From the IMG/VR virus record IMGVR_UViG_3300025098_000012, positions 62,001-126,000 of that record: a stretch of 64,000 bases of DNA. One strand, written 5' to 3'. The translations under genes were made by a program, and so were the position numbers. Numbering within the stretch: the stretch's first letter is position 1; each line of letters starts with the position of its first letter. This document shows positions 1-64,000 of the stretch, piece by piece. Under the pieces are notes generated by a model. That model did not search any database. It was given only the letters and a program-made list of their open reading frames with translations, and was not told the DNA's origin.

Positions 1-2175
1 ATGAGGTGTACTTTAGAAATGCTTCATGGTAGTGGTGCAGACACGAGGGCATTAACAGGGGTTGAGCTACTGATGCCCTGTATGGGTAATCGGCACTTCA
101 TGGGAGGTATACCAGAGATTGGGGATAGGTGTGTTGTTGGTTGGTTTGCAAATGACACAAGAGCAGGTACATCGGGTAAGACTCCTGCGATCTTAGCGTG
201 GTGGCCTTCAACACCTTGGATCAAACATGATTGGCACATGACTCAAGGTTTCGACCCCGATGAGAATATAATGGAGGACAATGTAAAGAGACAGATTGTC
301 CAAAACTTCCATCAGCGTGTCCGACATAAGATGAGGCACTTCTCTCCTGGTAATATAGGTGCTAGTTCATCTCAAGGATCTGATATGGTTCTTGATGAGA
401 GCGTCTTATTGAGCAATCGGAGAGCGAATGAGATCATCATAAGAGATCAAGACCAAGCGATTGTAATGAGGTCTTTACAGCAGTTCCATGCGATGTCGGG
501 AGCTAGAGTCTATGCAGGTATGGTTCAAAGAGATGCTAGAACTCTACCTAGAGAGATGTTCTCTGATGGGATTAAGTGGGATGCCAACATACAGATAGAC
601 TCTGAGGGTAATCCTTATAACCCATTCAGTGGGGGAGAGGGTTTTCAAAATCCTTTAGAGCAAGGGGAGCTACAGCCTCATCCAGTTTTTCAAAGAGATG
701 ACTTTGAGGGAGTCGGTGTAAACATTGAGGGAGAGCGTACCAACTACAAGGGGAGCTTCCCTACTCATTTAGACCCTTATGTTTTCTTATATAACGCAGG
801 GTTTGTGGATGATGATTATGAAGAACTGAACGAAGAGAGCGACATCATTTATGGAGGTAAGTCGATACTAAGAGTGGGTAAAGAGTTTGGTAAAAATGCG
901 TTTGATAATGGTCAAGCCTTTACCGAGTATCGCATTGAGATGAACCATCTAACTGATGGCATCCTTCCTGTGACCGAACAAACAGATGGGTTTGACTCGG
1001 ACAGGGCGAGCAATAAACCTAACGAGAACAGGACACCTCCATTCATCGAATGGGTGTTAGGGACACCTGTAGGTAATGATGCGTTTTCATCTAAAGGCAA
1101 AGAAGAATATGGACTACCTGTCGTCCCTAGTTTAACAACTCTTGGGGTGGCGAACGAAGCAACCCCTTTTGCCGACCATGCCGCTACTCTTTTGAGGATT
1201 ACACCTGTTGTTCCTAACATAGACGAATCTTTTGTGTCATTCACGAAGGGTGGGAAGCTCAAGGCTAAGATTTCTAGTCCATCAGAAGATGCTCTTGAAG
1301 CTACAGTCGAAGGAGGAGCGTTCTTAAATGTAAATAACGAGCTGTCTGTACAGAGTGATAAGTCAACTTTCTCTAGTCTAACAAAGACGAACATTAACTC
1401 TTTAGGGTCTGTTGAGATCAATGGTTCGGGTAGTGTAGAGGGAGAGCCATTAGAGGGTTCAGATAACTCGGTGTCCGTCATCATCAAAGGCACTAAGCGT
1501 ATTAGCATACAGTCGGACACAGCAATAGCGTTCAAAGCTCCTGTCGTTGACTTCTCTCAAGTAGGTCAGTTGAGGTTAGCCTCTTCCGACCAAATGGAGT
1601 TCAATACAGGGGCAGGGTTATCACAGACAGCCGATACCATTAAGCAATCCTCAATGGGTCAGTTTGAGCAAGTATGTGGAGGACCAGCAGGGTTTAATCC
1701 CCTTGCAGGACCAGCTCGTAAAGTCACAGTAACCGAGTCTCCAGTGACAGGAGGTGCAGGTTTACCCTCTGACTCATACACCAATGCGTTTGGTGGTAAG
1801 TCAGAAATCTTTATTGGACCAGCTACGAACACTAGGACACTCGCTGTTGGCACAGAGACTAAAACTATTGTAGCAGGTTCTGATCAAACAATTGTGGGTA
1901 CGACTGTTAATATGACCGATCCCACAGGTACTAAGTTTCTTGCTCCTGCTGGAGCTGTTATAGCCACAGCAGGTACAGTCATTGCGATGACTGCGAATGT
2001 GGTTGCATTAAGAGGCAATGCTAATGTGTCTATCAGTGGTGCTTCTGTTGTGATTGGCTCACCTGGTGCGTCTGTAGGTCCTATCGTGTGTGGTTCGGAC
2101 ATACACCCGATCTTAGGTATACCTTTCTTGAGTTTCTGTCCACCTAGAGGTCAGAACTTAGCGATTACTCCTTGA
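1..2175 (+). CDS. Baseplate hub/spike-like virion protein (gp5/VgrG-like), possibly 5'-truncated
   Basis: PEIGDRCVVGW resembles the gp5/VgrG OB-fold motif; C-terminal S/T/G/V-rich beta-repeat region. Confidence 0.55.
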   Translation: MRCTLEMLHGSGADTRALTGVELLMPCMGNRHFMGGIPEIGDRCVVGWFANDTRAGTSGKTPAILAWWPSTPWIKHDWHMTQGFDPDENIMEDNVKRQIVQNFHQRVRHKMRHFSPGNIGASSSQGSDMVLDESVLLSNRRANEIIIRDQDQAIVMRSLQQFHAMSGARVYAGMVQRDARTLPREMFSDGIKWDANIQIDSEGNPYNPFSGGEGFQNPLEQGELQPHPVFQRDDFEGVGVNIEGERTNYKGSFPTHLDPYVFLYNAGFVDDDYEELNEESDIIYGGKSILRVGKEFGKNAFDNGQAFTEYRIEMNHLTDGILPVTEQTDGFDSDRASNKPNENRTPPFIEWVLGTPVGNDAFSSKGKEEYGLPVVPSLTTLGVANEATPFADHAATLLRITPVVPNIDESFVSFTKGGKLKAKISSPSEDALEATVEGGAFLNVNNELSVQSDKSTFSSLTKTNINSLGSVEINGSGSVEGEPLEGSDNSVSVIIKGTKRISIQSDTAIAFKAPVVDFSQVGQLRLASSDQMEFNTGAGLSQTADTIKQSSMGQFEQVCGGPAGFNPLAGPARKVTVTESPVTGGAGLPSDSYTNAFGGKSEIFIGPATNTRTLAVGTETKTIVAGSDQTIVGTTVNMTDPTGTKFLAPAGAVIATAGTVIAMTANVVALRGNANVSISGASVVIGSPGASVGPIVCGSDIHPILGIPFLSFCPPRGQNLAITP

Positions 2176-2633
2176 GGCCAGTAATAATCCATACCTGCTT
2201 CATCAAATGGGAAATAGTCTTTATAATGGTCGTAGTCTTTCTCTAATAGCTTAGACCGATGAGACATATGGACTAACTCGTTCCCCCACCATACAGGTGC
2301 TTTCTTGGACGCATTAGGGTGTTGATCTCTCCACAGCTCAAAGCGTTCAAGCAGGGTGTCTTTATATCCACGCTCAATCCATTCTTTACAGATTGCTTCC
2401 GAGTAAAGACACAAGAACCATTCATGTCCTTTCCACATAAGGATAGCAGGGTGGTTAGTCCAACCTCGCTTACGCTTCACTCCACGCTTATCTACCATGT
2501 AAAGGTCATTACGCTCTATATGACCAAGCGTGTTGAGTATCTGATAGGACTCGACTCTTTGCTTACCAAGTCGTTGTCGGTCTAAAGACCAAGAGATAAT
2601 CTCAAGGTCATCACTAGGTACGAATGTTTGCAT
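2151..2633 (-). CDS. Pyrimidine-dimer DNA glycosylase-like protein (DenV-related, MSMEG_6728 family)
   Basis: Family motifs MQTF.P, LD..RLGKQRVE..QIL, GW..HPA..MW.G, EW..RGY, H.SHRS.LL.KD, Y.WP. Confidence 0.85.
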   Translation of the reverse strand: MQTFVPSDDLEIISWSLDRQRLGKQRVESYQILNTLGHIERNDLYMVDKRGVKRKRGWTNHPAILMWKGHEWFLCLYSEAICKEWIERGYKDTLLERFELWRDQHPNASKKAPVWWGNELVHMSHRSKLLEKDYDHYKDYFPFDEAGMDYYWPQGVIAKF

Positions 2634-2719
2634 GATGGTTCTCCTACAAGAGTATATAATCTAAGGGTTACGCTTCCTAGATTATCTATTGTCGCACCTT
2701 ATATGAAGGAGGTGTGCCG

Positions 2720-2932
2720 ATGAGAACACTAGAAGAAGCCATAGTTATCGTTAAGAGTCTGTTTTCTGCTCCGTTGGGTAGTTTCCCTAAAGGTGGAGTA
2801 GAAAGCTCTTTAAGGGTGCGTTTAAGCACCTCTCCGACAACAATCACTTTGATCTCAGAAAATGAATTGTCTGTTTCACTTAGTCTTAAATCGGACAAGC
2901 CCCAAGTCGATGTTCATTTCTCTAGTATCTGA
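2720..2932 (+). CDS. Hypothetical protein
   Basis: Strong SD AAGGAGGT before ATG 2720; short. Confidence 0.4.
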   Translation: MRTLEEAIVIVKSLFSAPLGSFPKGGVESSLRVRLSTSPTTITLISENELSVSLSLKSDKPQVDVHFSSI

Positions 2933-2950
2933 CATGGTACTCCTTCTCCC

Positions 2951-3421
2951 TTAAAGTAGGGTGCTTGGAGTTGATAGTGATTGATGGAGGGGGAACTTGA
3001 GCGTTTTGACCTTATCCTCGCCTTGATCCTCTAGTTTATCAAAGCCTTGTCGGACACGAGCTGTTAGCCCGACACAAGACCCATTTGCTTCATAGTCGGG
3101 GGCTACAGGCTGAGTCTCTGAAAAGGCACTTGCTAGTGTTTTCCAAGTCGGTTCTACTCCATTGAGTAGACGCTTGATGTTCTCGATTGCTCGACCCTTC
3201 TCAACCGTATACGATGCACGACCACTCGTGTTCACTCGGACAAAGAGGTTTGCGAGAGGGAGTCGTATAACATACTCCCACACATTCCATCTGTCTGAAG
3301 AGTCGGAGCGTCCATAGGCGAACTCGACCTCACCGATGACCTGTCCATCTCGGACGATCACATCTGTCTTATTGTAGTGGCTCTTATCGCCACGCTTGTA
3401 TCCTACTAGTTTTATATTCAT
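2951..3421 (-). CDS. Hypothetical protein (cassette gene)
   Basis: SD AAAGGAGA and motif copy at 3480-3496. Confidence 0.75.
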   Translation of the reverse strand: MNIKLVGYKRGDKSHYNKTDVIVRDGQVIGEVEFAYGRSDSSDRWNVWEYVIRLPLANLFVRVNTSGRASYTVEKGRAIENIKRLLNGVEPTWKTLASAFSETQPVAPDYEANGSCVGLTARVRQGFDKLEDQGEDKVKTLKFPLHQSLSTPSTLL

Positions 3422-3479
3422 GGTATCTCCTTTGAGAGTGAGAAAGGATGGAGGCTGACTTAGCCTCGCTACACCATGA

Positions 3480-3496
3480 TATAGATAAGGGGTTAC
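3480..3496 (-). promoter_or_regulatory. Outlying copy of the GTAACCCCTTATCTATA motif (degenerate copy at 2655-2671)
   Basis: TATAGATAAGGGGTTAC on +, followed on - by hairpin GAGGCT..AGCCTC and an SD. Confidence 0.85.
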
Positions 3497-3499
3497 ACC

Positions 3500-3886
3500 T
3501 TACACATCATCTGGAAATAGATTGTCTAAGCTCTCTTCAACAAAGGGTGAGGGATCATCGTCTTGAGCGTTCTGATTGCCTTGATGTGCGAGCAGTCTCA
3601 CCTCAATGGACTTGCCGAACAGTTGCTTGCGTGAAAGCGACTTAACGATGTCCTTATCCCATTCGACCACGCTGTACAGATCAGTGTCTTGGAAGTCGAA
3701 CATATCGGTGTGGACAAGAGCGAGTTTGAGAGCATCAGATGGGTTCTCTGCAAAGTCGGTACGGATGATCTTATACTCATCATCTTCATCTGACCTTGAG
3801 GACAGACAGATACCGAACGCATACTGATTGCGAGGCATAGACTTGAGGAAAAAGGATGAGCCACGCTTAGGCTTAAAGTTATTCAT
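3500..3886 (-). CDS. Hypothetical protein
   Basis: SD AGGAGA; TCATATAA at 3925-3932. Confidence 0.7.
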   Translation of the reverse strand: MNNFKPKRGSSFFLKSMPRNQYAFGICLSSRSDEDDEYKIIRTDFAENPSDALKLALVHTDMFDFQDTDLYSVVEWDKDIVKSLSRKQLFGKSIEVRLLAHQGNQNAQDDDPSPFVEESLDNLFPDDV

Positions 3887-4290
3887 ATTGTCATCTCCTG
3901 TAGGAGTGGTTGTTGATAATTAGGTTATATGAAAACGCTCTGTAAATGATGAAAAATTATGTATTCTCTTCTTTCAAAAGATCTGAGTACCTCTGCTCCA
4001 TAAGGGCTGATGCAACCCCCCTTGTAGAGATTTGGTACTTTCGTTGTCCAGTCGGGCGAGCGACTCTCTTAGAGCTTTTCGCATATCTTCTCGCATCATC
4101 TCCAACATTAGAAAACAATGTCTTTGAGTAGTGAACCGACCTCGCACCACTCTTTATATTCTTCAAAAAACTCCTCATCCATAGGCTTGTTGCCCCCGAT
4201 GTTTTTGGAAGATTTGATCCATGAAGAAAAAAACTGTTTGAGTAGTCCGACCCATCACTCCATTCTTCTTCTTGTTTTTGTCCTTACGCA

Positions 4291-4545
4291 TTAGTTTCCA
4301 AAGTTGCTCTTAGGATTGGTGATGTGTTGATACAGGTCTTTCCATTCCTGTTGTCCAATAGACGAGTTCTTGAAGTAGTTCGTCTTGACCATGTTATATG
4401 ATGATTCGGGAAAGGCTCTCGAACTCGCTTTATCTCCTTGCGATTTCTCAAGTTGCTCTTGAAACTCTTTAAATGAGACACCTGCCATAGTGCAGATGAC
4501 CTCTAAAGCTCTCTCTGCTGGTGTTTTATTTCGACCTCTAGCCAT
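4291..4545 (-). CDS. Hypothetical protein
   Basis: SD AAAGGAGA; TCATATAA at 4581-4588. Confidence 0.7.
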   Translation of the reverse strand: MARGRNKTPAERALEVICTMAGVSFKEFQEQLEKSQGDKASSRAFPESSYNMVKTNYFKNSSIGQQEWKDLYQHITNPKSNFGN

Positions 4546-4648
4546 GATAGCTCTCCTTTGTAGTTTATTGGATACTATGCTTATATGATTTAACCCTTGA
4601 ATGGAGAATGACCCATGAAGAGATCAGCAAGCGAATAATACACTGAGA

Positions 4649-4939
4649 TTACCTTAACTTGGATTTTTTAACATAGACTCCATACCTAGCTCGACCAATC
4701 AACCCCATCTGCTTCACCACACCTAGCTCTTGGGAGATCTGATCTCGCAGTCGAACACGAGATTTCTTACTCGTGTTCTTTGAAGTTTTGACCTCCTTAG
4801 TCTTGAGCTTATAATCTGCACCTAATTCTCGGTGTGTGATATAAGAGTTCAAACAACATTCAACAGTTTGTGGTGTGTCTGTATTATTAAAGTGTTCAAT
4901 CAAGAACTCTCTTATATCTTGTCTCCGACTTTTAGGCAT
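4649..4939 (-). CDS. Small basic winged-helix-like protein
   Basis: C-terminal LRDQISQELGVVKQMGLIGRARYGVY resembles a wHTH recognition helix plus wing. Confidence 0.5.
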   Translation of the reverse strand: MPKSRRQDIREFLIEHFNNTDTPQTVECCLNSYITHRELGADYKLKTKEVKTSKNTSKKSRVRLRDQISQELGVVKQMGLIGRARYGVYVKKSKLR

Positions 4940-4943
4940 AGCG

Positions 4944-5285
4944 ATGTTCACACAGATAATAAATGGTCAGCGTAAATGTGAGCTACCCGATCCTCATATA
5001 CACTCGTGGGACTACCTTAAAGGCATATTATCAGATTGTGGGTTTGCTTTAAAGCAAAGTGCTTCATCTAAAGAATACATTATGAAAGGGTGTAAAGGTC
5101 GGATTTTAATCTATGTAAAGTTTACTAATAACACCCAATGCAAAGTTGTATTCGTTAGTAAGAGTGAAAGTCATGAGTCGCTAGAGCTAGAATGGGATCA
5201 TCGGACTAAGTATCGTCAAAACGGTGATCTTGTACTAGCCTCTATCAGACAGGTTTGGTTCTCTCAGCCCAAACTCTCCGAATGA
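4944..5285 (+). CDS. Member of the NG.R / GF / IR.VW paralogue family
   Basis: IINGQRK...LSDCGF...SIRQVW. Confidence 0.6.
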   Translation: MFTQIINGQRKCELPDPHIHSWDYLKGILSDCGFALKQSASSKEYIMKGCKGRILIYVKFTNNTQCKVVFVSKSESHESLELEWDHRTKYRQNGDLVLASIRQVWFSQPKLSE

Positions 5286-5562
5286 TCTCAAAGAAATCTT
5301 TGGACTCTCTAATAGGGTAAGAGCATTGGTTGTCGAAGCCCCAAGTGGCATTGTTCATATTAACTAGGATGAAAATCTCGGTATCTGCCAAATACCAACG
5401 CTCCACCCCTGCGTATTCACCATATTTTCTGAAGCTACTTTCGATTAAACCCACAGAGAAATACATGAGGCAAAGGTTATCTTTACCTCCTTTAAACGCT
5501 TGTAGGGATTTATCAGACCATCCTCTTTTGAAGTCGATTTTATTTGTGGCGAGAGAGATCAT
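5245..5562 (-). CDS. Member of the IR.VW paralogue family
   Basis: KRGW...IESSF...EIIRRVW; start overlaps the upstream stop (ATGA). Confidence 0.6.
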   Translation of the reverse strand: MISLATNKIDFKRGWSDKSLQAFKGGKDNLCLMYFSVGLIESSFRKYGEYAGVERWYLADTEIFILVNMNNATWGFDNQCSYPIRESKDFFEIIRRVWAERTKPV

Positions 5563-6539
5563 AGAGCTGTGTTATCCTCCTCACCTGTATCAACATCATC
5601 AAGCAACGACTTATAATAAGGCTCTGGCCCACGATCTCTAGGCTTACTAAAGTCGGGAACACTTGATGCCACTCTATCTACGGTGTTTGGAGCAGGAGGG
5701 CCTGATACGGTTTCGCTAGAACCTGCGAGCTGTTCTTGATCCATCGCTTCAAAGAAGTTGAGGTCAATGTTGGTTACAATGTGTGAGAGGTGTACCTCAT
5801 CGAGTTGCTTATTCGGATCATAAGGGGCGAGTTTAGCTGTTGTTCCAGAGAGAGCATTAAATAAGATGTCATCCCTCTCGATTAACAACTGTTCTCTTAA
5901 ATCACAGAGCTTAATGATCCTCGCTTCAAGGTTGTTCCTCAAGTGTGCGATTTCTTGTGTTGCCCATTTACGAGCATGGGAGATTACACCACCTATTTCG
6001 TCTGCTCTCGGATAGATACTTTTATTGCCCCCACCGAGCCTCCAACTAGGATACTTTAGTACAGGCAACCAACCCGATGTGTCTATCTGTTCTGACGCTT
6101 CTGTTGTGGAAGTTATAGGGTATAAGACACCACCGTATGGCTGATCATAACTCTTGTAAACATTCTGAACATTGCCTTGTGTGTCTGTTACTACAGATCG
6201 CCCTTCACCTGCTTCAACTTCACGCTCAACCCAATCATAAGAGTCTGGTCTCAAGAACATGGAGATGTCAAAGGGGTTTCCCCCTTGAGCTATATATGCT
6301 TTTAGGAGTTTGCCTATAGCCGAGTTAACATTGACTTGAAGTCCAATTCTTTTTTCAGTGCAAACTTGCTCTTCCCCCTCACCTGTTTTTTCATATGTGA
6401 TGCGTATCTCTCCTATACGATTGATCTCTTTATTGATGTAGTTGATACGATAACCAACATTCTGTCTTTGCAGTAGGACAAAGCGTCTAAACTCTAGCCA
6501 CTGTCCTCTACGAAACATACAGTTCCAACCAAAGCTCAT
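5559..6539 (-). CDS. Probable virion structural protein
   Basis: 326 aa, translationally coupled within the 18828-5245 operon. Confidence 0.6.
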   Translation of the reverse strand: MSFGWNCMFRRGQWLEFRRFVLLQRQNVGYRINYINKEINRIGEIRITYEKTGEGEEQVCTEKRIGLQVNVNSAIGKLLKAYIAQGGNPFDISMFLRPDSYDWVEREVEAGEGRSVVTDTQGNVQNVYKSYDQPYGGVLYPITSTTEASEQIDTSGWLPVLKYPSWRLGGGNKSIYPRADEIGGVISHARKWATQEIAHLRNNLEARIIKLCDLREQLLIERDDILFNALSGTTAKLAPYDPNKQLDEVHLSHIVTNIDLNFFEAMDQEQLAGSSETVSGPPAPNTVDRVASSVPDFSKPRDRGPEPYYKSLLDDVDTGEEDNTAL

Positions 6540-8959
6540 TAGTCTTCTCCCTCTCCACCCATGAGGGCAATAAAGAAATCAATGAGGATAGTGGGTATAC
6601 CTCCTGCTACGACCATTGCTCCTGTACCATAACCTCCCGAACCTATGTCTGGCTTATCTACTGACTGTTGCAAAGCTGAGATAAGACCTGCTGTACCATC
6701 AGCTAAATGAAATGTACCGTATAGACCAGCAGGGAAACGGAAGCTCAGTATTAAATCTATGAGGGCTTTTATCTTTGCTATAATCGCCTGTACTTGAGCG
6801 ATCCTTGTTTTCAACATATGGATGAACTTAAGTATCTGAGATACGATACCTTCAAGACCCTTTAGAAATCCTTCCATGTATTTCTTAACCGTATCTATAA
6901 ATTCGGTCAAAGCACTTAGATCAGCATCTCTAAAGGGTCGTTGGGTTAGCCAGTTTCCTGTCTCTTTAGCGACAGGAGGGCTTAAGGTGACCACTCTTTG
7001 TGCGAGTCTAAATGTTTCTTTAAAGTCCTTGTGCAAAAACAGATGTCCGATAAACACATCCAAGTCTGCAATCACAGGGGATTTAGACTCTGGCCAACCA
7101 TCATGGGTAATCTGATCTTTAAACGCAGTAAGAGTGTCAGTGTCATAATTAGATGCTATGGGGGTTAGCATCTGTCGAGTTATGCCAGCCACCTCAAATT
7201 GAGAGGCAGTTGGGAAAATGCTTACTTCTCCTCCGTAAGCTGTGTCCTTCACCATTTTATCTAGGTCGAGAGGAAACTCGTTAATCTTATCTAGGGTACT
7301 TTTCAAGGAGTTAAGGGTCGCATCAGAAGGCATCTCAGACTTAAACTTGAGCATGATTTTTCTTAACCAGTCGATTGCCCCCTTCGCAAACTCTTGAATA
7401 GTTTGTAGCTCGTCATATAGATCGCTGTTTGCGGTATCACCTAATAGGGAGATTAGGGTTAGCTCTTTACCCACAGGATCATCAAATCCAAGCCTTTTCC
7501 TATTATAATCAATATACGGTTGAGCTAACAAGTGAGCGAGCCAATAGAACTTGACTGCTTTGAGGTACTTTTCTCGTATGTCGGAAGGACTTTTGACCGT
7601 CACGATGGCAGATGGTTTAGAGAGACTACCTTTAGGCATTGTAAGTGTGTATGAGCCTGCACCTACCCTTTGGGGTACAAGAAAATCTCCTCCAACTAAC
7701 TGATCCTGTGTGCTACCTGTCCGTAGTAAGCCAGGTAGCTCTATTGTTGTCTTACTTATGGAGTCGTAGTCGTCCGAGTCGATTGTGAGTGAGTACATCG
7801 TAATGTAATACTCCGACTCTAAGTTCCCGTCTATCTTCAAACTATCTAAGGGGATGTCGAAGGAGAAATCGTTGTCTCCAACTAATCCACCTCCTCCCCC
7901 ACCATAGATGAAGCACCGATAAACATCAGAGATTTTCTTCCCCTCAATAGGATGTTCAATCCTATTGAGATACAGGGTGTCCTCCCCCTTTAGGATGAAA
8001 CACCCTGTATGACCAATTCCATCTTCTAACTTAAGAGGTAAGAAAAAGGTGTCCTCATCGAGCTTAGTGAACTCTGCATCCGTCTGAATGAGAGGCCATA
8101 GACGAGGGTCTGTTATCCCACCAACTAAATCTTGAACCTCTGATTTATCTGGTCCAAAAAGAGAGATCTGTAATGTTTCAGTAGGTGATCTTGGAACTCT
8201 GCGTTTGGTAGCTATTTTATCATTAGTAATGCGAGTCGCTACAGAGAACAAGAAGTAGTCGGGCAATATAAAGGTTTTAGGAAAAACCTTATTCGTTGAT
8301 GGTGGGGCAGGTAAGTTCCACTTAATCCTTACCCCATCTGGTTTATACAAATTTGGTATCTCAATGTCTCCTACAAGGTCGTTATAATACCCGACCTGCA
8401 CATTTATTGGTGCTTCTGCTTTATCGCTGTCTCCTTTAAAAGACAGAAAGAGCTTAAGTAGCTTCTTAATGTAAGCGATGATCGCTCCTAACTTAGAAGC
8501 ATCAGCACCTGCAAAGAAGGTCATTGCAAACACTTTACTTTCGGGGGAAAAGTTAGGGCGAGTAGGGTCTTTGAGGTCTAACAGCTTCTTAATCATTCTG
8601 CTTTCAAATGCAGGGTATCCACCGAGTAGCTTTTCAGCAGGCTTCTTGAACTCTTTTTTATCCCATGTAACATACCAACCGAGATTGCGAAGATCAGAGA
8701 TAAAGGACTCCAACAGAGCGATGATTTCTTCGATGATGGGCTTTAGGGGATTTGTAAAGTCGATCAGTAAAGAAGCTATGAAGTCCAATGCAGAGTTGAC
8801 CAGATCAAAGGTGAGGTTTACCACCTCGAAAATAGCATCGGTTTTCTCTTTGGTTTCGTCTAAGAGCTGATAAAAAGCGTTATCTTTGGCAACACCCACA
8901 TGACCCCATGTATTAAAGCCTGGTGCTTTAGCCCATCCGTTTGGATCGTTCTCAGCCAT
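6539..8959 (-). CDS. Probable virion/baseplate structural protein
   Basis: 806 aa; amphipathic helical termini; in structural operon. Confidence 0.6.
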   Translation of the reverse strand: MAENDPNGWAKAPGFNTWGHVGVAKDNAFYQLLDETKEKTDAIFEVVNLTFDLVNSALDFIASLLIDFTNPLKPIIEEIIALLESFISDLRNLGWYVTWDKKEFKKPAEKLLGGYPAFESRMIKKLLDLKDPTRPNFSPESKVFAMTFFAGADASKLGAIIAYIKKLLKLFLSFKGDSDKAEAPINVQVGYYNDLVGDIEIPNLYKPDGVRIKWNLPAPPSTNKVFPKTFILPDYFLFSVATRITNDKIATKRRVPRSPTETLQISLFGPDKSEVQDLVGGITDPRLWPLIQTDAEFTKLDEDTFFLPLKLEDGIGHTGCFILKGEDTLYLNRIEHPIEGKKISDVYRCFIYGGGGGGLVGDNDFSFDIPLDSLKIDGNLESEYYITMYSLTIDSDDYDSISKTTIELPGLLRTGSTQDQLVGGDFLVPQRVGAGSYTLTMPKGSLSKPSAIVTVKSPSDIREKYLKAVKFYWLAHLLAQPYIDYNRKRLGFDDPVGKELTLISLLGDTANSDLYDELQTIQEFAKGAIDWLRKIMLKFKSEMPSDATLNSLKSTLDKINEFPLDLDKMVKDTAYGGEVSIFPTASQFEVAGITRQMLTPIASNYDTDTLTAFKDQITHDGWPESKSPVIADLDVFIGHLFLHKDFKETFRLAQRVVTLSPPVAKETGNWLTQRPFRDADLSALTEFIDTVKKYMEGFLKGLEGIVSQILKFIHMLKTRIAQVQAIIAKIKALIDLILSFRFPAGLYGTFHLADGTAGLISALQQSVDKPDIGSGGYGTGAMVVAGGIPTILIDFFIALMGGEGED

Positions 8960-9152
8960 TGGGGTCTACCTTTCTCTTTTTCTTTTGTAGTTCCCACTTA
9001 GCGAGTGCTTGTTCGAGGACAGCTAAGTTACCTAAGTCCTCTTGTAGTTTACCCTCATAGTGTGCTTGAAGCGTCCTTAAGTTTTCTAGGAGCTTCCCTA
9101 CCTCAGTGCCATTAAGGTTTGGCTCTTCGGGTGTCTTTTTCCACTTACTCAT
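8952..9152 (-). CDS. Small coiled-coil protein
   Basis: Overlap-coupled to both neighbours. Confidence 0.65.
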   Translation of the reverse strand: MSKWKKTPEEPNLNGTEVGKLLENLRTLQAHYEGKLQEDLGNLAVLEQALAKWELQKKKRKVDPNG

Positions 9153-12100
9153 TTGATGTCCTCCAATGCTGTATCATCGGGGTTGCTAAGATCCACTCTG
9201 CTAAGTTTAGACAGAGTGCCATTTACTTGATCAGTACGAACAGAAATCCATGCGTACCTACTATCCCTAGCGTTCATAGAAGATATATCATTTTCAAGCA
9301 CAGTCGGGATGCCATCTTCGGGTAAACCATAACCCTCATCTGCCATCTTTGGATCTTCAATCAACATCCTACGATCATATACAGATAGGCAAGTCTCGTT
9401 GTTCTCAAAAGGCTTACTCGCTTTATTCCCTAAGATACTTTGTAATAAAAGATCATTCGAGGGGTGGCTATTGTCTGTAATGCCTACATTATCAATCAAT
9501 TCCTCTGCTTCATATTGCGACCAAGTGTAAGGCTGAGTAGGGAGCTGATTAAATGAACGAATGACCTCAACCCATGAGAGCGTCCTTTCCCTAAAGAATA
9601 AGAACGATCCAGCTAACGATTCCCCAAGTGTGGTTCTGCGTCTAAGGATACGATAAGAGAAAGGATGGATTGAGTCATTGGTTGTCGCATAAGAGCTACC
9701 TACAATGTCAGATGTGACACGCAAAGGTTGAGCGTCATCCCCATTAACAGAAGGCAAGAGCTTATAAGTCGAACGAGATGTGCCACTATCTCCTGCATAA
9801 AACTCTACTTCAAGCGTGTTAGCGTCATCAACAGATACGACCTTATAAGCACCTCGATTGTCATCAAGTGAATTAGGTAGACCCTGCGTACCATCTCCAT
9901 TATCACCTTGTGGTGATGCTCCGTACTCTGTCGGATTAGAACCTGCCAAAGCACCTTGAGGGTCGATCACTAAGAAATCTCCCTCTGCAACACCTAGAGC
10001 AATGAAGTTAGCGTTGGTGTCGGTGAGTTTATCTTCTTCAATGACAGAGATGCCAGCAACAGGGTCGGTGGAATAAATCTCTGTAAAACCATGTTCGATA
10101 AATTGATCGAACGCTTGGAGTTCGGGGATAAGAGGAACACGAGTGATGACCTTAAAGACATCGTTATTTGAAACAGCCGAGACAGCACCTCTGATCACTG
10201 AGCATTTAAGCGTTGCCCCGACCTCAAGCACTCGTAAATAAAGTGTCTCTTGGTTAGAATCATTAACGCACTGTACTTGATCACCTACTGATACCACATT
10301 CGCAAAGTCTCCCACCTGTGTATCTGTTCCACCACTAGCATCAAAGACACCTTCACCATCAACTGTGCGAGGTGTAAGCGTGGCTACACTGTTAGCATAG
10401 ACTACGCTATCTACTCGACCTACTCGTTGCTCATAAAGGTATCGGAAACCCTCGAACGCATAGATGAGTTTAGAGAACACATCTGTAAATCGCCTAAGCC
10501 TACGGACAGTGAAGTTCACCTCCTCGTAGAAATCCCAAGCTGGTTGAGGTAGGTTTGTTAGGGTGGACTCAATCGGGGATCGGACTTGGCTTGACCCATC
10601 GGCAAACTCAACTGGAGTATTCCCTGTGTAGTCTCTCAAGAGTCGAGGGAATGTAGGATCAAGATAGATACCTGCATCCAACTTAACTGTTAAGGTGATG
10701 GTGTCGTTAGGGGATAAGAAAGGTTTACCGTAGTTTTGACCCCCACTATCTACGATGTCGGGGTAGAGATTAGCATCGCTGACATCTAGTGTTATGTGTG
10801 TGACTAGGCCATTCTCTCTTACTACCCCACTTTCAGAAAAGGCATTTGTCGTACCAGTACGACCACCACCTACGGTCATCTGTAAGGTTAGGTCTACCCC
10901 AAAGGAAGAATATAAGCCATCTTTCGCCAAACCTGTATTCCCTAAGTTGAAAGGTATCTTAGTCACCCCTCCAATGACTTGGCTATACTCACCTAAAATT
11001 GTATTCAAAGCAGTAGCGTCAGCGATAGCTGTTCCATCAGCATATTCACATGGAAAAACCAAAGTCATATCAGAGTCAGATATGAGGTTGTAATCGACTT
11101 TAATGATAGAGACTCCAAACACAGGGTCTTTAACGAGAGCTGAAGTTGAGTCTAATGTTGGAGTGGGAGTATTAGTGTAGTTATCATTTAATATGATGTA
11201 GATAGAGCCAGTGGTTGTGTCGCTAAAGTATTGTGTGAGGTCAGCAACATCCGTAGTTAAAACACCTGTGGCTGTGTCTAGGCTTACAACTTTAGGGAAC
11301 TGTACTGTAAGGACTTGGCTTGTCCCCAATGTCTCTGTGATTTCTGTGTTTATATCGGGGTCGATAGCATCTAAGACCCGATGCGTACCTGCATTATGTC
11401 CGTTCTCGATGTAAAGAAGATCACCTGCGAGGACTTGGGCTGTTGATCCATGTAATGGGGTCACATTACGAAGTATGCCTTTGACACTATCCCCTACGAT
11501 TACAGGATTAGCAGGGTCTGTGCTGTCAACCTCAATCAATCCAGACCGAGCAGATCCTTTTAAGATCGTGTCGTCTTCATCAACTTCTGAGCCAATGAAG
11601 ATGGACATAGGGTCATTGATTCGAGAGATCCCTTCAAGATGCTTTGGTCTTAATGTAGTGCTGTTAACAGACGAGAAATCAAAAGTTCCGTCATTCACAT
11701 CGGAAGTGATTGTGCCTGTATTAACTCCACCTTCCTCTTTAATAGCAAGCGTTGTTCCCTCAATGATTAGTTTTTGATCTGTATCTGCACCACCAGTCAA
11801 GTCGATGGTTGGGTCTGGATCTATCTCTATGACTGCATGGGGGACTCTATTTGTAGGGAAAACAACATCTATACGATTATTAGAAATGACAGCATTGCTC
11901 TTAACAGAGAGTCGATAGCTACTAGGTCGCATGACCCCATTCTGTTCTTGCGTAAATATATAGCTCGTACTACCTGGAATATAGACAGGGTTATAAAAGT
12001 GATTTACACTATCCCAATAACTATCAAAGAGCCATGACTGCATATCAGTAGGGTCAGCCCAAGTCTCTGTAGCAGGGTCGAATGGGTTAGGTACTGGATC

Positions 12101-15100
12101 TTGAACTACGGTTAGTTCACTAGGCATTGTGGCAGAAACTGAAAGATTGGGTACGGTTGTCACTGCGTTAGTAAGCTCATTTTTTAGTTTTACCGTCCAA
12201 CTCGCACCATCATATTCAAAGATAAATGAATGAGCGTTTTCATAAGGAGCTGTGGAATTTCCACCGAAGTTATGGACATGGAGAGTGATCTCTAAACCTG
12301 TTGATGGATTGTTAAACAGTTCCTGTATCGTGGCATGATAAAAGTAAATCTTTAACTCGGATCTGTCATACAGACCATTTTGTGCGTTTAAGGGCCAATC
12401 TTCTTCAATGAAGATACCATTAGGGAACTGCCTAAAATCTGCCTGTAAGTTTTGTATCGTACATGACACTTCACCAGGTGATGTGTGTGCAGGAGGTAAG
12501 ATTTCTGTCCCATTGATCTCGGCAATCTCAAGAACACCTGTGGAAGCACTTGAGTCGGGCTTCAAGATCAAAAGGTCGCCCTGTCTAGGTGCTTGCTCAC
12601 AAATGCCATTCAATAAAGAGAAATCTTCATTCGTGGTGATGACATCAGAACCAATACTAGCTGTACCTCTAGCCTCATCGGGATAAGCATATTCATCAAC
12701 ACCCGATATGGCATTGGATGTCTGTACCTGTAGTGCATCTAAAGCAGGTGGGATCTGAGGTAATAGATCCCTTTCACTAAACCGACTCTTATAAGGGATG
12801 GACTCATCACCTGTGTCGTCAACAGCTTCGCCATCAAGGGCAGGGTATCTAAAAGGTACTGTCTCTGTGTAAAGGAACTCAACAGATCCCTCTAAAGCTA
12901 ACCCACTCGCAGGAACATTCTGACCTACGATTTCTTTGACAGGCCAGTTGGGTTCACTGATACTAGGGAGGCTTATATCAACAATCTCACCTGTAGATGA
13001 CTTTAGCCCGATGTCAGATCCAACCCTAAAGACTGTAGACGGTGAACTATCATCATCAAGATCACGAGCAAAAGACTCAATAAGAGTATCACCACGCTTC
13101 GGTGGGTTTTCAACCAACGACTCGCCATTGATCTTGAGAGTGAATACACTCCCCTTCAAGACAACATAGCACCCACTAACGATAGCTTCTACCTTAGCGT
13201 TTCTTGGCTCGGATTGTAGAGATAAGGGAGGGAATAAACCTAACTCAAGGAGGGTCGCTTGCTCGGCTGTGTTCAACACATTATGGAACTCTCCACCATT
13301 ACGACTGATCCTAACCTTCGAGTTGGTTTGCAGACCATTAAAGGTTCGGTCTACATTCCCTACAAGGGCATCAGCAACCTCACCCCCTTCACTCACAAAC
13401 TGAGTCGTATCTGGTAATCCTGTTGAGGGATCAATCGGAAACTCATCGAGAGGAACAGCAGATAAGATGAATGTGGGTTTACCTGCTGTCTCAGCAACAG
13501 AGGGATAACCATTCAGTGAGAAATCGTACACCCTAAAGCGAGCAGATCTACGACTCACCACAGGTAGCGATGAAATGTTCTCTATTTGCCCTAGAGCGTT
13601 GTTTTGAGCGTTGGCTATTGTGATACCATTGGTCGAGCTATCTAACGCTCCAGGATTGCGATATGAGTACATTCTCGTACTAGTAGGGAAGAGTCTACTG
13701 AATCTATGTTTATTCCACATAGGAGAATAAACAGGATCGTACTCTACACGCACATAAGGAAAGCCTGCATCAAAGTCAAAGACCGTCTTTTCCTTTTGAC
13801 GAATGAGGACATAATCATCCATCTCGTTCTCAATGAGTGGACGCTGTTGTTCAAGGATTGAAGCCAACACCTTTGCTTCGGGTGGCTCTCCATTGATCTT
13901 AATCGTATCTTCTGGTGTCGGATAATGATTGGAAGGATTAAGGGGAGTTAAAAACTCCATGCTCACATAACGAGGGTAAATCTCCCTCGTGATATGATCT
14001 TCCATACCTGGTGAGATCCAATCACCTGCTGTTAATAAGTTAAACTTAAATGATCCATCGGCATCTCCAACCACTTTCCCTGTGGTTGTAGAGAGGATGT
14101 CATCAATAGGTTGAACATACCCATTGTAAAGATTGATCCTAGAGCGAGCGACCACATCATTCGCTAGTAAGCCATAAACCCCAATCGCCTTACCTTGTGA
14201 TGTAGGTGAGGAGACAACTAACTTCCCTCCCGAACCTGTATCTTGATTGAGACTTTGTTGAAGCTCATTGGCGATTTCTGATGAGTACGCATCCTCATCT
14301 GCAACCCTTACTTGGAAGGTATCTGGTGAGGAAACAACACAACTGACATTCAACCCTAATCCATCGTATTCTTCGGGAGTCTTTGATTGATTAAAGATCG
14401 CTTTGTATGTGGGTTTACTTACTCGACCTCCTAAGAGAGTAAATGGTTTTACTGCACTCAACGCTGTGTGTAGCAAATAATAACTAACTTGAGGTCTTAC
14501 ATCATGACCATTCTTGAGGTCGATTAAACCTGCTTCGGAGTTAAAATTGTAGTCCTCATTAAGAGTTAAAAGCCTACCTCGACCAAGCGTGTGGTTGTAT
14601 TTGATGATCTGAAAACTCTCGGTATCGACAATACCTGTCGTAAGGGTAAGGCTTGTGTCTCCCTCAATCAAGACAGGTCTAAACGAGACATGGAAATCAT
14701 TGGTTGAGATGAAGTCATGCCCCGATGTGAAACCCTCGACTGTGACTTTGGTCATACCAGTTACATCATCAAGACCTACCACTACGACCCGATAAGGTGT
14801 GCCTTGTAAAACCACAATCGACTTAGCCTTAATGAAGTCTCTGTAATCACCCTGTATCAAGATGTCTGGACTCTTAGGCTTGGATGTTACATTCGCATTA
14901 TTTACCGTCCTAAAGGCATACGAGCTAGTCGTTCCCCCATAGGTGAATGAAGGCACATTGAGATAAGCAATCATCTCTGTCTCTATGTTCACCCTTGCAG
15001 GAGGACTTACATCAATACTGCTCGCACTCACAGATACAACATTGAAAATCTGTGTCCCGACATAAATCAAATCCCCTGCACCTAAGATACTCGTAAAGTC

Positions 15101-18100
15101 TCTTTGGACTGACAAAGATGTTGCCCCTTTGTCAATCTTGTACTTAGGAATCACCATCCCACTTGATGTCCGAACTGTGCCATCTCCTCCGTTAGACTTT
15201 AAGGTCGTATAAGACACTTTCACAGATGTGGTACTCGCCACCTCAAAAGAGAAGCGTATTGTGTCTTGGCTGATACTATAAAGACTTGCGTTAATTTGTT
15301 CAGGTCCTACAAACACTGTCGGTGTGGCTAATAACTCTACTTCTTTACCTGTAGGGTTGTAGGTGAACTGAAAACCATCCACCCTTGTCGCTTCTTCTTG
15401 AATGACTACAAAGCCCATCGCTTCAATGACACGAACACCATTAGGATCATCTGTCGGTGTGTAAGATACCTCTACACCAACACCCTCCTCTAAAGGATCT
15501 TCAAAGCTGATTGCACCACTAGTTGCTTCAAATCTTGGGTTCGCTAACAGCTCTAAGAAATCATCAAAGGGATCGGGATCAAATGGGGTCGTGAGCGTTA
15601 AACTCAAATCCATCTCGGCTGTATCTACCAAGCCACTACGAGGCTTCCTTACAAAGACCACCTCACCATCTACCCAACTGCTGTTCGCTACTCCCATAGG
15701 GCTTTCAAAAACAACCCTGTTATCTGTGACTGTAAAACCCTTCTCTACATTCTCACCTTCTTTGGTATGACCGACACCTACTTCGTATTCTATTTCTCCT
15801 ACCTTAATGCGATATGATCCACTCGTGTAATGATCTCCACTCAACTCGTAAGGAGATAATAACACCTCGTCCCTTAACACAGTTAAAGGATATGCGTCAT
15901 CTCCCTTACGGATAAACAAAGTTGAGCTAGGCAACACCTTGTCAAAAGCAAGCGTTCCATACACCTTGTATATCTCTACTGCCTTACGCTCCAACACAGG
16001 TAGATCATCTAAAATCTCTCCCACTACCTTTGTAGGATCTGGTGTCTCCGTTTCCTCTAACCCCTCTCTATACCCTCTGTAAATCTTCCATCTCCCAAGC
16101 TGAATACCCAACGCTGAACTAAGCGTAAGCACACTCCCTGTGATCAACTCAATCTTAAAATAGTTTAATCCGTCATAAAAGAAATCACCCTGTCTCACCA
16201 AACTGAGATCCAACCCCAAGTCTAAATCGACCCCTGTTAATGACCCAACCTTTTGCCCCGATAAGACCTCTGAACCTAAACGATTGATTAAACGAGCTTG
16301 ACCCTCTAACCCATCACTCGGCAAGTCATAGTCAACCCCTTCTGTTAAAGGCTGAGTCGAGATAGTACCGTTCAACTGCTCTTGGGTGATCGTGATAGAT
16401 GTCGTACCTACCCTTAATCCAGATCCCAATGCCAAGCGTGATGTCTCTTGGTTCACCTTAGAACTTACTGTGCGACCTACAATCCAATGAAACCCATTCG
16501 GGTTGCCACCAAATGATGTCTCTATGTCCGTTTCCCCAAGTACCTTATCTCCTATCTTGAAAAACTTGCCGGCTTCATAACCTGTGAAATCAAAGCGTGG
16601 CTCAAACTGTAAAAACTGAAACGCTGTGCTACCACTTATGTCGGCTACCTTCTCCTCATCAAAAGAATAATAACCCTTGACTGATGAACGAGTTAAAACA
16701 AACTCAAGCCCTGTCTCCAAACTCGAACTCGGCACAAGACCAATAGACCTTAATGACTCAAACTCTCCTGTCGTTGATGGATGATCTACAACAGATCCAG
16801 AGTCCACTACCAAATAACCGTCTACTACTGAGACTCCCGAACCTACCACATTCTCCCCTGTAAACGATACCACTCCACCGTCCACCTTAAATGAACCACT
16901 CTTGCCCGATAAACCCAAAATGCTCATGTGCCTTAATCCCCCTCTGCTTAAAGCTACATGACCACCGAAAATCTTCTTCGTCTGATTAGACCAAGCACGA
17001 CTCAATACAACACTCGTTGTGCCTTGTACTAAATAACCACGATGGACTGATAGCCTCTTAGGGAGCTTCTCTACTAACTCCACAGGTAATGTGCGACCTA
17101 ACTCCACTAAACGAACATACATTCGCTCATATCTGTAATCCCACTTCAAACCCACTCCACTAGGTCTAAATGAACTCGCCACTCCACTAGGCTCTAATCC
17201 CGAACCATCTGGTATATCCATCTTCTCTACTAATGTTAAACCATTTACTCCTGCTCCCACACCAATAGGGGCATCACATAAAACCAAACCATCATAAATC
17301 ACAGGTGAGCTAGATAAAATCTTTCCACTGTCTAACGCTACCTTCACCACACCATATTCTGCGTCTACTAAATCACCCTCTGTCGCTACATACACCACAT
17401 CACTGTAGCCATATCCTGCGACTCTCAATAAAGGGTACTCATTTAATCTCGGCTGTGGCGATAAATAGTCCGACACCCCTACAACATTCGACTCAAATCC
17501 TCCAAGAGATCCAGATATATACAACACCTCCTTACCCACATGATCACTGCCATCCTTAAATAAAACCTTGCCCGATGGATTTAAGACCACACCCTCTGCT
17601 CCATTACTAAACGCACCATCTTCTTCTCCCTCCGCTACTACAGGGAAATCATCTCCATTTATCTCAAATACTGTGACTGACGCATCAGCTACATTACCAC
17701 CTCCTATCCTTAACTCTCCCTCCAATCCTGCTATGATGTCATCCTCACCACCTACCACCCCAACTACAATACCAGATCCTCCCCTTAATAATGACCAACC
17801 CCTGTTCTCATAATCAAATCTAACCCTACTCGCATCATTACGAGTCCACCAAAATAATCCACCACATACTCCCGAACCCTCCACACTATCCAAATTATCA
17901 CGAGCTGAATGAACCACCGTACCACCAAAGAAATGATCTAACGCAACACCATTCTCATCAAGCACCGAACTTAACCATACACGACTGTTCGTTAAGTAAT
18001 AATAGACTCCATCAATCGCTGTCTCAAATAACTTCTCAAAACTAACATCCACACTCTCAACACCTATCTCTCCATCTCCACTAGAAATCAAAGCATAAGA

Positions 18101-18262
18101 GTCTACACCTGTATTACCTATCTCATATAGATCACGACCTACACGCTCCCAACGACCATCTACTTGAACAACACTCCCATCCACTACTCGTAAACATAAA
18201 CCAGTAGATGAAGCATTACGCTCTCCACTACGAACATCTAATATAATACTTCGTGAACTCAT
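9149..18262 (-). CDS. Giant (3037 aa) beta-rich virion structural protein (baseplate/tail-associated)
   Basis: Uninterrupted 9.1-kb ORF rich in V/G/S/T/D; recurring GD.L.I...G...V motifs. Confidence 0.7.
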   Translation of the reverse strand: MSSRSIILDVRSGERNASSTGLCLRVVDGSVVQVDGRWERVGRDLYEIGNTGVDSYALISSGDGEIGVESVDVSFEKLFETAIDGVYYYLTNSRVWLSSVLDENGVALDHFFGGTVVHSARDNLDSVEGSGVCGGLFWWTRNDASRVRFDYENRGWSLLRGGSGIVVGVVGGEDDIIAGLEGELRIGGGNVADASVTVFEINGDDFPVVAEGEEDGAFSNGAEGVVLNPSGKVLFKDGSDHVGKEVLYISGSLGGFESNVVGVSDYLSPQPRLNEYPLLRVAGYGYSDVVYVATEGDLVDAEYGVVKVALDSGKILSSSPVIYDGLVLCDAPIGVGAGVNGLTLVEKMDIPDGSGLEPSGVASSFRPSGVGLKWDYRYERMYVRLVELGRTLPVELVEKLPKRLSVHRGYLVQGTTSVVLSRAWSNQTKKIFGGHVALSRGGLRHMSILGLSGKSGSFKVDGGVVSFTGENVVGSGVSVVDGYLVVDSGSVVDHPSTTGEFESLRSIGLVPSSSLETGLEFVLTRSSVKGYYSFDEEKVADISGSTAFQFLQFEPRFDFTGYEAGKFFKIGDKVLGETDIETSFGGNPNGFHWIVGRTVSSKVNQETSRLALGSGLRVGTTSITITQEQLNGTISTQPLTEGVDYDLPSDGLEGQARLINRLGSEVLSGQKVGSLTGVDLDLGLDLSLVRQGDFFYDGLNYFKIELITGSVLTLSSALGIQLGRWKIYRGYREGLEETETPDPTKVVGEILDDLPVLERKAVEIYKVYGTLAFDKVLPSSTLFIRKGDDAYPLTVLRDEVLLSPYELSGDHYTSGSYRIKVGEIEYEVGVGHTKEGENVEKGFTVTDNRVVFESPMGVANSSWVDGEVVFVRKPRSGLVDTAEMDLSLTLTTPFDPDPFDDFLELLANPRFEATSGAISFEDPLEEGVGVEVSYTPTDDPNGVRVIEAMGFVVIQEEATRVDGFQFTYNPTGKEVELLATPTVFVGPEQINASLYSISQDTIRFSFEVASTTSVKVSYTTLKSNGGDGTVRTSSGMVIPKYKIDKGATSLSVQRDFTSILGAGDLIYVGTQIFNVVSVSASSIDVSPPARVNIETEMIAYLNVPSFTYGGTTSSYAFRTVNNANVTSKPKSPDILIQGDYRDFIKAKSIVVLQGTPYRVVVVGLDDVTGMTKVTVEGFTSGHDFISTNDFHVSFRPVLIEGDTSLTLTTGIVDTESFQIIKYNHTLGRGRLLTLNEDYNFNSEAGLIDLKNGHDVRPQVSYYLLHTALSAVKPFTLLGGRVSKPTYKAIFNQSKTPEEYDGLGLNVSCVVSSPDTFQVRVADEDAYSSEIANELQQSLNQDTGSGGKLVVSSPTSQGKAIGVYGLLANDVVARSRINLYNGYVQPIDDILSTTTGKVVGDADGSFKFNLLTAGDWISPGMEDHITREIYPRYVSMEFLTPLNPSNHYPTPEDTIKINGEPPEAKVLASILEQQRPLIENEMDDYVLIRQKEKTVFDFDAGFPYVRVEYDPVYSPMWNKHRFSRLFPTSTRMYSYRNPGALDSSTNGITIANAQNNALGQIENISSLPVVSRRSARFRVYDFSLNGYPSVAETAGKPTFILSAVPLDEFPIDPSTGLPDTTQFVSEGGEVADALVGNVDRTFNGLQTNSKVRISRNGGEFHNVLNTAEQATLLELGLFPPLSLQSEPRNAKVEAIVSGCYVVLKGSVFTLKINGESLVENPPKRGDTLIESFARDLDDDSSPSTVFRVGSDIGLKSSTGEIVDISLPSISEPNWPVKEIVGQNVPASGLALEGSVEFLYTETVPFRYPALDGEAVDDTGDESIPYKSRFSERDLLPQIPPALDALQVQTSNAISGVDEYAYPDEARGTASIGSDVITTNEDFSLLNGICEQAPRQGDLLILKPDSSASTGVLEIAEINGTEILPPAHTSPGEVSCTIQNLQADFRQFPNGIFIEEDWPLNAQNGLYDRSELKIYFYHATIQELFNNPSTGLEITLHVHNFGGNSTAPYENAHSFIFEYDGASWTVKLKNELTNAVTTVPNLSVSATMPSELTVVQDPVPNPFDPATETWADPTDMQSWLFDSYWDSVNHFYNPVYIPGSTSYIFTQEQNGVMRPSSYRLSVKSNAVISNNRIDVVFPTNRVPHAVIEIDPDPTIDLTGGADTDQKLIIEGTTLAIKEEGGVNTGTITSDVNDGTFDFSSVNSTTLRPKHLEGISRINDPMSIFIGSEVDEDDTILKGSARSGLIEVDSTDPANPVIVGDSVKGILRNVTPLHGSTAQVLAGDLLYIENGHNAGTHRVLDAIDPDINTEITETLGTSQVLTVQFPKVVSLDTATGVLTTDVADLTQYFSDTTTGSIYIILNDNYTNTPTPTLDSTSALVKDPVFGVSIIKVDYNLISDSDMTLVFPCEYADGTAIADATALNTILGEYSQVIGGVTKIPFNLGNTGLAKDGLYSSFGVDLTLQMTVGGGRTGTTNAFSESGVVRENGLVTHITLDVSDANLYPDIVDSGGQNYGKPFLSPNDTITLTVKLDAGIYLDPTFPRLLRDYTGNTPVEFADGSSQVRSPIESTLTNLPQPAWDFYEEVNFTVRRLRRFTDVFSKLIYAFEGFRYLYEQRVGRVDSVVYANSVATLTPRTVDGEGVFDASGGTDTQVGDFANVVSVGDQVQCVNDSNQETLYLRVLEVGATLKCSVIRGAVSAVSNNDVFKVITRVPLIPELQAFDQFIEHGFTEIYSTDPVAGISVIEEDKLTDTNANFIALGVAEGDFLVIDPQGALAGSNPTEYGASPQGDNGDGTQGLPNSLDDNRGAYKVVSVDDANTLEVEFYAGDSGTSRSTYKLLPSVNGDDAQPLRVTSDIVGSSYATTNDSIHPFSYRILRRRTTLGESLAGSFLFFRERTLSWVEVIRSFNQLPTQPYTWSQYEAEELIDNVGITDNSHPSNDLLLQSILGNKASKPFENNETCLSVYDRRMLIEDPKMADEGYGLPEDGIPTVLENDISSMNARDSRYAWISVRTDQVNGTLSKLSRVDLSNPDDTALEDIK

Positions 18263-18828
18263 ATAAACTTTCCTACAAATGGAGGTGGAGGTACAGCAGG
18301 TGAGAGTGGGAGAACAGGAACTCCTGCTACTACACCATTCGCTACTGTCGTTAAAAAGTGTGAACTGATACCTTGCCCTAAAGCACTACATATACGAGGT
18401 ACTTCTACTCCTACAATACCAACACTCGTGAAACTACTCATCAATAACTGTGTTAATAAAATAGGGTCGCCCACTATCCCTCCTATAAACGAACCAACAC
18501 CCACTCCTGCTACTGCCCCTGTAAAATTATATGGCTGACTGATACCCAGCATAATCGGGAACCACATGACAGGTGCAAAAACACCTACTAACAGATTACT
18601 CTTAAATGCACTCTCCATTAAAGGTGCATTCGGCAATACCACCATCGTACCTGTACATACACCACTACCCACTGACCCTTGAGCTAAACCTTGTACTGTA
18701 CTCGCTAATAACCACTGATATAAACCAAGCTCTACACCTTGTGCTATCTGAGCCATTTGTGGGGTCTTACTACTAGAGGAAGCCATTATAGCTCCACTCA
18801 CTACTCCAGGTACAGGCATCTGTATCAT
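18259..18828 (-). CDS. Gly-rich hydrophobic virion protein
   Basis: First gene of structural operon; late-type motif at 18929-18943. Confidence 0.6.
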   Translation of the reverse strand: MIQMPVPGVVSGAIMASSSSKTPQMAQIAQGVELGLYQWLLASTVQGLAQGSVGSGVCTGTMVVLPNAPLMESAFKSNLLVGVFAPVMWFPIMLGISQPYNFTGAVAGVGVGSFIGGIVGDPILLTQLLMSSFTSVGIVGVEVPRICSALGQGISSHFLTTVANGVVAGVPVLPLSPAVPPPPFVGKFI

Positions 18829-19008
18829 CCTATCGTTTTTTGCTTCGCAATCACAATGTTGTCAGACCTACAACACACGCAAGATGTGTGTGGGTCTGTG
18901 TATCTTAGTACATTCTACAAGCTAAACGATAAAACAACTATTAAGATTAAACCCAGACTGAAAATGAGATCGAAAAGTTGAAACAGATTTCTAAGGTAGT
19001 TAGTAAAG

Positions 19009-19041
19009 AAAAAGCGTATCAGCTAGTGCCGACACGCTTTT
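19009..19041 (-). terminator. Intrinsic terminator separating the accessory region from the structural operon
   Basis: On -: GCGTGTCGGC-ACTA-GCTGATACGC stem (two G-U pairs) followed by TTTTT. Confidence 0.8.
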
Positions 19042-19073
19042 AGTGGACGGTTGTGTGGATTAAGGACACTAGA

Positions 19074-19667
19074 TTACTCAACTCTAAAGTCGCCACCGAT
19101 CCAAGCCATGTCTAACTGATGGATGAGGTCGTACCTTTTCATTTTGCGGGCGATAACTTTGAGTTTGTGGTAGCGATCATCAAGGGCATACTTTTGTTTT
19201 TGTTTGGTTGAGATGATCTCTTTGATCTCATAGTGATCTTCGGCCTTTATTTCGAGGTGTGCTTTTCGACCACTGAGATCATAGATGTGATGTTTATCCC
19301 ATTTGATAGCACACTCATCTTCGTGGATTGTCTCAGAGGGTATGACGACCTCGACCTTGCCTTGAGGCTTAGTGAGTTGAAAGGCAAAGGTTGAGCAGTA
19401 AGAGCTACAGTCCTTTCCGTCCTCAAACTGATCTTGATGGAACTTAGACTTTGTTTCGATGAGGTTGAACCCTTCGCCTTTGATTTCGATCTTGAGGTCT
19501 TTCTTGATGTGCCACACTCGGAACTTCATCGCACCACAGTTAGCCCAAGCGTCAAAGTAAGCACACGCACCATTTCGCTCATTGGGGTCATCGAAGTAAT
19601 AGTTATCTTCCCAGTCACCCCACTCACAACTATCATGGGTGAAGAGTCTAAAGTCAGCTCTCATCAT
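19074..19667 (-). CDS. Hypothetical protein, tandem paralogue of 19664-20224
   Basis: Shared TKP.G.V, I.W....I.DL.G..A.L and Y...EI.S motifs. Confidence 0.75.
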   Translation of the reverse strand: MMRADFRLFTHDSCEWGDWEDNYYFDDPNERNGACAYFDAWANCGAMKFRVWHIKKDLKIEIKGEGFNLIETKSKFHQDQFEDGKDCSSYCSTFAFQLTKPQGKVEVVIPSETIHEDECAIKWDKHHIYDLSGRKAHLEIKAEDHYEIKEIISTKQKQKYALDDRYHKLKVIARKMKRYDLIHQLDMAWIGGDFRVE

Positions 19668-20224
19668 CTTGAAAGTCCTAACATTCTTTGGTTGAGCATC
19701 TCTCTCATCTCGCCTTTGGACATATCTCGTAGACGAGCGAGTCTTTTGATTTCGATGAGTGTTTCTTCTTCTTGGGGGCTTAGGATCTCTTCAACTCGGT
19801 ACGAGTTATCAGAGCCTAAAAGCCTTGCCACATTCCCATGCAGGTCTGTGATTTTTCTGTCAGCCCATTCGATGCCTACTCGGTCACCTTCAACTGTGAT
19901 GAACACATGGCCTTTAGGCTTTGTGATTAGCCAGTCGATTTCGATTTCGTGTTGCTCACCCATGACCTCATTATCGTCACCATCGTAGGTAGGCATCTCT
20001 TGAGACTTTTGCTCATTCTTGATGATACGGACACCTTCGGTATCTAACTGATACTCTTTCTTGACGAGACTGTAAGTGGACATAGAGAACATCTCTTGGT
20101 TAAAGATGTTAAGGTAAGTCTCTGCACCTGTCTCCCAACTAGTGGGGTCTGCTTTGTGGTCGAAGTGTTCTTCGGAGTTGTCTGTGTTCCACTTGAGGAA
20201 CTGAGGATTTAAGATATTAACCAT
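19664..20224 (-). CDS. Hypothetical protein, tandem paralogue of 19074-19667
   Basis: Same shared motifs; SD AAAGGTGA. Confidence 0.75.
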   Translation of the reverse strand: MVNILNPQFLKWNTDNSEEHFDHKADPTSWETGAETYLNIFNQEMFSMSTYSLVKKEYQLDTEGVRIIKNEQKSQEMPTYDGDDNEVMGEQHEIEIDWLITKPKGHVFITVEGDRVGIEWADRKITDLHGNVARLLGSDNSYRVEEILSPQEEETLIEIKRLARLRDMSKGEMREMLNQRMLGLSR

Positions 20225-20316
20225 TGTGTTCACCTTTCATGGTGTGGTGTTTGTGGGTGTTGATACTTACTTAACGATCTCAACACCCGAAAACGGACAA
20301 AACTTTTAAATTATTT

Positions 20317-20493
20317 TTACCAACCTCGTTTGAGTTTATTTTTCGCTCGGTTAGCTTCACTTTCTTTCTCTTGGAGCAATCTCCATAGAGCTTGTGCCTC
20401 TTGCTCATTCAACTTTTCGAGCATAGGGATCAGTGTGTTCCTGTCGCAACGCTCTCGGTGGAACAACGCTGAGAGATGTCTTTTGATACTCAT
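20317..20493 (-). CDS. 58-aa protein not in the ORF track (MSIKRHLSALFH...KLKRGW)
   Basis: Read directly; ATG lies 1 nt after the upstream stop; SD GGGAG. Confidence 0.65.
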   Translation of the reverse strand: MSIKRHLSALFHRERCDRNTLIPMLEKLNEQEAQALWRLLQEKESEANRAKNKLKRGW

Positions 20494-20494
20494 T

Positions 20495-20707
20495 TTATAC
20501 TCCCATCATGTCTACTGTTTGGTTGAACACCACTTCACTCTCTTTCTTGAGTAGCGAGAGAGCTTCATTGATAGCGAGGTCAGTACACCCACGCATATTC
20601 TTTGCTGTGATGTATGGGCCGTTAACAGCCTCATTCAAGTGCCACAGCATCGCCTTAAGGGGAGTGCCTGTGAGTTTATCAAGTTTGAGATTTAAGTTTG
20701 TTCTCAT
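20495..20707 (-). CDS. Hypothetical protein (cassette gene)
   Basis: SD AAAGGAGA; motif at 20731-20747. Confidence 0.75.
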   Translation of the reverse strand: MRTNLNLKLDKLTGTPLKAMLWHLNEAVNGPYITAKNMRGCTDLAINEALSLLKKESEVVFNQTVDMMGV

Positions 20708-20743
20708 CTTTGTTCTCCTTTACAAGAGTGTATAAATAAGGGG

Positions 20744-20836
20744 TTACAGGTTCTTCATACGATAGTAGCTGACGATGAAGAGTCCGATGAGGCAGATGCT
20801 TACTACACCTGCGATGTCTAGTATTGTTGAGAGCAT
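20744..20836 (-). CDS. 30-aa membrane micropeptide MLSTILDIAGVVSICLIGLFIVSYYRMKNL
   Basis: SD AAAGGAGA; single hydrophobic helix; stop is the TAA inside the motif. Confidence 0.7.
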   Translation of the reverse strand: MLSTILDIAGVVSICLIGLFIVSYYRMKNL

Positions 20837-20848
20837 TGTTATTCTCCT

Positions 20849-20920
20849 TTAGGCTGAACCCTTTTGGTTGTTCTGATAGATAGTGATAATAATCATTAGT
20901 GCGATGAGTTTAAGTGTCAT
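20849..20920 (-). CDS. 23-aa hydrophobic micropeptide MTLKLIALMIIITIYQNNQKGSA
   Basis: Fills the gap between two genes; GGAAGG upstream. Confidence 0.5.
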   Translation of the reverse strand: MTLKLIALMIIITIYQNNQKGSA

Positions 20921-20921
20921 G

Positions 20922-21134
20922 TTAGACCTTCCATACTTGCGAGTGTCCAAAGCGAGTCTCTAATGCCTCTAGGAACGCACTTTGGCTCTTGGGTGAACCC
21001 TCCACATCAACTTTCACATAAGGCTCGTAGGGAGTGCCTTCTCGTGTCTTTAGGGAGACACCACAGGAGACAGTTATTGAGTGGAGCTGAAACTCTTTAG
21101 CGTGGACGGTTCGAGTCATGGCGAGGGTAGTCAT
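20922..21134 (-). CDS. Hypothetical protein
   Basis: In operon; AGAGAG before start. Confidence 0.65.
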   Translation of the reverse strand: MTTLAMTRTVHAKEFQLHSITVSCGVSLKTREGTPYEPYVKVDVEGSPKSQSAFLEALETRFGHSQVWKV

Positions 21135-21145
21135 AAGTTTCTCTC

Positions 21146-21667
21146 TTAGCGAGGGTTGTTGAACGCATCACGATCAACAGTCTCATCGAACTCTGTGATC
21201 TCGTGTCGGATGTAGCGAGGGAGATTAAGGTTCTGCTCGATGCAGTTTCGGATCTCCGTAAAGAGATGCTTGGCCTCTTTGAGTGGGTAGTGTCCATCAA
21301 CGATGACACCTCGAACATACTGACGACCATCTTCAGAGAAGAAGAAAGGGCTTCCATCTCTGCGGGTCAATCGCCCACTGTAGCTCTTAGGTCGGTTGGT
21401 GTTATTTCCTGCGAGGCTTGCGATGGTGCTAGGGATAAGACCCTTAGAACCAAAGATTACCTTATCGACATCGCTTGAGGTGCATTGAACACCTGCCTCA
21501 TTGATGAGGGCAGTTGCTTGCTCAAGACTGTTGTTTGAGGTGAACGCTTGGAGGCGAGTCAGACGCTCTTGCAACACATCCTTATAAGGGATGGTCATGT
21601 CGAGTACGACATTGTAAGCGTTGTCTCCATTGATGCGTCCTAGTTTTACTCTTGGGTGGTTAGTCAT
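21146..21667 (-). CDS. Hypothetical protein, paralogue of 23351-23956
   Basis: KGLI..YVRGVIV..IRNCIEQNLNL versus KGLL..HVRGIII..LKNAISKELDL. Confidence 0.75.
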   Translation of the reverse strand: MTNHPRVKLGRINGDNAYNVVLDMTIPYKDVLQERLTRLQAFTSNNSLEQATALINEAGVQCTSSDVDKVIFGSKGLIPSTIASLAGNNTNRPKSYSGRLTRRDGSPFFFSEDGRQYVRGVIVDGHYPLKEAKHLFTEIRNCIEQNLNLPRYIRHEITEFDETVDRDAFNNPR

Positions 21668-21743
21668 TCTTTTTCTCCATTGAGAGTGGTTGGTTGGTGG
21701 GCTTGGTTGCCCTCATGTAAGGTTATAGATAAGGGGTTACGCT

Positions 21744-22043
21744 TTACGCTTCTAACTCATCAGTTAGTTGAGAGTTAGTTTCATCGAAGAAAAAGTCGAG
21801 TGAGCTTCGATTACTCTCAGCGACTGTGGCTGTCGTATTGATGAGATCATAGAAGCATGGAGCTTCGGGTGCGACCTCCTCCATTACGCTCACCATGTTG
21901 ATGTACATCCCACGCTCTGAGATGTTGATCTCCTCATCATTCTCATGAGCCTCATCCATGAGGTCTTGGAGTTGATTGCGATACGCTTGCATCTGTGATT
22001 CTATCTGACGAGAGAGCTGTAGTAGTTTATCTTGAACTGTCAT
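21744..22043 (-). CDS. Acidic hypothetical protein (cassette gene)
   Basis: Motif plus SD. Confidence 0.75.
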   Translation of the reverse strand: MTVQDKLLQLSRQIESQMQAYRNQLQDLMDEAHENDEEINISERGMYINMVSVMEEVAPEAPCFYDLINTTATVAESNRSSLDFFFDETNSQLTDELEA

Positions 22044-22100
22044 TGTTTCTCCTTTAAGAGTTGGTTGGTTGTCGATTACATAGGGTACATAGATAAGGGG

Positions 22101-22367
22101 TTACGCTTCTTCCTTTAGAGCATTATCGAGGAACGAGTCTAAAGCACTCTCGATCTCTCCTGCATCATTCACTTGGATGAGGTATCCCCATGATCTCATG
22201 TGGTCATTTCGGTTTACATTCATGTGATAGAGCGTGTTAGGTTGCACCTTATCTAGCTCTCTCTCAGTAAGCATCTCTTGAGACATCACATCAGTTAGTC
22301 TCATGTGGTGTGTCTCGCTATCTGCGTTAGCAAATGCGAGGTAGTCAGTTCGGGTAGGTCGGATCAT
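22101..22367 (-). CDS. Hypothetical protein, paralogue of 42393-42671
   Basis: RPTRTDYLAFA versus KPTKTDYLAYA; REL..V...T; GEIE. Confidence 0.75.
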   Translation of the reverse strand: MIRPTRTDYLAFANADSETHHMRLTDVMSQEMLTERELDKVQPNTLYHMNVNRNDHMRSWGYLIQVNDAGEIESALDSFLDNALKEEA

Positions 22368-22369
22368 TA

Positions 22370-22747
22370 TTATCCTTTCTCCATGTTCTTCATGTTGTTA
22401 ACGATGTCAGCGAAGTTGATTACTCCCTTCGTGTTCTCATTGCGTTCTTCAAGCTCCCGATTCAGTTGTATCAGCATAGCTTCTTCGATCTTGCCTATGA
22501 TCTCATCAGCATGATTGACGATCTCACCAAGAGGTGAAATGCTGAACTGAAAGTCTCCCTCTAGCCATTCGGGAAAGTCCATGTCTCCATCTTGCCAGTG
22601 ATCATATTTGTACTCGTAGAAGTACCGACCTGCTGGTACTAGATCATCGCCTTGAAAGACTTGACCTGTAGTGGTTGATGTTACTCGGAAGCCATCTGGG
22701 TTTCCCCCGATAGCCCACTCGATGATAGATTGTATGTCTTGTCTCAT
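22370..22747 (-). CDS. Hypothetical protein (cassette gene)
   Basis: Motif plus SD AAGGAGA. Confidence 0.75.
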   Translation of the reverse strand: MRQDIQSIIEWAIGGNPDGFRVTSTTTGQVFQGDDLVPAGRYFYEYKYDHWQDGDMDFPEWLEGDFQFSISPLGEIVNHADEIIGKIEEAMLIQLNRELEERNENTKGVINFADIVNNMKNMEKG

Positions 22748-22967
22748 ACATCTCCTTATCTAGTTGTCAAAGAAAGTTAGTGGGTGGTCTCTACCACCCT
22801 CGATACTAGTACATAGATAAGGGGTTACGACTCGCCTGTGGCCTAAACAGCAAACCTCTTAAGAGTTGAGGGATTTCGGGGGTTTAGCTACTCGTAACCC
22901 CTTATCTATAGAACAGTATCGGGGCTGAATGACTCACCCCACCAACCACTCCCCAATGGAGAACAAC

Positions 22968-23228
22968 ATGAACGCACTTTCCCCCCTAACATACGCAGAA
23001 GCCTCACATGGTGTAAGTCAGATAGTAAGCAAGCTCGGTTTCCCACTCTTTATGGGTGAGGCAGAGCGTAAGCCTACTGTCAAGGCTGTACGACAGCAAG
23101 TAGGAGCGTACTACAGCTCTCTTGCTAAAGAGAACAAACTCGACTGTCTCCATGCGTATGACGCAGAGAACAAGGCAGATCTGATCGAGAACGCTGTTGC
23201 CGAGCTTCTTGAGCGAGTCGAGGGCTAA
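22968..23228 (+). CDS. Hypothetical protein (cassette gene)
   Basis: Start re-assigned to the ATG after SD GGAGA. Confidence 0.75.
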   Translation: MNALSPLTYAEASHGVSQIVSKLGFPLFMGEAERKPTVKAVRQQVGAYYSSLAKENKLDCLHAYDAENKADLIENAVAELLERVEG

Positions 23229-23350
23229 GGGAGTCGGGGTCGTAACCCCTTATCTATAGACCTAGTGTGAGAGGCTAGGGGAACAATCAACCAGCAATCA
23301 TATAACATTTACATCAACTGCAAATCACATCTCTTGAAAGGAGAACCATC

Positions 23351-23956
23351 ATGCAGAACATCACAGCAACCAACAACACAAGCATCACTTTCACCACAAC
23401 CAAGAGTGGAAAGGCAGACCTCAAGAAAGACGGTGGTACAGTTCGTGGTCGTCATACAGTACAAGTGGATATGCTTGTGGGTACTGACCACAAGACCATC
23501 GCAGGTCTTGACCTCACTAAAGTCTTAACTGCTGACCGAGCAAAGCTCAAGACAGCTCTTGAGACTCGTGGCTTGGTCTTTACTGACCTCGACTTCACCC
23601 TCGCTCTCGATGGGGATCAGCCTCGCAAGAAGGGTCTGCTCACAGCACTTCGACAGTCAGCTACAGGCACTAACGATGATAACAAGCACTTGGAGGCTTA
23701 CTCTGATCACCCTTGTGGGGTGCGTGGGGTGAGCATCCATGATGGGACAGGTGATGTCCATGTGCGTGGTATCATCATCGGAGAGAAGATCATCTCGGCT
23801 GACCCAAACGGTGATGCGAGAAAGACCAAGAGTGGTCTTCATGTCCAACTCAAGAACGCTATCAGCAAAGAGTTGGATCTTACCACTCGCAAGTGGAGAC
23901 AGTACAAGCTCCCTGCTTCTGCGACCGTAAATGGGGTTGACAACCCTACCCTCTAA
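23351..23956 (+). CDS. Hypothetical protein, paralogue of 21146-21667
   Basis: Motif plus SD AAAGGAGA. Confidence 0.8.
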   Translation: MQNITATNNTSITFTTTKSGKADLKKDGGTVRGRHTVQVDMLVGTDHKTIAGLDLTKVLTADRAKLKTALETRGLVFTDLDFTLALDGDQPRKKGLLTALRQSATGTNDDNKHLEAYSDHPCGVRGVSIHDGTGDVHVRGIIIGEKIISADPNGDARKTKSGLHVQLKNAISKELDLTTRKWRQYKLPASATVNGVDNPTL

Positions 23957-24032
23957 TCCTCATCGGGTGCTTCGCTGTAACCCTTTATTTATAAGTTTAC
24001 ATCAGCCAACCATACCACTAAGGAAAGCAATC

Positions 24033-25268
24033 ATGGCAAAACCAAATCTAAGTAAGACTGTAAGAGAAAACATCCCTTTCATCCTCGGTGGGAATGGGGA
24101 GATGAACAAGAAAGAAATTCGAGATGCGTATGTCGCTCTTGAGGGGTGTTCGTCAGAACACGACTTTGGAACAAATAAGGACACTTGGAGCAAGCTCCGA
24201 TCTGCTATACATGGAGCGTGTCCTAAGCTCGTGAAACAAGGTGTACTCTTTCAACCGAGTAAGGGTAAGTTCGATGTTGTACAGGGTACAGCTATCCCCT
24301 CAGCCTTTGTGCCTTTCCTAAATAGTCAGCCTGTGGTCAAGCCTGTTGAGGTCGCTCCTGTGGTCGAAGCCGAGCCTGTAGTCGAGGTTGAGGAAACCGT
24401 TGAGGTCGCTCCTGTAGAGCCTGTGGTCGAGGTTGAGGAAACCGTTGAGGTTGAGGAAACCGTTGAGGTTGCTCCTATGGTCGAGGTGAGTGTGAGCAAC
24501 CCTGCTGTAATCGAAGCCCATATCGACACCGAGACTCAAGAGCTTGTCGAGAATGTTGGTGGTAGCCGAGATTGGCGAAAGCCTCTTGATGAGGTTGAAG
24601 ATGGGTACATCACTTCAAGCGTACAGGTCAGCACAACAACACTTGAGCCTGTTGCAGAGCCTGTTGCAGAGCCTGTTGCTGAGGTTGCCCCTGTAGAGGT
24701 CGAGGTTGCCCCTGTAGAGCCTGTGGAGGTTCAAGAGGTGGTAGAGCCTACCCCTGTGGTAGAGGACGATGTAGAGGACGATGTAGAAGATCCTGTAGAG
24801 GACGATGATGAGACTCAAGATGAAGATCAACAACCGAGCTATGATCTTAGAGATCTTCGCAAGAGTGCTTCCTTCGATCCTTTGAAGATCACCTTAAAGA
24901 ATGGGGCTACAGGTAGCTATGAGGTGTATCGAGACATGGAAGCACGAATGGTGGTTTTGACTCAAAAAGGTCGTGAGGACTATGTGATGATCCCTGTCGA
25001 TGTGGATCAAGACCGACTTGACGCTCTTAATGAGTTAGATGCTCGTTATGCTCCATACGCTATCAAGTCAGTGGCAGACTTTGACTCAGCACAGCACCAC
25101 AAGGACGGATGTAAGCGTATGGTGACAGCTCTCGTATCCTGTACAAAGAACTGCGACCATACGGATGACTTTGGTGGTCTAGCCGAGTCTTGCCCTAAGC
25201 CTCACGACTGTCCACTAAAGAGCATTTGGGGAGAGGTGGCGATCTATGTCGATCCCCAAGACGCATAA
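24033..25268 (+). CDS. N-terminal winged-helix (Mrr_N-like) protein with long acidic E/V/P repeat linker and Cys-rich C-terminus
   Basis: KLRSAIHGACPKLVKQGVLFQPSKGKF; VEVEET/PVAE/DDVE repeats; four C-terminal Cys. Confidence 0.7.
   Translation: MAKPNLSKTVRENIPFILGGNGEMNKKEIRDAYVALEGCSSEHDFGTNKDTWSKLRSAIHGACPKLVKQGVLFQPSKGKFDVVQGTAIPSAFVPFLNSQPVVKPVEVAPVVEAEPVVEVEETVEVAPVEPVVEVEETVEVEETVEVAPMVEVSVSNPAVIEAHIDTETQELVENVGGSRDWRKPLDEVEDGYITSSVQVSTTTLEPVAEPVAEPVAEVAPVEVEVAPVEPVEVQEVVEPTPVVEDDVEDDVEDPVEDDDETQDEDQQPSYDLRDLRKSASFDPLKITLKNGATGSYEVYRDMEARMVVLTQKGREDYVMIPVDVDQDRLDALNELDARYAPYAIKSVADFDSAQHHKDGCKRMVTALVSCTKNCDHTDDFGGLAESCPKPHDCPLKSIWGEVAIYVDPQDA
24330..24810 (+). repeat. In-frame imperfect tandem repeats (GTTGAGGAAACCGTTGAG; GAGCCTGTTGCA; GTAGAGGACGAT)
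   Basis: Seen directly. Confidence 0.85.
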
Positions 25269-25479
25269 TGAAACCCCTCTCAAGCTGTTAAGTGAAAGCC
25301 GACTAGAGCGAGGATTAAGGGAAATAGCCCCGACACTTAAGAGCTTGAGACTAGATCAAAACATACTCAACTTAAAGTTTAGCCAAATGACAATCATTCT
25401 CCCCCTAACATCAACCATGACTTGGGGGCAACTAACAAACTCCCTACAGGAGAAAGGTCTTACCCATGAGCCTAACTAA
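25246..25479 (+). CDS. Hypothetical protein
   Basis: Overlapping operon member. Confidence 0.5.
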   Translation: MSIPKTHNETPLKLLSESRLERGLREIAPTLKSLRLDQNILNLKFSQMTIILPLTSTMTWGQLTNSLQEKGLTHEPN

Positions 25480-25702
25480 AAGAGAACTGCAAGACTCAAT
25501 CATCATCGTAATCGAGCGAGATGGTACACACCACATCAAAATCCCAAACAATGACAGCCTAGAGTTTGATCGAAAGGCTTATAACGCAATGATGAACACC
25601 ATGACCGTCCTAGACGAACCGAGCTTTGTATTGAGGGCTTTCCTTTGGATCGAACGGAGACTTCAATCTCTTAATGTCATGATCTTTGGAGCGAGTGCTT
25701 GA
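25466..25702 (+). CDS. Hypothetical protein
   Basis: Overlapping operon member. Confidence 0.6.
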   Translation: MSLTKRELQDSIIIVIERDGTHHIKIPNNDSLEFDRKAYNAMMNTMTVLDEPSFVLRAFLWIERRLQSLNVMIFGASA

Positions 25703-26055
25703 TTATGAAAAGATACACACGAAAAGTGAATGGGAAGATTGAGTGGGAGTATCACAAACTCTTACCCGATGAAGATGCTGGAGATTTGATTAGAGGTGCT
25801 TGTTTGGAGATGGGGTTTGTTCCTATTGATTCTGGAATCTACGCATTAAAGACAGACGAGGGGTTCTTAAAGGTTATTTGGCAAGGGGAAGAAAGACATG
25901 GCTGGATAGTAGAAATAAACAACTACTCCGAGATGTTTTTCATCCGCCAAAGTTTGTTCGATACCATAAGGTCGGTATGGTCACATGAGCGTAAAAACCC
26001 TTTAGCTTCACCTCCTATTTTTTCTTCAAAAGAGATCGAAGAAATACTAGGTTAA
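25699..26055 (+). CDS. Member of the IR.VW paralogue family
   Basis: KVNGKIEW...LEMGF...DTIRSVW. Confidence 0.7.
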   Translation: MIMKRYTRKVNGKIEWEYHKLLPDEDAGDLIRGACLEMGFVPIDSGIYALKTDEGFLKVIWQGEERHGWIVEINNYSEMFFIRQSLFDTIRSVWSHERKNPLASPPIFSSKEIEEILG

Positions 26056-26061
26056 GATTTT

Positions 26062-26508
26062 TTAAAGTTTATCATCGAGCCAAGAGAGATCCAGCGTCCA
26101 ATTATGTTTGGATCTCTCATTCCATTGCTCAAAGACTTGAACGATGTAGTCCTCAGTCTCTTGAGGTGTGAGGCTATTGACGGAGGCAAGTTTGTGTAGT
26201 ACCTGCGATTGAACTTGGGGCGACTCTACTGAGAGGGTTCGCCCGATGTGTTTGACCTTGTGGCAGGTAGGGCAGAGAGAAATCAGACCTTTGAGAGTTT
26301 GGGTCTTGGTCTGATCGTCATAATCCCATATCTCGTGGCACTCAACAGGCCACTTAGACCCTTTGCCTCCACAGACTTCGCATTTGTACCCTGCTTGCTT
26401 GTAAGAGGCTTTGCGTAACTTATCCCATTGGGGTTTAGAGAGGTTAGCTTCAGAGCGTAGGTTATTGCCCCATGATGATTGTGGTACGAGTTCAATCGAG
26501 AGCTTCAT
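26062..26508 (-). CDS. HNH endonuclease
   Basis: CEVCG...ECHE.W.YD...LCPTCHKVKH. Confidence 0.85.
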   Translation of the reverse strand: MKLSIELVPQSSWGNNLRSEANLSKPQWDKLRKASYKQAGYKCEVCGGKGSKWPVECHEIWDYDDQTKTQTLKGLISLCPTCHKVKHIGRTLSVESPQVQSQVLHKLASVNSLTPQETEDYIVQVFEQWNERSKHNWTLDLSWLDDKL

Positions 26509-27254
26509 TTTTCACACCTTGCGTATTGAGTTGATCTTAGTTGAACCCCTGCTTTTTTAAGTCTCCGAGCAATCGTGGCATAACTGACCTTATATTTTTC
26601 AGCCAACTGTACGGTGGATAAACCCGACTCATATTCTTTAATCATTTGATCAAGAGGTAATTTAAACTTCTCCCTACCAGATTCTCTTAGTCGAACCCCT
26701 GCTTTTTTAAGTTTCCTGTTAATCGTGGTGAAGCTGACCTTATATTTTTCAGCTAACTGTACGGTGGATAAACCCGACTCATATTCTTTGATCATTTGAT
26801 CAAGGGGTAAGTTTAACTTCTCCCTACCTGCATCCCTCAAAGAATACCCTGCTTTCTTAAATCTCCTATGTAAAGCGGATGGGTACACACCATACTTTTC
26901 AGATAAGTCATATAAATTCAGTCCCGACTCATATTCTTTAATTATTTGATCAAGGGGTAGATTTAATCTTTTCCCACAAGGTCTTATTCCCACTCCTGCA
27001 CCTCTGAGTAGACGAGTAACTGTAGTAGCTGACACCTTGTATTTATTAGCTACTTGATAAGTAGTTAAACCAGAATGATAATCTGCAATCACATCTTGTA
27101 TTGGCAGGAGAATTCTTTTGCCTCTTAACTGAACTCCAGCTTTCTTTAATCTGTCAAGAATCGTAGTTGTGCTAACTCCATATCTTGAGGCTAGATCTTT
27201 GGTAGACATACCAGTGTTGTATTCGGTGATGATTTCATCTACAGGTAGCTTCAT
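26505..27254 (-). CDS. Protein with five tandem ~50-aa HTH repeats
   Basis: Repeats of LP.D..I.EY.SG.S...LA.KY.VS..TI...LKKAGV.LR. Confidence 0.85.
   Translation of the reverse strand: MKLPVDEIITEYNTGMSTKDLASRYGVSTTTILDRLKKAGVQLRGKRILLPIQDVIADYHSGLTTYQVANKYKVSATTVTRLLRGAGVGIRPCGKRLNLPLDQIIKEYESGLNLYDLSEKYGVYPSALHRRFKKAGYSLRDAGREKLNLPLDQMIKEYESGLSTVQLAEKYKVSFTTINRKLKKAGVRLRESGREKFKLPLDQMIKEYESGLSTVQLAEKYKVSYATIARRLKKAGVQLRSTQYARCEK
26543..26827 (-). repeat. Near-identical 150-bp-period duplication encoding the last two HTH repeats
   Basis: 26543-26677 versus 26693-26827. Confidence 0.85.
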
Positions 27255-27643
27255 TTTTTCTTCTCCCTTAATGCGAGCAATGTTTTTGTGAGTTCACCAG
27301 CCTCATCTTCTCTCCCTTGATTTCTATCTGGATGGCAGAACATGAGTAATCGTTTAACAAGAACTTGATCTAACCTGGGCTTGTTTTGAGCTTGATAGCG
27401 TAAGCTAGAAATCTCCATCTTAAGCTGATGAACTTGAGCGTGGAGGGTCTTGATCTGATTATCTAAGTGTTGGGTGTCTGGTGTTTCTTGTAAGAGCTGA
27501 TGGATGACTTTTTGTAGCCCGTCATATCGGTCGTCAGACTTGATCCTCTTATATCCTTGGGATTCTCTCCAGCAAGTCCAACAGAGGGCATAGTGGCTAT
27601 CTTCCATAGGCCAGTTGCATTCACTACATATTTGAACATCCAT
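27251..27643 (-). CDS. Zn-finger / coiled-coil / J-domain-like (HPD) protein
   Basis: CSEC..LCWTC; KRLLMFCHPDRNQG. Confidence 0.7.
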   Translation of the reverse strand: MDVQICSECNWPMEDSHYALCWTCWRESQGYKRIKSDDRYDGLQKVIHQLLQETPDTQHLDNQIKTLHAQVHQLKMEISSLRYQAQNKPRLDQVLVKRLLMFCHPDRNQGREDEAGELTKTLLALREKKK

Positions 27644-27702
27644 TTTTAATACTTTCTTTATGTCTCTCTTAATACAGATCATTTATATGAAAGGCATAAA
27701 CA

Positions 27703-28440
27703 ATGTATGACAAGATCGCTTATCTAAGATTAAGAATTGCTCGCCTTGAGCGACTTGCTGACTTAAGACCAGGTCTTGGTACAAAAGACCCCTGCTACAT
27801 TATTCAGAGAGCAGTTAACAATAGGGCTGACATCCCCAAAACTAGGTATGTCAAAGATGTGTTGGAGGATCTTGACCTCGTCACATACGGAGCTTCTGGT
27901 CGTAGTGGGTTAGAAGACATTCCTAGTAGAGATAGGGATGATTGGTATGGTCTGACTTACCCTCGCAGATTGAAGGAGAGAGTAGAGGGCGAGGAGATTA
28001 CATACGGAAAAGGTGGGAAAAAAAAGCTACCTGTCAACATTCCACATCTCACTTATTCTCAACACGCTCAGTTTAGAATGGATCTGAGAGGAGTGACTGT
28101 GGAACAAGTAGAAGCTGTTGTGAAGCACTGGCATACACAGCAGAAAAGAGTAGTAGAAGGTATGCGAGATTATGACCGACTAAAAGAAATCTCCATGAAA
28201 AATAAAGATGAGCATGATTTAATCAGAGATAACTTGAACTGGTTGAAGAACACACTGCAACCCGATGAGATCGAAAAGATGAAGAACGATATGAGAAGGC
28301 TTAATCGAGAGATGGAGATCAACCATAAATATATGGGTGTCTTCGTAGGGTTTGTTCCTCAGAAAGATGGGAGTATAGACATCAAGACCGTCTTTGATCT
28401 TAAGAAATCAGATCAGCCCTACAGAGGTTATAACTGCTAA
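27703..28440 (+). CDS. RIARLE-leader protein with DUF4258-like (toxin RNase-like) motif
   Basis: N-terminal LRIARLERLA; YSQHAQFRMDLRGVTVEQV. Confidence 0.6.
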   Translation: MYDKIAYLRLRIARLERLADLRPGLGTKDPCYIIQRAVNNRADIPKTRYVKDVLEDLDLVTYGASGRSGLEDIPSRDRDDWYGLTYPRRLKERVEGEEITYGKGGKKKLPVNIPHLTYSQHAQFRMDLRGVTVEQVEAVVKHWHTQQKRVVEGMRDYDRLKEISMKNKDEHDLIRDNLNWLKNTLQPDEIEKMKNDMRRLNREMEINHKYMGVFVGFVPQKDGSIDIKTVFDLKKSDQPYRGYNC

Positions 28441-28445
28441 GACAT

Positions 28446-28781
28446 CTACTCTGAGAGCTTCATCTTTTGGAAGAACTTTCGGGACTCCTCTAAGAAGTAC
28501 GAGATAAACTCAAGGTTGGTGATGTTTCTTTTGTACCTTGAACTATCTGACTTATATTTGTACTCAAAAAAGATGACATTATCCTCTGAAAAGAGTTGGG
28601 TGCTGAACTTATCATCTTTTGTATGTGTCCACACCTCTTTTCGATCAGTGGCTTGGAAGCCACATTCTACTACGAGTATTTTGAAGATGGATTCCCTATT
28701 AAGTTCTTCTGTCTGCGAAGTTGTGAGGTCTGGATTAGCAATCCTCACTCCGTTTTGTTTAACTGTCAGCATCGGGTTCAT
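28446..28781 (-). CDS. Member of the NG.R / GF paralogue family
   Basis: MLTVKQNGVRIANP nearly identical to the N-terminus of 46840; VECGF. Confidence 0.7.
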   Translation of the reverse strand: MNPMLTVKQNGVRIANPDLTTSQTEELNRESIFKILVVECGFQATDRKEVWTHTKDDKFSTQLFSEDNVIFFEYKYKSDSSRYKRNITNLEFISYFLEESRKFFQKMKLSE

Positions 28782-29475
28782 CTTTCATATAGATGGCAAC
28801 CCGATCAATAGCACAGCTAAAGACCCTCGCTGTAGACTCGTTGAACTCACCTGTTAACAGAAGATCGAGGACTTGACCTTTCCATACTAGAGGGTTGTTG
28901 CTTGTTAAGTTTACGATATATCTCAAAGCCGTTTGGATTTTCCCCCTTGAGTTTTCATGTTCGGGGTTGATTGAAAGAAGGGCATCCATCAATCGAACTA
29001 CATACTTTGAACTGATAGGGTTAGCTACCTTCTCTCTTATATCTTTCTCATCAAGGATTTGCTTGAGTATGTTAGGAGTATGGGTTGTGCAGTTGAGCTT
29101 ACGACCCGATTGATAGTAAGCGTTGACTGCCTCTATCTTGTCCTCGTCTGAGATCTTATCGACCTTACGCTTATAGGTTTTGCGTGTAGTAGGGTTCTCT
29201 AAGCGTACCTTCAAGGTTTGACCCGACACACCGTACTTTCGAGCAAGATCTTCGATCAGACCATTAGCGTCTGCTTCTTTGATCTCTTCAATAGGGATCG
29301 GGAGCAAGAGGTGCTGATAGCTTGTTCCTTTGATCTTAGGTGTTCCTTGTCGTAAAGTCTTTACAACCACGACTGGATGTTCGTTGTACTGCTGACCGAT
29401 CTCTTCTGGCGTCTTCCCCTCTTGCATGAGGTTATGCCACTCCACTCTCATCTCTGACTTGGCTTTCATGTTCAT
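28759..29475 (-). CDS. Multi-HTH DNA-binding protein
   Basis: EGKTPEEIGQQYNE; IEDLARKYGVSGQTLKVRL. Confidence 0.65.
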   Translation of the reverse strand: MNMKAKSEMRVEWHNLMQEGKTPEEIGQQYNEHPVVVVKTLRQGTPKIKGTSYQHLLLPIPIEEIKEADANGLIEDLARKYGVSGQTLKVRLENPTTRKTYKRKVDKISDEDKIEAVNAYYQSGRKLNCTTHTPNILKQILDEKDIREKVANPISSKYVVRLMDALLSINPEHENSRGKIQTALRYIVNLTSNNPLVWKGQVLDLLLTGEFNESTARVFSCAIDRVAIYMKDEPDADS

Positions 29476-29612
29476 CTCCACTTGTTCACGAGGTTGTTGA
29501 AAGCTGTAGAGTCTTTGCCCTCAGCCATGACCTTGTAGAAGGTGGTTCGCACCTTGTTATTGATAGCTCGAAGCTGTGCCTCTTTAGATACTTTGTTCTT
29601 GATCTTCTTCAA
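29472..29612 (-). CDS. 46-aa basic protein not in the ORF track (MKKIKNKVSKEAQLRA...NKWR)
   Basis: TTG start after SD AAAGGAGA; TGA overlaps the next ATG. Confidence 0.65.
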   Translation of the reverse strand: MKKIKNKVSKEAQLRAINNKVRTTFYKVMAEGKDSTAFNNLVNKWR

Positions 29613-29664
29613 ACTCGGTTCTCCTTTCGGGAGGGGCTGTTTATATGATCTTATAGGTAAGGGG

Positions 29665-30081
29665 TTACGACCTCTTGAACTTGACTTGGTAGGTCTGCAT
29701 TGTTTCGAGGTTGGGTACAGCGTAGAACGCTTCCTTTACTTCTTCGGGTGCATCCCGAAACTCAGACCATCTGATCGTGTATGAGTGAGCGATGTACTGA
29801 TCGAAAAGATCCTCCCCGATAGCGTCCTCGATGTCGTTGATGTCTACCGACTCTAGCTTAGGTGTCGGGGGTTGCTTCTCCACCCTAGTCGTGTATTTGC
29901 CCGATGCAGACTCGATGATGAGATCTTGTTCGTCTGCCATTTCGATCAGTTCAGACTTGAAGCTCTTAAGAGACTTACCGAGTCTGTTCTGTGCTTCCCA
30001 CAGCCGAGAGGCCGCTTCGGTTCGCTCGTTGATGTCGAGGTTGGTGTCGTTCATTTGGTTCATGAGTGCGTTGAAGTTCAT
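29665..30081 (-). CDS. Hypothetical protein
   Basis: Start re-assigned after GGAGA; stop inside the motif. Confidence 0.75.
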   Translation of the reverse strand: MNFNALMNQMNDTNLDINERTEAASRLWEAQNRLGKSLKSFKSELIEMADEQDLIIESASGKYTTRVEKQPPTPKLESVDINDIEDAIGEDLFDQYIAHSYTIRWSEFRDAPEEVKEAFYAVPNLETMQTYQVKFKRS

Positions 30082-30112
30082 TTTATTCTCCGTTTGTGAA
30101 GTGATCGTTTGA

Positions 30113-30760
30113 TTATCTGTTGAGGTTAAGTTCAGTGAGGATATGAGTAGAAGTTTCACCACTCATATCCCATTGGACGGCAACTTGGTGGAAACCTTGA
30201 CCGTCTAGGTTCGGGTTCTTTTGTGCATCCGAGACAAGGAAGCCTTTCATGTGTGGGTCTGACTTGAGAACTACCTCATTACCTCTCGTGAAGTGAGGAG
30301 CTAGTGATTCACAGACCCTATAAGTTTCATTTAAGATGTGCCTTTCTCCTGGCTTTGGCAACCGAACCTTAGTTGCAGAGTCTCGAACCATACAGGACTT
30401 ATGGGTGATTACATCATAGACGAACAACGCCTTGCCCGACCCTTGCATTGGCTCTTTAGCGTGGATTATAAACCCTTCGATGCCTCGCTTGTCTTTACTC
30501 CCCTTAGTGACTTTGACAGGTGTTCCAATCTCAAGGTTGGAATACATCGTTTCCATCTCAACCTTGAGTCCTTTTTCAAAGGCTCGAACTTGAGACTTAA
30601 CCAAGTCTCCATTCACTAGCTGTTGGATTAAGTCGGTGTCATGCCCCTCGTAAGGGTGATCCGTTGAGTGAGTCTCGACAGGTAGGGGTTCACCCTTTAG
30701 TGCGAGGTGGACGCTCTTAGCGTACTCTAAGACATCTTCAAAAGTATTTTTTATCATCAT
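30113..30760 (-). CDS. Hypothetical protein with KOW/SH3-like segment
   Basis: IGTPVKVTKGS..RGIEGFI; SD AAGGAGA. Confidence 0.7.
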   Translation of the reverse strand: MMIKNTFEDVLEYAKSVHLALKGEPLPVETHSTDHPYEGHDTDLIQQLVNGDLVKSQVRAFEKGLKVEMETMYSNLEIGTPVKVTKGSKDKRGIEGFIIHAKEPMQGSGKALFVYDVITHKSCMVRDSATKVRLPKPGERHILNETYRVCESLAPHFTRGNEVVLKSDPHMKGFLVSDAQKNPNLDGQGFHQVAVQWDMSGETSTHILTELNLNR

Positions 30761-30784
30761 TCATTCTCCTTTTACGAAGTGGTT

Positions 30785-31540
30785 TTATAGATTGTTCATC
30801 GCTTTGTAGGCATCACCTACAACCTTTTTCACCATCCCCCAACTTGGGATATGGTAGGCGACCTCACCTTTAAGGATAGGCTCACCCGATACGATACAAG
30901 AGGTTTCAGCGAGAGCTTCTATTTCGGTTGCTTCGTGAAGTTTGGCTGACTTAGGTACTTTGACCTTGCTCAAGTCGTACCCTGCTTTAGAAGCTGTTTC
31001 TAATGCTTCATTCCTCGCTTCTCGTGCTTCCCTCTTGGCTTGTTGAGATTCCCCTTTTTTCTCACAGCATTGGCTCAAGAGAGGACAGCCCTGGCACACA
31101 GGGTCAGATTGAACGACCTTGCCGAAGCAAGGTGTTGTAGCGACAAGTCGTATGAGCGTTTCCTCACAGGTGAGGTCATACAGACTAGGGGTGAGGTCAT
31201 TTACCTCTGCATCAAAGAGGTCATCACCAAAGAGGTCAACTTCGGACTCCATCATCATCATCTCCATCGTGGTAGGTGCTTCACTAACCACACTACCATT
31301 CCATCTCCACTCCCAACCTTGTGTGGTCATCTCACCTGTAGCCTTGAGCGTCTTGACTGCTTGGCTACAGAGATTATCGAACTTGGGCTGACCCGATGGG
31401 TAGTAGCCAAAGTCAGCATGGGTCATACCAACATGGGATAGGACAGCCTGTCGAGCTTCCTGCAACCGACTTGGCAAGATGCTTGGGAAGATCTGACGCA
31501 TAGCGTTTAGTATTAAGTTTTTTTGTTCCTGTGTTGTCAT
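30785..31540 (-). CDS. Mrr_N-like winged-helix plus Cys-cluster protein
   Basis: PSGQPKFDNLCSQAVKTLKATG..W; PCFG...CQGCPLLSQC. Confidence 0.65.
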   Translation of the reverse strand: MTTQEQKNLILNAMRQIFPSILPSRLQEARQAVLSHVGMTHADFGYYPSGQPKFDNLCSQAVKTLKATGEMTTQGWEWRWNGSVVSEAPTTMEMMMMESEVDLFGDDLFDAEVNDLTPSLYDLTCEETLIRLVATTPCFGKVVQSDPVCQGCPLLSQCCEKKGESQQAKREAREARNEALETASKAGYDLSKVKVPKSAKLHEATEIEALAETSCIVSGEPILKGEVAYHIPSWGMVKKVVGDAYKAMNNL

Positions 31541-31629
31541 AGTTTATCTCCTTTAGGAGTGGGTAGGTGAGCGATCTCGCCTTTCAAGAGTTAATAGATA
31601 AGGGGTTACGGAGTGCGATCCCCCCGACT

Positions 31630-32769
31630 TTACATATCAATCGGGCAAACATCAGAGGAAGCTCGGCTTTGAGCGTCTACCACATCAGATCGGAGGTAGG
31701 GGTCTATTGCTCCCTCAAGAGCATCTTGGTTATGCTTCTCATTGAGATGCCCCTTGATGATTGCAAAGGATCGCTTGAGAGCTTTTTTAAAGTCGGTGAT
31801 ACCCAAGTCCTCCATGACGGTGAGGCAAGCATGACCCCATTGTTTACCTTGACGCAAAGTTATTTCCATGCCCATGTCTTGCTCTTCTGCAACCTTACGG
31901 ATAGCTCGGTTGCAGTCCACCAAGAGCTTGATTTGGTCTTGGTCGAACATGGGAAACTCAGCCTGTACCACCATCCTCTCGAACTTGGGAGTTGGAGGAG
32001 GAGCGTAGATACCAACACAGCGAGACAGGAGACTAGAGTCTTTCATCTGAGTGATGTTGCCCCTACCTCCATCTCCATCAGCCCCACTATTGCTCGTAAA
32101 GTAGAAGCGAGTGTTAGGCAAGATAGTGAACATCTCACCTGTGATCGGGTTGGTCAACTTTTCTTTACCCAACTCAAGAGCTTGGCGAAGGATCTCAAGT
32201 TGGTCGGGTGTGGCTCGATCATAGTCAGAGAACAGGATCATGGCAGGTACTGTGATGGTCAGCATACCATCATCATTCACAACAGTGTATCCCACTTTCT
32301 CCATGCCCTTGACTGCATCAGAGAGCTGTTGCTCAGTAGCCCCTGTAAAGTCTCGCTTACACGACACTCCACGACAAGCCTTGAGCAGATCACCCTCGAC
32401 CTCTTTAGTCATCGTGCCACCTTTACCATCACCCACAAGAGTGGTTCGATAGATCCAGTCAACAGGGTTAGTTCCTTGCTTGAACGCAAAGCGAGCGAGA
32501 GGAAGATTGAAAGCGTGGCAAAACGCTTCAATCAAGATGTCTTTGCCTGTGCCTGCTGGCCCCGACACGATCAGATGGTTTATCTTACTGAAGAGAGATG
32601 CGTCCTGCATCCACCCCTCCCCACAGTCCTCGACATAGTTGTCGGGACGCTTGGCAGGGTCAAAGCCTGCGTTGATGATCTCCATAGCTGTTAGGGGCGA
32701 CATGGTGCGTTTCACACCACAAAAGAAGTTGTAGGCTAAAGTATATAGTTCGGGTCGCTGTCGAGACAT
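31630..32769 (-). CDS. MoxR/CobS-type AAA+ ATPase
   Basis: Walker A GPAGTGKD; atypical Walker B ILFSDYD; FYFTSN; LLSR; ITLRQ. Confidence 0.85.
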   Translation of the reverse strand: MSRQRPELYTLAYNFFCGVKRTMSPLTAMEIINAGFDPAKRPDNYVEDCGEGWMQDASLFSKINHLIVSGPAGTGKDILIEAFCHAFNLPLARFAFKQGTNPVDWIYRTTLVGDGKGGTMTKEVEGDLLKACRGVSCKRDFTGATEQQLSDAVKGMEKVGYTVVNDDGMLTITVPAMILFSDYDRATPDQLEILRQALELGKEKLTNPITGEMFTILPNTRFYFTSNSGADGDGGRGNITQMKDSSLLSRCVGIYAPPPTPKFERMVVQAEFPMFDQDQIKLLVDCNRAIRKVAEEQDMGMEITLRQGKQWGHACLTVMEDLGITDFKKALKRSFAIIKGHLNEKHNQDALEGAIDPYLRSDVVDAQSRASSDVCPIDM

Positions 32770-32822
32770 AGGGTTCTCCTTGTCGAAGTGGTTGCGTTGA
32801 TGTAGTTCTCATAAATAAGGGG

Positions 32823-32864
32823 TTACGGTTCAGAGCCTCGCTCCATGACCTTATACAATCTCAT
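32823..32864 (-). CDS. 13-aa mini-ORF MRLYKVMERGSEP between two motif copies
   Basis: GAGGGAG before the ATG; stop is the TAA of the next motif. Confidence 0.4.
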   Translation of the reverse strand: MRLYKVMERGSEP

Positions 32865-33055
32865 GAGGAAATGCTCCCTCACACTAGGATATAAATAAGG
32901 GGTTACACTATATACACATACGAATGATAGGATCTCCAACAAGAAGCGTAAGTACTTGATTACCTAGCAAAAAGCCTAAAGTGTAACCCCTTATCTATAG
33001 AGTAGTGTAGGGCGATCAAGCCTACCAACCAATCACTCCCACTAAGGAGAACAAA

Positions 33056-33223
33056 ATGAAATACCAAGTAATGCTCAACAACAAAGTCCTCTCAACACAT
33101 AAAAATCATGACCTCGCTGAGAAGGCTCTCAAGCGTTGGGAGAAGAAACACAAAGCTCAAGGCAAAGGTCGGGTCATCGGAGAGTTTTTGGTCGGTGGTA
33201 TCTACCACATCGAAGCTGTGTAA
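33056..33223 (+). CDS. 55-aa basic protein not in the ORF track (MKYQVMLNNK...YHIEAV)
   Basis: Full leader, SD AAGGAGA; stop inside the next motif. Confidence 0.8.
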   Translation: MKYQVMLNNKVLSTHKNHDLAEKALKRWEKKHKAQGKGRVIGEFLVGGIYHIEAV

Positions 33224-33313
33224 CCCCTTATCTAAGACCCTGTGTCGAGGACTGATTTTCCTCGCTTTCATATAAATACAAGACTACCCACTCACTCACC
33301 AAAGGAGATCCTT

Positions 33314-34459
33314 ATGGTACTTCCATCAAATCATGACCCCTCACAATACGCCAAGCGTGATCCCTTGAGCTTCGCCAAAGGTGCTTTTGAAGCACTTACC
33401 CTCATGTTCAAAGACATCAAGGTAGTGCGTCAAGGTGGAACTTTCGCAATCGCTAGTGCGTTCCCTTGGCTCGTTTTTGGTCGAGCCATCCAAGACACTA
33501 GATCGTCTGACTACTCTTCTAAAGACCAATGGCTCAAGGCGATCTACAGGGACGCTCAGTACAAGTTTCAGTCTAGCCCCGATAGTGCTACTCTGTTCCT
33601 CCCTGCTCCGTCAGCCGCAGGTGTGACAACAATCAACGCTAGTGCAGGTGTTGGTGGTGGTGTGCATGAAGCAGGTCATGCGATCTGCGACTGTGCAAAT
33701 GGACGCTTCCCTACCTATGAGCAGTTTCGCTCAAGGGTCGGTCGCCACCTCGATATGACCATCCCATACCATGAGTCTAACCTCCCTAAATGGGTCAATG
33801 TGACTGCTGATATGCGTTTAGAGCCAGGAATGGCTCTAGCCTATCCAGAGGTCGAGCATCGCTTCCATGCAATCCAAACTTGGTGTCATGGACTCGAAGC
33901 TGAGGTTCGAGGTCAAAAAGTACCTAGCGACTTTCTCATGGCTCTTAGAGATGCAGGTAAGGGTTGGGTATCAGATGAGTCAAAGGCTGTCTATGCAGAG
34001 TATCAGCAAGACGCTCGTGATCTCGTGGAATACCTCAAGCCTATATGGTCTGAGCTAAAGCCTCGAAACACCGATTGGGCTGACTCGGCTCATCTCCCTG
34101 TCTATGCCGCTGTGGAGGTCATCAACGCTCTACACAAGCTCTTAAAAGAACCACCACCCGAAGGTAAGGGTAAGGGTAAAGGTAAAGGCAAAGGTAAAGG
34201 CAAAGGTGATCCTCAAGGCAAGGGTGATCCTCAAGATCCAAGTGATCCTCAAGATCCAAGTGATCCTCAAGATCCTCAACAGTCAGCAGGAAAGTCTCCT
34301 ATGAGCCTTGATGACATCAAGCGTCTACTAGATGGAGAAGGGGAAGCCCTTGACCCTAACAGTGCAATGAAGCAAGAGGTCAATAAGAACAAGCAACTCC
34401 TCGACCATGAGTTGTATATCCCCAACGGAGCAAAGCCAATCTATCGGAAGTTCATCTGA
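33314..34459 (+). CDS. CobT-N-like / HExxH metallopeptidase-like partner of the AAA+ ATPase
   Basis: VHEAGH; NVTADMRLE; low-complexity GK and DPQDPS linker. Confidence 0.7.
   Translation: MVLPSNHDPSQYAKRDPLSFAKGAFEALTLMFKDIKVVRQGGTFAIASAFPWLVFGRAIQDTRSSDYSSKDQWLKAIYRDAQYKFQSSPDSATLFLPAPSAAGVTTINASAGVGGGVHEAGHAICDCANGRFPTYEQFRSRVGRHLDMTIPYHESNLPKWVNVTADMRLEPGMALAYPEVEHRFHAIQTWCHGLEAEVRGQKVPSDFLMALRDAGKGWVSDESKAVYAEYQQDARDLVEYLKPIWSELKPRNTDWADSAHLPVYAAVEVINALHKLLKEPPPEGKGKGKGKGKGKGKGDPQGKGDPQDPSDPQDPSDPQDPQQSAGKSPMSLDDIKRLLDGEGEALDPNSAMKQEVNKNKQLLDHELYIPNGAKPIYRKFI
34160..34280 (+). repeat. In-frame microrepeats (GGTAAA/GGCAAA; GATCCTCAAGATCCAAGT)
   Basis: Seen directly. Confidence 0.85.
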
Positions 34460-34513
34460 TAGGTTGGGTACTCCGTAACCCCTTATTTGTCTACTCTTGA
34501 AAGGAGACTTATC

Positions 34514-35326
34514 ATGCCAAATAAATATGACTCTCAAGTGTTGTCCTCGCTCAATCGAGGTACAAATAAAGTAAGGCGAGCCTTAGAGGTTGCCAATCAG
34601 AAGGTCGGGCAGAACTTCATCGGTGCTAGACTCAATACTCGAAGCTCTGCCTTAGTCAATACTCTTACAAGCGTCCGTCAAGGTCAAATCAATCGGGATC
34701 GGTACATCAAGATGTATCAGAAGCCCCAAGTACGAGCGGCCTTCTCGTTCGCTATAGATGGTAGCGACTCAATGAACTACAACGCAGGTACACCATCGGG
34801 AACTTATTGGAAAGAGTGTATCTCACTCATACATGGGCTTCACACAGCGTGTCAAGGCATCGGTGTTGACTCGTCATCAGCGTTGGTCATGTACACCTAT
34901 GGCGACCGAGATGTACCTATGGCTTCATCGAACTACAAGCCTGTAGCGAACATCATCAAAGGTCTAGGTGATAAATGGCAAAAAGATAATCCCGATAAAC
35001 TCCGTAAGAAGCGTTGCAATGGTGGTACTTCAATCATCTGCTATGCTGAGACAGCACTCGACATGGTAGCTCAATCTAATGCTACTCATAAGATCGCCTT
35101 TTTCCTTACTGATGGTGAGGACTATGAGAAGGCTTACCTAGAGAGCATGAGACAGCAAGCTCAAGCTCAAGGAATAAAGTTGGTCGGCATCGGCTTGGGT
35201 GTCAGTGGTGAACGACTCCCTAATGGCATCAGTGGTGCGAATGCTCTTGAGATCGCTCCTCGAATGATGGATCACCTAGAGAAAATCATCAAGTCCTCTA
35301 CAGGTGTAGAGGCTAACGACAAATAA
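34514..35326 (+). CDS. vWA-domain protein (CobT-C-like)
   Basis: MIDAS DGSDS; GGTS; FFLTDGE; LVGIGLG. Confidence 0.85.
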   Translation: MPNKYDSQVLSSLNRGTNKVRRALEVANQKVGQNFIGARLNTRSSALVNTLTSVRQGQINRDRYIKMYQKPQVRAAFSFAIDGSDSMNYNAGTPSGTYWKECISLIHGLHTACQGIGVDSSSALVMYTYGDRDVPMASSNYKPVANIIKGLGDKWQKDNPDKLRKKRCNGGTSIICYAETALDMVAQSNATHKIAFFLTDGEDYEKAYLESMRQQAQAQGIKLVGIGLGVSGERLPNGISGANALEIAPRMMDHLEKIIKSSTGVEANDK

Positions 35327-35410
35327 TCTTATAAGACAAACCACACCCCCCCACAAAAACAAACTCCCCTAGCACTTCCCCCCCATACTCACCACAGGAG
35401 AACAAAGCCA

Positions 35411-35755
35411 ATGGCTAACATCCGTACCCTCATCAAGTCAGCCCTCCAATCTGACCTTTCTGGTGTGCGTGTCAAAGAACTCGCCCTCAGCATCGGTGCA
35501 ACTTACTCTGCCACTTACCAAGCTCTCCAATCCATGATGTCTGAGGGGCAAGTCGATAAGGTTGCTCGTGGTGTCTTCGCCCTTTCAGAGATCCCGAAGT
35601 TCACTACAGCCGAGTGCATCTCCCTTCTTCAGTCTTTGGAGAACCAAGAGATCGCTGTTGAGATCGCTCGTGAGGAACTTGATCGGGCAGAGGCACAGCT
35701 TCGAGCTGTGAAGCGTACCATCAAGTCTACCATGATGTCTGCGTTCGAGGACTAA
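35411..35755 (+). CDS. Winged-helix plus coiled-coil protein
   Basis: VKELALSIGATYSATYQALQSMMSEGQVDKVARGVF. Confidence 0.75.
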   Translation: MANIRTLIKSALQSDLSGVRVKELALSIGATYSATYQALQSMMSEGQVDKVARGVFALSEIPKFTTAECISLLQSLENQEIAVEIAREELDRAEAQLRAVKRTIKSTMMSAFED

Positions 35756-35812
35756 GTAACCCGAAATCTATCTGACCCCATCACCGAACCCACTCCCACA
35801 GGAGAACCAAAC

Positions 35813-36046
35813 ATGGAAACACTGAACCTAACCCGAACCACACCTCTTGGCGACCACCTCAATCGTAATAAGGAAGAGGGCTTGCCCTTCAAAGTCTATG
35901 CCTATAAGGACTTGGTGTCTGTCGAAACAACACTACCTTTTGATAGGAATAGGACGGTCATCGACATCTACAACGCTGACGGTACGAAGATCACAAGGGA
36001 ATCAACCATGAAGCACATCCTACACACTCTTATTCGGGAAGGCTAA
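35813..36046 (+). CDS. Hypothetical protein
   Basis: SD AGGAGA; degenerate motif upstream. Confidence 0.7.
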   Translation: METLNLTRTTPLGDHLNRNKEEGLPFKVYAYKDLVSVETTLPFDRNRTVIDIYNADGTKITRESTMKHILHTLIREG

Positions 36047-36138
36047 TCCACCCCTCCCCCACAGGAGAACAAACTACCAAGATGAAATTGAAGCTAAGGC
36101 TCAACAGTAATCGACCTCTGCCCTTAGAGGCAGTCGAT

Positions 36139-36197
36139 AGGAACAGACGATTGGTGTTGTTCTGATGTGATGGAGGGTTCGACTCCCTCATGTTCCT
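36139..36197 (+). ncRNA. tRNA-like element (acceptor stem plus T arm, no proper anticodon arm)
   Basis: AGGAACA...TGTTCCT pairing; GAGGG-TTCGACT-CCCTC T arm. Confidence 0.45.
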
Positions 36198-36294
36198 TTA
36201 TAGATTTCTAACTTGTGGCCCGAAGCTGTAACCCCTTATTTATAACTTAGTATCGGGGCAATGAAGCCCACTCACTCTGACAAGGAGAACCAAC

Positions 36295-36819
36295 ATGAAC
36301 AGCGTAAACATCACAGCCGACAACTTTCTCTCAGCACTCCTCGCCCCTTTCGGTGGCAAGGACACCCACAGCGAGTCGGGAGAGCCTCTCCCAAGCTCAA
36401 CTTCAAAGGCATGGACTTTCACGCTCCATAACACAGAGCGTGACACTCACCTCACCTTCAAGTCTCGCCGCCCGAAGGGGTGGACGGTCGATAGCCCCGT
36501 CTTGATCGACCTCATGGTCGGTACGGACAACAGCTCTGACTTCGGATTCATCGGGAGCGTTAGCTCTCGTGGGTTCTACAAGGCATCACCTAAGAGCAAG
36601 GTGGACGCTGACCGTAAGGCTGTCGCTGATCGTACCCTCGTGTGGCTTCTAACCAAGCTCAACAATGGACAGGAGCTTCCCGAAGCTCTTGAGATGAAGG
36701 GTGCTTCTAAGTGCTGTCGCTGTGCAAGGAAGCTCACCAACCCCGACTCGGTAAATGATGGGATGGGTCCTATCTGTCGCAAGAAGGCTAACGACAGCAA
36801 GGTTAGTCGAGGGGCTTAA
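36295..36819 (+). CDS. DUF6011-like Zn-ribbon protein
   Basis: CCRCARKLTNPDSVNDGMGPIC. Confidence 0.8.
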   Translation: MNSVNITADNFLSALLAPFGGKDTHSESGEPLPSSTSKAWTFTLHNTERDTHLTFKSRRPKGWTVDSPVLIDLMVGTDNSSDFGFIGSVSSRGFYKASPKSKVDADRKAVADRTLVWLLTKLNNGQELPEALEMKGASKCCRCARKLTNPDSVNDGMGPICRKKANDSKVSRGA

Positions 36820-36991
36820 GGTCTAGGGTGGGTCGGAGCTGAAAAGCTCTTAGAAGAGCATTTAAGAGCTTAATGGAAAAAGGAATAACGACTATGTTTT
36901 CGGGGGTTTGGAGTTCGTAACCCCTTATTTATAGAGTAGTGTAAGGGGAACAATCCCCACCAACCAATCACTCCAACAAGGAGAACAAGAC

Positions 36992-37294
36992 ATGATCGAC
37001 TTAACCAACTACCCAATGCTCAACAAGCGTCAGAACACCCCCTTCTTCGCAGACCTCACCAATGAGGATCGTGTGATGAATGTCAACGGAAGCCCCATGA
37101 GCTTGGGTGTGTGGAACATGATCGTGAGCTACCGAGATCTCAAGCTCTGGTGTCGGCTCGGCATGAAGCCCCATCGTGGGTGGAAGGTGAGCCACGCTAA
37201 GGCTTACTTCGGCATCAAGGGCAACAAGGACAAGCTCTTGAGCGAGTTTGAAGCACTCAAAGCTGAGGTCGATGAGATCCTCGGACGAGGCTAA
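36992..37294 (+). CDS. Hypothetical protein (cassette gene)
   Basis: Full leader plus SD. Confidence 0.8.
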   Translation: MIDLTNYPMLNKRQNTPFFADLTNEDRVMNVNGSPMSLGVWNMIVSYRDLKLWCRLGMKPHRGWKVSHAKAYFGIKGNKDKLLSEFEALKAEVDEILGRG

Positions 37295-37375
37295 CAATCG
37301 GGAGGCGTAACCCCTTATCTATACCATAGTGTAAGAGGGATTGACCCTCACCAACTACTCAAGGAGAAAAAAAGA

Positions 37376-37696
37376 ATGGCTACCTACATCAACAAAGAGA
37401 TCGCAGGCTTCGCTTCTACCCTCATCATCGACATCGCAGAGACTATGGAGGGCCTCTGTCTTTGGGCTAAGATCAAGGGAGGGAAGATCAATGAGGATCG
37501 CACCTCTTATGAGGAGATCACTGTCGAGGACATGGAGGAGGGCATCACCAAGACCCTCACGATCCGAGACATCGAGCTTGCAACGAACAAGCTCTCCCTT
37601 CGTGAGATCAAGGCTCTCCGAGCAGGTGACTTTGATTGGCTCATGGCTGACAAGGTGCTTCAGCTCGCATTTCACCGCAAGGTGATCTACGGATAA
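37376..37696 (+). CDS. Hypothetical protein (cassette gene)
   Basis: Full leader plus SD; C-terminal AD.VLQ.A....VIYG. Confidence 0.8.
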   Translation: MATYINKEIAGFASTLIIDIAETMEGLCLWAKIKGGKINEDRTSYEEITVEDMEEGITKTLTIRDIELATNKLSLREIKALRAGDFDWLMADKVLQLAFHRKVIYG

Positions 37697-37889
37697 GAGA
37701 GGTCGGACTGAGGTAATGTAAGAGGGGAGCAATCCTTGAGCGTAAGGTTAAGAGGGGCAACTTAATCCAGAAGCTAGACATCTAGGGGTGGCGAGGTCTG
37801 AGCGTTATAGTGGGATAAGTCGTAACCCCTTATCTATAAGATTGTAAGAGGAACGATCCTCTTAGACTACACTCCAGAAAGGGAGAACA

Positions 37890-38486
37890 ATGCCAAAGGC
37901 ACACAACATCTTCTTAGCGTCCGTCCTCGTGATCATGGGGTTCGGCATCAACGCAGGTAAAAACGCTTTTGAGGGCAGGGCTGTTTACCACAGTTCTTGT
38001 TCGATCAGTTCTAATCCTGTGCAGTATCAGCATCATACAGGCACGATAAGCGTGAGGAGATGGTGGTATGTGGACACGACCACAGGAGCTAAGATCAAGG
38101 CAACTAAGGCACAACATGAGGCTTGTGAGAGCGTGAAAGTTCTCATGTCGAGTGAGGCTGAAGTTGCTGAATCTGAGAGGCTTGAAGATGTCGCCAATAA
38201 CTGGATCATCTTCTCGTTCGCTTGGTTTGGTCTTGGGTTCTTGGTTGAGTTCGCCACCACCTACCTTGCTAAGAGGCGAGAGCGTCTTGAGTGGGAGAGA
38301 GCTGACCGAGAGCGAGAGCTTGAGTGGAAGCGAGACTGTGAGATGTGGGAAGCGAAGCGAGAAGATGAGAAAGCCGAGAGGCAGAGGTCTAAGACAGCGA
38401 ATGAAGAACGAGCAAGACGAAAGGCTGAGAGGGGAGCAATCCTTGAGGCTAGAAGGCTTGCGAACTTAGAGCGTAAGAAAGGATAA
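37890..38486 (+). CDS. Membrane protein with charged C-terminal coil
   Basis: Two hydrophobic segments; E/R-rich tail. Confidence 0.75.
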   Translation: MPKAHNIFLASVLVIMGFGINAGKNAFEGRAVYHSSCSISSNPVQYQHHTGTISVRRWWYVDTTTGAKIKATKAQHEACESVKVLMSSEAEVAESERLEDVANNWIIFSFAWFGLGFLVEFATTYLAKRRERLEWERADRERELEWKRDCEMWEAKREDEKAERQRSKTANEERARRKAERGAILEARRLANLERKKG

Positions 38487-38490
38487 CGAG

Positions 38491-39054
38491 ATGACTTTAA
38501 GAGAGCAGATACAACAGAGAGCAGAGATGATAGGTCAGCTAGGTGGTCGAGGCGACCTTATGACGCAAGAGCAGTATGTACTCGATAAGGGTACTCAGAT
38601 GGCTTCTACTGAGCCTTTAACAGATGAGCAGTACGCTTACCTCAGAATGATCACAGGAGCGATTGAGTGCCTTCCTAAGCAGTGTTTCTACAATGCTCAG
38701 ATGATGACACTTACGGACAGCTATCATGAGACACAGAGGGTCAAGTACCACGAGGGCTATGTGTGGACGGGGATCATGCCGATCCTTCATGGTTGGATCA
38801 CTCTTGACGGTAAGATAGTGGATGTAACACTCAGCACCGATCCACAGTCAACGCAACGCTTCTTTGATGGAGAGCCACCACGAGAGGACTTGATGGACAG
38901 GGTGTTAGGAGTGATCCCCGATGAGTGGGAGTATATCGGTGTGCCGATGGAGGGTGAGTATGTGGTGAGCTTCATGCTAGAGAAAATGGAGTCTCGATCC
39001 CTCATCGACAACTGGCAAGACGGATGGCCTCTGTTGAGACAGAGTGATGGTTAG
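38491..39054 (+). CDS. Transglutaminase/papain-like fold protein
   Basis: QCFYNA...EGY...HGW...IVDVT (putative C-H-D triad). Confidence 0.6.
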   Translation: MTLREQIQQRAEMIGQLGGRGDLMTQEQYVLDKGTQMASTEPLTDEQYAYLRMITGAIECLPKQCFYNAQMMTLTDSYHETQRVKYHEGYVWTGIMPILHGWITLDGKIVDVTLSTDPQSTQRFFDGEPPREDLMDRVLGVIPDEWEYIGVPMEGEYVVSFMLEKMESRSLIDNWQDGWPLLRQSDG

Positions 39055-39470
39055 CCTTTAAGTTGAGAGAGTACCTCTAGCTCTAGGATGCGAGGGTCAT
39101 CACTTGCTTCGATGGTGAGTGTGTCATCCCCCCGACTAGTCGTGATCTCCCCTTTGCGATTGATGTAAGTCTCAGTAGGTCGAGTGATCTTTGCCTTGAA
39201 GAGTTCGACACCCATCTCTTCTTTAAAGGACTTTACAAGAGCCTTGATGATGTCGGTGTCCTCCACACCTGCTGAGGAGATGCGATACTCAACAGTCTTA
39301 GTGATGAGAGGAGCGATGCCATGATCTCGGTCATCGCCCCAATATGATTTGTGGTATCCGATGGTCATGCCCTTGAGTTCCGTAGCGACAGCCACGAGGT
39401 TGTCGAAGGACGAGTTATAGTCGGTGCAAGAGTGGTTTGCGATTTTGACAGCTCGGTTGATTGCTTCCAT
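39051..39470 (-). CDS. Hypothetical protein, paralogue of 39645-40046
   Basis: GYHKSYWGDD..APL..LF...ITRPT..RKG..TT.RG..TL.I. Confidence 0.8.
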   Translation of the reverse strand: MEAINRAVKIANHSCTDYNSSFDNLVAVATELKGMTIGYHKSYWGDDRDHGIAPLITKTVEYRISSAGVEDTDIIKALVKSFKEEMGVELFKAKITRPTETYINRKGEITTSRGDDTLTIEASDDPRILELEVLSQLKG

Positions 39471-39559
39471 GTGTTCTCCTTTAGAACTTGTTGGTGATGC
39501 TCCTCTTTAAGTAAGGGGTTACATTAGCCCGTCCTTAGCTCCATAAAGAGGAGGAGGGT

Positions 39560-39584
39560 TAAATAGGAAGTGAGTTCCTATTTA
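39560..39584. repeat. 25-bp palindromic site TAAATAGGAA-GTGAG-TTCCTATTTA, copy 1
   Basis: 10-bp inverted arms, 5-bp asymmetric core; identical to 40142-40166. Confidence 0.95.
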
Positions 39585-39644
39585 GGGTTGTAACCCCCTA
39601 TTTATGAGGGTGCATCAACCACTCACTCCCAATGGAGACAAAAC

Positions 39645-40046
39645 ATGATCGACATCATCCTTAACAACGCACTCAAGAGCTTCGAGACTTACGATGAAAC
39701 CTTCAAGCGAGTGATCCCAACAGCCCATGCCGAGATCGAGAATATGAGCTATGGTTATCACAAGTCTTTCTTCGGAGATGACACCGATGTGAACGCTCCC
39801 CTCGTTCAGCGTACAGGAACATATAACCTCGTCTGCGACCCGAAGGATCACGAGGCTATCGTAGAAACTATCGCAGAGGAGTTCGCTAAGGTGGAGTCCT
39901 GTGTCAAGCTCTTCGGCATCGAGATCAGCCGACCAACTAGAACCAAGTGGGTCGCTCGTAAAGGGAAGGCCACCACTCGCAAGGGAACTACCACCCTCAA
40001 CATCACTTGGAGCGAGGACAGTCGCATCACGACTTGGAAGCTCTGA
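39645..40046 (+). CDS. Hypothetical protein, paralogue of 39051-39470
   Basis: GYHKSFFGDD..APL..LF...ISRPT..RKG..TT.KG..TL.I. Confidence 0.8.
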   Translation: MIDIILNNALKSFETYDETFKRVIPTAHAEIENMSYGYHKSFFGDDTDVNAPLVQRTGTYNLVCDPKDHEAIVETIAEEFAKVESCVKLFGIEISRPTRTKWVARKGKATTRKGTTTLNITWSEDSRITTWKL

Positions 40047-40141
40047 GATAGCTCTTAGAGAGTAGTTCGAGTCGTAGCCTTTGCCCTCACCCACCTTGAG
40101 AGGCTTAAGGCTCTTAGAGAGCAATCCGAAGCGTCTAGTTC

Positions 40142-40166
40142 TAAATAGGAAGTGAGTTCCTATTTA
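40142..40166. repeat. 25-bp palindromic site, copy 2 (direct repeat)
   Basis: Identical to 39560-39584; contains the TAG stop of 40160-40438. Confidence 0.95.
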
Positions 40167-40438
40167 ACCATGACAAGGTTATACGCAAACTTGAGCCAAT
40201 CCTCAGCGTAGTTGCCTCCTTGCCACATAAGGAGTTGCACCGAGTTTTCAAACTCTCGCCATTCAGCAAGGGTCTTATTGTTAGTGTTCATCCAGCGAGA
40301 TCTCAAGTCTCGGTAATGACCTCGTGCAAGATCTTCCCACATAGGAAGCCAACTTGACCGATCCGTCCTAGAATTACGAAGCAACTGTATAAGGTCTATG
40401 GTCGTCATTTCTCTAGTCATTTTCATGTCCTTGTTCAT
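40160..40438 (-). CDS. Hypothetical Trp-rich protein
   Basis: TCATATAA upstream. Confidence 0.6.
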   Translation of the reverse strand: MNKDMKMTREMTTIDLIQLLRNSRTDRSSWLPMWEDLARGHYRDLRSRWMNTNNKTLAEWREFENSVQLLMWQGGNYAEDWLKFAYNLVMVK

Positions 40439-40606
40439 ATAACTTGAGTACCTATTTATTATATGATTTGGAGACTGAAAATGACTTCTCTGATGAGAAG
40501 TTATCGAGGGTTTGACTCGTTCTTAAAATGGCAAATATGGGTAGGGTTTCTAGCTAGTCTATGTTAGTGATACAGCAAGCGAACTGGATCAAACACTACC
40601 GACACC

Positions 40607-41080
40607 TCATCGAACCTTAGCCAGCTCCCTATCGCAGATCTCATTCGACCTCTTCTCGAAGATGGGGCAGTTGTCCATCATGTAGCTATATGCGTCTTGC
40701 TGAAGGTCAATCCCCTTAACCGATCTAGTGTCCTTGAGGCAGGTGATGAGATAAAGCAGACGACCACTAGGAGGGTTGGGGAAAGCCCACTCCATCACTT
40801 GATCCTCCGTCATCTTAGACACGACCTCATTAAGCCAAGACTTATCTGAGTCGGTGAGAGCGAAGTCCTGTGGCTTACGGTTGAAAGCCCACCACAGCCT
40901 CATCTCCATGTGGTTGCTGATGACTCCATGCTTCTTGTAGTATGCCCTAGCGATCTTCACATCATTCTCGACAACATGGTCGATGTCCGATTGGCTGAGG
41001 GTCGGGAGGCGAGGGTTATCATTCTCTCGCTCATGGGTCTGACGGATGTGCTTGCGATACTGACTTAAGAGATTTTCCAT
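40607..41080 (-). CDS. Hypothetical protein
   Basis: SD AAAGGA; 5' hairpin leader. Confidence 0.75.
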   Translation of the reverse strand: MENLLSQYRKHIRQTHERENDNPRLPTLSQSDIDHVVENDVKIARAYYKKHGVISNHMEMRLWWAFNRKPQDFALTDSDKSWLNEVVSKMTEDQVMEWAFPNPPSGRLLYLITCLKDTRSVKGIDLQQDAYSYMMDNCPIFEKRSNEICDRELAKVR

Positions 41081-41195
41081 TGTTCGTCCTTTGCGGAGTT
41101 GGTTCGGAAGGTGAGGGTCTGATTGTCTGCCCTCTATCTAGTCAACACAGGGGCTGTCCTTTTCTTTTCAGCACATCACTTTTTGATTAAACTTT

Positions 41196-41804
41196 TTACC
41201 CACGAGGGAGCATACCCTCCCTTGAGTCAAAGTTATACTCCTCGATGATCTTGTTGATCCTCTCAAGCTGAGTAGCTACCCACTCTTGATTGCCCCCACC
41301 TTTAGTGTCGTAGTGGTGGTCGAGGAGGTGGAGATTTTGGTCAATGCTGAACAGCTCCGAACTGAGCCTCCAGTTCGCATCATCGTAGTCCTTGACGACC
41401 TGTGGTGGCAAGATCTCAACCTCCCACGCTTGATCTCTGAGGAGGTCATTAAGCTCATCCTCTCGCTCGTCCTCATCTAAGGTGGGGTCGAGCGATGCCT
41501 TAGCCGCCTCCTCATCAAACCACTCCCGATTGATGTCCCAAGGGTACACACCTTCCATGACGCAGTGGTCGCAAAGCTCCTCGTCATGGTCGTACTCGTC
41601 ATATCCGACACAGTATGATGCCATGTATCGTCCTGCCCCATTACACTCAGTGCAGACCTTAGCCTCAGCGTAGCGAGATGCTTGGAGTTTAGCCTTAGCC
41701 TCCTCTAGCTTCGCCTTGAGGGTGGGGAGGGCCTTGATCTCGCTCTCGATTTGAGCGATGAGGACTCGCTCGGAAGTTTTGATGTCTTGTAGTGATGGCA
41801 TCAT
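41196..41804 (-). CDS. Coiled-coil plus DnaJ-type Zn-finger protein
   Basis: CTECNGAG...CDHC; start re-assigned after GGAGA. Confidence 0.75.
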   Translation of the reverse strand: MMPSLQDIKTSERVLIAQIESEIKALPTLKAKLEEAKAKLQASRYAEAKVCTECNGAGRYMASYCVGYDEYDHDEELCDHCVMEGVYPWDINREWFDEEAAKASLDPTLDEDEREDELNDLLRDQAWEVEILPPQVVKDYDDANWRLSSELFSIDQNLHLLDHHYDTKGGGNQEWVATQLERINKIIEEYNFDSREGMLPRG

Positions 41805-41884
41805 ATTGATGTCTCCATTAGGAGTGAGTGAGGTGCGTGATGATTCTGCACCTCTTACATAAGGATATAGATAAGGGGTTACGC

Positions 41885-42067
41885 TCACGCTTGCTTGAGG
41901 AGCGTCTTAGCCTCCTCTGCCTTGTCAGCGTCAACCTTGATATGGACGATCTGATTTGCAGGCACAGGGTGGAAGCTAGGGTTCAAGTGGGTTATGACAG
42001 CCATGATGTCATAGAGCTGATACATGGTTGAGGTGTCGGGTAAGGACGCTACGGTGGTTCGGGTCAT
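41885..42067 (-). CDS. Hypothetical protein
   Basis: SD AGGAGG. Confidence 0.7.
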   Translation of the reverse strand: MTRTTVASLPDTSTMYQLYDIMAVITHLNPSFHPVPANQIVHIKVDADKAEEAKTLLKQA

Positions 42068-42076
42068 GTGTGCCTC

Positions 42077-42355
42077 CTAGTGGTGGTAAGGGTTCATGGG
42101 AGTGCCAGGCTCAAAGCCTGTGATCAGCCACTCTCGGATTTGGACTGACCAATCCTTGAGTGCATCTTGAGCGACAGCTCCCTCAGCCCATGCAGTGAGC
42201 ATGGCGATGGCTTGAGGAGCAGGGGTGTCCACCGTTAGTGTGGTGGACACATGAACGAACATGGAGGGTGATCGAGTGAGGGTGGTCTTACCCTCAACCT
42301 CGTTGACCTCAACTGAGATCGAACCCATTGGTCTTTGATGTGTGATGGTTGTCAT
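42077..42355 (-). CDS. Hypothetical protein
   Basis: SD AAGGAGA; C-terminal REWLITG. Confidence 0.75.
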   Translation of the reverse strand: MTTITHQRPMGSISVEVNEVEGKTTLTRSPSMFVHVSTTLTVDTPAPQAIAMLTAWAEGAVAQDALKDWSVQIREWLITGFEPGTPMNPYHH

Positions 42356-42392
42356 GTTGGTTCTCCTTAGTGGTTGATACAAGGTTATCTGT

Positions 42393-42671
42393 TTAAGGGG
42401 TTACGAAGTGCTTGCTACTGCACTCGATCTCCCCTGTCTCACCGTTGATGCTGATCCCGATGTCCTCCTCTTTATCACCGTTGCGATCTAGGATGTTGAG
42501 TTGGAGGGGGGTGTCTACAGGCACATTGCGAAGCTCTCGTCCTTCCCATCCGTCTGTGGCGAAGTCGAGGATGTTCCCATTCTCATCGTACTCGCAAGCA
42601 CAGATCTCAACTTGATGGTTTCGAGAGTAGCCTGCATAGGCGAGGTAGTCTGTTTTAGTAGGTTTACGCAT
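42393..42671 (-). CDS. Hypothetical protein, paralogue of 22101-22367
   Basis: Shared motifs; last codons V-T-P-stop are encoded by the motif. Confidence 0.75.
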   Translation of the reverse strand: MRKPTKTDYLAYAGYSRNHQVEICACEYDENGNILDFATDGWEGRELRNVPVDTPLQLNILDRNGDKEEDIGISINGETGEIECSSKHFVTP

Positions 42672-42805
42672 AAGCATAAGTCCTTTCATAGTTGTCAAAG
42701 AGTTAGTAGGGCAACCACTGTCGCCCTCGATACTGTTCAATAAATAAGGGGTTACGCCAACCTGTAACCCCTTATTTATTACAAAGCATCAACCAAGGAG
42801 AACCT

Positions 42806-42955
42806 ATGTATGAACTATATGATCGCTTTGAGAAGGAGGTCGTCAAGACCTTTGCCTCTCTAGGAGAAGCAGGGTTTTACCTCGCCCAAGAGGTAGAGCA
42901 AGAGTATCGAAAAGAGCGTGGGGTGAGTCTACCTCGCTTCACTATCAACTACTAA
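42806..42955 (+). CDS. 49-aa protein not in the ORF track (MYELYDRFEK...RFTINY)
   Basis: Motif plus SD AAGGAGA. Confidence 0.75.
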   Translation: MYELYDRFEKEVVKTFASLGEAGFYLAQEVEQEYRKERGVSLPRFTINY

Positions 42956-42968
42956 GAAAGGACTGCAC

Positions 42969-43610
42969 ATGACCTTGACCCAAAAAATAAACGGGGTTCG
43001 CAAGATGATCCCGACACCACATCACAAGACTGCGTACAAGACCAAAGGGTCTATGCAGTCCTGGTATGACCGACACACCAAACTTTTCACTGAGCTTGCT
43101 GAGGAGATAGGCTTTGAGGTCAGTAAAGAGACAGGCACTCTATCCTCTTTTACGGGCACTATCTTGAACATCAAGAAGAGTGGGTTTGGGGACTTTAAGC
43201 TCACCTTGAGATGGGCTAAGGATGGTTTATCTACGGTGCGTCTATGTGGCAACAGCACTGACCATACAGTCTACCCTTATCAGACATGGCGAGGGTACGA
43301 GAAGCCTCAGTCTCATAATGATGCTCACTTGGGTAACTGGTTCCTCAAGTTGATACGATTGGATTGGGTCGCTGGTAACAGACCGAACATCCATCAGATC
43401 AAGGTCGATGATGAGATAGTGTTTAGTGGCACACCAGGTGGTGGTGGTCAACGCACACGAGCTAAGGTTGTAGGGTATGGTGGAGCATGGGGTCGTAGCT
43501 ACTTCAAGGTGTCGCTATTAGAGGAGCGAGGGGTGAAGAAGATCAAACCTGTGGGAACGGTCATGGAGGTACACTATAACTGCATCATCCACCACGAGGG
43601 CAAAGCGTAA
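42969..43610 (+). CDS. Hypothetical protein with C-terminal SH3-like segment
   Basis: IKVDDEIVF..RAKVV; stop inside the motif. Confidence 0.75.
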   Translation: MTLTQKINGVRKMIPTPHHKTAYKTKGSMQSWYDRHTKLFTELAEEIGFEVSKETGTLSSFTGTILNIKKSGFGDFKLTLRWAKDGLSTVRLCGNSTDHTVYPYQTWRGYEKPQSHNDAHLGNWFLKLIRLDWVAGNRPNIHQIKVDDEIVFSGTPGGGGQRTRAKVVGYGGAWGRSYFKVSLLEERGVKKIKPVGTVMEVHYNCIIHHEGKA

Positions 43611-43653
43611 CCCCTTAAGCATATAATAGCATACAGCACTTGAAAGGACTGAC

Positions 43654-44025
43654 ATGACCATCGAACAACAGCGACTCCAATATGCAACAATCCGAAACAG
43701 CCTACCCCAACCTTTTCGTGGGGAGTGGAGAAACATCGAGCAAGCCTTTACTGACCTTGATGTACCTCCTACCCCTAGCGAGTGGGTATCCGAGCTGTCC
43801 AAATACAGCTCTGAGGTATCTCAATATAAGTCGGCTCTTGATGCTTGGGTCAATCTCCGAATGGAAGATGAAGCAGGTTGGGGTGAGGATCACGATCCTA
43901 ATCAAATCAATGGGTGGCGAGATGACCTCAGCATTGTCAGCAAGACGAGCCTCTTGCGAAGGCAGTTTAACGAGGACTTAAACACCATGATAAGCTACGA
44001 TGAGTGGCGAGAAAGTAGAGACTAG
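43654..44025 (+). CDS. Hypothetical protein
   Basis: Motif plus SD AAAGGA. Confidence 0.75.
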   Translation: MTIEQQRLQYATIRNSLPQPFRGEWRNIEQAFTDLDVPPTPSEWVSELSKYSSEVSQYKSALDAWVNLRMEDEAGWGEDHDPNQINGWRDDLSIVSKTSLLRRQFNEDLNTMISYDEWRESRD

Positions 44026-44029
44026 TAAT

Positions 44030-44347
44030 ATGACGACATACGCTAATAACTGTGGACACCTACAAGACCTTATCTCCGAAGCTCACAGTGAGAGATTAAG
44101 TGAGAGCGATGCGAAGATATGGGCTAAGTCATTCATAGAGGAACTTGAGAACTATGAGGAGGTCAAGGACATGGCACACCACTATGGCATCTCCTCAGTC
44201 GAGGTAGCCCACCACCAAACGATCAAAGCACATCTCTTAAAGAAGATGGTCGAGGAGATGCTCGACTTTGACAGTGCCGATGATGAGGATGAATACTATG
44301 CCCTAGATGATGACGACTATGGCGATGGTATGGAGGGCGAGCTATGA
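44030..44347 (+). CDS. Acidic hypothetical protein
   Basis: D/E-rich tail; operon member. Confidence 0.65.
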   Translation: MTTYANNCGHLQDLISEAHSERLSESDAKIWAKSFIEELENYEEVKDMAHHYGISSVEVAHHQTIKAHLLKKMVEEMLDFDSADDEDEYYALDDDDYGDGMEGEL

Positions 44348-44934
44348 AGGCACTCATAGGGCTGACGATCAAGAAGGCTAAGGAGGTAGCCAAGCAAGAG
44401 CTAGGGGTCAAGAGAATGGGCGATGCTCGCTTTCAGATGATCCTCGATCAAGGGGTCAAGAGTGGCGACTTCATCCTTGACGGTGATATGATTAAAGACC
44501 CAAGCGAAGATGATCCCTTAGACCTGTTCGGTGAAGTGGTTGTCGAAGATGACCCCTTAGACCCCGATCCAGTTATTTCTACTAAGACCACGCATCCCGA
44601 AGTGGCTCTCCTTGACCCCAAGCTGTCTAGCTCTGACCTGCCAAGAGCAGGTGATCTCTACCACTACAGATCATACTCTGGTGAGGTCGTGCAGGGTGAA
44701 GTAAAGTCAACCATCTGCTTTGCCGAATGTCAAAACCCCGATGGTACATGGCAAACGGTAGCCTTCCAAGACCTCTATCTCAAAAAGCGTGGTGTGCCTA
44801 AAGAGACAATGCTCAACCACCTTAACGCTTACTACCAAAATAATAACCACTTAAGATCTGAGCGTGATCGGCTTTTAAAAGAAATCAGCGAGCTAGAAGG
44901 GAAGATTAACCAGGCGAAGGGAGATACGCAGTAG
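44344..44934 (+). CDS. Hypothetical protein
   Basis: ATGA coupling; C-terminal coiled coil. Confidence 0.75.
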   Translation: MKALIGLTIKKAKEVAKQELGVKRMGDARFQMILDQGVKSGDFILDGDMIKDPSEDDPLDLFGEVVVEDDPLDPDPVISTKTTHPEVALLDPKLSSSDLPRAGDLYHYRSYSGEVVQGEVKSTICFAECQNPDGTWQTVAFQDLYLKKRGVPKETMLNHLNAYYQNNNHLRSERDRLLKEISELEGKINQAKGDTQ

Positions 44935-44998
44935 TAACCTCTTATCTATAACCTAGTAAGGGAATGAACCTCTCCAACCACTCCCTAATGGAGACAAC

Positions 44999-45403
44999 AT
45001 GGACATCGCCACCAAGACCATCAAGACCCTTGAGGATCGCCTCGATCACCTCAAGGCACAGCTCAAAGCTGAACACCCTAACCACTGTCAGCACTGTGGA
45101 GGACAAGGTGGACACGAGCATCACGATAGCGGAAGTCGATGGGAGCCGCCTCACTCTGAGTGGGAAGAGTGTCCTCAATGCTTCGGGCAGGGTTTGCATC
45201 CTCTCGACATCACCAAGTCGATGAGTGAGGAAGAGGCTGAGGATTGGGTTGAAGTGAGTGCCGAAGATATGCACCATCTCCTCAAGGAGATCCTAGACAC
45301 CGAGCTGAACCTGTCCGCCTCCGAAGAATACCTCACCTACCTTGAGATAGAAGAAGCTATCGCAGAGGCTCACGATGAGTGGGATCGTCAAAGACAAGGT
45401 TAA
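44999..45403 (+). CDS. DnaJ-type Zn-finger protein
   Basis: CQHCGGQG...CPQCFGQG. Confidence 0.8.
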   Translation: MDIATKTIKTLEDRLDHLKAQLKAEHPNHCQHCGGQGGHEHHDSGSRWEPPHSEWEECPQCFGQGLHPLDITKSMSEEEAEDWVEVSAEDMHHLLKEILDTELNLSASEEYLTYLEIEEAIAEAHDEWDRQRQG

Positions 45404-45568
45404 TCAACATCCTGTCAGAACCCCATCAAAAACTCTTGGGGGGATCTCGGAGTCCCTAAAAACCCATATTGAAAACGCATACAAAATGACACCCTTAATT
45501 TGAAACCCCCTTTCGTAACCCCTTATTACATTATACAAACACAACCAAATACGAGAGGTATGAATACA

Positions 45569-45937
45569 ATGGACACTACACTGACCAAAACACATGAACT
45601 AGACGCAGAGCTAGTGGCACATAAGCTATCAGAGCTTCGTGGTGGCTCTTACCACGATGCAAGACCTGTGGAGATCGAGATCACGAATGGGGCATACATC
45701 AGTTTCAAGATGTGGACAGGCGAGGACGAGCCAGAGGAAGATGAGGATGATGATCGAGAGTGGAACTTGGAGTGTTCTACAGATGACCTTCTCTCAAACC
45801 TCAAGAGAGCTTGTCGAGAGGCAGGAGTGGACATCGAGATGGAGTACCAATACTGCGATGTTCATAACGACTATCGCAAGGGCATCTATGTCGATGCCTG
45901 TATCGACCTTACGAACACAGGAGCAGACAATGGCTAA
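45569..45937 (+). CDS. Acidic hypothetical protein
   Basis: Motif at 45515; SD GAGAGG. Confidence 0.7.
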   Translation: MDTTLTKTHELDAELVAHKLSELRGGSYHDARPVEIEITNGAYISFKMWTGEDEPEEDEDDDREWNLECSTDDLLSNLKRACREAGVDIEMEYQYCDVHNDYRKGIYVDACIDLTNTGADNG

Positions 45938-46164
45938 GTCTCTCCAGAGGGGGGGGTCTTATATATGAGCGTTTTTGAAAAAGCGATGTTGGATAAGTGA
46001 TCTCATATATTATTTGAGTTTGGATTTTTTGGGTTGATTTTCTAACCCCCTTTTTGAAGCGAAAGAGGAATATGCGAGCAATGACGGACTGGTGGAACTG
46101 TTGTGTGCATCATGGGTAGATTTGTAACCCCTTATTTATAGACTCTTGAAAGGAGAACCATATT

Positions 46165-46767
46165 ATGAAATGGACAAAGATGGAGGCGATTGAGTCTCGC
46201 CAACAAGAAACGCTAGTGAAGAGAATGGGAGAGGTTCAACAAGACCCTCCGTATCCTTTGAGGGATATAACCTATGTGTACAAGAATGAGACTAGTTGTT
46301 CGTATGGTACACATTCTGGTCGCATAGAGCGTTGGTACTTTAAAGGGGATCGGTTACAGGATCGCCACTCGATGTATCGTTTATGGATTTACAAAGATGG
46401 AGGGGAGGTGTCTTTCTTTGATAGCTTTTACAAGCTCACCTACTGTAAGGATTGGGTTGAGCATGACTTAAGAGAGGGAGACTTATTAAGGTTCTCCCAT
46501 TTCAACGAGGGGTTTTCGCCTCATGGTACGGTGTACCGAGTGCAGTTGGACAAGTACCCTCACCTCACCTATGACGATGTTCTCAACTGGGTCTTAGCGA
46601 AAGAGAAGGCTTTGATGGGATATAGGGGTCAATACATGGAAGTGTATGGTGGTGATAACCCTAGAGTTGAGTTTTTCCATCATGTTTTAAAGAGGGTAGC
46701 TAAGGTCAAGCATATGGATTTAGTGGACGAAGTAAACGAGTGGGGATCAAATCTTATAAAGGCATAG
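46165..46767 (+). CDS. Hypothetical protein
   Basis: Motif plus SD AAAGGAGA. Confidence 0.75.
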   Translation: MKWTKMEAIESRQQETLVKRMGEVQQDPPYPLRDITYVYKNETSCSYGTHSGRIERWYFKGDRLQDRHSMYRLWIYKDGGEVSFFDSFYKLTYCKDWVEHDLREGDLLRFSHFNEGFSPHGTVYRVQLDKYPHLTYDDVLNWVLAKEKALMGYRGQYMEVYGGDNPRVEFFHHVLKRVAKVKHMDLVDEVNEWGSNLIKA

Positions 46768-46839
46768 TGTCATTTATTTTAGAATAGCATACGAAGTAGT
46801 AACCCCTTATTTATTAACTCTTGAAAGGAGAACATTAGT

Positions 46840-47175
46840 ATGATGACACTAACAGTTAAAGACAATGGAGTTCGTGTAGCAAACCCCTCTTATAGAGGTC
46901 AGAGAGTCCACGCTAATGAGATCAAGCAGTATCATTCAACTTTACTTAAAGAGTTGGGATTTAAAAAGCAAAGCTCAAGATGGATACACAAATCAACAAT
47001 GCCCTTTAAGGCATCCTCGTTATGTGTGGTTTGGAGAGATTCTCCTCATACCTTGAGCGTACAGCGAGGAAACTTTTTAAAGCACATTGAAGTACATGAG
47101 AATGCCGACTTACATGACTTTGTGTCTAATGTTTTGCAGTCGATAAGGGATGTTTGGACAGAGGGTGCGAAGTAA
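46840..47175 (+). CDS. Member of the IR.VW paralogue family
   Basis: LTVKDNGVRVANP...KELGF...SIRDVW. Confidence 0.75.
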   Translation: MMTLTVKDNGVRVANPSYRGQRVHANEIKQYHSTLLKELGFKKQSSRWIHKSTMPFKASSLCVVWRDSPHTLSVQRGNFLKHIEVHENADLHDFVSNVLQSIRDVWTEGAK

Positions 47176-48020
47176 TGAATATGAAGCAAAGATTAGTCGA
47201 GATGATGTCAGAGATCGAAGCGATCCAAAGACAGCTTGGTTGGGTAGTAGATACAGAGGTACATAAAGAGCAGTTAAGGCATCCTATCACCGAGTATCAT
47301 GTAAATCACTATGCGTATCAGTTAGCTCGACTTAAGGACAACCTTAACACGCATGGACCAGCGAGAAGGTGTTATACTTGTAACGACAGTGGTTGGGTTG
47401 AAAATAAAGTTGCTTTTGGGTTTGTGTTTAGTGTTGTTAATAATCCATGTTCGGATTGCGATAAAGGTCGTGAGATAAAGAAGGTTCGTGATGAGAAGAA
47501 CCGTAAGGCTAAAGAGGAAGATGATGCAAGGCAGGAACAGATAAGGCTTGCAAAGGCTCAAGAGCTTGATTGGAGGATTCGACTCATTAAGGTTTGTGTG
47601 GATGATGTGATTGAACCTTGCATTCATCTTTTAGGAAGTGAAGCGATCAATATGCTCTACAAGGAGTATGAATACCTTTTTAAAAGGTGTGGTAATGCAG
47701 AGAACTGGTATCAATCAGAGCAGTACCATCTACATGGTAAAGGAGACTTTTCGATCCCTAAACTGTGGGAGAAAGAGGCTCGTCTAAATTGGGTCAGAGA
47801 GACGATACCGTTCGGACTTAAAGCCCACGAAGACTACTATGTTATAGAAAGTAATCTTCTTTTAAAGGTTGCTCATACTAAGAGGGATTTAGAGCATCGC
47901 ATTTATCAGACTTTGCCTGCTTACGCTAACTCTGATGTTCTTGTTGAGGGTTTATATAAGCAACTCCAAGAGCTTGTGGCTCAAGTGTTGAGCGAACAAA
48001 AAAATACGGAAACGAATTAG
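47175..48020 (+). CDS. Zn-finger / coiled-coil protein
   Basis: CYTCNDSG...PCSDC. Confidence 0.7.
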   Translation: MNMKQRLVEMMSEIEAIQRQLGWVVDTEVHKEQLRHPITEYHVNHYAYQLARLKDNLNTHGPARRCYTCNDSGWVENKVAFGFVFSVVNNPCSDCDKGREIKKVRDEKNRKAKEEDDARQEQIRLAKAQELDWRIRLIKVCVDDVIEPCIHLLGSEAINMLYKEYEYLFKRCGNAENWYQSEQYHLHGKGDFSIPKLWEKEARLNWVRETIPFGLKAHEDYYVIESNLLLKVAHTKRDLEHRIYQTLPAYANSDVLVEGLYKQLQELVAQVLSEQKNTETN

Positions 48021-48048
48021 TTATAAGTCTCTTGAAAGGAGAACGGAT

Positions 48049-48402
48049 ATGAATAAGTATTTGAAGAAGCATGATGATGGACAAGTGGACTGGTCAAAGG
48101 TGGGCTTTGAGATGTTGAATGAATTTCAAGATCTCATGATGGGAGGGCTTGATCTTTCTTGTCGCAGACTTTTGCATGAGGTGCTTGTGGCTCGTGGTTT
48201 TGAGATCAACGACATTTACTCTGAGTATTTTATATCAGACGGTGAGGGTCGTATTGTGTTTGTGTTAATGGACGATGAGTTTTTAAAGGTTGTTCGAGAT
48301 GAGGTTATTTACAACTTACCTATGCACTATGCGAGTGGGTCAGATGAGTTATGTGATTTGTGGGAAATGATCCGAAAGGCATGGAACGCAGATGCTAGTT
48401 AG
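48049..48402 (+). CDS. Member of the IR.VW paralogue family
   Basis: KHDDGQVDW...VARGF...EMIRKAW. Confidence 0.7.
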   Translation: MNKYLKKHDDGQVDWSKVGFEMLNEFQDLMMGGLDLSCRRLLHEVLVARGFEINDIYSEYFISDGEGRIVFVLMDDEFLKVVRDEVIYNLPMHYASGSDELCDLWEMIRKAWNADAS

Positions 48403-48417
48403 ACGACTTACAATCGC

Positions 48418-48672
48418 ATGAATGAGGGTAAAAGAATGATTGAGTATGATAGCGAGGGTGCTGTACCTAAGACACTATCTGGATTTTTCAGCCTCTCAGA
48501 GTTAGAGGGGAAGAACCGTATAGAGATTTCCTACAGTTATCCGAGTGGATCTTTAGTGATACATGAATTTGGTGATGTCGGATCATATCGTCTGACTTTA
48601 TTATCAGCCGAGATAGACGGTAGAGATGATCTCAAGATAACAGCGACTTACAGGGTGGAGGGTAATGACTGA
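48418..48672 (+). CDS. Hypothetical protein
   Basis: Operon member. Confidence 0.6.
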   Translation: MNEGKRMIEYDSEGAVPKTLSGFFSLSELEGKNRIEISYSYPSGSLVIHEFGDVGSYRLTLLSAEIDGRDDLKITATYRVEGND

Positions 48673-48964
48673 TCAACACACGAAGATAGCGAATGGCAAG
48701 CGTATTTGGACGAACAGTTCATTGCTCACATTGGAGCGTAAGGATCATGTCGAGATTTTTGATTTGCTTGTCTACAGTTTTTTGGAGATAGGCTTCACCC
48801 AACATTCGTATGCTCACTACACGCTAGACACCTTAGAAATATGTCTTTACAACGACAGCGTGGGTGTTTTTAAGGTCGGAGAAGATGAGGGTAGGAAGGT
48901 TCTCTACAGATCTGAGGGGATGAGAACTTTTTGGGGTGTGGTTCGGGATGTTTGGGGTTCATAG
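48665..48964 (+). CDS. Member of the IR.VW paralogue family
   Basis: KIANGKRIW...LEIGF...VVRDVW. Confidence 0.7.
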   Translation: MTDQHTKIANGKRIWTNSSLLTLERKDHVEIFDLLVYSFLEIGFTQHSYAHYTLDTLEICLYNDSVGVFKVGEDEGRKVLYRSEGMRTFWGVVRDVWGS

Positions 48965-49016
48965 TCGGAGAAATAATATAACAAGCGTTCAAATTGTGAA
49001 CAGAAAGGAATACTCA

Positions 49017-49310
49017 TTGAGATTTTTATTATGCCTACTGCTCCTGTCTGGTTGTGGCGAAGATAAGATGGAAGTTTATAACACTAGGTGTCCTCAAGTA
49101 GAGCTTGGAGAACATATTGGGTACTTGAGTATCGAGGGAGTAGACAAAAACTCGTTCGCTTACTGGGCTTGTGTAAAGGGAGACTGCACACAAGAAAAGT
49201 GGAGGGATTATCCTGTTGAGGTTCGTCCGATGGGGGATGATGTTTTGAGGGTGTGTTGTGGAGGCTCGGAACATCGAGTAGACCGAGTAAGTGTGGTAGT
49301 TATTAAATGA
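49017..49310 (+). CDS. Small Cys-rich lipoprotein
   Basis: TTG start after AAAGGA; MRFLLCLLLLSGC lipobox. Confidence 0.7.
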   Translation: MRFLLCLLLLSGCGEDKMEVYNTRCPQVELGEHIGYLSIEGVDKNSFAYWACVKGDCTQEKWRDYPVEVRPMGDDVLRVCCGGSEHRVDRVSVVVIK

Positions 49311-49350
49311 CATGAGGCTTATAGACTAGAGGAGTTAAAAGCTATGCCTT

Positions 49351-49707
49351 ATGTCTATAACAGAAAAGAAGAATGACAGACGAGTTTGGTCAGAAGGCTT
49401 TGTTTTAGCCTATGATGGATTGACTATAGAAGATCGCTATCAGAGTCTGATCTTAGGTTTAAGTGAAGCAGGCTTCGTCAAACAGGACTATACCTCTTAC
49501 TCTCCATTGAGTAAGGTGACTGATCTACAGCTAGACGGTATCATTGTTCGTCTTTATCTAGTAGAGCTGAACAATGATACAGTGATTTGTTATCGTGTGG
49601 GCTTAGAGGGTAGGATGGATAGTGATGACACCGACACTATATTTAGGCTTGGCTTAGACACGATATGGGTGGACATTCGTAGGGTTTGGGTAGGCTCAAA
49701 GTTATAG
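49351..49707 (+). CDS. Member of the IR.VW paralogue family
   Basis: KKNDRRVW...LSEAGF...DIRRVW. Confidence 0.7.
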   Translation: MSITEKKNDRRVWSEGFVLAYDGLTIEDRYQSLILGLSEAGFVKQDYTSYSPLSKVTDLQLDGIIVRLYLVELNNDTVICYRVGLEGRMDSDDTDTIFRLGLDTIWVDIRRVWVGSKL

Positions 49708-49777
49708 TTTTTCTATATGTGGATTATATGGTGAATAGCATAGGTGCAAAAAATAATTTTTCTAGGAGTATGTCGCC

Positions 49778-50083
49778 ATGTCCGAGTCTATGAAAAACGC
49801 TCTTGAGTGGGGTTTTAAGATACTGTCTGTTTTCTTGATCCCTGTAATCATTTACCTCTTTAACATGAGTACGAGTTTGAAACTGATGGAACTGAAATCG
49901 GAGTCTCAGACACGCACTATTGAAAAGTTAGAGGGCAAGATTGAGCGTATTGAAGAGGATTTAAATCAAGTTCAACTTAATAGCCAAGAGCTTCGTCAAA
50001 TGAGAACGGATTTAAATCAACAGAACGCTATGATGCGAGAGGTTTATCAGTGGGTTCTTCGCCAACCAGGTAGAAACCCATGA
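49778..50083 (+). CDS. Single-TM coiled-coil protein (possible lysis-associated)
   Basis: N-terminal TM then heptads; late-type motif upstream. Confidence 0.65.
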   Translation: MSESMKNALEWGFKILSVFLIPVIIYLFNMSTSLKLMELKSESQTRTIEKLEGKIERIEEDLNQVQLNSQELRQMRTDLNQQNAMMREVYQWVLRQPGRNP

Positions 50084-50439
50084 AAAATTTAGCTTTAGTT
50101 ATCGTCATCCTAAGTTTCTTTTTGATGAGTGGGGTGGGGATGGAGAGCAGGGGGTCAACAGAAAATGTTGACAATGTGCTTGAAACGGATAATGAGGTGG
50201 TACAAGTAGATAGTGTAGCAGTTGAGCAAGCCGAGATTATCTCTGAAATGAGATGTCAAGTGAGTGAGCTACACTATATGACTTGCCGAATACACCGTAT
50301 GCTTAAAAGCACAGGAGACAATGATGTCAGAAGAGAATGTAAACCAAGAGACTACCGAGAATGCCAACCAACCTCAAGAAGTGGGGAAGCTCACAGAGGA
50401 GGAAATGGCAACCATCTCACAATTGAGGCAGAACGCTAA
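50080..50439 (+). CDS. Secreted/membrane-anchored protein
   Basis: Signal-like N-terminus; ATGA coupling. Confidence 0.6.
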   Translation: MKNLALVIVILSFFLMSGVGMESRGSTENVDNVLETDNEVVQVDSVAVEQAEIISEMRCQVSELHYMTCRIHRMLKSTGDNDVRRECKPRDYRECQPTSRSGEAHRGGNGNHLTIEAER

Positions 50440-50656
50440 TCAGCTCCTCAATCAGCTTGGTCAGTTAGAGCTTCGTAAAACTCGTCTTGCGTTTCAGATT
50501 GAGCGTAATGAAGCACAGGCACAGCAGGTAGTAGCTTCTGCTCGTGAGCGTCTTAACATTCCAGAGACAGCCCCTTGGCAGATTCAAGAAGATGGGACAG
50601 TAGTGGCGATCCTTAACGAAGAAGCAGACATTACTGCTGACGAGGGTAGCGACTGA
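50321..50656 (+). CDS. Acidic coiled-coil protein
   Basis: SD AGGAGA; overlaps the previous ORF by about 120 nt. Confidence 0.7.
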   Translation: MMSEENVNQETTENANQPQEVGKLTEEEMATISQLRQNANQLLNQLGQLELRKTRLAFQIERNEAQAQQVVASARERLNIPETAPWQIQEDGTVVAILNEEADITADEGSD

Positions 50657-50706
50657 TCAGTTAGCTATCTCGTAGCACCCTTTTATGGGTAGCAGTAAGA
50701 TCAACG

Positions 50707-50745
50707 AAAAGAGCCTATCTTCCTTATGGGGGGATAGGCTCTTTT
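50707..50745. terminator. Bidirectional intrinsic terminator
   Basis: AAAAGAGCCTATC...GATAGGCTCTTTT between convergent genes. Confidence 0.85.
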
Positions 50746-51394
50746 AAGTCTCTGACCACCTAAAGAAGCGATCATCTTCTTTGTGGGTGATCCCTTTACG
50801 CTTCACTTTACCTGCCTTCTTGCCACGCACATAACGCTCAAAAGAGGTAAAGTGTTTACGCTCTAAGTCCGAGAGATCATCAACGGTGATTTCTTCTTCA
50901 ACTAAGAGCCAAAAGCGACTTGCCGCTTTAGCTACCCAGAAGGCATCTGCTTGGTGATTATTCCACCTCTTAGCACCTTGACCATCGGTAGCTTGTTTAG
51001 CGGCATCCACCATATCTCCTTTACCCATTTTCCAACCTTTGGGTCTATTGAGGAAAGCGGCAGCATGGGCTTTTACTTGATTGGGAGAAAGGTAAACCGT
51101 ATCGCATTTCTCAAGCATGAGTGCTTCATTACTGTAGAGGAACAGACCATACATTCCCTCTGAGAAAAGGTCATTAAAGATTGGTGATTCTATACCAACT
51201 CTTAAAGTCTCTTCTGGATGATCTGCTCTGACTTGCTGTACGATTTCTCTTAGACCTTCTCGTAGGGTGATGTAGCGTTCAACGAACATGGTTTTGGCAT
51301 CTGTTTTCATTGTACCCTTATCCAAAAAGTGTCCATCATCACGAATGAGAGTCCATCCAAAGTTTCTGAGAGAGGGGTCAAGTCCTAAAATCAT
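50744..51394 (-). CDS. ruvC: RuvC-like Holliday junction resolvase
   Basis: ILGLDPS..NFG; GIESP; VKA; ADAFWVA. Confidence 0.8.
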   Translation of the reverse strand: MILGLDPSLRNFGWTLIRDDGHFLDKGTMKTDAKTMFVERYITLREGLREIVQQVRADHPEETLRVGIESPIFNDLFSEGMYGLFLYSNEALMLEKCDTVYLSPNQVKAHAAAFLNRPKGWKMGKGDMVDAAKQATDGQGAKRWNNHQADAFWVAKAASRFWLLVEEEITVDDLSDLERKHFTSFERYVRGKKAGKVKRKGITHKEDDRFFRWSET

Positions 51395-51459
51395 TTGTAG
51401 ATCCTTTATTAAAGTCTTTATATATCTTTATATGATACCTCTTTTTAAGGAGAAAACAC

Positions 51460-52455
51460 ATGAGACATGATAACAGTTATCGTAGAGCAAAACGCTCTTA
51501 TCGTGAGGCTTCAATGAGCCGACAGGCAACAATGGAGCGTATTGCAGGGCTTGAGATGAAAGTAGCGGCGATGGAATACCAAGCAGGAATGAAAGACTCA
51601 CTTAAGGGTTTATTCCTCAAGTATGTCGCAGAGCCTCTTGATAAGTATCGCAGGCATCTTAACCTCTTTAAGATGCCTGTTGACGATCTCATGGACGATG
51701 TGATTGAGGCGATTGCACCAGAGTATGCTGAAAAACTCATGGAGGCTGAGGTAGACGCTGACTTTGAAGAGTTTGAAGCAGGTGCTAAACTCCGACAAGA
51801 AGAGAGAGCACATGGTCAATCAAAGTTCCCCCCTCGTGGTAAGTCTCCCGAATTCTATGAGGGATATGGTTGGGGCGACAAAAATGATGGACCAGTTCCA
51901 AGAGAGGTAAAGAAGCGTATCATTCAAGAAGCCGCTCAAGAACACAGCAAGAAGGTTACCGAGAGAGCTTTGAAAAAAGTTCTTAATGTAATCAACCCTG
52001 TTGAGATTATCAAACACGCTTACCACATCGTCAAGAAGCATGGCTGGGATCCTCATGCTGAGGAGATTTGGTATAAGAAATGGCCTAAGCGTCTGTTTAA
52101 GGTTGTTCTAATGGCTATCGGCATGGCTTTTGTAGAAGCGATTGAACACTATGTCTTGCCTGCAACAATGGTTAAGATCACAGGCAATCCTGCTTGGTGG
52201 GGTCTTGCTTCTGTACCACTCCTTGAGATCATCTTACCTATCGTTCTTGCTTACTTCAAGGGAGCTAAAGGCGATGCTGTTGAGGAGCCTGGACACCTTG
52301 ATTGGTACGAAGAGAACTATGGAGAAATCGAGGAAGTTCTTGACGATAATGTCTTTGAAGATGATGATGATGATAGCCGAGTAGCGAGCTATCGTCCTCG
52401 TGGTCGCAGAGCGAGCTATCGTGATCTAGCCCTCAAGTTTAACTACAACCTTTAA
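51460..52455 (+). CDS. Probable virion-packaged protein with hydrophobic segments
   Basis: ERIAGLE N-terminal motif; RVAS/RRAS repeats; two hydrophobic stretches. Confidence 0.65.
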   Translation: MRHDNSYRRAKRSYREASMSRQATMERIAGLEMKVAAMEYQAGMKDSLKGLFLKYVAEPLDKYRRHLNLFKMPVDDLMDDVIEAIAPEYAEKLMEAEVDADFEEFEAGAKLRQEERAHGQSKFPPRGKSPEFYEGYGWGDKNDGPVPREVKKRIIQEAAQEHSKKVTERALKKVLNVINPVEIIKHAYHIVKKHGWDPHAEEIWYKKWPKRLFKVVLMAIGMAFVEAIEHYVLPATMVKITGNPAWWGLASVPLLEIILPIVLAYFKGAKGDAVEEPGHLDWYEENYGEIEEVLDDNVFEDDDDDSRVASYRPRGRRASYRDLALKFNYNL

Positions 52456-52466
52456 GGAGAACCCCT

Positions 52467-52790
52467 ATGAGAAGGTCAGCACAACAGACCATCCGTAATC
52501 TTGAGCAACGCATTGCTCATCTTGAAAACCGATCTGCAAGCAGTTCCGATTTAAGCTCTTTGGTCGAAGCAATAGAGGCTCTTGACTCAAACATTCACAA
52601 ACTTGAGAGATCGTTTGATGATTGGTCTACCGATGCAAGTGGTTCTGGAAGAAGCCTACCACCTTCTTTTCGAGCAGGTGATATAGAGAAGGTTTATGGC
52701 ACTCTCGATGATCTGATTGAGATGAAGGATAGACTTTCTGAGGCACATCGTCTACTGCTCAAAATAAAAAGACATGACGAACTAGGGTAA
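52467..52790 (+). CDS. MRRSA..LEQRIA.LE leader protein
   Basis: N-terminus matches 62799-63200. Confidence 0.75.
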   Translation: MRRSAQQTIRNLEQRIAHLENRSASSSDLSSLVEAIEALDSNIHKLERSFDDWSTDASGSGRSLPPSFRAGDIEKVYGTLDDLIEMKDRLSEAHRLLLKIKRHDELG

Positions 52791-53228
52791 GACGCAGAGT
52801 CCTCGACTCACATTGTGGATGACAGGGAAGCATTTCCCACCTGCCACAATGACCGTACCCAACATAGATGGGTCTTTGGGGTGAACCACATTATCAGTGG
52901 TAATCACCTCATCTATGCCTAGATCATTCAGCCTATGTTCTGCATCGGTGAATGAGCCTTGTTTTATGCCCCATTGCTCTTTTTCACTACGAGTTAAGGC
53001 AAACCCTAGCATAGCCTCTATAACTTCGTTTACAGAGGCTTCTATACCCCATGTGAGTACCGACTCTCTATTAGAAGGTTGTTCTACCCATTTGAGTAGT
53101 TCATCTCCTTTAGGAGCACCTACAAGTAAAGGCATACATTTAGGGGGGACCTCAACCTCTAAGAACAATGGTGTCTTGCCCTTCACTTTTAATTCTAAGA
53201 TTTCAATCATCATCGTCCTCGTTTTCAT
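52782..53228 (-). CDS. Hypothetical protein
   Basis: Operon member. Confidence 0.6.
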   Translation of the reverse strand: MKTRTMMIEILELKVKGKTPLFLEVEVPPKCMPLLVGAPKGDELLKWVEQPSNRESVLTWGIEASVNEVIEAMLGFALTRSEKEQWGIKQGSFTDAEHRLNDLGIDEVITTDNVVHPKDPSMLGTVIVAGGKCFPVIHNVSRGLCVLP

Positions 53229-53604
53229 CTGTACTATCTGCGAGTACCCATAACAGAGCGGCTACATCGGGGTACTTACCCGCTATCTTACCCATGTCGC
53301 CCTCATTGATGAGAGCATCAAACTCAAACTCGAACTCTTCTTTGATTTCTTGCTCGTTTTTATCGGGCTTAAAAAACGGACAGGTGTTTGGCACAGAGGG
53401 GTCGCATATAACACCGTCCCACTCTTTAGGCTTATCTGCATCTTGTAAGCATACATAAAAAAGGGGATCGTTAGCGTTCCCCTTCACTTGTCCAGAATGA
53501 GAACAGTTGCAAGGCTTCTTCGACCCACCATTACGAATGGCTTTCTGAAGCAGTCGATGTTTAACTTGCTTGAGTTTATGTCTTACAGCACCTTGTTTCT
53601 TCAT
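53203..53604 (-). CDS. Cys-rich hypothetical protein
   Basis: PCNC..C..C..CPFF. Confidence 0.7.
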   Translation of the reverse strand: MKKQGAVRHKLKQVKHRLLQKAIRNGGSKKPCNCSHSGQVKGNANDPLFYVCLQDADKPKEWDGVICDPSVPNTCPFFKPDKNEQEIKEEFEFEFDALINEGDMGKIAGKYPDVAALLWVLADSTDENEDDDD

Positions 53605-54221
53605 TACTTTATTCTCTTTAAGGTTGCACCGTTCTTACTAGGTGTGATCTTATAGCCTATATCACAGTTATCTGCGATGGTCGGATCATGTGTAATACAC
53701 AATATATCCATATCTAACCGTTGGCAGAGGACTTTTAGAAAATCGACTAAGATTTCGACCCGATTTTCGTCTACAGCAGGGAATGTTTCATCAAGAATGA
53801 GGACAGGTCTTAGGTTTCTCTTGAGGATAAGGGAAATCCTCAGCAAGAGGCTTTGTATTGTGGTGACAGCTCCACCGAAAGCATCTAACCCATCACCCTC
53901 AATCTCAAGCCCATCTTGACCCTTAAAGGTGGTTTTGAGATTGACTGCTACCTTACCCCTTACCTTTGTTATTTCGGCTGTTAGCCCGACCTCTTGGTCG
54001 GGGAATATAGCCTTCAACCCTTCTTCTAAGAGGGAGATATAGGTAGATACCCCTCGCTCCACCTCATCTTGAGCGAGAGTATCAAGGATAACTCCAGCTT
54101 CCGTCTTTTTGTCCTTATCAAGCTCAAGGAAAGCGATCTCGGTTTCGAGATCGTCTATGCGTTTTTCACACGACTCCTTGAGCGTTTTTAATCGGTAAAA
54201 TCGGGAAGCGAGATCATTCAT
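53604..54221 (-). CDS. Rad50/SbcC/SMC-type ATPase, C-terminal half only
   Basis: Coiled coil; signature FGGA; Walker B ILDETF; ITHD; no Walker A. Confidence 0.8.
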   Translation of the reverse strand: MNDLASRFYRLKTLKESCEKRIDDLETEIAFLELDKDKKTEAGVILDTLAQDEVERGVSTYISLLEEGLKAIFPDQEVGLTAEITKVRGKVAVNLKTTFKGQDGLEIEGDGLDAFGGAVTTIQSLLLRISLILKRNLRPVLILDETFPAVDENRVEILVDFLKVLCQRLDMDILCITHDPTIADNCDIGYKITPSKNGATLKRIK

Positions 54222-54225
54222 TACA

Positions 54226-55431
54226 TTAAAGCATCCAACCTATAATAGAAACGGTCTGTACTCCAGAGTCTTGATCGGACTTGAAAAGCATATAACCCTT
54301 CTTGCCCTCACGAGTACATCCAAATACGATGTTATCATTATAGATTTCTACAGCTTTTTTGATCGAAAGATAGTTGAAATCGAAAGTGGCAATGTCATTG
54401 CCTTCACCAGCTTCTTTCAAACGAGTCGCATACATCAAGTTAGAGAGGTCAGTGATCTCTTCGAGTGGCTTCTCTGCATCCTCGAATGGAGGTACTTCGA
54501 GGTTATATGAGAGCGTCTTACTGTTAGACGAGTTCATCTCAAGACTAGGGGGTAATAAAGCCTCATCTTCGGGGTCTTTGAATGTGATTTTATAGTTGGT
54601 CTTATCGGCAAACGCTGACAAGAATGTAAGCCCATTCATAAAGTTATCCTTAGACAACCTCCAAACCCTACGAGGTGTCCAGTTAAACGCATCAGCATAT
54701 TGTTGTGTGATGGGAGGGTAGGTGTACGGTAGATCCATTACAGCGAATAACGCACCGTCCTCTGCCTTGAAGAATGTTGCTTGACCACCACTAAGGACTT
54801 CAACCACATTCCCTTCATATGATTTGAGGAACTTCATCAGTGGTGCGATGTCTTTATAATGGATCTTTACATCCATCCCTTGAAGGTCATCGTGCCGAGA
54901 CATATTAAGCATATACCCATCACAGGCAATCGCTTTGCCACCCTCGATCAAGATCATTGCTAGTTCTGGTCTACGACTGTCATCTTGTGATACATATTGC
55001 CTATTGGTATTAAGCGTATCATAAAGGATAGTAGCAGAAATCTCTCCGACCTTAGTTGCTTGTCCGAACTTCTCGACCCAAGGAGGGAAGGCTTCGGGAT
55101 CTAATGAGACAGTGGTGGCTTCACCCTCACTACCCTTTAAGGATACTTCTTTTTCCTCATCGTTGTACTCAATCTCAACGACACCTGTCATAACATTAGT
55201 CGCTGTGATCAAACGCTTACCCTCGATAGAAAAAGACCCTTTATCTTGAACAGTAGCACCGATGACAGGGATCTTTGAAAACTGACGAGGAGGAGAACAA
55301 GCCATGACACTCACACCTGCTTCTTCGGCTGTGAAGATAAAGTGTGATGTGATGTCTTGGTTTGTACCCAAAGTGTTTTGAGCGATTGATAGGGTTTCTT
55401 TTAAATCCTGTGCTGAGACTGTAATCTTCAT
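54226..55431 (-). CDS. dnaN: DNA polymerase III beta sliding-clamp-like protein
   Basis: MKITV...L...L; SQDDSRRPEL..I....ACDGYML resembles DnaN. Confidence 0.75.
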   Translation of the reverse strand: MKITVSAQDLKETLSIAQNTLGTNQDITSHFIFTAEEAGVSVMACSPPRQFSKIPVIGATVQDKGSFSIEGKRLITATNVMTGVVEIEYNDEEKEVSLKGSEGEATTVSLDPEAFPPWVEKFGQATKVGEISATILYDTLNTNRQYVSQDDSRRPELAMILIEGGKAIACDGYMLNMSRHDDLQGMDVKIHYKDIAPLMKFLKSYEGNVVEVLSGGQATFFKAEDGALFAVMDLPYTYPPITQQYADAFNWTPRRVWRLSKDNFMNGLTFLSAFADKTNYKITFKDPEDEALLPPSLEMNSSNSKTLSYNLEVPPFEDAEKPLEEITDLSNLMYATRLKEAGEGNDIATFDFNYLSIKKAVEIYNDNIVFGCTREGKKGYMLFKSDQDSGVQTVSIIGWML

Positions 55432-55691
55432 AGACTGTCTACTCTACTTTCGATTCTAGTGATGACTTGCTCTGCATCCAACAGAGCTTCGTTAAGTTTA
55501 GTGATTGCCTCTTGCCTTTCAGCTTTAAGGCGATTGATTTCATCTTCAAGTGTGTCGGGGTTAATACCCCTTTCAACCAACCTTTTGTCAAGTTCCAAGA
55601 GACTTGATCTAGCGGCTTCTAGCTTACCGAGCAGACGCTCCCTTCGTCTTTCAATGTCGATTTTTTTATTCACGAGTTGTTCAAGATCCAT
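55428..55691 (-). CDS. Coiled-coil protein
   Basis: Heptad pattern; first gene of the clamp operon. Confidence 0.7.
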   Translation of the reverse strand: MDLEQLVNKKIDIERRRERLLGKLEAARSSLLELDKRLVERGINPDTLEDEINRLKAERQEAITKLNEALLDAEQVITRIESRVDSL

Positions 55692-55734
55692 TTGAACTTT
55701 CCTTTCGTAATGTGGTTATCAACCATTATATGAT

Positions 55735-56709
55735 TTACTTCATATTGAGGTTGATAATCCCCCCTCCTTGTTCAGTGGGGTCGGGAGACTTTGTTTTTCC
55801 TAGACCACGCTTGGCCGCGTTTCGCTTCTTTTGAGCTTGACGCTCTTCACAAATGTTCTCGAACTTACACCAAGTACAATGCTTCGGGATTGGGTTAGGT
55901 TCAAAGACTCCCCTATGAATAGCACGATTGGTTTCAATCGCTTCTTTACCCAACCTACGAATGTCGTCATCCGTAATAGACACTTCTACAAATCCAGTCC
56001 AATCAGCGTCTTTGTCAGCAAAGTGCTTTTCGGGTGGGTTTGATCGAGGATACCTAAAATAAAAGAACCCAAGTCTATCTGGTACTTTCCCATACTGTAA
56101 TCTAAAACAAAGAGCATACCACCGAAGCTGATCTTCGTCTTCATACTTCATTGGAGTAGATGCGTTCTTACCATCAAGGATATGAACCTTGCCCTCCGAG
56201 TCTCGATATACAAGGTCGGCAATACCACATACATTAAAGTATTTGTTCATAGATGGGGTCATACGCAACTCAGACTTGGCGTAAGGACCGAGAAATCTAT
56301 GCTCTTTCAAAATCTCAAGGAAGTTCTGAGCACCTCTTTGGCAGATGTCCATTGCTTCTTCTCTAGTCATATATGACCAAATCACATAGTGTCTCTTCTC
56401 TGCTTTGGCGAACGCTTGGTCTACAACTTCCTTGATCTTTGTCTGTATCGTCTTAGGGTCACGATACAGTTCATGGTCGTATATTTCCTCTACCACAGTT
56501 GATAGGACTGTACCCATAAGTTGATGATGCTCCGAGTCTTTTGACTCATCTGGTAAAGGTTTTCTTTTCCCCTTACCTGCTCCAAGATCATGGTCGGGAT
56601 GTCCTTTATGCCATAGATACTGCTGAGGACACGCTCTCATCATTTTCAAGTGAGACCAGTATATGTTTCTCATGGGATCTTCCAATGCTTCGGTGTTAGG
56701 TTCACCCAT
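55735..56709 (-). CDS. PD-(D/E)XK nuclease (RecB/AddB/Cas4-like) with Fe-S cysteines
   Basis: ACP; GIADLV..ILDGK; QLRWY; CTWCKFENIC. Confidence 0.85.
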   Translation of the reverse strand: MGEPNTEALEDPMRNIYWSHLKMMRACPQQYLWHKGHPDHDLGAGKGKRKPLPDESKDSEHHQLMGTVLSTVVEEIYDHELYRDPKTIQTKIKEVVDQAFAKAEKRHYVIWSYMTREEAMDICQRGAQNFLEILKEHRFLGPYAKSELRMTPSMNKYFNVCGIADLVYRDSEGKVHILDGKNASTPMKYEDEDQLRWYALCFRLQYGKVPDRLGFFYFRYPRSNPPEKHFADKDADWTGFVEVSITDDDIRRLGKEAIETNRAIHRGVFEPNPIPKHCTWCKFENICEERQAQKKRNAAKRGLGKTKSPDPTEQGGGIINLNMK

Positions 56710-56811
56710 ATTGTACCTCCTATCTAGTTAAAATTGACGACCTCCTCCTTATATGTTTGTAATCCTTTTATGACCCCACTAAACATATATACTCATACAT
56801 ATGGAGGTCTT

Positions 56812-57696
56812 ATGTTAGACAGAGTAGTACAACGACACATGGTTAGGCTTGCTTGCCAGGTAGCTTATGAGCAAACACCTAACTTGAAGAAAGCACACGC
56901 TTCGGATTTATCTCTCGAATCTATCCAAGTTATAGCCAAGCACTTAACTGCAAATAGCCGACAAGACTTTACGCAGAGGAAGGCTTTCTTCTCTATAGTC
57001 AAAAAGGTTAAGCAACTCATCGACCTCTTTAAGAAATCACCTCAAGCGTGGGATAAGTTCAAGGCTATGTTAGGTATTACTTCTAGTGGAGTGGCGATGA
57101 TTAAAGAAATCGACACAAAGCTCGGTAATCTTCTTGAAGAGGGGAAGAAGAAGCTCGCTCAGTTATCTAAAAGAGTATGGAGTGAAATACCCATACTTAA
57201 ATTGATAGGTGAGGTTCTTGAAGAAAAGAACAGATGGGAAGTAGCATTAGAGAAAGCAAAAAAGTTTGTACCCGAAAAGGTCTTAAATGCGTTTAAAGCG
57301 ATTGAAACTCGTGCTTCATCAATAGGTGAGTACTTAGATGACCTATTAAGCAAGTCTAAGACCCTAAAAGCATTATCTGCACCAATCAAAATCTATCTAT
57401 TCTTTCAGATATGGGATTGGTTTGCTGACTTTGACTTTAGGGTCGTGGTGGCAGGAATTCTCGGCACTATTGAGTTCAAGGACTTGATCGCTCTTTTACC
57501 TTCTGAGGGCATTGAGGTCATCCTTGAACTTGTACTACCCCCACCTGCCAATGGAGCGTTAGCAAAGCTCATTATTGGGGTAGGTGCTACCTCTACCTTT
57601 GCCTTGATTATGGTGCTAGAGATCGAATACTTGAAGGGTGTTTACAAAGTAAACAACACCAAAGACCTCTTAGTAAAGCTAGAGGCTAATGGCTAA
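56812..57696 (+). CDS. Helical protein with hydrophobic C-terminus, probable virion component
   Basis: SD GGAGG; RVVQRH..RLA N-terminus. Confidence 0.65.
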   Translation: MLDRVVQRHMVRLACQVAYEQTPNLKKAHASDLSLESIQVIAKHLTANSRQDFTQRKAFFSIVKKVKQLIDLFKKSPQAWDKFKAMLGITSSGVAMIKEIDTKLGNLLEEGKKKLAQLSKRVWSEIPILKLIGEVLEEKNRWEVALEKAKKFVPEKVLNAFKAIETRASSIGEYLDDLLSKSKTLKALSAPIKIYLFFQIWDWFADFDFRVVVAGILGTIEFKDLIALLPSEGIEVILELVLPPPANGALAKLIIGVGATSTFALIMVLEIEYLKGVYKVNNTKDLLVKLEANG

Positions 57697-57698
57697 TC

Positions 57699-58925
57699 TT
57701 ACTTAAAGAGATCATCAAGCTCGTCCATAGCCGCTTGACCATCATCACTAAGTTTGCTTGATGCTTCGGCATTGATTTCGGGTTCATCTTCCTTCTTCTT
57801 GGAAGTGAGATAAACACGCACTTGACCAAACATCACATCAAGCCAATTTTCGGGTAAGAGCTTTCGGAAGCCATCAAGACCTTGACCTTTATGTTCTGTG
57901 CCTGTGTTTGGATTAGCCCAAGAGTACCAAGCACCACCCTTCTTCACGACACCGACAGAAATAGCAAGATCAAGCACAGTACGCTCATTATCTACACCAA
58001 TCCCATTCATAAGGTAGAACTGAGACTCATGCTTGTAAGCGTCTGACACCTTACACTTATCGAGTGTAGCACGAACGATGTTGCCCTTAACGGTATCAAT
58101 CATCTTGTTCTGTAGACCATCCCACTCTTTACCTCGATCTTTACCGATCACACGAAGCATGATCTTGAGGCTTGAGTAGTAAGTCCACGCTTGACCACCT
58201 TGTGGTTTACGAGTCGGTCCGCCACCAAAACCACCCATACCACCAATCGCTTCACGCAACTGAGAAATCCCGATGACCCCTGTATTCGAGTCTGCAATCA
58301 CACGCTTAAATAAAGGTAGGAATTGCGACCATTGACGAGCGAGAAGTCCGACAGCCGCTTGATCACCTGCTTCCTTTTGGAACATCTTTTCGGGAACACC
58401 TGCACCCACAGAGTCAACCACGATCAGATCGACTCCTGCTGAGGCGAACTTGACCATGAGCTTGAAGCCTTGTTCAAGGGTTTCGGGTTGTAGGAGCATG
58501 AACTTGCTTTTATCAGTGACAGGTACACCGAGCATTTGAGCGTAGCGAGGCTCAACTTCATTTTCCCAGTCAATGTAGACGCAAGTACCACCCTCCTCGC
58601 TACAGACCGAAGCGGCTGTCTGTAAAGCGATAGTGGTTTTACCTGCACCTGCAAGTCCATAGATGTTGGTGATGCGTCCACGAGGTATGCCTGGACAGGG
58701 GCGAACACCTTGAGCGTTCTCTTTACCTCCGATGAGATAGTCGAGAGAAACAGAACCTGTGCTGATATGAGCCATAGACTTTGAGAGAGAATCGAGATCA
58801 AGCTCCACAAGAGCCGAGTCTTTCTGACCCTTTTCAGCTTCGTTGAGGACACCTGCGAGATCGACACCTTTTAAGGCCGACTTCACCTTTGAAGATTTTG
58901 ACTTTGATGTTTTGGCTTTAGCCAT
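57699..58925 (-). CDS. recA: RecA/UvsX recombinase
   Basis: ISTGS..LD; GIPRGRIT.IYG..GAGKTT; YID.E; IVVDSV; ISQLR; KGGAWYS. Confidence 0.95.
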   Translation of the reverse strand: MAKAKTSKSKSSKVKSALKGVDLAGVLNEAEKGQKDSALVELDLDSLSKSMAHISTGSVSLDYLIGGKENAQGVRPCPGIPRGRITNIYGLAGAGKTTIALQTAASVCSEEGGTCVYIDWENEVEPRYAQMLGVPVTDKSKFMLLQPETLEQGFKLMVKFASAGVDLIVVDSVGAGVPEKMFQKEAGDQAAVGLLARQWSQFLPLFKRVIADSNTGVIGISQLREAIGGMGGFGGGPTRKPQGGQAWTYYSSLKIMLRVIGKDRGKEWDGLQNKMIDTVKGNIVRATLDKCKVSDAYKHESQFYLMNGIGVDNERTVLDLAISVGVVKKGGAWYSWANPNTGTEHKGQGLDGFRKLLPENWLDVMFGQVRVYLTSKKKEDEPEINAEASSKLSDDGQAAMDELDDLFK

Positions 58926-59038
58926 AAACGCACTCCTTAATGATGAGGTTAATAGAACGACTTCAAGACCCTTATATGATCTTCTCATTTATAGTCTATT
59001 TATAATTTTTATTTCTATGTGAGAGGAGATCCAAAAAC

Positions 59039-59371
59039 ATGATTTACAACACTTTAGCACACATTGGAGATACGATCCCTTGTCAAATTGCTTGGCTCGG
59101 ATCTGATCGTAAACCTCAAGAGGTTCAGAATGTAGAGGCGACCCTCTTTCACTATGTAGAGGATGTACGCACAGTATTGAGTGGTCCGAACGCAATGGTA
59201 GCTACAGATCAAGCTCATCGCTTCGTGTATCGCTTTACCATACCAGATAATGTTTTAGGACAAACTATATTTGTAGAATTTAAAGCAGAACTAGTGGCTG
59301 ATAACACACTCATTTATGGCGAACAAACCGTTTCAGTCTCTTCAAGAGACACTTTCATTGAGGTGGTGTAG
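59039..59371 (+). CDS. Ig-like virion protein
   Basis: Beta-strand pattern; late-type motif upstream. Confidence 0.6.
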   Translation: MIYNTLAHIGDTIPCQIAWLGSDRKPQEVQNVEATLFHYVEDVRTVLSGPNAMVATDQAHRFVYRFTIPDNVLGQTIFVEFKAELVADNTLIYGEQTVSVSSRDTFIEVV

Positions 59372-59373
59372 TC

Positions 59374-59694
59374 ATGGCAGTTATTTTTGAACAGCGTACA
59401 CAGTTGGGGCCGAATGATTTGAGAGTAGAAATCTATGACAGTCAAGGAGATGGGTTTGACCCATACTTGATTACCTATGGTTTTTACGGAGAGGATCATA
59501 CTAGAGGGGAGTGGGAAGTTGGTTTGGGAGGTCGCTCACCTGTGAGAGAGGAAGCAGGCAAATACTATGTAGGTGAAATGTTATCGGCAGGGTTTATACC
59601 AGGATCTTACTTTGTTCGTTGGGTTATAAAGCGAACTGAGACATCCCCTCTTGAAGTAATCAAAAAACAAGAGTTCGCCTTGATTGGATACTGA
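59374..59694 (+). CDS. Ig-like virion protein
   Basis: GKYY...PGSYFVRW. Confidence 0.6.
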   Translation: MAVIFEQRTQLGPNDLRVEIYDSQGDGFDPYLITYGFYGEDHTRGEWEVGLGGRSPVREEAGKYYVGEMLSAGFIPGSYFVRWVIKRTETSPLEVIKKQEFALIGY

Positions 59695-59696
59695 AT

Positions 59697-59912
59697 ATGA
59701 AAACTATTTTACTGCTTGCCATATCATTAGCTTTTTACACTTGCGATCAGTCTGAACCTTTCGTTGAAGATAATCGCACAGAATGTGAAAAGGCTTTAGA
59801 CTATATACAAGAATGTGTTGGATATAGACCTTACCTTAGAACCTGCTCGGTTGAAGATGCTGAAAAGATCCTCTCTACACCTTGTGAAAACATTAAGGAC
59901 TTGTGGAGATGA
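59697..59912 (+). CDS. Small Cys-rich lipoprotein-like protein
   Basis: MKTILLLAISLAFYTC; four further Cys. Confidence 0.65.
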   Translation: MKTILLLAISLAFYTCDQSEPFVEDNRTECEKALDYIQECVGYRPYLRTCSVEDAEKILSTPCENIKDLWR

Positions 59913-59915
59913 GAT

Positions 59916-60794
59916 ATGGCTATAAAATATGATGTAACCATGAAAGAACGATACTTAGCTGTCGTCCTTCTTGACATAATAGGCAGTACAGCATTTGTTC
60001 AGAGGAACGGAGCTGTGGTTGCCGCGAAATGGTTTCAAGTACATGACCGTCTTGCTCGGTCACTTGTGTATAAGCACAGTGGAAGAGAGATTGATCGGTC
60101 TGATGGATTTCTTTTGTCTTTTGATCGAATCATTGATGCTGTTAACTTTGGGTTAGCGTATCAACGAACAGTACCTAAAAAAACCAACCTACAAACCCGT
60201 ATAGGCATCCATTGGGGAAGGGTCATCGAAGTAAAGCAAGATGATGTGTTCGTTGGTGCAGGAGCTAAGAGAGTTGAACTTGAAGGTCTAGCTAAGAACA
60301 TCGCCGCTCGAACGATGAGTCTTTGCCAAGCAGGGCAGGTACTTCTTACTAAAGAGGCCATGTCAGCAACAAGAAATCGTACATCACACAATCTACCCAA
60401 AGATGCGAGGTATGTCTGTGTTGGGATGTACAAGTTCAAAGGTGTAAGTAAGCCACAAGAGATATACGCTGTAGGTGAAACGATACAATCATTACAGCCA
60501 CCTAAAGGGTCGGACAAAGTTAAACGACTCGGAGGTCCTAAGTACATCCGTAAGAGAGCTAGGGATCGAAAGTTTCTCGATTGGGTTTCCTATATCTTTT
60601 GGAGGTTAGGGTTTTTAGCAACACTCTTTTGGATTTGGGTCATTTTTCAGATCTCATTAGTACCCATGACAAGAACTTGGATAGGTCTGCCTTACCATAT
60701 GCCTCGATACGATGCTTTCATTGAGTATGTTGTGGACTCCTACAACTCTTTAACGAATCAAAAAAGAAGCCCTAAAGAACGGAGGCGAAGATGA
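59916..60794 (+). CDS. Class III nucleotide (adenylate/guanylate-type) cyclase with C-terminal TM
   Basis: VLLDIIGST; SDGFL; RIGIHWG; NIAAR; FKGV; TM helix near C-terminus. Confidence 0.85.
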   Translation: MAIKYDVTMKERYLAVVLLDIIGSTAFVQRNGAVVAAKWFQVHDRLARSLVYKHSGREIDRSDGFLLSFDRIIDAVNFGLAYQRTVPKKTNLQTRIGIHWGRVIEVKQDDVFVGAGAKRVELEGLAKNIAARTMSLCQAGQVLLTKEAMSATRNRTSHNLPKDARYVCVGMYKFKGVSKPQEIYAVGETIQSLQPPKGSDKVKRLGGPKYIRKRARDRKFLDWVSYIFWRLGFLATLFWIWVIFQISLVPMTRTWIGLPYHMPRYDAFIEYVVDSYNSLTNQKRSPKERRRR

Positions 60795-61309
60795 ACCAAA
60801 CAAATAAACAATTTACACAGTCCGAGAAAGCAAAAAGAGGGTGGTGGGCTTCAGTAGTCTTTATGTTCCTTATCTGTGTTCTGATCTACTTTCTCTCTAC
60901 CCATGAGATCGTAGAGAAGAATAGAGATATATTGATCGGGATCATAGGTATGCTTACTGGTAGTATCTCGTCCATGTTAGCTATAGCGAGTGGAAGAGAT
61001 CCTTCTGAAGTAGAAGAACTCAAAGACAAGCTCGCTTCAGCCAATGGGGATAGGGAAGCGTTAATCGCTCGTCTTAGAGATGCACAGATACAGATGCAAC
61101 TACTTAGAGAACAAATCTTTGAGCTTCAATCTGCTGTGATAGATAAGTTGTCCGTATTTCAAGGGCAGACAGTTATTAAGACTAAGACTGAGGAACAGGT
61201 AAAACTCAAAGGTGTTGTCAGTCAATGGATCGACCCGAAGAAGAAATCAGACGATGAAGAAGATGATGAAAAAGTAGAGATCACTTTCGAGGATGGGGAT
61301 GATACTTAA
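60791..61309 (+). CDS. Two-TM plus coiled-coil membrane protein (holin-like)
   Basis: TM-NRDIL-TM; ATGA-coupled to the cyclase. Confidence 0.65.
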   Translation: MNQTNKQFTQSEKAKRGWWASVVFMFLICVLIYFLSTHEIVEKNRDILIGIIGMLTGSISSMLAIASGRDPSEVEELKDKLASANGDREALIARLRDAQIQMQLLREQIFELQSAVIDKLSVFQGQTVIKTKTEEQVKLKGVVSQWIDPKKKSDDEEDDEKVEITFEDGDDT

Positions 61310-61360
61310 TAAGTCCTTTATGATCTCCCTATAGGTAAAGCATTTATATGGGAGGTCATT

Positions 61361-62737
61361 ATGGCACAGCATGGTTGGTACGACAGTAGAAGTCCTTATC
61401 CAGTCCCACCAAGAAATACAAGTGCTGTCTCCCCTTTCGCTAGGGGTGAGATAGATGTCCATTGGGATAACCCCTCTATCTTACATGGTAATGAGGGTTG
61501 GATTATTCGAGGTGTGAACATCTACAGATCGGGCAACTCTGATCGCGGTCCTTATCGTAGGGTGAACATCACTCCTATTGGGGGAACGATCTATAGAGAT
61601 CGGATCGACACATGGGCTGTCAACGATGAAGTCATCACAGCAGATAAGTGGATTTCCAAAGGTGATCAAGGTGAAGATCCTTATCGCTTCCAAGTAGAGT
61701 ATCCCATAGCTCGTCAAAATAGTATCAATGATCCTGCTGACTCTCCGAGAGATGTAGTGGTAATGATTAACGGTGTAATCGTACCTACATCGAGAGTGCT
61801 TGGTGAGTTTGGTGAAGTAACTTTATTCTATGCAGGCAGAGCCATACCCGATGCGATCACTTTAACAGAAGATAGTTTACCTCCTCCTATAGATGACAAT
61901 ACAGTGGTCACGATCAGTTATATTGCTTATGATCCAGAGAGTCGTTTAAGGATTGGCACTGATAAGCGAGATTTCTATCGGGTAGTCACAGTAGCAGAAG
62001 ATCCTAGAACTGGCACATTACATGAAACTCCTTTAGAGCATTGTAAACCATTTTCGGATCGTGAGCTTGAGCGTGTAGATTATATGTGGAGAGAAGGTAT
62101 TCGCAGAAACAACTGGATACTTGAACAGGGAGGTGAGCGAGTTAAGTTATTTACTCGCAGGATAGCAGGTATTCCTTGTTATTGTACCTCCTTCGACAAA
62201 GAGACTCTTAAATATGCGAAGCAACCCGACAGTCTTTGTACTATCTGTTTCGGTACAGGCATTAAGGGTGGGTATGATGGCCCTTACGACATCATAGTCG
62301 GCCCTAATGACAGTGAGCGTAGGATTTCTCAAGAGGATCGAGGTAGACGCAAGGAACATTCATATGAAGTATGGATCGGTCCAAGTCCTATCGTGAGTCA
62401 AAAAGACTTTATCGTTAAACCTAATAATGAACGGTACTCCTGTGGTGCAGTTAATATGCCATCCAATAGGGGTAATGTTTTACAACAGCATTTCAATATA
62501 GCGTATCTTGATAGTGGCGACATACGATATAGATTCCCTATTGAGGGTGTTCCTGTATCATGGCCAGAGACTCGTTATGGGTATTGGCCTCAGAGAGATA
62601 CCTACACAGCTCGTGGTGATGCTGTTTATCCTGTTACACCCGACAGTGCTTATCCTATGGATTCAGACAAGGCTACTGTATCTAATGCGTTGGAGAAGCG
62701 AGGTCGTACTGCAACTTGGGAGAATCAGAACTATTAA
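61361..62737 (+). CDS. Probable head-completion/neck virion protein
   Basis: FN3-like VHW...NIYRS; CYC...CTICFGTG..GGY. Confidence 0.6.
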   Translation: MAQHGWYDSRSPYPVPPRNTSAVSPFARGEIDVHWDNPSILHGNEGWIIRGVNIYRSGNSDRGPYRRVNITPIGGTIYRDRIDTWAVNDEVITADKWISKGDQGEDPYRFQVEYPIARQNSINDPADSPRDVVVMINGVIVPTSRVLGEFGEVTLFYAGRAIPDAITLTEDSLPPPIDDNTVVTISYIAYDPESRLRIGTDKRDFYRVVTVAEDPRTGTLHETPLEHCKPFSDRELERVDYMWREGIRRNNWILEQGGERVKLFTRRIAGIPCYCTSFDKETLKYAKQPDSLCTICFGTGIKGGYDGPYDIIVGPNDSERRISQEDRGRRKEHSYEVWIGPSPIVSQKDFIVKPNNERYSCGAVNMPSNRGNVLQQHFNIAYLDSGDIRYRFPIEGVPVSWPETRYGYWPQRDTYTARGDAVYPVTPDSAYPMDSDKATVSNALEKRGRTATWENQNY

Positions 62738-62798
62738 TAGTTTATTTATCCCTATCAATAAGTGGTCATTCTAACCTTAACCAAATGGAGAACTCCCT

Positions 62799-63200
62799 AT
62801 GAGAAGATCAGCATCAGAAATTATCAGTGAACTTGAGCAACGCATCGCTCGTCTTGAAGGTCGTAAGTCTTCTTTGAACCTCGATGGTGTGCTTGATGGT
62901 ACATCCTCTATGTCTAAGGTTGAGTTAAGTGATCTTGCTGTCAATAAGATGAGAGACAGCATGGATAACTATCAAGAGAGAAAGATCCAATCTATGCTCG
63001 AAGAAGCTCAAACTCAAGGGCAGGCTGATTTGAAAACTGCTATGGAATGGAGTGCTAGGAAAGTTTCGGGTCAAGTAGCGTCTAAAAAAGGATTGAAAGA
63101 CTTTACGCACATGAGGGGTTGGCCTGTAGAGTTAGGTAGGGAAGCTCGTTATTGGATGTACTTTGCTTTGATCGCTAAAGGCATCATCAAACAACCCTAA
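62799..63200 (+). CDS. MRRSA..LEQRIARLE leader protein
   Basis: Late-type motif plus SD GGAGA. Confidence 0.75.
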   Translation: MRRSASEIISELEQRIARLEGRKSSLNLDGVLDGTSSMSKVELSDLAVNKMRDSMDNYQERKIQSMLEEAQTQGQADLKTAMEWSARKVSGQVASKKGLKDFTHMRGWPVELGREARYWMYFALIAKGIIKQP

Positions 63201-63206
63201 AATCTT

Positions 63207-64000
63207 TCATTTCTTCCCAAAGCGACCATTGATTGAGTCTCTTAGGTTATAGCGTGGTGATTTAGGTGCAATCCTTTTAGCATCTGAACCACCTCGCCCT
63301 GTGTATCGACCACCTGTAGCAAAGGTCTTTCCCCCTGCCATTGGGTGTCGGTATTGCCGACTGCCTTTAGAACTAGCAAAGTATCGACCTTTGCCGATGT
63401 TATTAGATGCAAGCCATGCCATGCGTACAAGTGCGTCTGACATATCGTCATGTTTGCCTTTAGTCTGTGGGGCTTCGACTGTGATGAGATGCTTACCATG
63501 CACCGTTTGCTGTAGCTCTAAGAGTTCTTGGATATACGGTTCATGTCCTTCTGTCTCATAGTTAGGTCGATTGTAAAGTTTGATCTTCTGATCCCACATC
63601 ATGTCCTTAAAGTTTTGATACATCTGTGAGGAGAGCTGTTTGGTCATATTATGAGAGGTAAGATTTTTCAATCCTCGCTTCTCAAGTGCTTGTTGAAATG
63701 GAATACCAGCCCATTGGTCAAACATACCCTCTGTGATGTAGAACTTCTTTGTGTAATCTAACACCCAGTCAGCGACATCATCGAACTCTAATCGTTCTTT
63801 GTCTTGGTAGATACCTTCACCTGCTTTAATTTGAGCTACTAGATCTACCACGATTTCTTCACCATCGAGATGTCCAATAGCTATGGCAGTTCCGTCACCT
63901 ACAAGACCCAAGTCGATCCCCATAAAGTGTGGCATTCTAGCAGGGGCTGATCTCTGAGGTTTTAACTGTGTGTCAACACAAGATAAGAGATCTTGTTCAT
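63207..64000 (-). CDS. terL: Terminase large subunit, C-terminal nuclease domain (partial; frame open to window edge)
   Basis: GIDLG..GD; FDQW; ELLEL; HDDMSDA; no stop between 63935 and 64000. Confidence 0.85.
   Translation of the reverse strand, partial: EQDLLSCVDTQLKPQRSAPARMPHFMGIDLGLVGDGTAIAIGHLDGEEIVVDLVAQIKAGEGIYQDKERLEFDDVADWVLDYTKKFYITEGMFDQWAGIPFQQALEKRGLKNLTSHNMTKQLSSQMYQNFKDMMWDQKIKLYNRPNYETEGHEPYIQELLELQQTVHGKHLITVEAPQTKGKHDDMSDALVRMAWLASNNIGKGRYFASSKGSRQYRHPMAGGKTFATGGRYTGRGGSDAKRIAPKSPRYNLRDSINGRFGKK

What the first reader, a model, noticed from the sequence alone, without database searches (positions are those of the whole stretch)
42739..42780. Two motif copies back-to-back form a perfect 17-8-17 inverted repeat
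Seen: AATAAATAAGGGGTTAC-GCCAACCT-GTAACCCCTTATTTATT, with both copies the same less common TTTATT variant. With only 8 bp between them, each element must work without unique upstream sequence. The geometry also resembles a loxP-type site or a cruciform. Other divergent pairs are spaced 65-76 bp apart (22828/22894, 32906/32983, 39522/39590).
Basis: partly seen in the sequence, partly recalled or inferred. Interest (0 to 1): 0.65.

Follow-up and report, generated by a model that had tools for sequence, protein, structure and literature searches.

The report
Back-to-back promoter pair of huge phage
The perfect 17-8-17 palindrome is two copies of a phage-specific promoter set back to back, each driving its own conserved gene; it is not a loxP-like site, but relatives show such promoter copies sit where genes were rearranged and that divergent pairs are spaced in steps of about one DNA helical turn.

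Summary
In detail: window 42739-42780 is a perfect 17-8-17 inverted repeat built from two copies of GTAACCCCTTATTTATT. The window belongs to an uncultured marine huge phage (226.7-kb record; also on a 345-kb contig). The 17-mer occurs about 45 times in the record, always pointing at the next gene, 22-92 nt before a strong Shine-Dalgarno sequence and start codon. I read it as a promoter of the small-gene (early-type) region. No phage RNA polymerase or sigma region 2 was found, even in a complete 376-kb relative, so host polymerase redirected by a phage factor is inferred.

Both arms head genes under purifying selection (dN/dS 0.13-0.14), so each works with only 8 bp plus the partner upstream.

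The loxP reading is not supported. Arms are mostly solitary, no site-specific recombinase was found, and source contigs show one orientation.

Two further findings:
- Relative to the 376-kb relative, window 42404-42779 is inverted, with both ends on motif copies. Other relatives show flipped spacers and swapped modules, as with PeSL cassettes.
- Spacers of divergent pairs fall at 8-9, 18-20, 30, 39-42, 52-53, 64-67 and 75-76 nt, a period of about 11.3 bp (p about 6e-5). Eight bp is the shortest in-phase spacing.

The parts
42739..42755 (-). Left arm: promoter motif copy (GTAACCCCTTATTTATT read on the minus strand), heading the leftward unit
   Evidence: It points at the 94-aa gene 42393-42677(-).
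42756..42763 (.). 8-bp spacer GCCAACCT between the two arms; the shortest member of the phased spacer series
   Evidence: The orthologous spacers are AGGCTGTC (L031), ACCAGTTC (L150), GCCAGATT (L168) and AGGCTGGTC (L164).
42764..42780 (+). Right arm: promoter motif copy GTAACCCCTTATTTATT, heading the rightward unit
42781..42801 (+). Initiation region and leader of the right unit. The conserved Y24-R25-T26 is C42787-A42788-T42789, so the inferred start is about 42788. The CATCAACCA box is at 42787-42795 and the Shine-Dalgarno AAGGAGA at 42795-42801.
   Evidence: Position-specific conservation; sequence. The start site is inferred, not mapped.
42709..42738 (-). Initiation region of the left unit (inferred start about 42731), followed by a 7-bp 5' leader hairpin, GGGCGAC-AGTG-GTTGCCC, at 42709-42726
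   Evidence: Pairing is kept through one-sided changes and one two-sided change in L031, L150 and L168 (sequences).
42393..42677 (-). 94-aa gene driven by the left arm. Its last three codons and stop (GTA ACC CCT TAA) are the first 12 bases of the next promoter copy.
   Evidence: It is 86.8% identical to its L031 homologue, dN/dS 0.13. No Pfam or PHROG match.
42388..42404 (-). Variant promoter copy GTAACCCCTTAAACAGA, heading gene 42077-42355(-). It is the left boundary of the block that is inverted relative to the 376-kb relative.
42404..42779 (.). Block inverted relative to relative G001. It comprises the variant promoter, the 94-aa gene, its leader hairpin, the left arm, the spacer and the right arm.
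   Evidence: blastn: genome 104404-104779 matches G001 357569-357189 in reverse, between forward-matching neighbours. Colinear alignment of the reverse complement, 87% identity.
42806..42955 (+). 49-aa gene, first gene of the right unit
   Evidence: It is 77.6% identical to its L031 homologue, dN/dS 0.14.
42969..43610 (+). 213-aa gene, second gene of the right unit. In the L030-type relatives it sits directly behind a tight promoter pair.
   Evidence: dN/dS 0.21.

Best explanation
The palindrome is a tight divergent promoter pair.

What each arm is. Each arm is one copy of the promoter that this phage group uses for its region of small genes of unknown function. The consensus is Y-GTAACCCCTTAT-Y-TATA, then nnnTnGT-R-T. 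Transcription is inferred to start at the conserved purine 8 nt after the 17-mer, about 42788 rightward and about 42731 leftward, 57 bp apart. The left transcript begins with a short 5' hairpin and encodes a 94-aa protein. The right one encodes 49-aa and 213-aa proteins.

Why the palindrome arises. Recognition needs nothing upstream of the 17-mer, so two copies can abut. The palindrome is a by-product of that abutment, not a unit with its own function.

Which polymerase. It is inferred to be the host RNA polymerase, retargeted by an unidentified phage factor. One candidate is a conserved 188-aa protein with two sigma-region-4-like helix-turn-helix domains.

Why 8 bp. Eight bp is the shortest spacing in a series that rises in steps of about 11.3 bp. 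The two initiation complexes would then lie about 5 + n helical turns apart, on the same face of the DNA.

Evolutionary behaviour. Repeated promoter and leader cassettes serve as recombination junctions. Genes with their promoters are inverted or swapped at them, and closely spaced arms tend to stay alike.
For: Shown:
- There are 28 copies in the window against 0.1 expected, 36 exact 12-mers in the record and 51 in relative G001, and none for the reversed controls.
- In window 19-50 kb every copy points at the next gene on its own strand. Across the whole record, 41 of 45 copies have a Shine-Dalgarno sequence plus start codon 17-137 nt downstream, most of them 22-92 nt.
- Information content covers -1 to +17, then T21, G23, T24, R25, T26 and a purine run. 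Nothing is conserved upstream.
- Leader hairpins start at motif positions 28-30.
- Both flanking genes are conserved, with dN/dS 0.13 and 0.14.
- Sigma-70-type sites show no excess: 16 found against 22.9 expected.
- No T7-like polymerase was found; the T7 positive control scored 1e-109. There is no beta or beta-prime and no sigma region 2, including in a 100%-complete relative.
- The 188-aa protein matches Sigma70_r4. Its model (pLDDT 83) resembles ECF sigma region 4.
- A second promoter class, TTAATAGTTTATTTATA, has 23 copies before baseplate, topoisomerase and other genes. It shares positions 2-4 and 9-17 with this motif.
- TTATYTATA followed by a start 7-8 nt later resembles phiEco32 gp36 promoters: tAATGTAtA with the start 6-8 bp downstream (PMC8948821).
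- Tight pairs recur in at least three independent gene contexts.
- Spacer classes give a period of 11.2-11.4 bp, R 0.79-0.81, Monte Carlo p = 6e-5 over periods 7-16 bp.
- The block inversion has both ends on motif copies. A module swap at window 36227-37323 is bounded by motif copies. A 53-nt spacer is reverse-complemented between identical flanks in L044 versus L102.
Against: - No transcription start is mapped. No RNA run holds this phage, so promoter identity and the start position rest on comparative anatomy.
- An alternative register would put the start near position 33-36: GTAACC, 16 nt, then GTRT, like phage 7-11 gp47 promoters. That register would leave the Shine-Dalgarno sequence of the shortest cassettes untranscribed.
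- The polymerase and specificity factor are not identified. The window's record is only about 73% complete, though the complete relative also lacks a polymerase.
- The independence of the 16 spacer classes was judged by sequence clustering and by eye, so the true p-value may be weaker.
- Ends of similarity blocks lie near the motif more often than random positions do (11/33 against 5.7%). This is not more than expected for intergenic positions in general. Only the true rearrangement junctions count.
- Concordance of the variable 13th base between arms (7 of 7 tight pairs) does not differ significantly from that in wide pairs (12 of 16).
Confidence: 0.8

Rival explanations
1. The palindrome is a site-specific recombination or invertible-switch site of the loxP/FRT kind. 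Two recombinase-binding arms flank an 8-bp crossover core, and recombination flips adjacent DNA.
For: - The geometry is 17-8-17.
- Relatives show inversions whose ends lie in inverted motif copies and flipped spacers.
- The phage encodes a tyrosine-recombinase-fold enzyme, a type IB topoisomerase, and the motif contains CCCTT, the poxvirus topoisomerase IB cleavage pentamer. That last point is from my own knowledge and was not tested.
Against: - About 40 of 45 motif copies are solitary and gene-coupled.
- No serine recombinase was found. The only tyrosine-recombinase-fold hit scores better as Topoisom_I (8.6e-12) than as an integrase, and lies 76 kb away.
- Contigs from the two source metagenomes cross the site colinearly, with no strand-changing joint.
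- The core is only 5-6/8 conserved among orthologues.
- One inversion breakpoint lies in the leader box CATCAACCA rather than at the core.
Confidence: 0.05
2. The 17-mers are promoters of a phage-encoded single-subunit (T7-like or N4-like) RNA polymerase that starts directly after the 17-mer. The pair is then a back-to-back pair of such promoters.
For: The layout is T7-like: 17 bp, an A/T-rich 5' end, a specificity block in the middle and CTATA at the 3' end, as at T7 positions -5 to -1 (own knowledge; motif). Two classes differ mainly in a 4-nt block, as T7 and T3 promoters do. Many large ORFs have no annotation.
Against: - PF00940 finds T7 RNA polymerase at 1e-109 but nothing in this record, in a 100%-complete relative or in three further relatives.
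- No RxxxK(6-7)YG motif occurs outside the DNA polymerase, and there is no DxDGD motif in ORFs of 250 aa or more.
- The base after the 17-mer is not conserved, whereas positions 21-26 are.
- The 3037-aa ORF is G/V/S/T-rich and looks fibrous.
Confidence: 0.1
3. The hairpin acts as a bidirectional transcription terminator or another RNA structure, rather than as two promoters.
For: The stem is stable (-15.8 kcal/mol). Nearly identical AAGGGGTTAC-loop-GTAACCCCTT hairpins followed by T-runs lie next to tRNA genes in unrelated metagenome contigs (L152-L155, L159, L160, L165, L166, L169).
Against: The flanking genes diverge from the site, so no known transcript runs into it. Each half occurs alone about 40 times, always upstream of a gene. 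The T-rich tract is inside the stem, and the terminator scan did not call it. The tRNA-flanked look-alikes have only the two hairpin copies and no phage context.
Confidence: 0.02
4. The perfect dyad is an operator for a dimeric regulator, or a replication or packaging signal using a cruciform, superimposed on the promoters.
For: The symmetry is perfect over 17 bp. In the L030-type pair the arms are identical for 22 nt. The variable 13th base is concordant between arms in 7 of 7 tight pairs, although it differs among orthologous pairs.
Against: Orthologous pairs in L031, L150, L151 and L164 are imperfect, at 15-16 of 17, so perfection is not required. Symmetry follows automatically from two copies of one motif, and gene conversion between close inverted repeats explains the concordance. 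There is no composition or skew landmark at the site.
Confidence: 0.05

Closest known systems
PeSL cassettes (promoter-early stem-loop) of T4-type phages (Arbiol et al. 2010, PMC2839356; Comeau et al. 2014, PMC4122927)
   Same: Both are short regulatory cassettes repeated dozens of times, mostly before small genes of unknown function in a plastic genome region. Each runs from the promoter to the Shine-Dalgarno sequence and start codon and carries a stem-loop. Recombination between copies shuffles promoter-plus-gene modules between related phages (for PeSLs; here).
   Different: PeSL promoters match the host sigma-70 consensus (-35, -10, A/T-rich upstream), and their stem-loops act as terminators placed around the promoter. 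Here the motif has no -35 element and no sigma-70 match. The stem-loop lies downstream, in the leader. The phage is unrelated to T4. Tight back-to-back pairs and phased spacing were not part of what I read of the PeSL papers (abstracts and one section).
Single-element promoters of phage-encoded sigma factors: phiEco32 gp36 (tAATGTAtA) and phage 7-11 gp47 (GTAAtg-N16-aCTA) (PMC8948821)
   Same: An A/T-rich 9-mer, TTATYTATA, matches tAATGTAtA at 7 of 9 positions. It lies 7-8 nt before the conserved pyrimidine-purine step, against a start 6-8 bp downstream in phiEco32. There is no -35 element. GTAA also opens the 7-11 motif.
   Different: No sigma region 2 protein is encoded in six related records. 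An extra invariant block, GTAACCCC, abuts the 9-mer. The start site is not mapped here.
T7-group phage promoters
   Same: A highly conserved 17-mer ending in CTATA, with promoter classes that differ in a short specificity block.
   Different: No single-subunit polymerase gene was found. The position after the 17-mer is not conserved, and conservation resumes at +4 to +9.
loxP / FRT recombination sites
   Same: Inverted arms around an 8-bp spacer.
   Different: The arms are 17 bp rather than 13 bp and are mostly solitary. There is no cognate recombinase, and no alternative orientation appears in the source assemblies.
Back-to-back divergent promoters of bacteria and phages, and helically phased regulatory sites
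   Same: Two promoters share an intergenic region and fire outward. Spacing constraints with an in-vivo helical repeat near 11 bp are known for looping and activator or UP-element placement (own knowledge).
   Different: Here the phasing concerns the distance between the two promoters themselves, across many unrelated spacers in a phage group. The two cores are only 8 bp apart.

Membership tests
loxP/FRT-type tyrosine-recombinase site | Two inverted binding arms flanking a 6-8 bp core | tested here: met
   Perfect 17-8-17 repeat.
loxP/FRT-type tyrosine-recombinase site | A cognate site-specific recombinase is encoded, usually nearby | tested here: not met
   No resolvase/invertase was found in G000 or G001. 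The single PF00589 hit is a type IB topoisomerase (Topoisom_I 8.6e-12) 76 kb away.
loxP/FRT-type tyrosine-recombinase site | Arms occur as paired sites, not as dozens of solitary half-sites | tested here: not met
   There are 45 copies and only a few are in pairs. All are gene-coupled.
loxP/FRT-type tyrosine-recombinase site | Both orientations or products co-exist in a population | tested here: inconclusive
   Source-metagenome contigs show one orientation and no joint. Contigs drop rare variants, and no raw reads were available.
T7-like single-subunit RNA polymerase promoter | The phage encodes a T7-family RNA polymerase | tested here: not met
   PF00940 is absent from G000-G004, including a 100%-complete relative. 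The T7 control scored 1e-109. No motif B outside the DNA polymerase.
T7-like single-subunit RNA polymerase promoter | Conserved initiating nucleotide directly after the about 17-bp element | tested here: not met
   Position 18 counts are A16/C4/G12/T13. Conservation resumes at positions 21-26.
Sigma-70-type promoter (and PeSL in the strict sense) | -35 and -10 hexamers, TTGACA-N17-TATAAT | tested here: not met
   Nothing is conserved where a -35 element would lie. The sigma-70 scan found 16 sites against 22.9 expected, none at the motif.
PeSL-like mobile regulatory cassette (functional sense) | Repeated promoter cassettes before ORFans in a plastic region, with rearrangement junctions in the cassettes | tested here: met
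   There are 26 copies in window 20.7-46.8 kb before small unannotated genes. The inversion, module swap and spacer flip have their ends in cassettes.
PeSL-like mobile regulatory cassette (functional sense) | The stem-loop acts as a terminator or attenuator for upstream transcription | not testable with these tools
   Here the stem-loops start at motif positions 28-30, downstream of the inferred start. Their role as 5' stabiliser, processing site or attenuator is unknown.
phiEco32 gp36-type single-element promoter | A conserved A/T-rich 9-mer 6-8 bp upstream of the start, with no -35 element | tested here: inconclusive
   TTATYTATA with Y24-R25 7-8 nt downstream, against tAATGTAtA. The start is not mapped.
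phiEco32 gp36-type single-element promoter | A phage-encoded sigma factor with region 2 | tested here: not met
   PF04542 is absent from six related records. TIGR02937 matches region-4-like segments only.
Intrinsic (bidirectional) terminator | G+C-rich hairpin followed by a U-tract at the end of converging transcription units | tested here: not met
   The genes diverge from the site. The T-rich tract lies inside the stem, and the terminator scan did not call it.

The most novel reading that the evidence does not exclude
In this group of marine huge phages, which lack any polymerase or sigma region 2 gene, promoters may form a higher-order system. Divergent promoters would be held an integral number of helical turns apart (8 + about 11.3n bp) because the two initiation complexes, or a phage-encoded sigma-4-like factor bound at each, interact on one face of the DNA. 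The same inverted promoter cores would be active substrates for a flip-flop recombination that inverts promoter-bounded gene modules. That recombination might be catalysed at the invariant CCCTT by the phage's own type IB topoisomerase. If so, gene regulation and genome shuffling would share one sequence element.
Probability: 0.12. Interest if true: 0.8.

Novelty: new variant of a known kind. Interest (0 to 1): 0.5.

Why it matters
The palindrome itself is ordinary once understood: two promoters placed back to back. The system behind it is not described in the searchable literature; a search for the motif found only unrelated primers.

- A widespread group of uncultured marine huge phages (more than 100 IMG/VR stretches hold the motif) uses a 17-bp promoter with no sigma-70 features, yet encodes no polymerase or canonical sigma. 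How their first genes are transcribed is therefore an open question.
- The tight pair gives the minimal promoter by natural experiment: nothing upstream of position -1 is needed.
- The 11.3-bp quantisation of divergent-pair spacing is a simple prediction about promoter-promoter interplay that can be tested at the bench.
- The motif-bounded inversions extend the PeSL idea of regulatory cassettes as engines of modular shuffling beyond T4-type phages.
- For annotation, the motif and its sister class mark transcription units and temporal classes in genomes where almost no protein has a name.

Tried and rejected
- RNA evidence: no RNA run holds the phage, so starts could not be mapped.
- Rfam and tRNA scans of the window found nothing.
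- megablast against GenBank phages found nothing. The best protein-level relative is an unannotated 485-kb uncultured phage that lacks the motif.
- Host inference from the motif in 185,579 genomes gave single chance hits in unrelated taxa. One 'MAG: bacterium AUK107' has several motif-bearing contigs and is probably a binned phage.
- Polymerase hunt: PF00940, PF00562, PF00623 and PF04542, plus catalytic-motif regexes, were all negative. The 3037-aa ORF as an N4-like virion polymerase has no support.
- Ends of similarity blocks are enriched near the motif (11/33 against 5.7% for random positions). I rejected this as evidence because about one third of intergenic positions in that region are motif-proximal anyway. 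Only true rearrangement junctions were used.
- I considered that each arm's A/T block serves as an UP element for its partner. Solitary copies show no A/T enrichment upstream, so I did not adopt this.
- Metagenome hits with tRNA flanks or only two motif copies (L149, L152-L155, L157, L159-L163, L165, L166, L169, and L034/L162) were excluded from the spacing analysis as unrelated hairpins.
- The large inversion between G000 185.7-226.7 kb and G001 does not end at a motif and was not used.

Full report
1. OBSERVATION

Window 42739-42780 reads AATAAATAAGGGGTTAC-GCCAACCT-GTAACCCCTTATTTATT, a perfect 17-8-17 inverted repeat that ends exactly at 17 bp. The 17-mer with up to 3 mismatches occurs 28 times in the window against 0.10 expected by chance. 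The TTTATT ending is rare: 4 of 45 copies in the record, two of them here. As single-stranded DNA the repeat folds at -15.8 kcal/mol, z = -7.4.

2. CONTEXT

- The window is bases 62001-126000 of a 226,698-bp IMG/VR virus record with CheckV completeness 73%. The same sequence lies on a 345,452-bp marine metagenome contig (L148).
- Sequencing runs that hold it are marine or seawater metagenomes, and none is RNA.
- GenBank phages give no nucleotide match. The DNA polymerase is 45.6% identical to that of an unannotated 485-kb uncultured phage.
- Most proteins, including all those around the site, have no Pfam or PHROG match.
- This is an uncultured marine huge phage of unknown host.

3. WHAT THE MOTIF IS

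Counts. The core GTAACCCCTTAT with up to 1 mismatch occurs 45 times in the record. The exact 12-mer occurs 36 times in the record and 51 times in a complete 375,691-bp relative (G001). The reversed-sequence control gives zero in both.

Gene coupling. In window 19-50 kb every copy points at the next gene on its own strand. Across the record, 41 of 45 copies are followed by a strong Shine-Dalgarno sequence (AAGGAGAAC type) and a start codon, mostly within 22-92 nt.

Conservation. The conserved positions are: a pyrimidine at -1; positions 1-16; A17; then T21, G23, T24, R25, T26; then a purine run at 28-32. Nothing upstream is conserved.

Leader. In most longer leaders a hairpin begins at positions 28-30, followed by a CCAACCAMTCACTCC-like tract and the ribosome-binding site.

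Inference. I infer a promoter with transcription starting at the pyrimidine-purine step at positions 24-25. The hairpin would then sit at the 5' end of the RNA. In the shortest cassettes the Shine-Dalgarno sequence begins at position 28, so the start cannot lie much further downstream.

Distribution. The motif is dense in window 20.7-46.8 kb (26 copies), the region of small unannotated genes. That suggests an early-type class.

Second class. A second motif, TTAATAGTTTATTTATA, has 23 copies. None falls in that region, and several precede baseplate, topoisomerase and other larger genes. It shares positions 2-4 and 9-17 with the first motif and differs mainly at 5-8. The common 3' half, TTATYTATA, therefore looks like the melting or -10-like element, and the GTAACCCC block like a class-specific element.

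4. WHICH POLYMERASE

- Sigma-70-type sites are not enriched (16 against 22.9 expected), and the motif has no -35 element.
- No T7-family polymerase is found in this record, in the 100%-complete relative or in three further relatives. T7 itself scores 1e-109 in the same search.
- No beta or beta-prime domains are found. No sigma region 2 is found in six records. No polymerase catalytic motifs occur in the large ORFs.
- The only sigma-like protein is a 188-aa protein at genome about 162.2-162.8 kb, next to a NusG/KOW-like protein and a clamp-loader fragment. It has two tandem region-4-like helix-turn-helix domains.
- That family is confined to this phage group. Its model (pLDDT 83) resembles ECF sigma region 4 domains at TM about 0.7-0.77 over 60-70 residues, although the whole-chain E-values are weak.

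I therefore infer host RNA polymerase redirected by a phage factor. The factor is not identified.

The nearest published geometry is the phiEco32 gp36 promoter, tAATGTAtA with the start 6-8 bp downstream and no -35 element. Phage 7-11 gp47 promoters begin with GTAAtg (PMC8948821).

5. THE PAIR ITSELF

- The left arm is the only possible promoter of the 94-aa gene 42393-42677(-). The right arm is the only possible promoter of the 49-aa gene 42806-42955(+) and the 213-aa gene 42969-43610(+), because the units diverge.
- All three genes are conserved in G001 with dN/dS of 0.13, 0.14 and 0.21.
- The left leader hairpin keeps its pairing through substitutions in four genomes.
- The inferred starts are 57 bp apart.

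6. RELATIVES

The 16-mer occurs in more than 109 IMG/VR stretches.

Tight pairs with 8-9 nt spacers recur in three independent gene contexts.

(a) The window's own block.
- It is found with 8 nt in G001 (L031/L037), L150 and L168, and with 9 nt in L164, where the 94-aa gene is mostly deleted.
- The spacers are 5-6/8 alike.

(b) L030/L032/L036/L038.
- Here a 9-nt pair joins the homologue of gene 42969 to the homologue of gene 37890.
- The arms are identical for 22 nt.

(c) L151/L171, with an 8-nt spacer.

A contig in run X4 suggests a further tight pair, between the homologues of genes 39051 and 39645.

7. REARRANGEMENTS AT THE CASSETTES

- The reverse complement of window 42370-42790 aligns colinearly, at 87% identity, with G001 (L031:8660-9110). 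The alignment covers the far-arm core, the spacer (AGGTTGGC against AGGCTGTC), the near arm, the hairpin, the gene, the variant promoter GTAACCCCTTAA and the leader box CATCAACCAC.
- By blastn, genome 104404-104779 (window 42404-42779) is the only inverted segment in the small-gene region. Both of its ends lie on motif copies.
- In G001 the far arm drives a different gene, and the variant promoter drives the 49-aa gene.
- In the L030-type phages the segment equivalent to window 37822-41882 is inverted. It is bounded by inward-facing copies at 37822(+) and 41882(-).
- Two adjacent promoter-plus-gene modules (window 36227-37323) are in swapped order in G001.
- L044 and L102 share both flanks, but their 53-nt spacer is reverse-complemented. 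L146, L123 and G000 150858 show the same kind of flip.

This matches the PeSL concept of T4-type phages, in which repeated promoter cassettes act as points of modular exchange (PMC2839356, PMC4122927). The promoter type here is different.

The general enrichment of similarity-block ends near motifs is not significant against an intergenic null, and I do not rely on it.

8. SPACING

Spacers between divergent copies in phage-type loci cluster at 8, 8, 9, 18, (20), 30, 39, 41, 42, 52, 52, 53, 53, 64-65, 66, 67 and 75-76 nt. I reduced these to 16 conservatively independent classes.
- The best period is 11.2-11.4 bp.
- Mean resultant length is 0.79-0.81.
- 6 in 100,000 random sets reach this value when periods from 7 to 16 bp are scanned (a first pass is).
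- The fit at 10.5 bp is poorer (0.45).
- With the start at position 25, the starts lie 57 + 11.3n bp apart, that is about 5 + n turns, on the same face of the DNA.

This explains why the closest pairs have 8-9 nt and never 0-7 or 10-17. The cause (steric fit, cooperative binding or a shared factor) is unknown. The independence of the classes is my judgement.

9. ARM IDENTITY

The variable 13th base (C or T) is the same in both arms in all 7 tight pairs, although it differs among orthologous pairs: window T/T, L031 C/C, L150 C/C, L168 T/T. In wide pairs 12 of 16 agree. This hints at gene conversion between close inverted repeats, but it is not statistically secure. Perfect symmetry is not required, since orthologues are 15-16 of 17.

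10. THE loxP AND CRUCIFORM READING

- Most arms are solitary.
- No serine recombinase is encoded.
- The single tyrosine-recombinase-fold hit is a type IB topoisomerase (Topoisom_I 8.6e-12) 76 kb away.
- Contigs of the two source metagenomes cross the site in one orientation without joints. Contigs cannot show rare forms.
- The motif contains CCCTT, the cleavage pentamer of poxvirus type IB topoisomerases. This is from my own knowledge and is untested. I keep a topoisomerase-assisted exchange only as a low-probability novel reading.
- Cruciform extrusion cannot be tested here.

11. VERDICT

The feature is real and is best explained as a minimal-distance divergent pair of a phage-specific promoter. 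The palindrome is a consequence, not a separate device.

The interest lies in three things:
- the undescribed promoter system of polymerase-less huge phages;
- the helically quantised spacing;
- the cassette-bounded rearrangements.

No alternative genetic code was used.

Noticed in passing
G000:C1, 23 sites, e.g. window 58992(+) and 62738(+); genome 13662(-), 16054(-), 180810(+), 219085(+): A second repeated promoter-like motif, TTAATAGTTTATTTATA (23 copies with up to 1 mismatch in its 13-nt core). It is absent from the small-gene region. It lies upstream of baseplate-region genes, the topoisomerase IB gene and a repeated gene family. It shares positions 2-4 and 9-17 with the GTAACCCC motif, so it is probably a different temporal class.
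   Followed up: partly
Spacers of wide divergent pairs: window 32907-32982 (box at about 32949-32961); L085, L054, L063, L117, L171: A conserved 13-nt box, TAAGTRYTTGATT, lies 20-21 nt upstream of one arm in at least six unrelated longer spacers, in either orientation relative to the pair. It may be an operator or activator site. It is absent from tight pairs (sequences).
   Followed up: partly
G000:C1:180844-182277 (L173:910-2343:+), outside the window: A 477-aa protein matches the eukaryotic/poxvirus-type topoisomerase I catalytic core (PF01028, 8.6e-12) and is conserved in the 376-kb relative. The early-type promoter core contains CCCTT, the poxvirus topoisomerase IB site (own knowledge). 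Any link is untested.
   Followed up: partly
G000:C1:162212-162778 (L023:1198-1764:-) and its neighbour L023:1769-2287:-: A 188-aa protein with two tandem sigma-region-4-like helix-turn-helix domains, confined to this phage group, lies next to a KOW/NusG-like 'antiterminator' (PHROG 6386) and a clamp-loader lid fragment. It is a candidate promoter-specificity module.
   Followed up: partly
window 42388-42404: The 94-aa gene ends inside the next promoter copy: its last codons and stop are GTA ACC CCT TAA, the first 12 bases of the motif. In G001 the gene ends 17 nt before the motif, so a small deletion fused coding sequence and promoter.
   Followed up: yes
window 9149-18262 (-): A 3037-aa ORF rich in G, V, S and T, with strong negative GC skew over its 5' part. 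It has no match in Pfam, PHROGs, NCBIfam or PDB sequences. It is probably a fibrous virion protein, since tail-like genes lie nearby.
   Followed up: partly
window 26505-27254 (-): A 249-aa protein made of four tandem helix-turn-helix repeats, with many weak HTH family matches. A 143-aa relative with two repeats lies at L024:1357-1788.
   Followed up: no
L152-L155, L159, L160, L165, L166, L169 (metagenome contigs): Hairpins with the same 12-nt arms (ATAAGGGGTTAC-loop-GTAACCCCTTAT), loops of 6-11 nt and T-runs sit beside tRNA genes in unrelated organisms. They are ordinary terminators that match the search pattern by chance, a trap for pattern searches.
   Followed up: yes
Genome 153965, 165137, 167861, 212836, 219085 and others: Several copies of the second motif are followed by a nearly identical leader (..ATAAGTGATCTCTTTAACCTTAAACCAATGGAGAAAAACC) and an ORF beginning MRRS. 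This is a dispersed multi-copy gene family with its own cassette.
   Followed up: no
G000 versus G001, genome 185.7-226.7 kb; LR745208.1 285053-289945: A segment of about 40 kb is inverted between this record and the 376-kb relative, and its visible end is not at a motif. In the 485-kb GenBank relative the DNA polymerase match is split into three pieces, which suggests inserts such as inteins or introns there.
   Followed up: no
L216, L221, L230, L231, L246 (JAGGVT01, 'MAG: bacterium isolate AUK107'): A GenBank 'bacterial' MAG has at least five contigs with the phage promoter motif. It is probably a member of this phage group binned as a bacterium.
   Followed up: no

What the first reader, a model, noticed from the sequence alone, without database searches (positions are those of the whole stretch)
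49702..62749. Three upstream motif classes sort genes by function
Seen: the GTAACCCC motif marks small accessory genes; TCATATAA precedes ruvC, the clamp operon, the nuclease (variant) and recA; TWATAR-N5-TTAT precedes virion-type genes. In 49.8-63.2 kb the middle-type genes are on - and the late-type genes on +, with back-to-back motifs at 51.4, 56.75 and 58.98 kb. Inference: an early/middle/late programme using non-sigma70 promoters.
Basis: partly seen in the sequence, partly recalled or inferred. Interest (0 to 1): 0.6.

Follow-up and report, generated by a model that had tools for sequence, protein, structure and literature searches.

The report
Three promoter classes in giant phage
An uncultured giant phage marks its small accessory genes, its DNA-replication genes and its virion genes with three different short upstream signals that look like three promoter classes, yet no RNA polymerase gene of its own can be found, so what reads them is unknown.

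Summary
The window lies in a 226.7-kb fragment of an uncultured phage whose complete relative is 375.7 kb. Unbiased k-mer enrichment of upstream regions recovers three motifs besides the ribosome-binding site.
- Class 1: yGTAACCCCTTATyTATA, 44 sites, 0 in shuffles.
- Class 2: TCATATAA, 8 nt, nothing conserved at -35.
- Class 3: T(A/T)(A/G)TAGTTnnTTTATA, 46 sites against about 2 in shuffles.

Nearly all class 1 and class 3 sites, and about two thirds of class 2 sites, lie between genes, point at the next gene and start 36-94 nt before its start codon.

In 49.7-62.8 kb, four class 2 sites on the - strand (ruvC, clamp operon, nuclease, recA) alternate with six class 3 sites on the + strand. The two classes abut or interleave at 51.4, 56.75 and 58.98 kb. 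All are conserved in relatives while their flanks drift.

Genome-wide, 9 of 11 DNA-metabolism genes follow class 2 and 6 of 6 virion or lysis genes follow class 3. Class 1 sits before small unknown genes.

These are three promoter classes that are not sigma-70-like in build. Timing is inferred, not shown. No RNA polymerase gene was found, even in the complete relative. The phage does encode NusG-like and sigma-region-4-like proteins. I favour a redirected host polymerase; a cryptic phage polymerase is the main rival.

The parts
49702..49718 (+). Class 3 site, 76 nt before the 101-aa spanin-like gene (49778-50083)
   Evidence: PWM score 18.0. Conserved in relatives. Weak Rz-like spanin hit, E = 1.4e-4.
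50744..51394 (-). RuvC-like resolvase gene
   Evidence: phrog_159, E = 4e-16.
51395..51411 (+). Class 3 variant (TTGTAG...TTTAT), 65 nt before the 331-aa gene. It lies in the ruvC leader.
   Evidence: PWM score 16.6. Conserved as TTTGTAG-N4-TTTAT in nine relatives.
51428..51435 (-). Class 2 site (TCATATAA), 41 nt before ruvC
   Evidence: Kept in 8 of 9 relatives.
51460..52790 (+). 331-aa and 107-aa genes of unknown function behind the class 3 variant
   Evidence: No Pfam or PHROG hit. The AlphaFold2 model is all-helical with pLDDT 55, too poor to search.
52782..55691 (-). Clamp operon: 87-aa gene, 401-aa processivity-factor-like gene (54226-55431), 205-aa ATPase, then 133-aa and 143-aa genes
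   Evidence: phrog_947, E = 1e-19, and phrog_15167. Gene calls.
55726..55733 (-). Class 2 site, 42 nt before the first gene of the clamp operon
   Evidence: The sequence AATCATATAA is invariant in ten relatives although there are indels downstream.
55735..56709 (-). PD-(D/E)XK nuclease gene
   Evidence: PF12705, E = 1.4e-19.
56749..56756 (-). Class 2 variant (ACATATAA), 47 nt before the nuclease gene
   Evidence: Invariant in ten relatives.
56757..56773 (+). Class 3 variant abutting the class 2 variant, 55 nt before the 294-aa gene (56812-57696)
   Evidence: Below the PWM threshold, but conserved as TTGTA(G/A)-N4-TTTAT in relatives.
57699..58925 (-). RecA/UvsX-like recombinase. The start at 58925 is preferred over the longer frame reaching 58988.
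   Evidence: PF00154, E = 7.6e-41. The ATG with AAGGAG upstream is conserved.
58972..58979 (-). Class 2 site, 54 nt before recA
   Evidence: Conserved in the 13 aligned relatives whose RecA is 86-94% identical.
58989..59005 (+). Class 3 site, 50 nt before the 59039-62737 block of genes
   Evidence: PWM score 21.9. Invariant in close relatives while the flanks vary.
61307..61323 (+). Class 3 variant (AATAAGTCnTTTAT), 54 nt before the 458-aa gene
   Evidence: Conserved even where the upstream gene differs.
62735..62751 (+). Class 3 site, 64 nt before a 133-aa gene that belongs to a paralog family with a shared leader
   Evidence: PWM score 22.9. Footprint.
20730..46816 (.). Class 1 cluster: 28 PWM sites, both orientations, each 39-137 nt before a mostly small unknown gene. 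Five divergent pairs (four with exact cores).
   Evidence: 0 PWM hits in shuffles.
18927..18943 (-). Class 3 site heading the operon that holds the 3037-aa ORF (9149-18262)

Best explanation
The three motifs are three classes of phage promoters that divide the genome into transcription programmes.
- Class 1 drives the small accessory genes and is probably early.
- Class 2 drives DNA replication, recombination and repair genes, and in the complete relative also tRNA genes. It is probably middle.
- Class 3 drives virion, packaging and lysis genes and is probably late.

Each is a single contiguous element with nothing conserved at -35. The shortest leaders, and tRNAs lying 11 and 23 nt behind class 2 sites, place the transcription start within about 10 nt after the motif. 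Classes 1 and 3 are 16-17-mers that share their 3' half (TTATyTAT) and differ in the 5' half (GTAACCCC against TWRTAGT). This suggests one melting or -10-like element plus a class-specific element directly upstream of it.

In 49.7-62.8 kb, class 2 units on the - strand alternate with class 3 units on the + strand. Their promoters abut or interleave, so occupation of one could exclude the other when the programme switches.

Shown: the motifs, their placement, their conservation and their link to gene function.

Inferred: the order in time, and the enzyme. I think the most likely enzyme is the host's multisubunit RNA polymerase, redirected by phage proteins. Candidates are the conserved protein with tandem sigma-region-4-like domains and the NusG-like factor encoded beside the clamp loader.
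For: - Motif enrichment and unbiased recovery.
- Placement, orientation and distance.
- The same exact 17-mer occurs in 86 stretches of about 38 IMG/VR contigs.
- All three classes persist in the collinear 375.7-kb relative, which is 66-90% identical at the DNA level, mostly 75-89%.
- Footprints: motifs are invariant while flanks vary.
- Function link: Fisher p = 0.002.
- Class 2 lies 11 and 23 nt before two tRNA genes in the relative.
- Several genes carry class 1 and class 2 in tandem, as genes expressed in two phases would.
- No -35 information, and sigma-70-like matches are depleted.
- No T7-like, beta or beta' polymerase family in this record or in a 100%-complete relative.
- No large unknown gene sits behind class 1 or class 2 that could be a non-virion polymerase.
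- NusG/Spt5-like protein: profile against PDB gives Spt5 at 7.6e-6 and NusG at 8e-4 over nearly the whole length. By established knowledge the NusG N-terminal domain binds the beta' subunit of multisubunit polymerases (PMC2995049, PMC7819879).
- Sigma-region-4-like protein: PF04545 at 24.8 bits; AlphaFold2 pLDDT 83; the best structural matches are sigma region 4 of ECF sigmas, Z 8-9.5, rmsd 1.4-2.5 A.
- Homologues of both proteins occur on contigs of up to 375 kb.
Against: - There are no RNA data, so starts and timing are untested.
- Early promoters must be read by whatever is present at injection, and class 1 looks nothing like a bipartite sigma-70 promoter. A host-only route therefore needs an unusual host sigma or an injected factor.
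- The sigma-like protein has no region 2, so it is not a conventional sigma. Its nearest upstream promoter is class 3, with a class 1 site 388 nt further up. It is therefore not clearly an early product.
- A 17-nt contiguous, nearly invariant promoter is the hallmark of single-subunit phage polymerases.
- Class 1 is absent from relatives whose RecA is 74-82% identical. Such fast turnover fits a phage-encoded reader.
- The PF00940 search had no positive control.
- Many giant late proteins have no detectable family.
Confidence: 0.6

Rival explanations
1. A cryptic phage-encoded RNA polymerase reads the 16-17-nt class 1 promoters, and perhaps class 3. It could be a very divergent single-subunit enzyme or a new two-barrel enzyme. 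It would be hidden in one of the giant late virion proteins and injected with the DNA, as in N4, phiKZ or crAss-like phages.
For: - The promoters are a contiguous, almost invariant 17-mer ending in TATA and containing TAACCC. From my own recollection of the T3 and T7 promoters, they resemble those.
- Class 1 is lineage-specific.
- Early genes need a reader at the moment of injection.
- Many late ORFs of 800-3037 aa have no family or PDB match.
- The PF00940 search lacks a positive control.
Against: - PF00940, PF00562 and PF00623 are blank in this record and in the complete relative.
- No protein of 400 aa or more combines T7-type motifs B and C, apart from the family A DNA polymerase, which carries motif B. 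No NADFDGD-like motif appears in a plausible context.
- The 3037-aa protein reads as a beta-rich structural protein.
- The genome encodes a NusG-like factor, which points to a multisubunit (host) enzyme.
Confidence: 0.3
2. The classes are regulons rather than time classes. All three are read at once by one enzyme and differ in strength or in a bound regulator, so there is no early, middle and late order.
For: - No timing data exist.
- Classes 1 and 3 share their 3' half.
- Class 1 and class 2 occur in tandem before the same genes.
- The operon with the clamp loader, the NusG-like gene and the sigma-4-like gene lies behind both class 3 and class 1.
Against: - The split into accessory, replication and virion genes is the classical temporal split of lytic phages, for example phiKZ and AR9 (PMC7598289).
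- Abutting divergent class 2 and class 3 promoters fit a switch.
Confidence: 0.15
3. The motifs are not promoters. They would be operators, RNA-level signals such as processing sites or translation enhancers, or remnants of duplicated intergenic cassettes.
For: - Class 1 units often share downstream leader pieces: a stem-loop, a CA-rich tract and ACTCTTGAAAGGAGA.
- The small paralog family carries a whole shared leader.
- Both point to some spread by duplication.
Against: - The motifs are conserved where the leaders are not.
- They occur before unrelated genes and before tRNAs.
- They form divergent pairs in bidirectional gaps.
- No other candidate promoter signal is enriched upstream.
Confidence: 0.07

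Closest known systems
Phage T4 early, middle and late programme (host polymerase; MotA/AsiA; gp55/gp33/sliding clamp). Comparison from my own knowledge.
   Same: - Three promoter classes sort accessory, replication and virion genes.
- Some genes carry two classes in tandem.
- One class is a bare 8-nt AT-rich element with no -35: T4 late TATAAATA against TCATATAA here.
- The phage has its own clamp and clamp loader.
   Different: - Here the 8-nt class precedes replication genes, not virion genes.
- The presumed early class is not sigma-70-like.
- No gp55, MotA or AsiA homologue was identified or could be tested.
- The upstream class-specific elements touch the AT-rich element instead of lying at -30.
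T7/T3/SP6-type single-subunit polymerase promoters. Comparison from my own knowledge.
   Same: - Contiguous, nearly invariant block of 17 nt ending in TATA close to the inferred start.
- A TAACCC core as in T3.
- A structured leader often follows.
   Different: - No T7-like polymerase gene was detected in this record or in a complete relative.
- The block precedes the accessory genes of a 375-kb myovirus-like phage.
- Two different 5' halves share one 3' half.
phiKZ/AR9 jumbo phages with virion and non-virion multisubunit polymerases (PMC7598289, PMC5312081)
   Same: - Jumbo phage with a sharply conserved motif before presumed early operons.
- Some genes carry two promoter types.
   Different: - Those early motifs are about 10 nt, AT-rich and centred at -10, and their middle and late promoters cannot be predicted from sequence (PMC7598289). 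Here all three classes are predictable, and the early one is 17 nt with a GC-rich half.
- Split beta and beta' genes were not found.
Bacillus phage SPO1 sigma cascade. Comparison from my own knowledge.
   Same: Phage-encoded sigma-related proteins could retarget the host polymerase to successive promoter classes.
   Different: - SPO1 promoters are bipartite (-35 and -10), and its factors are full sigmas.
- The protein here has only region-4-like domains.

Membership tests
Sigma-70-type bipartite promoter | A -35 hexamer lies 16-18 bp upstream of a -10 hexamer, and the spacer is not conserved | tested here: not met
   Information content is about 0 upstream of all three motifs. Consensus matches in 46-64 kb number 20 against 34 +/- 6 in shuffles.
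T7-group single-subunit polymerase promoter | Contiguous conserved block of about 17-23 bp that ends at the start site | tested here: inconclusive
   The block is present for classes 1 and 3. The start site is only bounded by the shortest leaders: 39 nt from the first base of the motif to the ATG.
T7-group single-subunit polymerase promoter | The genome encodes a T7-like RNA polymerase (PF00940) | tested here: not met
   Blank in this record and in the 100%-complete relative G001. Caveat: the search had no positive control. Motif scans were also negative.
T4-type late promoter | A single AT-rich octamer of about 8 bp near -10, with no -35 | tested here: met
   Class 2 is the octamer alone, 58 sites in two genomes. 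It lies 11 nt before a tRNA gene.
T4-type late promoter | It precedes late (virion) genes and depends on gp55, gp33 and the clamp | tested here: not met
   Class 2 precedes replication and recombination genes. Homologues of gp55 and gp33 were not tested because no family model was at hand.
phiKZ/AR9-type two-polymerase jumbo phage | Split beta- and beta'-like polymerase genes | tested here: not met
   PF00562 and PF00623 are blank at E <= 1 in G000 and G001, while all 14 control genomes gave hits.
N4-type virion polymerase system | Early promoters are DNA hairpins, and a giant virion protein carries a polymerase domain | tested here: not met
   The class 1 motif holds no inverted repeat. The 3037-aa late ORF has no Pfam, PHROG or PDB hit and no convincing polymerase motif.
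Sigma-70 family factor (the 188-aa protein) | Region 2 (core binding and -10 recognition) together with region 4 | tested here: not met
   Only region 4 is detected (PF04545, 24.8 bits). The fold matches sigma region 4 domains at Z 8-9.5. The second half is another helix-turn-helix. No region 2 is present.
NusG/Spt5 family (the 172-aa protein) | An NGN domain followed by a KOW domain | tested here: met
   A profile of 28 homologues hits Spt5 at 7.6e-6 and Thermotoga NusG at 8e-4 over residues 3-139. KOW scores 20.1 bits, below the cut-off of 22.3.

The most novel reading that the evidence does not exclude
A clade of uncultured phages of up to about 375 kb reads 16-17-nt, T7-like promoters with machinery that no current family model recognises. 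One possibility is a new RNA polymerase hidden among its giant injected virion proteins. The other is a protein with only sigma-region-4-like domains that takes over the host core enzyme and reads an element placed directly against the -10-like TATA element.
Probability: 0.25. Interest if true: 0.8.

Novelty: new variant of a known kind. Interest (0 to 1): 0.5.

Why it matters
Temporal promoter classes are textbook phage biology. For giant uncultured phages, however, the transcription programme is usually unreadable from sequence. Here all three classes can be read directly, which gives three things:
- an expression-class label for some hundred transcription units of unknown genes, in this genome and in its relatives;
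- defined DNA templates with which to look for the unknown reader;
- a test case, because no polymerase gene can be found. It either shows a new way of redirecting a host polymerase (a sigma-region-4-only protein plus a NusG paralogue) or points to an unrecognised polymerase family.

Tried and rejected
- Megablast of the stretch against known phages: no match. The only protein-level relative there is an unannotated 485-kb metagenomic phage that lacks the class 1 motif.
- Polymerase hunt. PF00940, PF00562, PF00623 and PF04542 gave nothing.
- Pfam or PHROG scans of about 60 proteins, including the 3037-, 2368-, 2181-, 2084-, 2060-, 1875- and 1774-aa ORFs, gave no polymerase.
- The 846-aa candidate is a Ser/Gly/Thr-rich repeat protein. 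The 2181-aa ORF shows weak helicase motifs.
- phmmer against PDB was blank for three giants. Motif regexes found nothing convincing. The ESM Atlas gave no lead for the 1035-aa protein.
- An ECF-sigma reading of class 1 (GTAAC as -35, GT 16 nt later) was rejected. In nine sites the start codon lies only 39-42 nt from the motif, which would put the transcription start inside the ribosome-binding site.
- An archaeal TATA/BRE reading was rejected for the same reason, and because the phage has bacterial-type RecA, NusG and sigma-4-like genes.
- The fold of the 331-aa + strand protein had pLDDT 55 and was not searched.
- The literature holds no paper with the class 1 sequence.
- Searches were input slips of mine.

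Full report
WHAT THE SEQUENCE IS

The window is bases 62,001-126,000 of a 226,698-bp IMG/VR virus record. The record is linear, 43% G+C, and 73% complete by CheckV's estimate. It has no nucleotide match among deposited phages. Its RecA and clamp find only an unannotated 485-kb metagenomic phage at 51% and 23% identity.

A collinear relative, G001, is 375,691 bp and rated 100% complete. Its DNA is 66-90% identical to this record, mostly 75-89%, and its two ends overlap. Our record therefore lacks roughly 130 kb of that genome.

I called 271 genes with a codon-usage and ribosome-binding-site heuristic. Start codons are preceded by a strong AAGGAGA.

Yes.

I made an unbiased test with no motif given in advance. 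It measured the enrichment of all 6-8-mers in the oriented upstream regions of the whole record. Besides the ribosome-binding site it returned exactly three families. Aligning the sites gives the full motifs.

- Class 1 is a contiguous 17-18-mer, yGTAACCCCTTAT(C/T)TATA. Most positions are 90-100% conserved and nothing is conserved upstream.
- Class 2 is the octamer TCATATAA alone. Pooling 58 intergenic sites from the two genomes shows no information at -35.
- Class 3 is T(A/T)(A/G)TAGTT-nn-TTTAT(A).
- Classes 1 and 3 share their 3' half (TTATyTAT) and differ in the 5' half.

PLACEMENT

Weight-matrix scans of the record gave the following.

- Class 1: 44 sites, 43 outside genes, 40 with a same-strand start codon 39-137 nt downstream, none in ten shuffles.
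- Class 3: 46 sites, 38 outside genes, 39 with a same-strand start within 150 nt (37 of them at 36-76 nt), 0-4 in shuffles.
- Class 2: 25 of 45 octamers (including the ACATATAA variant) are intergenic and point at a gene within 150 nt, mostly 36-55 nt away. Only about 9% of the record is non-coding.

In bidirectional gaps the class 1 sites form divergent pairs.

THE FLAGGED STRETCH

The finding's coordinates run from a class 3 site at 49702 to one at 62735.

- The - strand carries RuvC (50744-51394), a five-gene clamp operon (52782-55691), a PD-(D/E)XK nuclease (55735-56709) and RecA/UvsX (57699-58925). Each unit is headed by class 2: at 51428, 55726, 56749 (the ACATATAA variant) and 58972.
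- The + strand units are headed by class 3 or its variants: at 49702, 51395, 56757, 58989, 61307 and 62735.
- At 56.75 kb the two motifs abut. At 58.98 kb they are 9 nt apart, back to back. At 51.4 kb they are interleaved, each inside the other gene's leader.

CONSERVATION

The exact class 1 17-mer occurs in 86 stretches from about 38 IMG/VR contigs, many times on the large ones. G001 keeps all three classes: 67 class 1, 55 class 2 and 80 class 3 sites.

I fetched the recA neighbourhood from 38 related contigs and aligned the intergenic regions. In relatives whose RecA is 86-94% identical, every motif listed above is invariant or nearly so. The bases between and around them change, with insertions, deletions and even a different upstream gene at 61.3 kb. 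This is the footprint expected of functional sites.

Farther relatives, with RecA 74-82% identical, lack class 1. One of them, G006, keeps TCATATAA, there with a C-tract upstream, and keeps a class-3-like ATAGT-N-TTTATAG. Classes 2 and 3 are therefore older than class 1, and class 1 turns over quickly.

FUNCTION

For genes that I could name, I took the nearest upstream same-strand promoter.

- Class 2: family A DNA polymerase, two SNF2 helicases, RuvC, the clamp, the nuclease, RecA, an SbcC-like ATPase and a RecD-like helicase. That is 9 of 11 DNA-metabolism genes. The exceptions are UvrD and the clamp loader.
- Class 3: baseplate J, a tail or baseplate hub, the spanin-like gene, the terminase, the prohead protease and the portal. 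That is 6 of 6.
- Fisher p = 0.002.

In G001, class 3 also precedes the tail sheath and a fibre with an Mtd_N domain. Class 2 sits 11 and 23 nt before tRNA-Lys and tRNA-Glu.

28 of 39 well-placed class 1 sites lie at 80-110 kb of the record, which is window 18-48 kb. They stand before short unknown genes. Several genes have class 1 and class 2 in tandem.

One caveat concerns the flagged stretch. Its + strand genes have no family hits except a weak spanin-like match, and the 331-aa protein folded poorly. 'Virion-type' is therefore an extrapolation there.

WHERE TRANSCRIPTION STARTS (INFERRED)

Nine class 1 sites lie only 39-42 nt from the ATG, with the ribosome-binding site in between. A class 2 site ends 11 nt before a mature tRNA. 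The start must therefore lie within about 10 nt after each motif.

This excludes reading GTAAC as a -35 element with a start some 30 nt further on. It also excludes an archaeal TATA-box geometry.

Class 1 leaders are more structured than class 2 or class 3 leaders: mean z -1.3 against -0.2 and -0.3. This fits transcripts that begin just upstream of those hairpins.

WHO READS THE PROMOTERS?

None of the classes has a -35/-10 build. Sigma-70-type matches in 46-64 kb are fewer than in shuffles, 20 against 34 +/- 6.

I found no polymerase.

- PF00940 (T7-like), PF00562 (beta) and PF00623 (beta') are blank in this record and in the complete relative. PF04542 (sigma region 2) is blank in this record, the only place it was searched.
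- The beta, beta' and sigma searches gave hits in the control genomes. The PF00940 search had no control that could give a hit.
- Scans of about 60 proteins, including all the giant ORFs, gave no polymerase. Neither did PDB sequence searches, motif expressions or the Atlas.
- In G001, every large unknown protein lies behind class 3. No large unknown gene lies behind class 1 or class 2 that could be a non-virion polymerase.

What I did find lies outside the window, at 162.2-164.5 kb of the record. It is one operon with three genes.

- A DnaX-like clamp loader.
- A 172-aa NusG/Spt5-like protein. A profile against PDB gives Spt5 at 7.6e-6 and NusG at 8e-4 over nearly its whole length. JGI names many of its homologues NusG.
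- A 188-aa protein made of two sigma-region-4-like helix-turn-helix domains. PF04545 scores 24.8 bits against a cut-off of 24.1. The AlphaFold2 model has pLDDT 83. Its first domain matches region 4 of ECF sigmas at Z 8-9.5 and rmsd 1.4-2.5 A. It has no region 2.

Homologues of both small proteins occur on contigs of up to 375 kb.

NusG-family proteins bind the beta' clamp of multisubunit polymerases (PMC2995049, PMC7819879). A phage copy therefore argues that the host enzyme transcribes at least part of this genome.

MOST LIKELY MECHANISM AND ITS WEAK POINT

I favour a T4- or SPO1-like scheme. The host core enzyme would be steered to successive promoter classes by phage proteins. The shared TTATyTAT or TCATATAA part would serve as the -10-like melting element. 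The adjoining 8 nt of classes 1 and 3 would be read by a class-specific factor, and the tandem sigma-4-like protein is a candidate for that role.

The weak point is class 1. If it is early, something present at injection must read a 17-nt contiguous signal that looks like a T7/T3 promoter and not like a host promoter. Its quick turnover among relatives also suggests a phage-encoded reader.

A cryptic virion-borne polymerase therefore remains a serious rival, which I put at about 0.3. That the sites are regulons without temporal order (0.15), or are not promoters at all (0.07), is less likely.

COMPARISON WITH KNOWN SYSTEMS

- The logic is that of T4: three classes, tandem promoters, and one octamer-only class. 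But the octamer class here serves replication genes, and the early class is not sigma-70-like.
- The form of classes 1 and 3 is that of T7-group promoters, but the defining polymerase gene was sought and not found.
- Jumbo phages of the phiKZ and AR9 kind have an AT-rich early motif of about 10 nt, and their middle and late promoters cannot be predicted from sequence (PMC7598289). Their split beta and beta' genes are absent here.
- I therefore file this as a new variant of a known kind, not as a member of any of these systems.

VERDICT

The timing and the enzyme remain open.

Noticed in passing
G000 162212-164522 (- strand; outside the window; locus L121 1198-3097 and L011 13329-14522): One operon holds a DnaX-like clamp loader (397 aa), a NusG/Spt5-like protein (172 aa) and a protein of two sigma-region-4-like domains (188 aa). 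Homologues of both small proteins occur on contigs of up to 375 kb.
   Followed up: yes
window 63207-64000 and beyond (G000 125207-128329, - strand): The terminase large subunit is interrupted by an intein with a LAGLIDADG endonuclease (PF14528, PF14890; 1040 aa). The orthologue in the relative is 1361 aa, so it may hold more inserted sequence.
   Followed up: partly
window 9149-18262 (- strand): A 3037-aa ORF behind a class 3 site has no Pfam, PHROG or PDB match. G+C skew is -0.43 at 16-18 kb. Its composition looks beta-rich and structural.
   Followed up: partly
window 62799-63200; also G000 136483, 154027, 164598, 167394, 212356 and 219145: A family of small paralogous genes, each beginning MRR and each with a class 3 site and a shared leader of about 45 nt (…CATAAGTGATCTCTTTAACC…).
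   Followed up: no
window 20700-46900 (class 1 leaders): Many class 1 units carry a G+C-rich stem-loop about 10 nt after the motif, then a CA-rich tract (CCAACCAAYCACTC) before the ribosome-binding site. Others share ACTCTTGAAAGGAGA. Mean folding z is -1.3, against about -0.3 for the other classes.
   Followed up: partly
window 26505-27254 (- strand): A 249-aa protein is made of four or more helix-turn-helix repeats, with many HTH families at 1e-8 to 1e-17. A second HTH protein of 143 aa lies at G000 147236-147667.
   Followed up: no
G001 173376-180000 (loci L108 and L109): A cluster of nine tRNA genes lies in the part of the genome that this record lacks. TCATATAA sits 11 nt before tRNA-Lys and 23 nt before tRNA-Glu.
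   Followed up: partly
G000 170944-173990 (- strand): A prohead-protease-like gene (479 aa) is followed by a 522-aa, highly codon-biased protein with an EF-hand calcium-binding motif (PF13202, 1.7e-9). It may be a head protein.
   Followed up: no
G000 37500-43700 and G001 282500-295000: Several tandem paralogues of a gene of about 400 aa, 65-80% identical at the DNA level, lie behind class 2 sites.
   Followed up: no
G000 155359-161904 (- strand) and 214552-216282 (- strand): A 2181-aa late protein shows weak DEAD/SNF2 helicase motifs; from my own knowledge it recalls the packaged anti-restriction protein DarB. A 576-aa late protein has a WGR domain (7e-13).
   Followed up: no
window 57699-58988 and 56734-57696: The longest frames over-call two starts. 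Conserved ATG and ribosome-binding sites put recA at 58925 and the 294-aa gene at 56812. The promoter motifs then lie outside the genes.
   Followed up: yes
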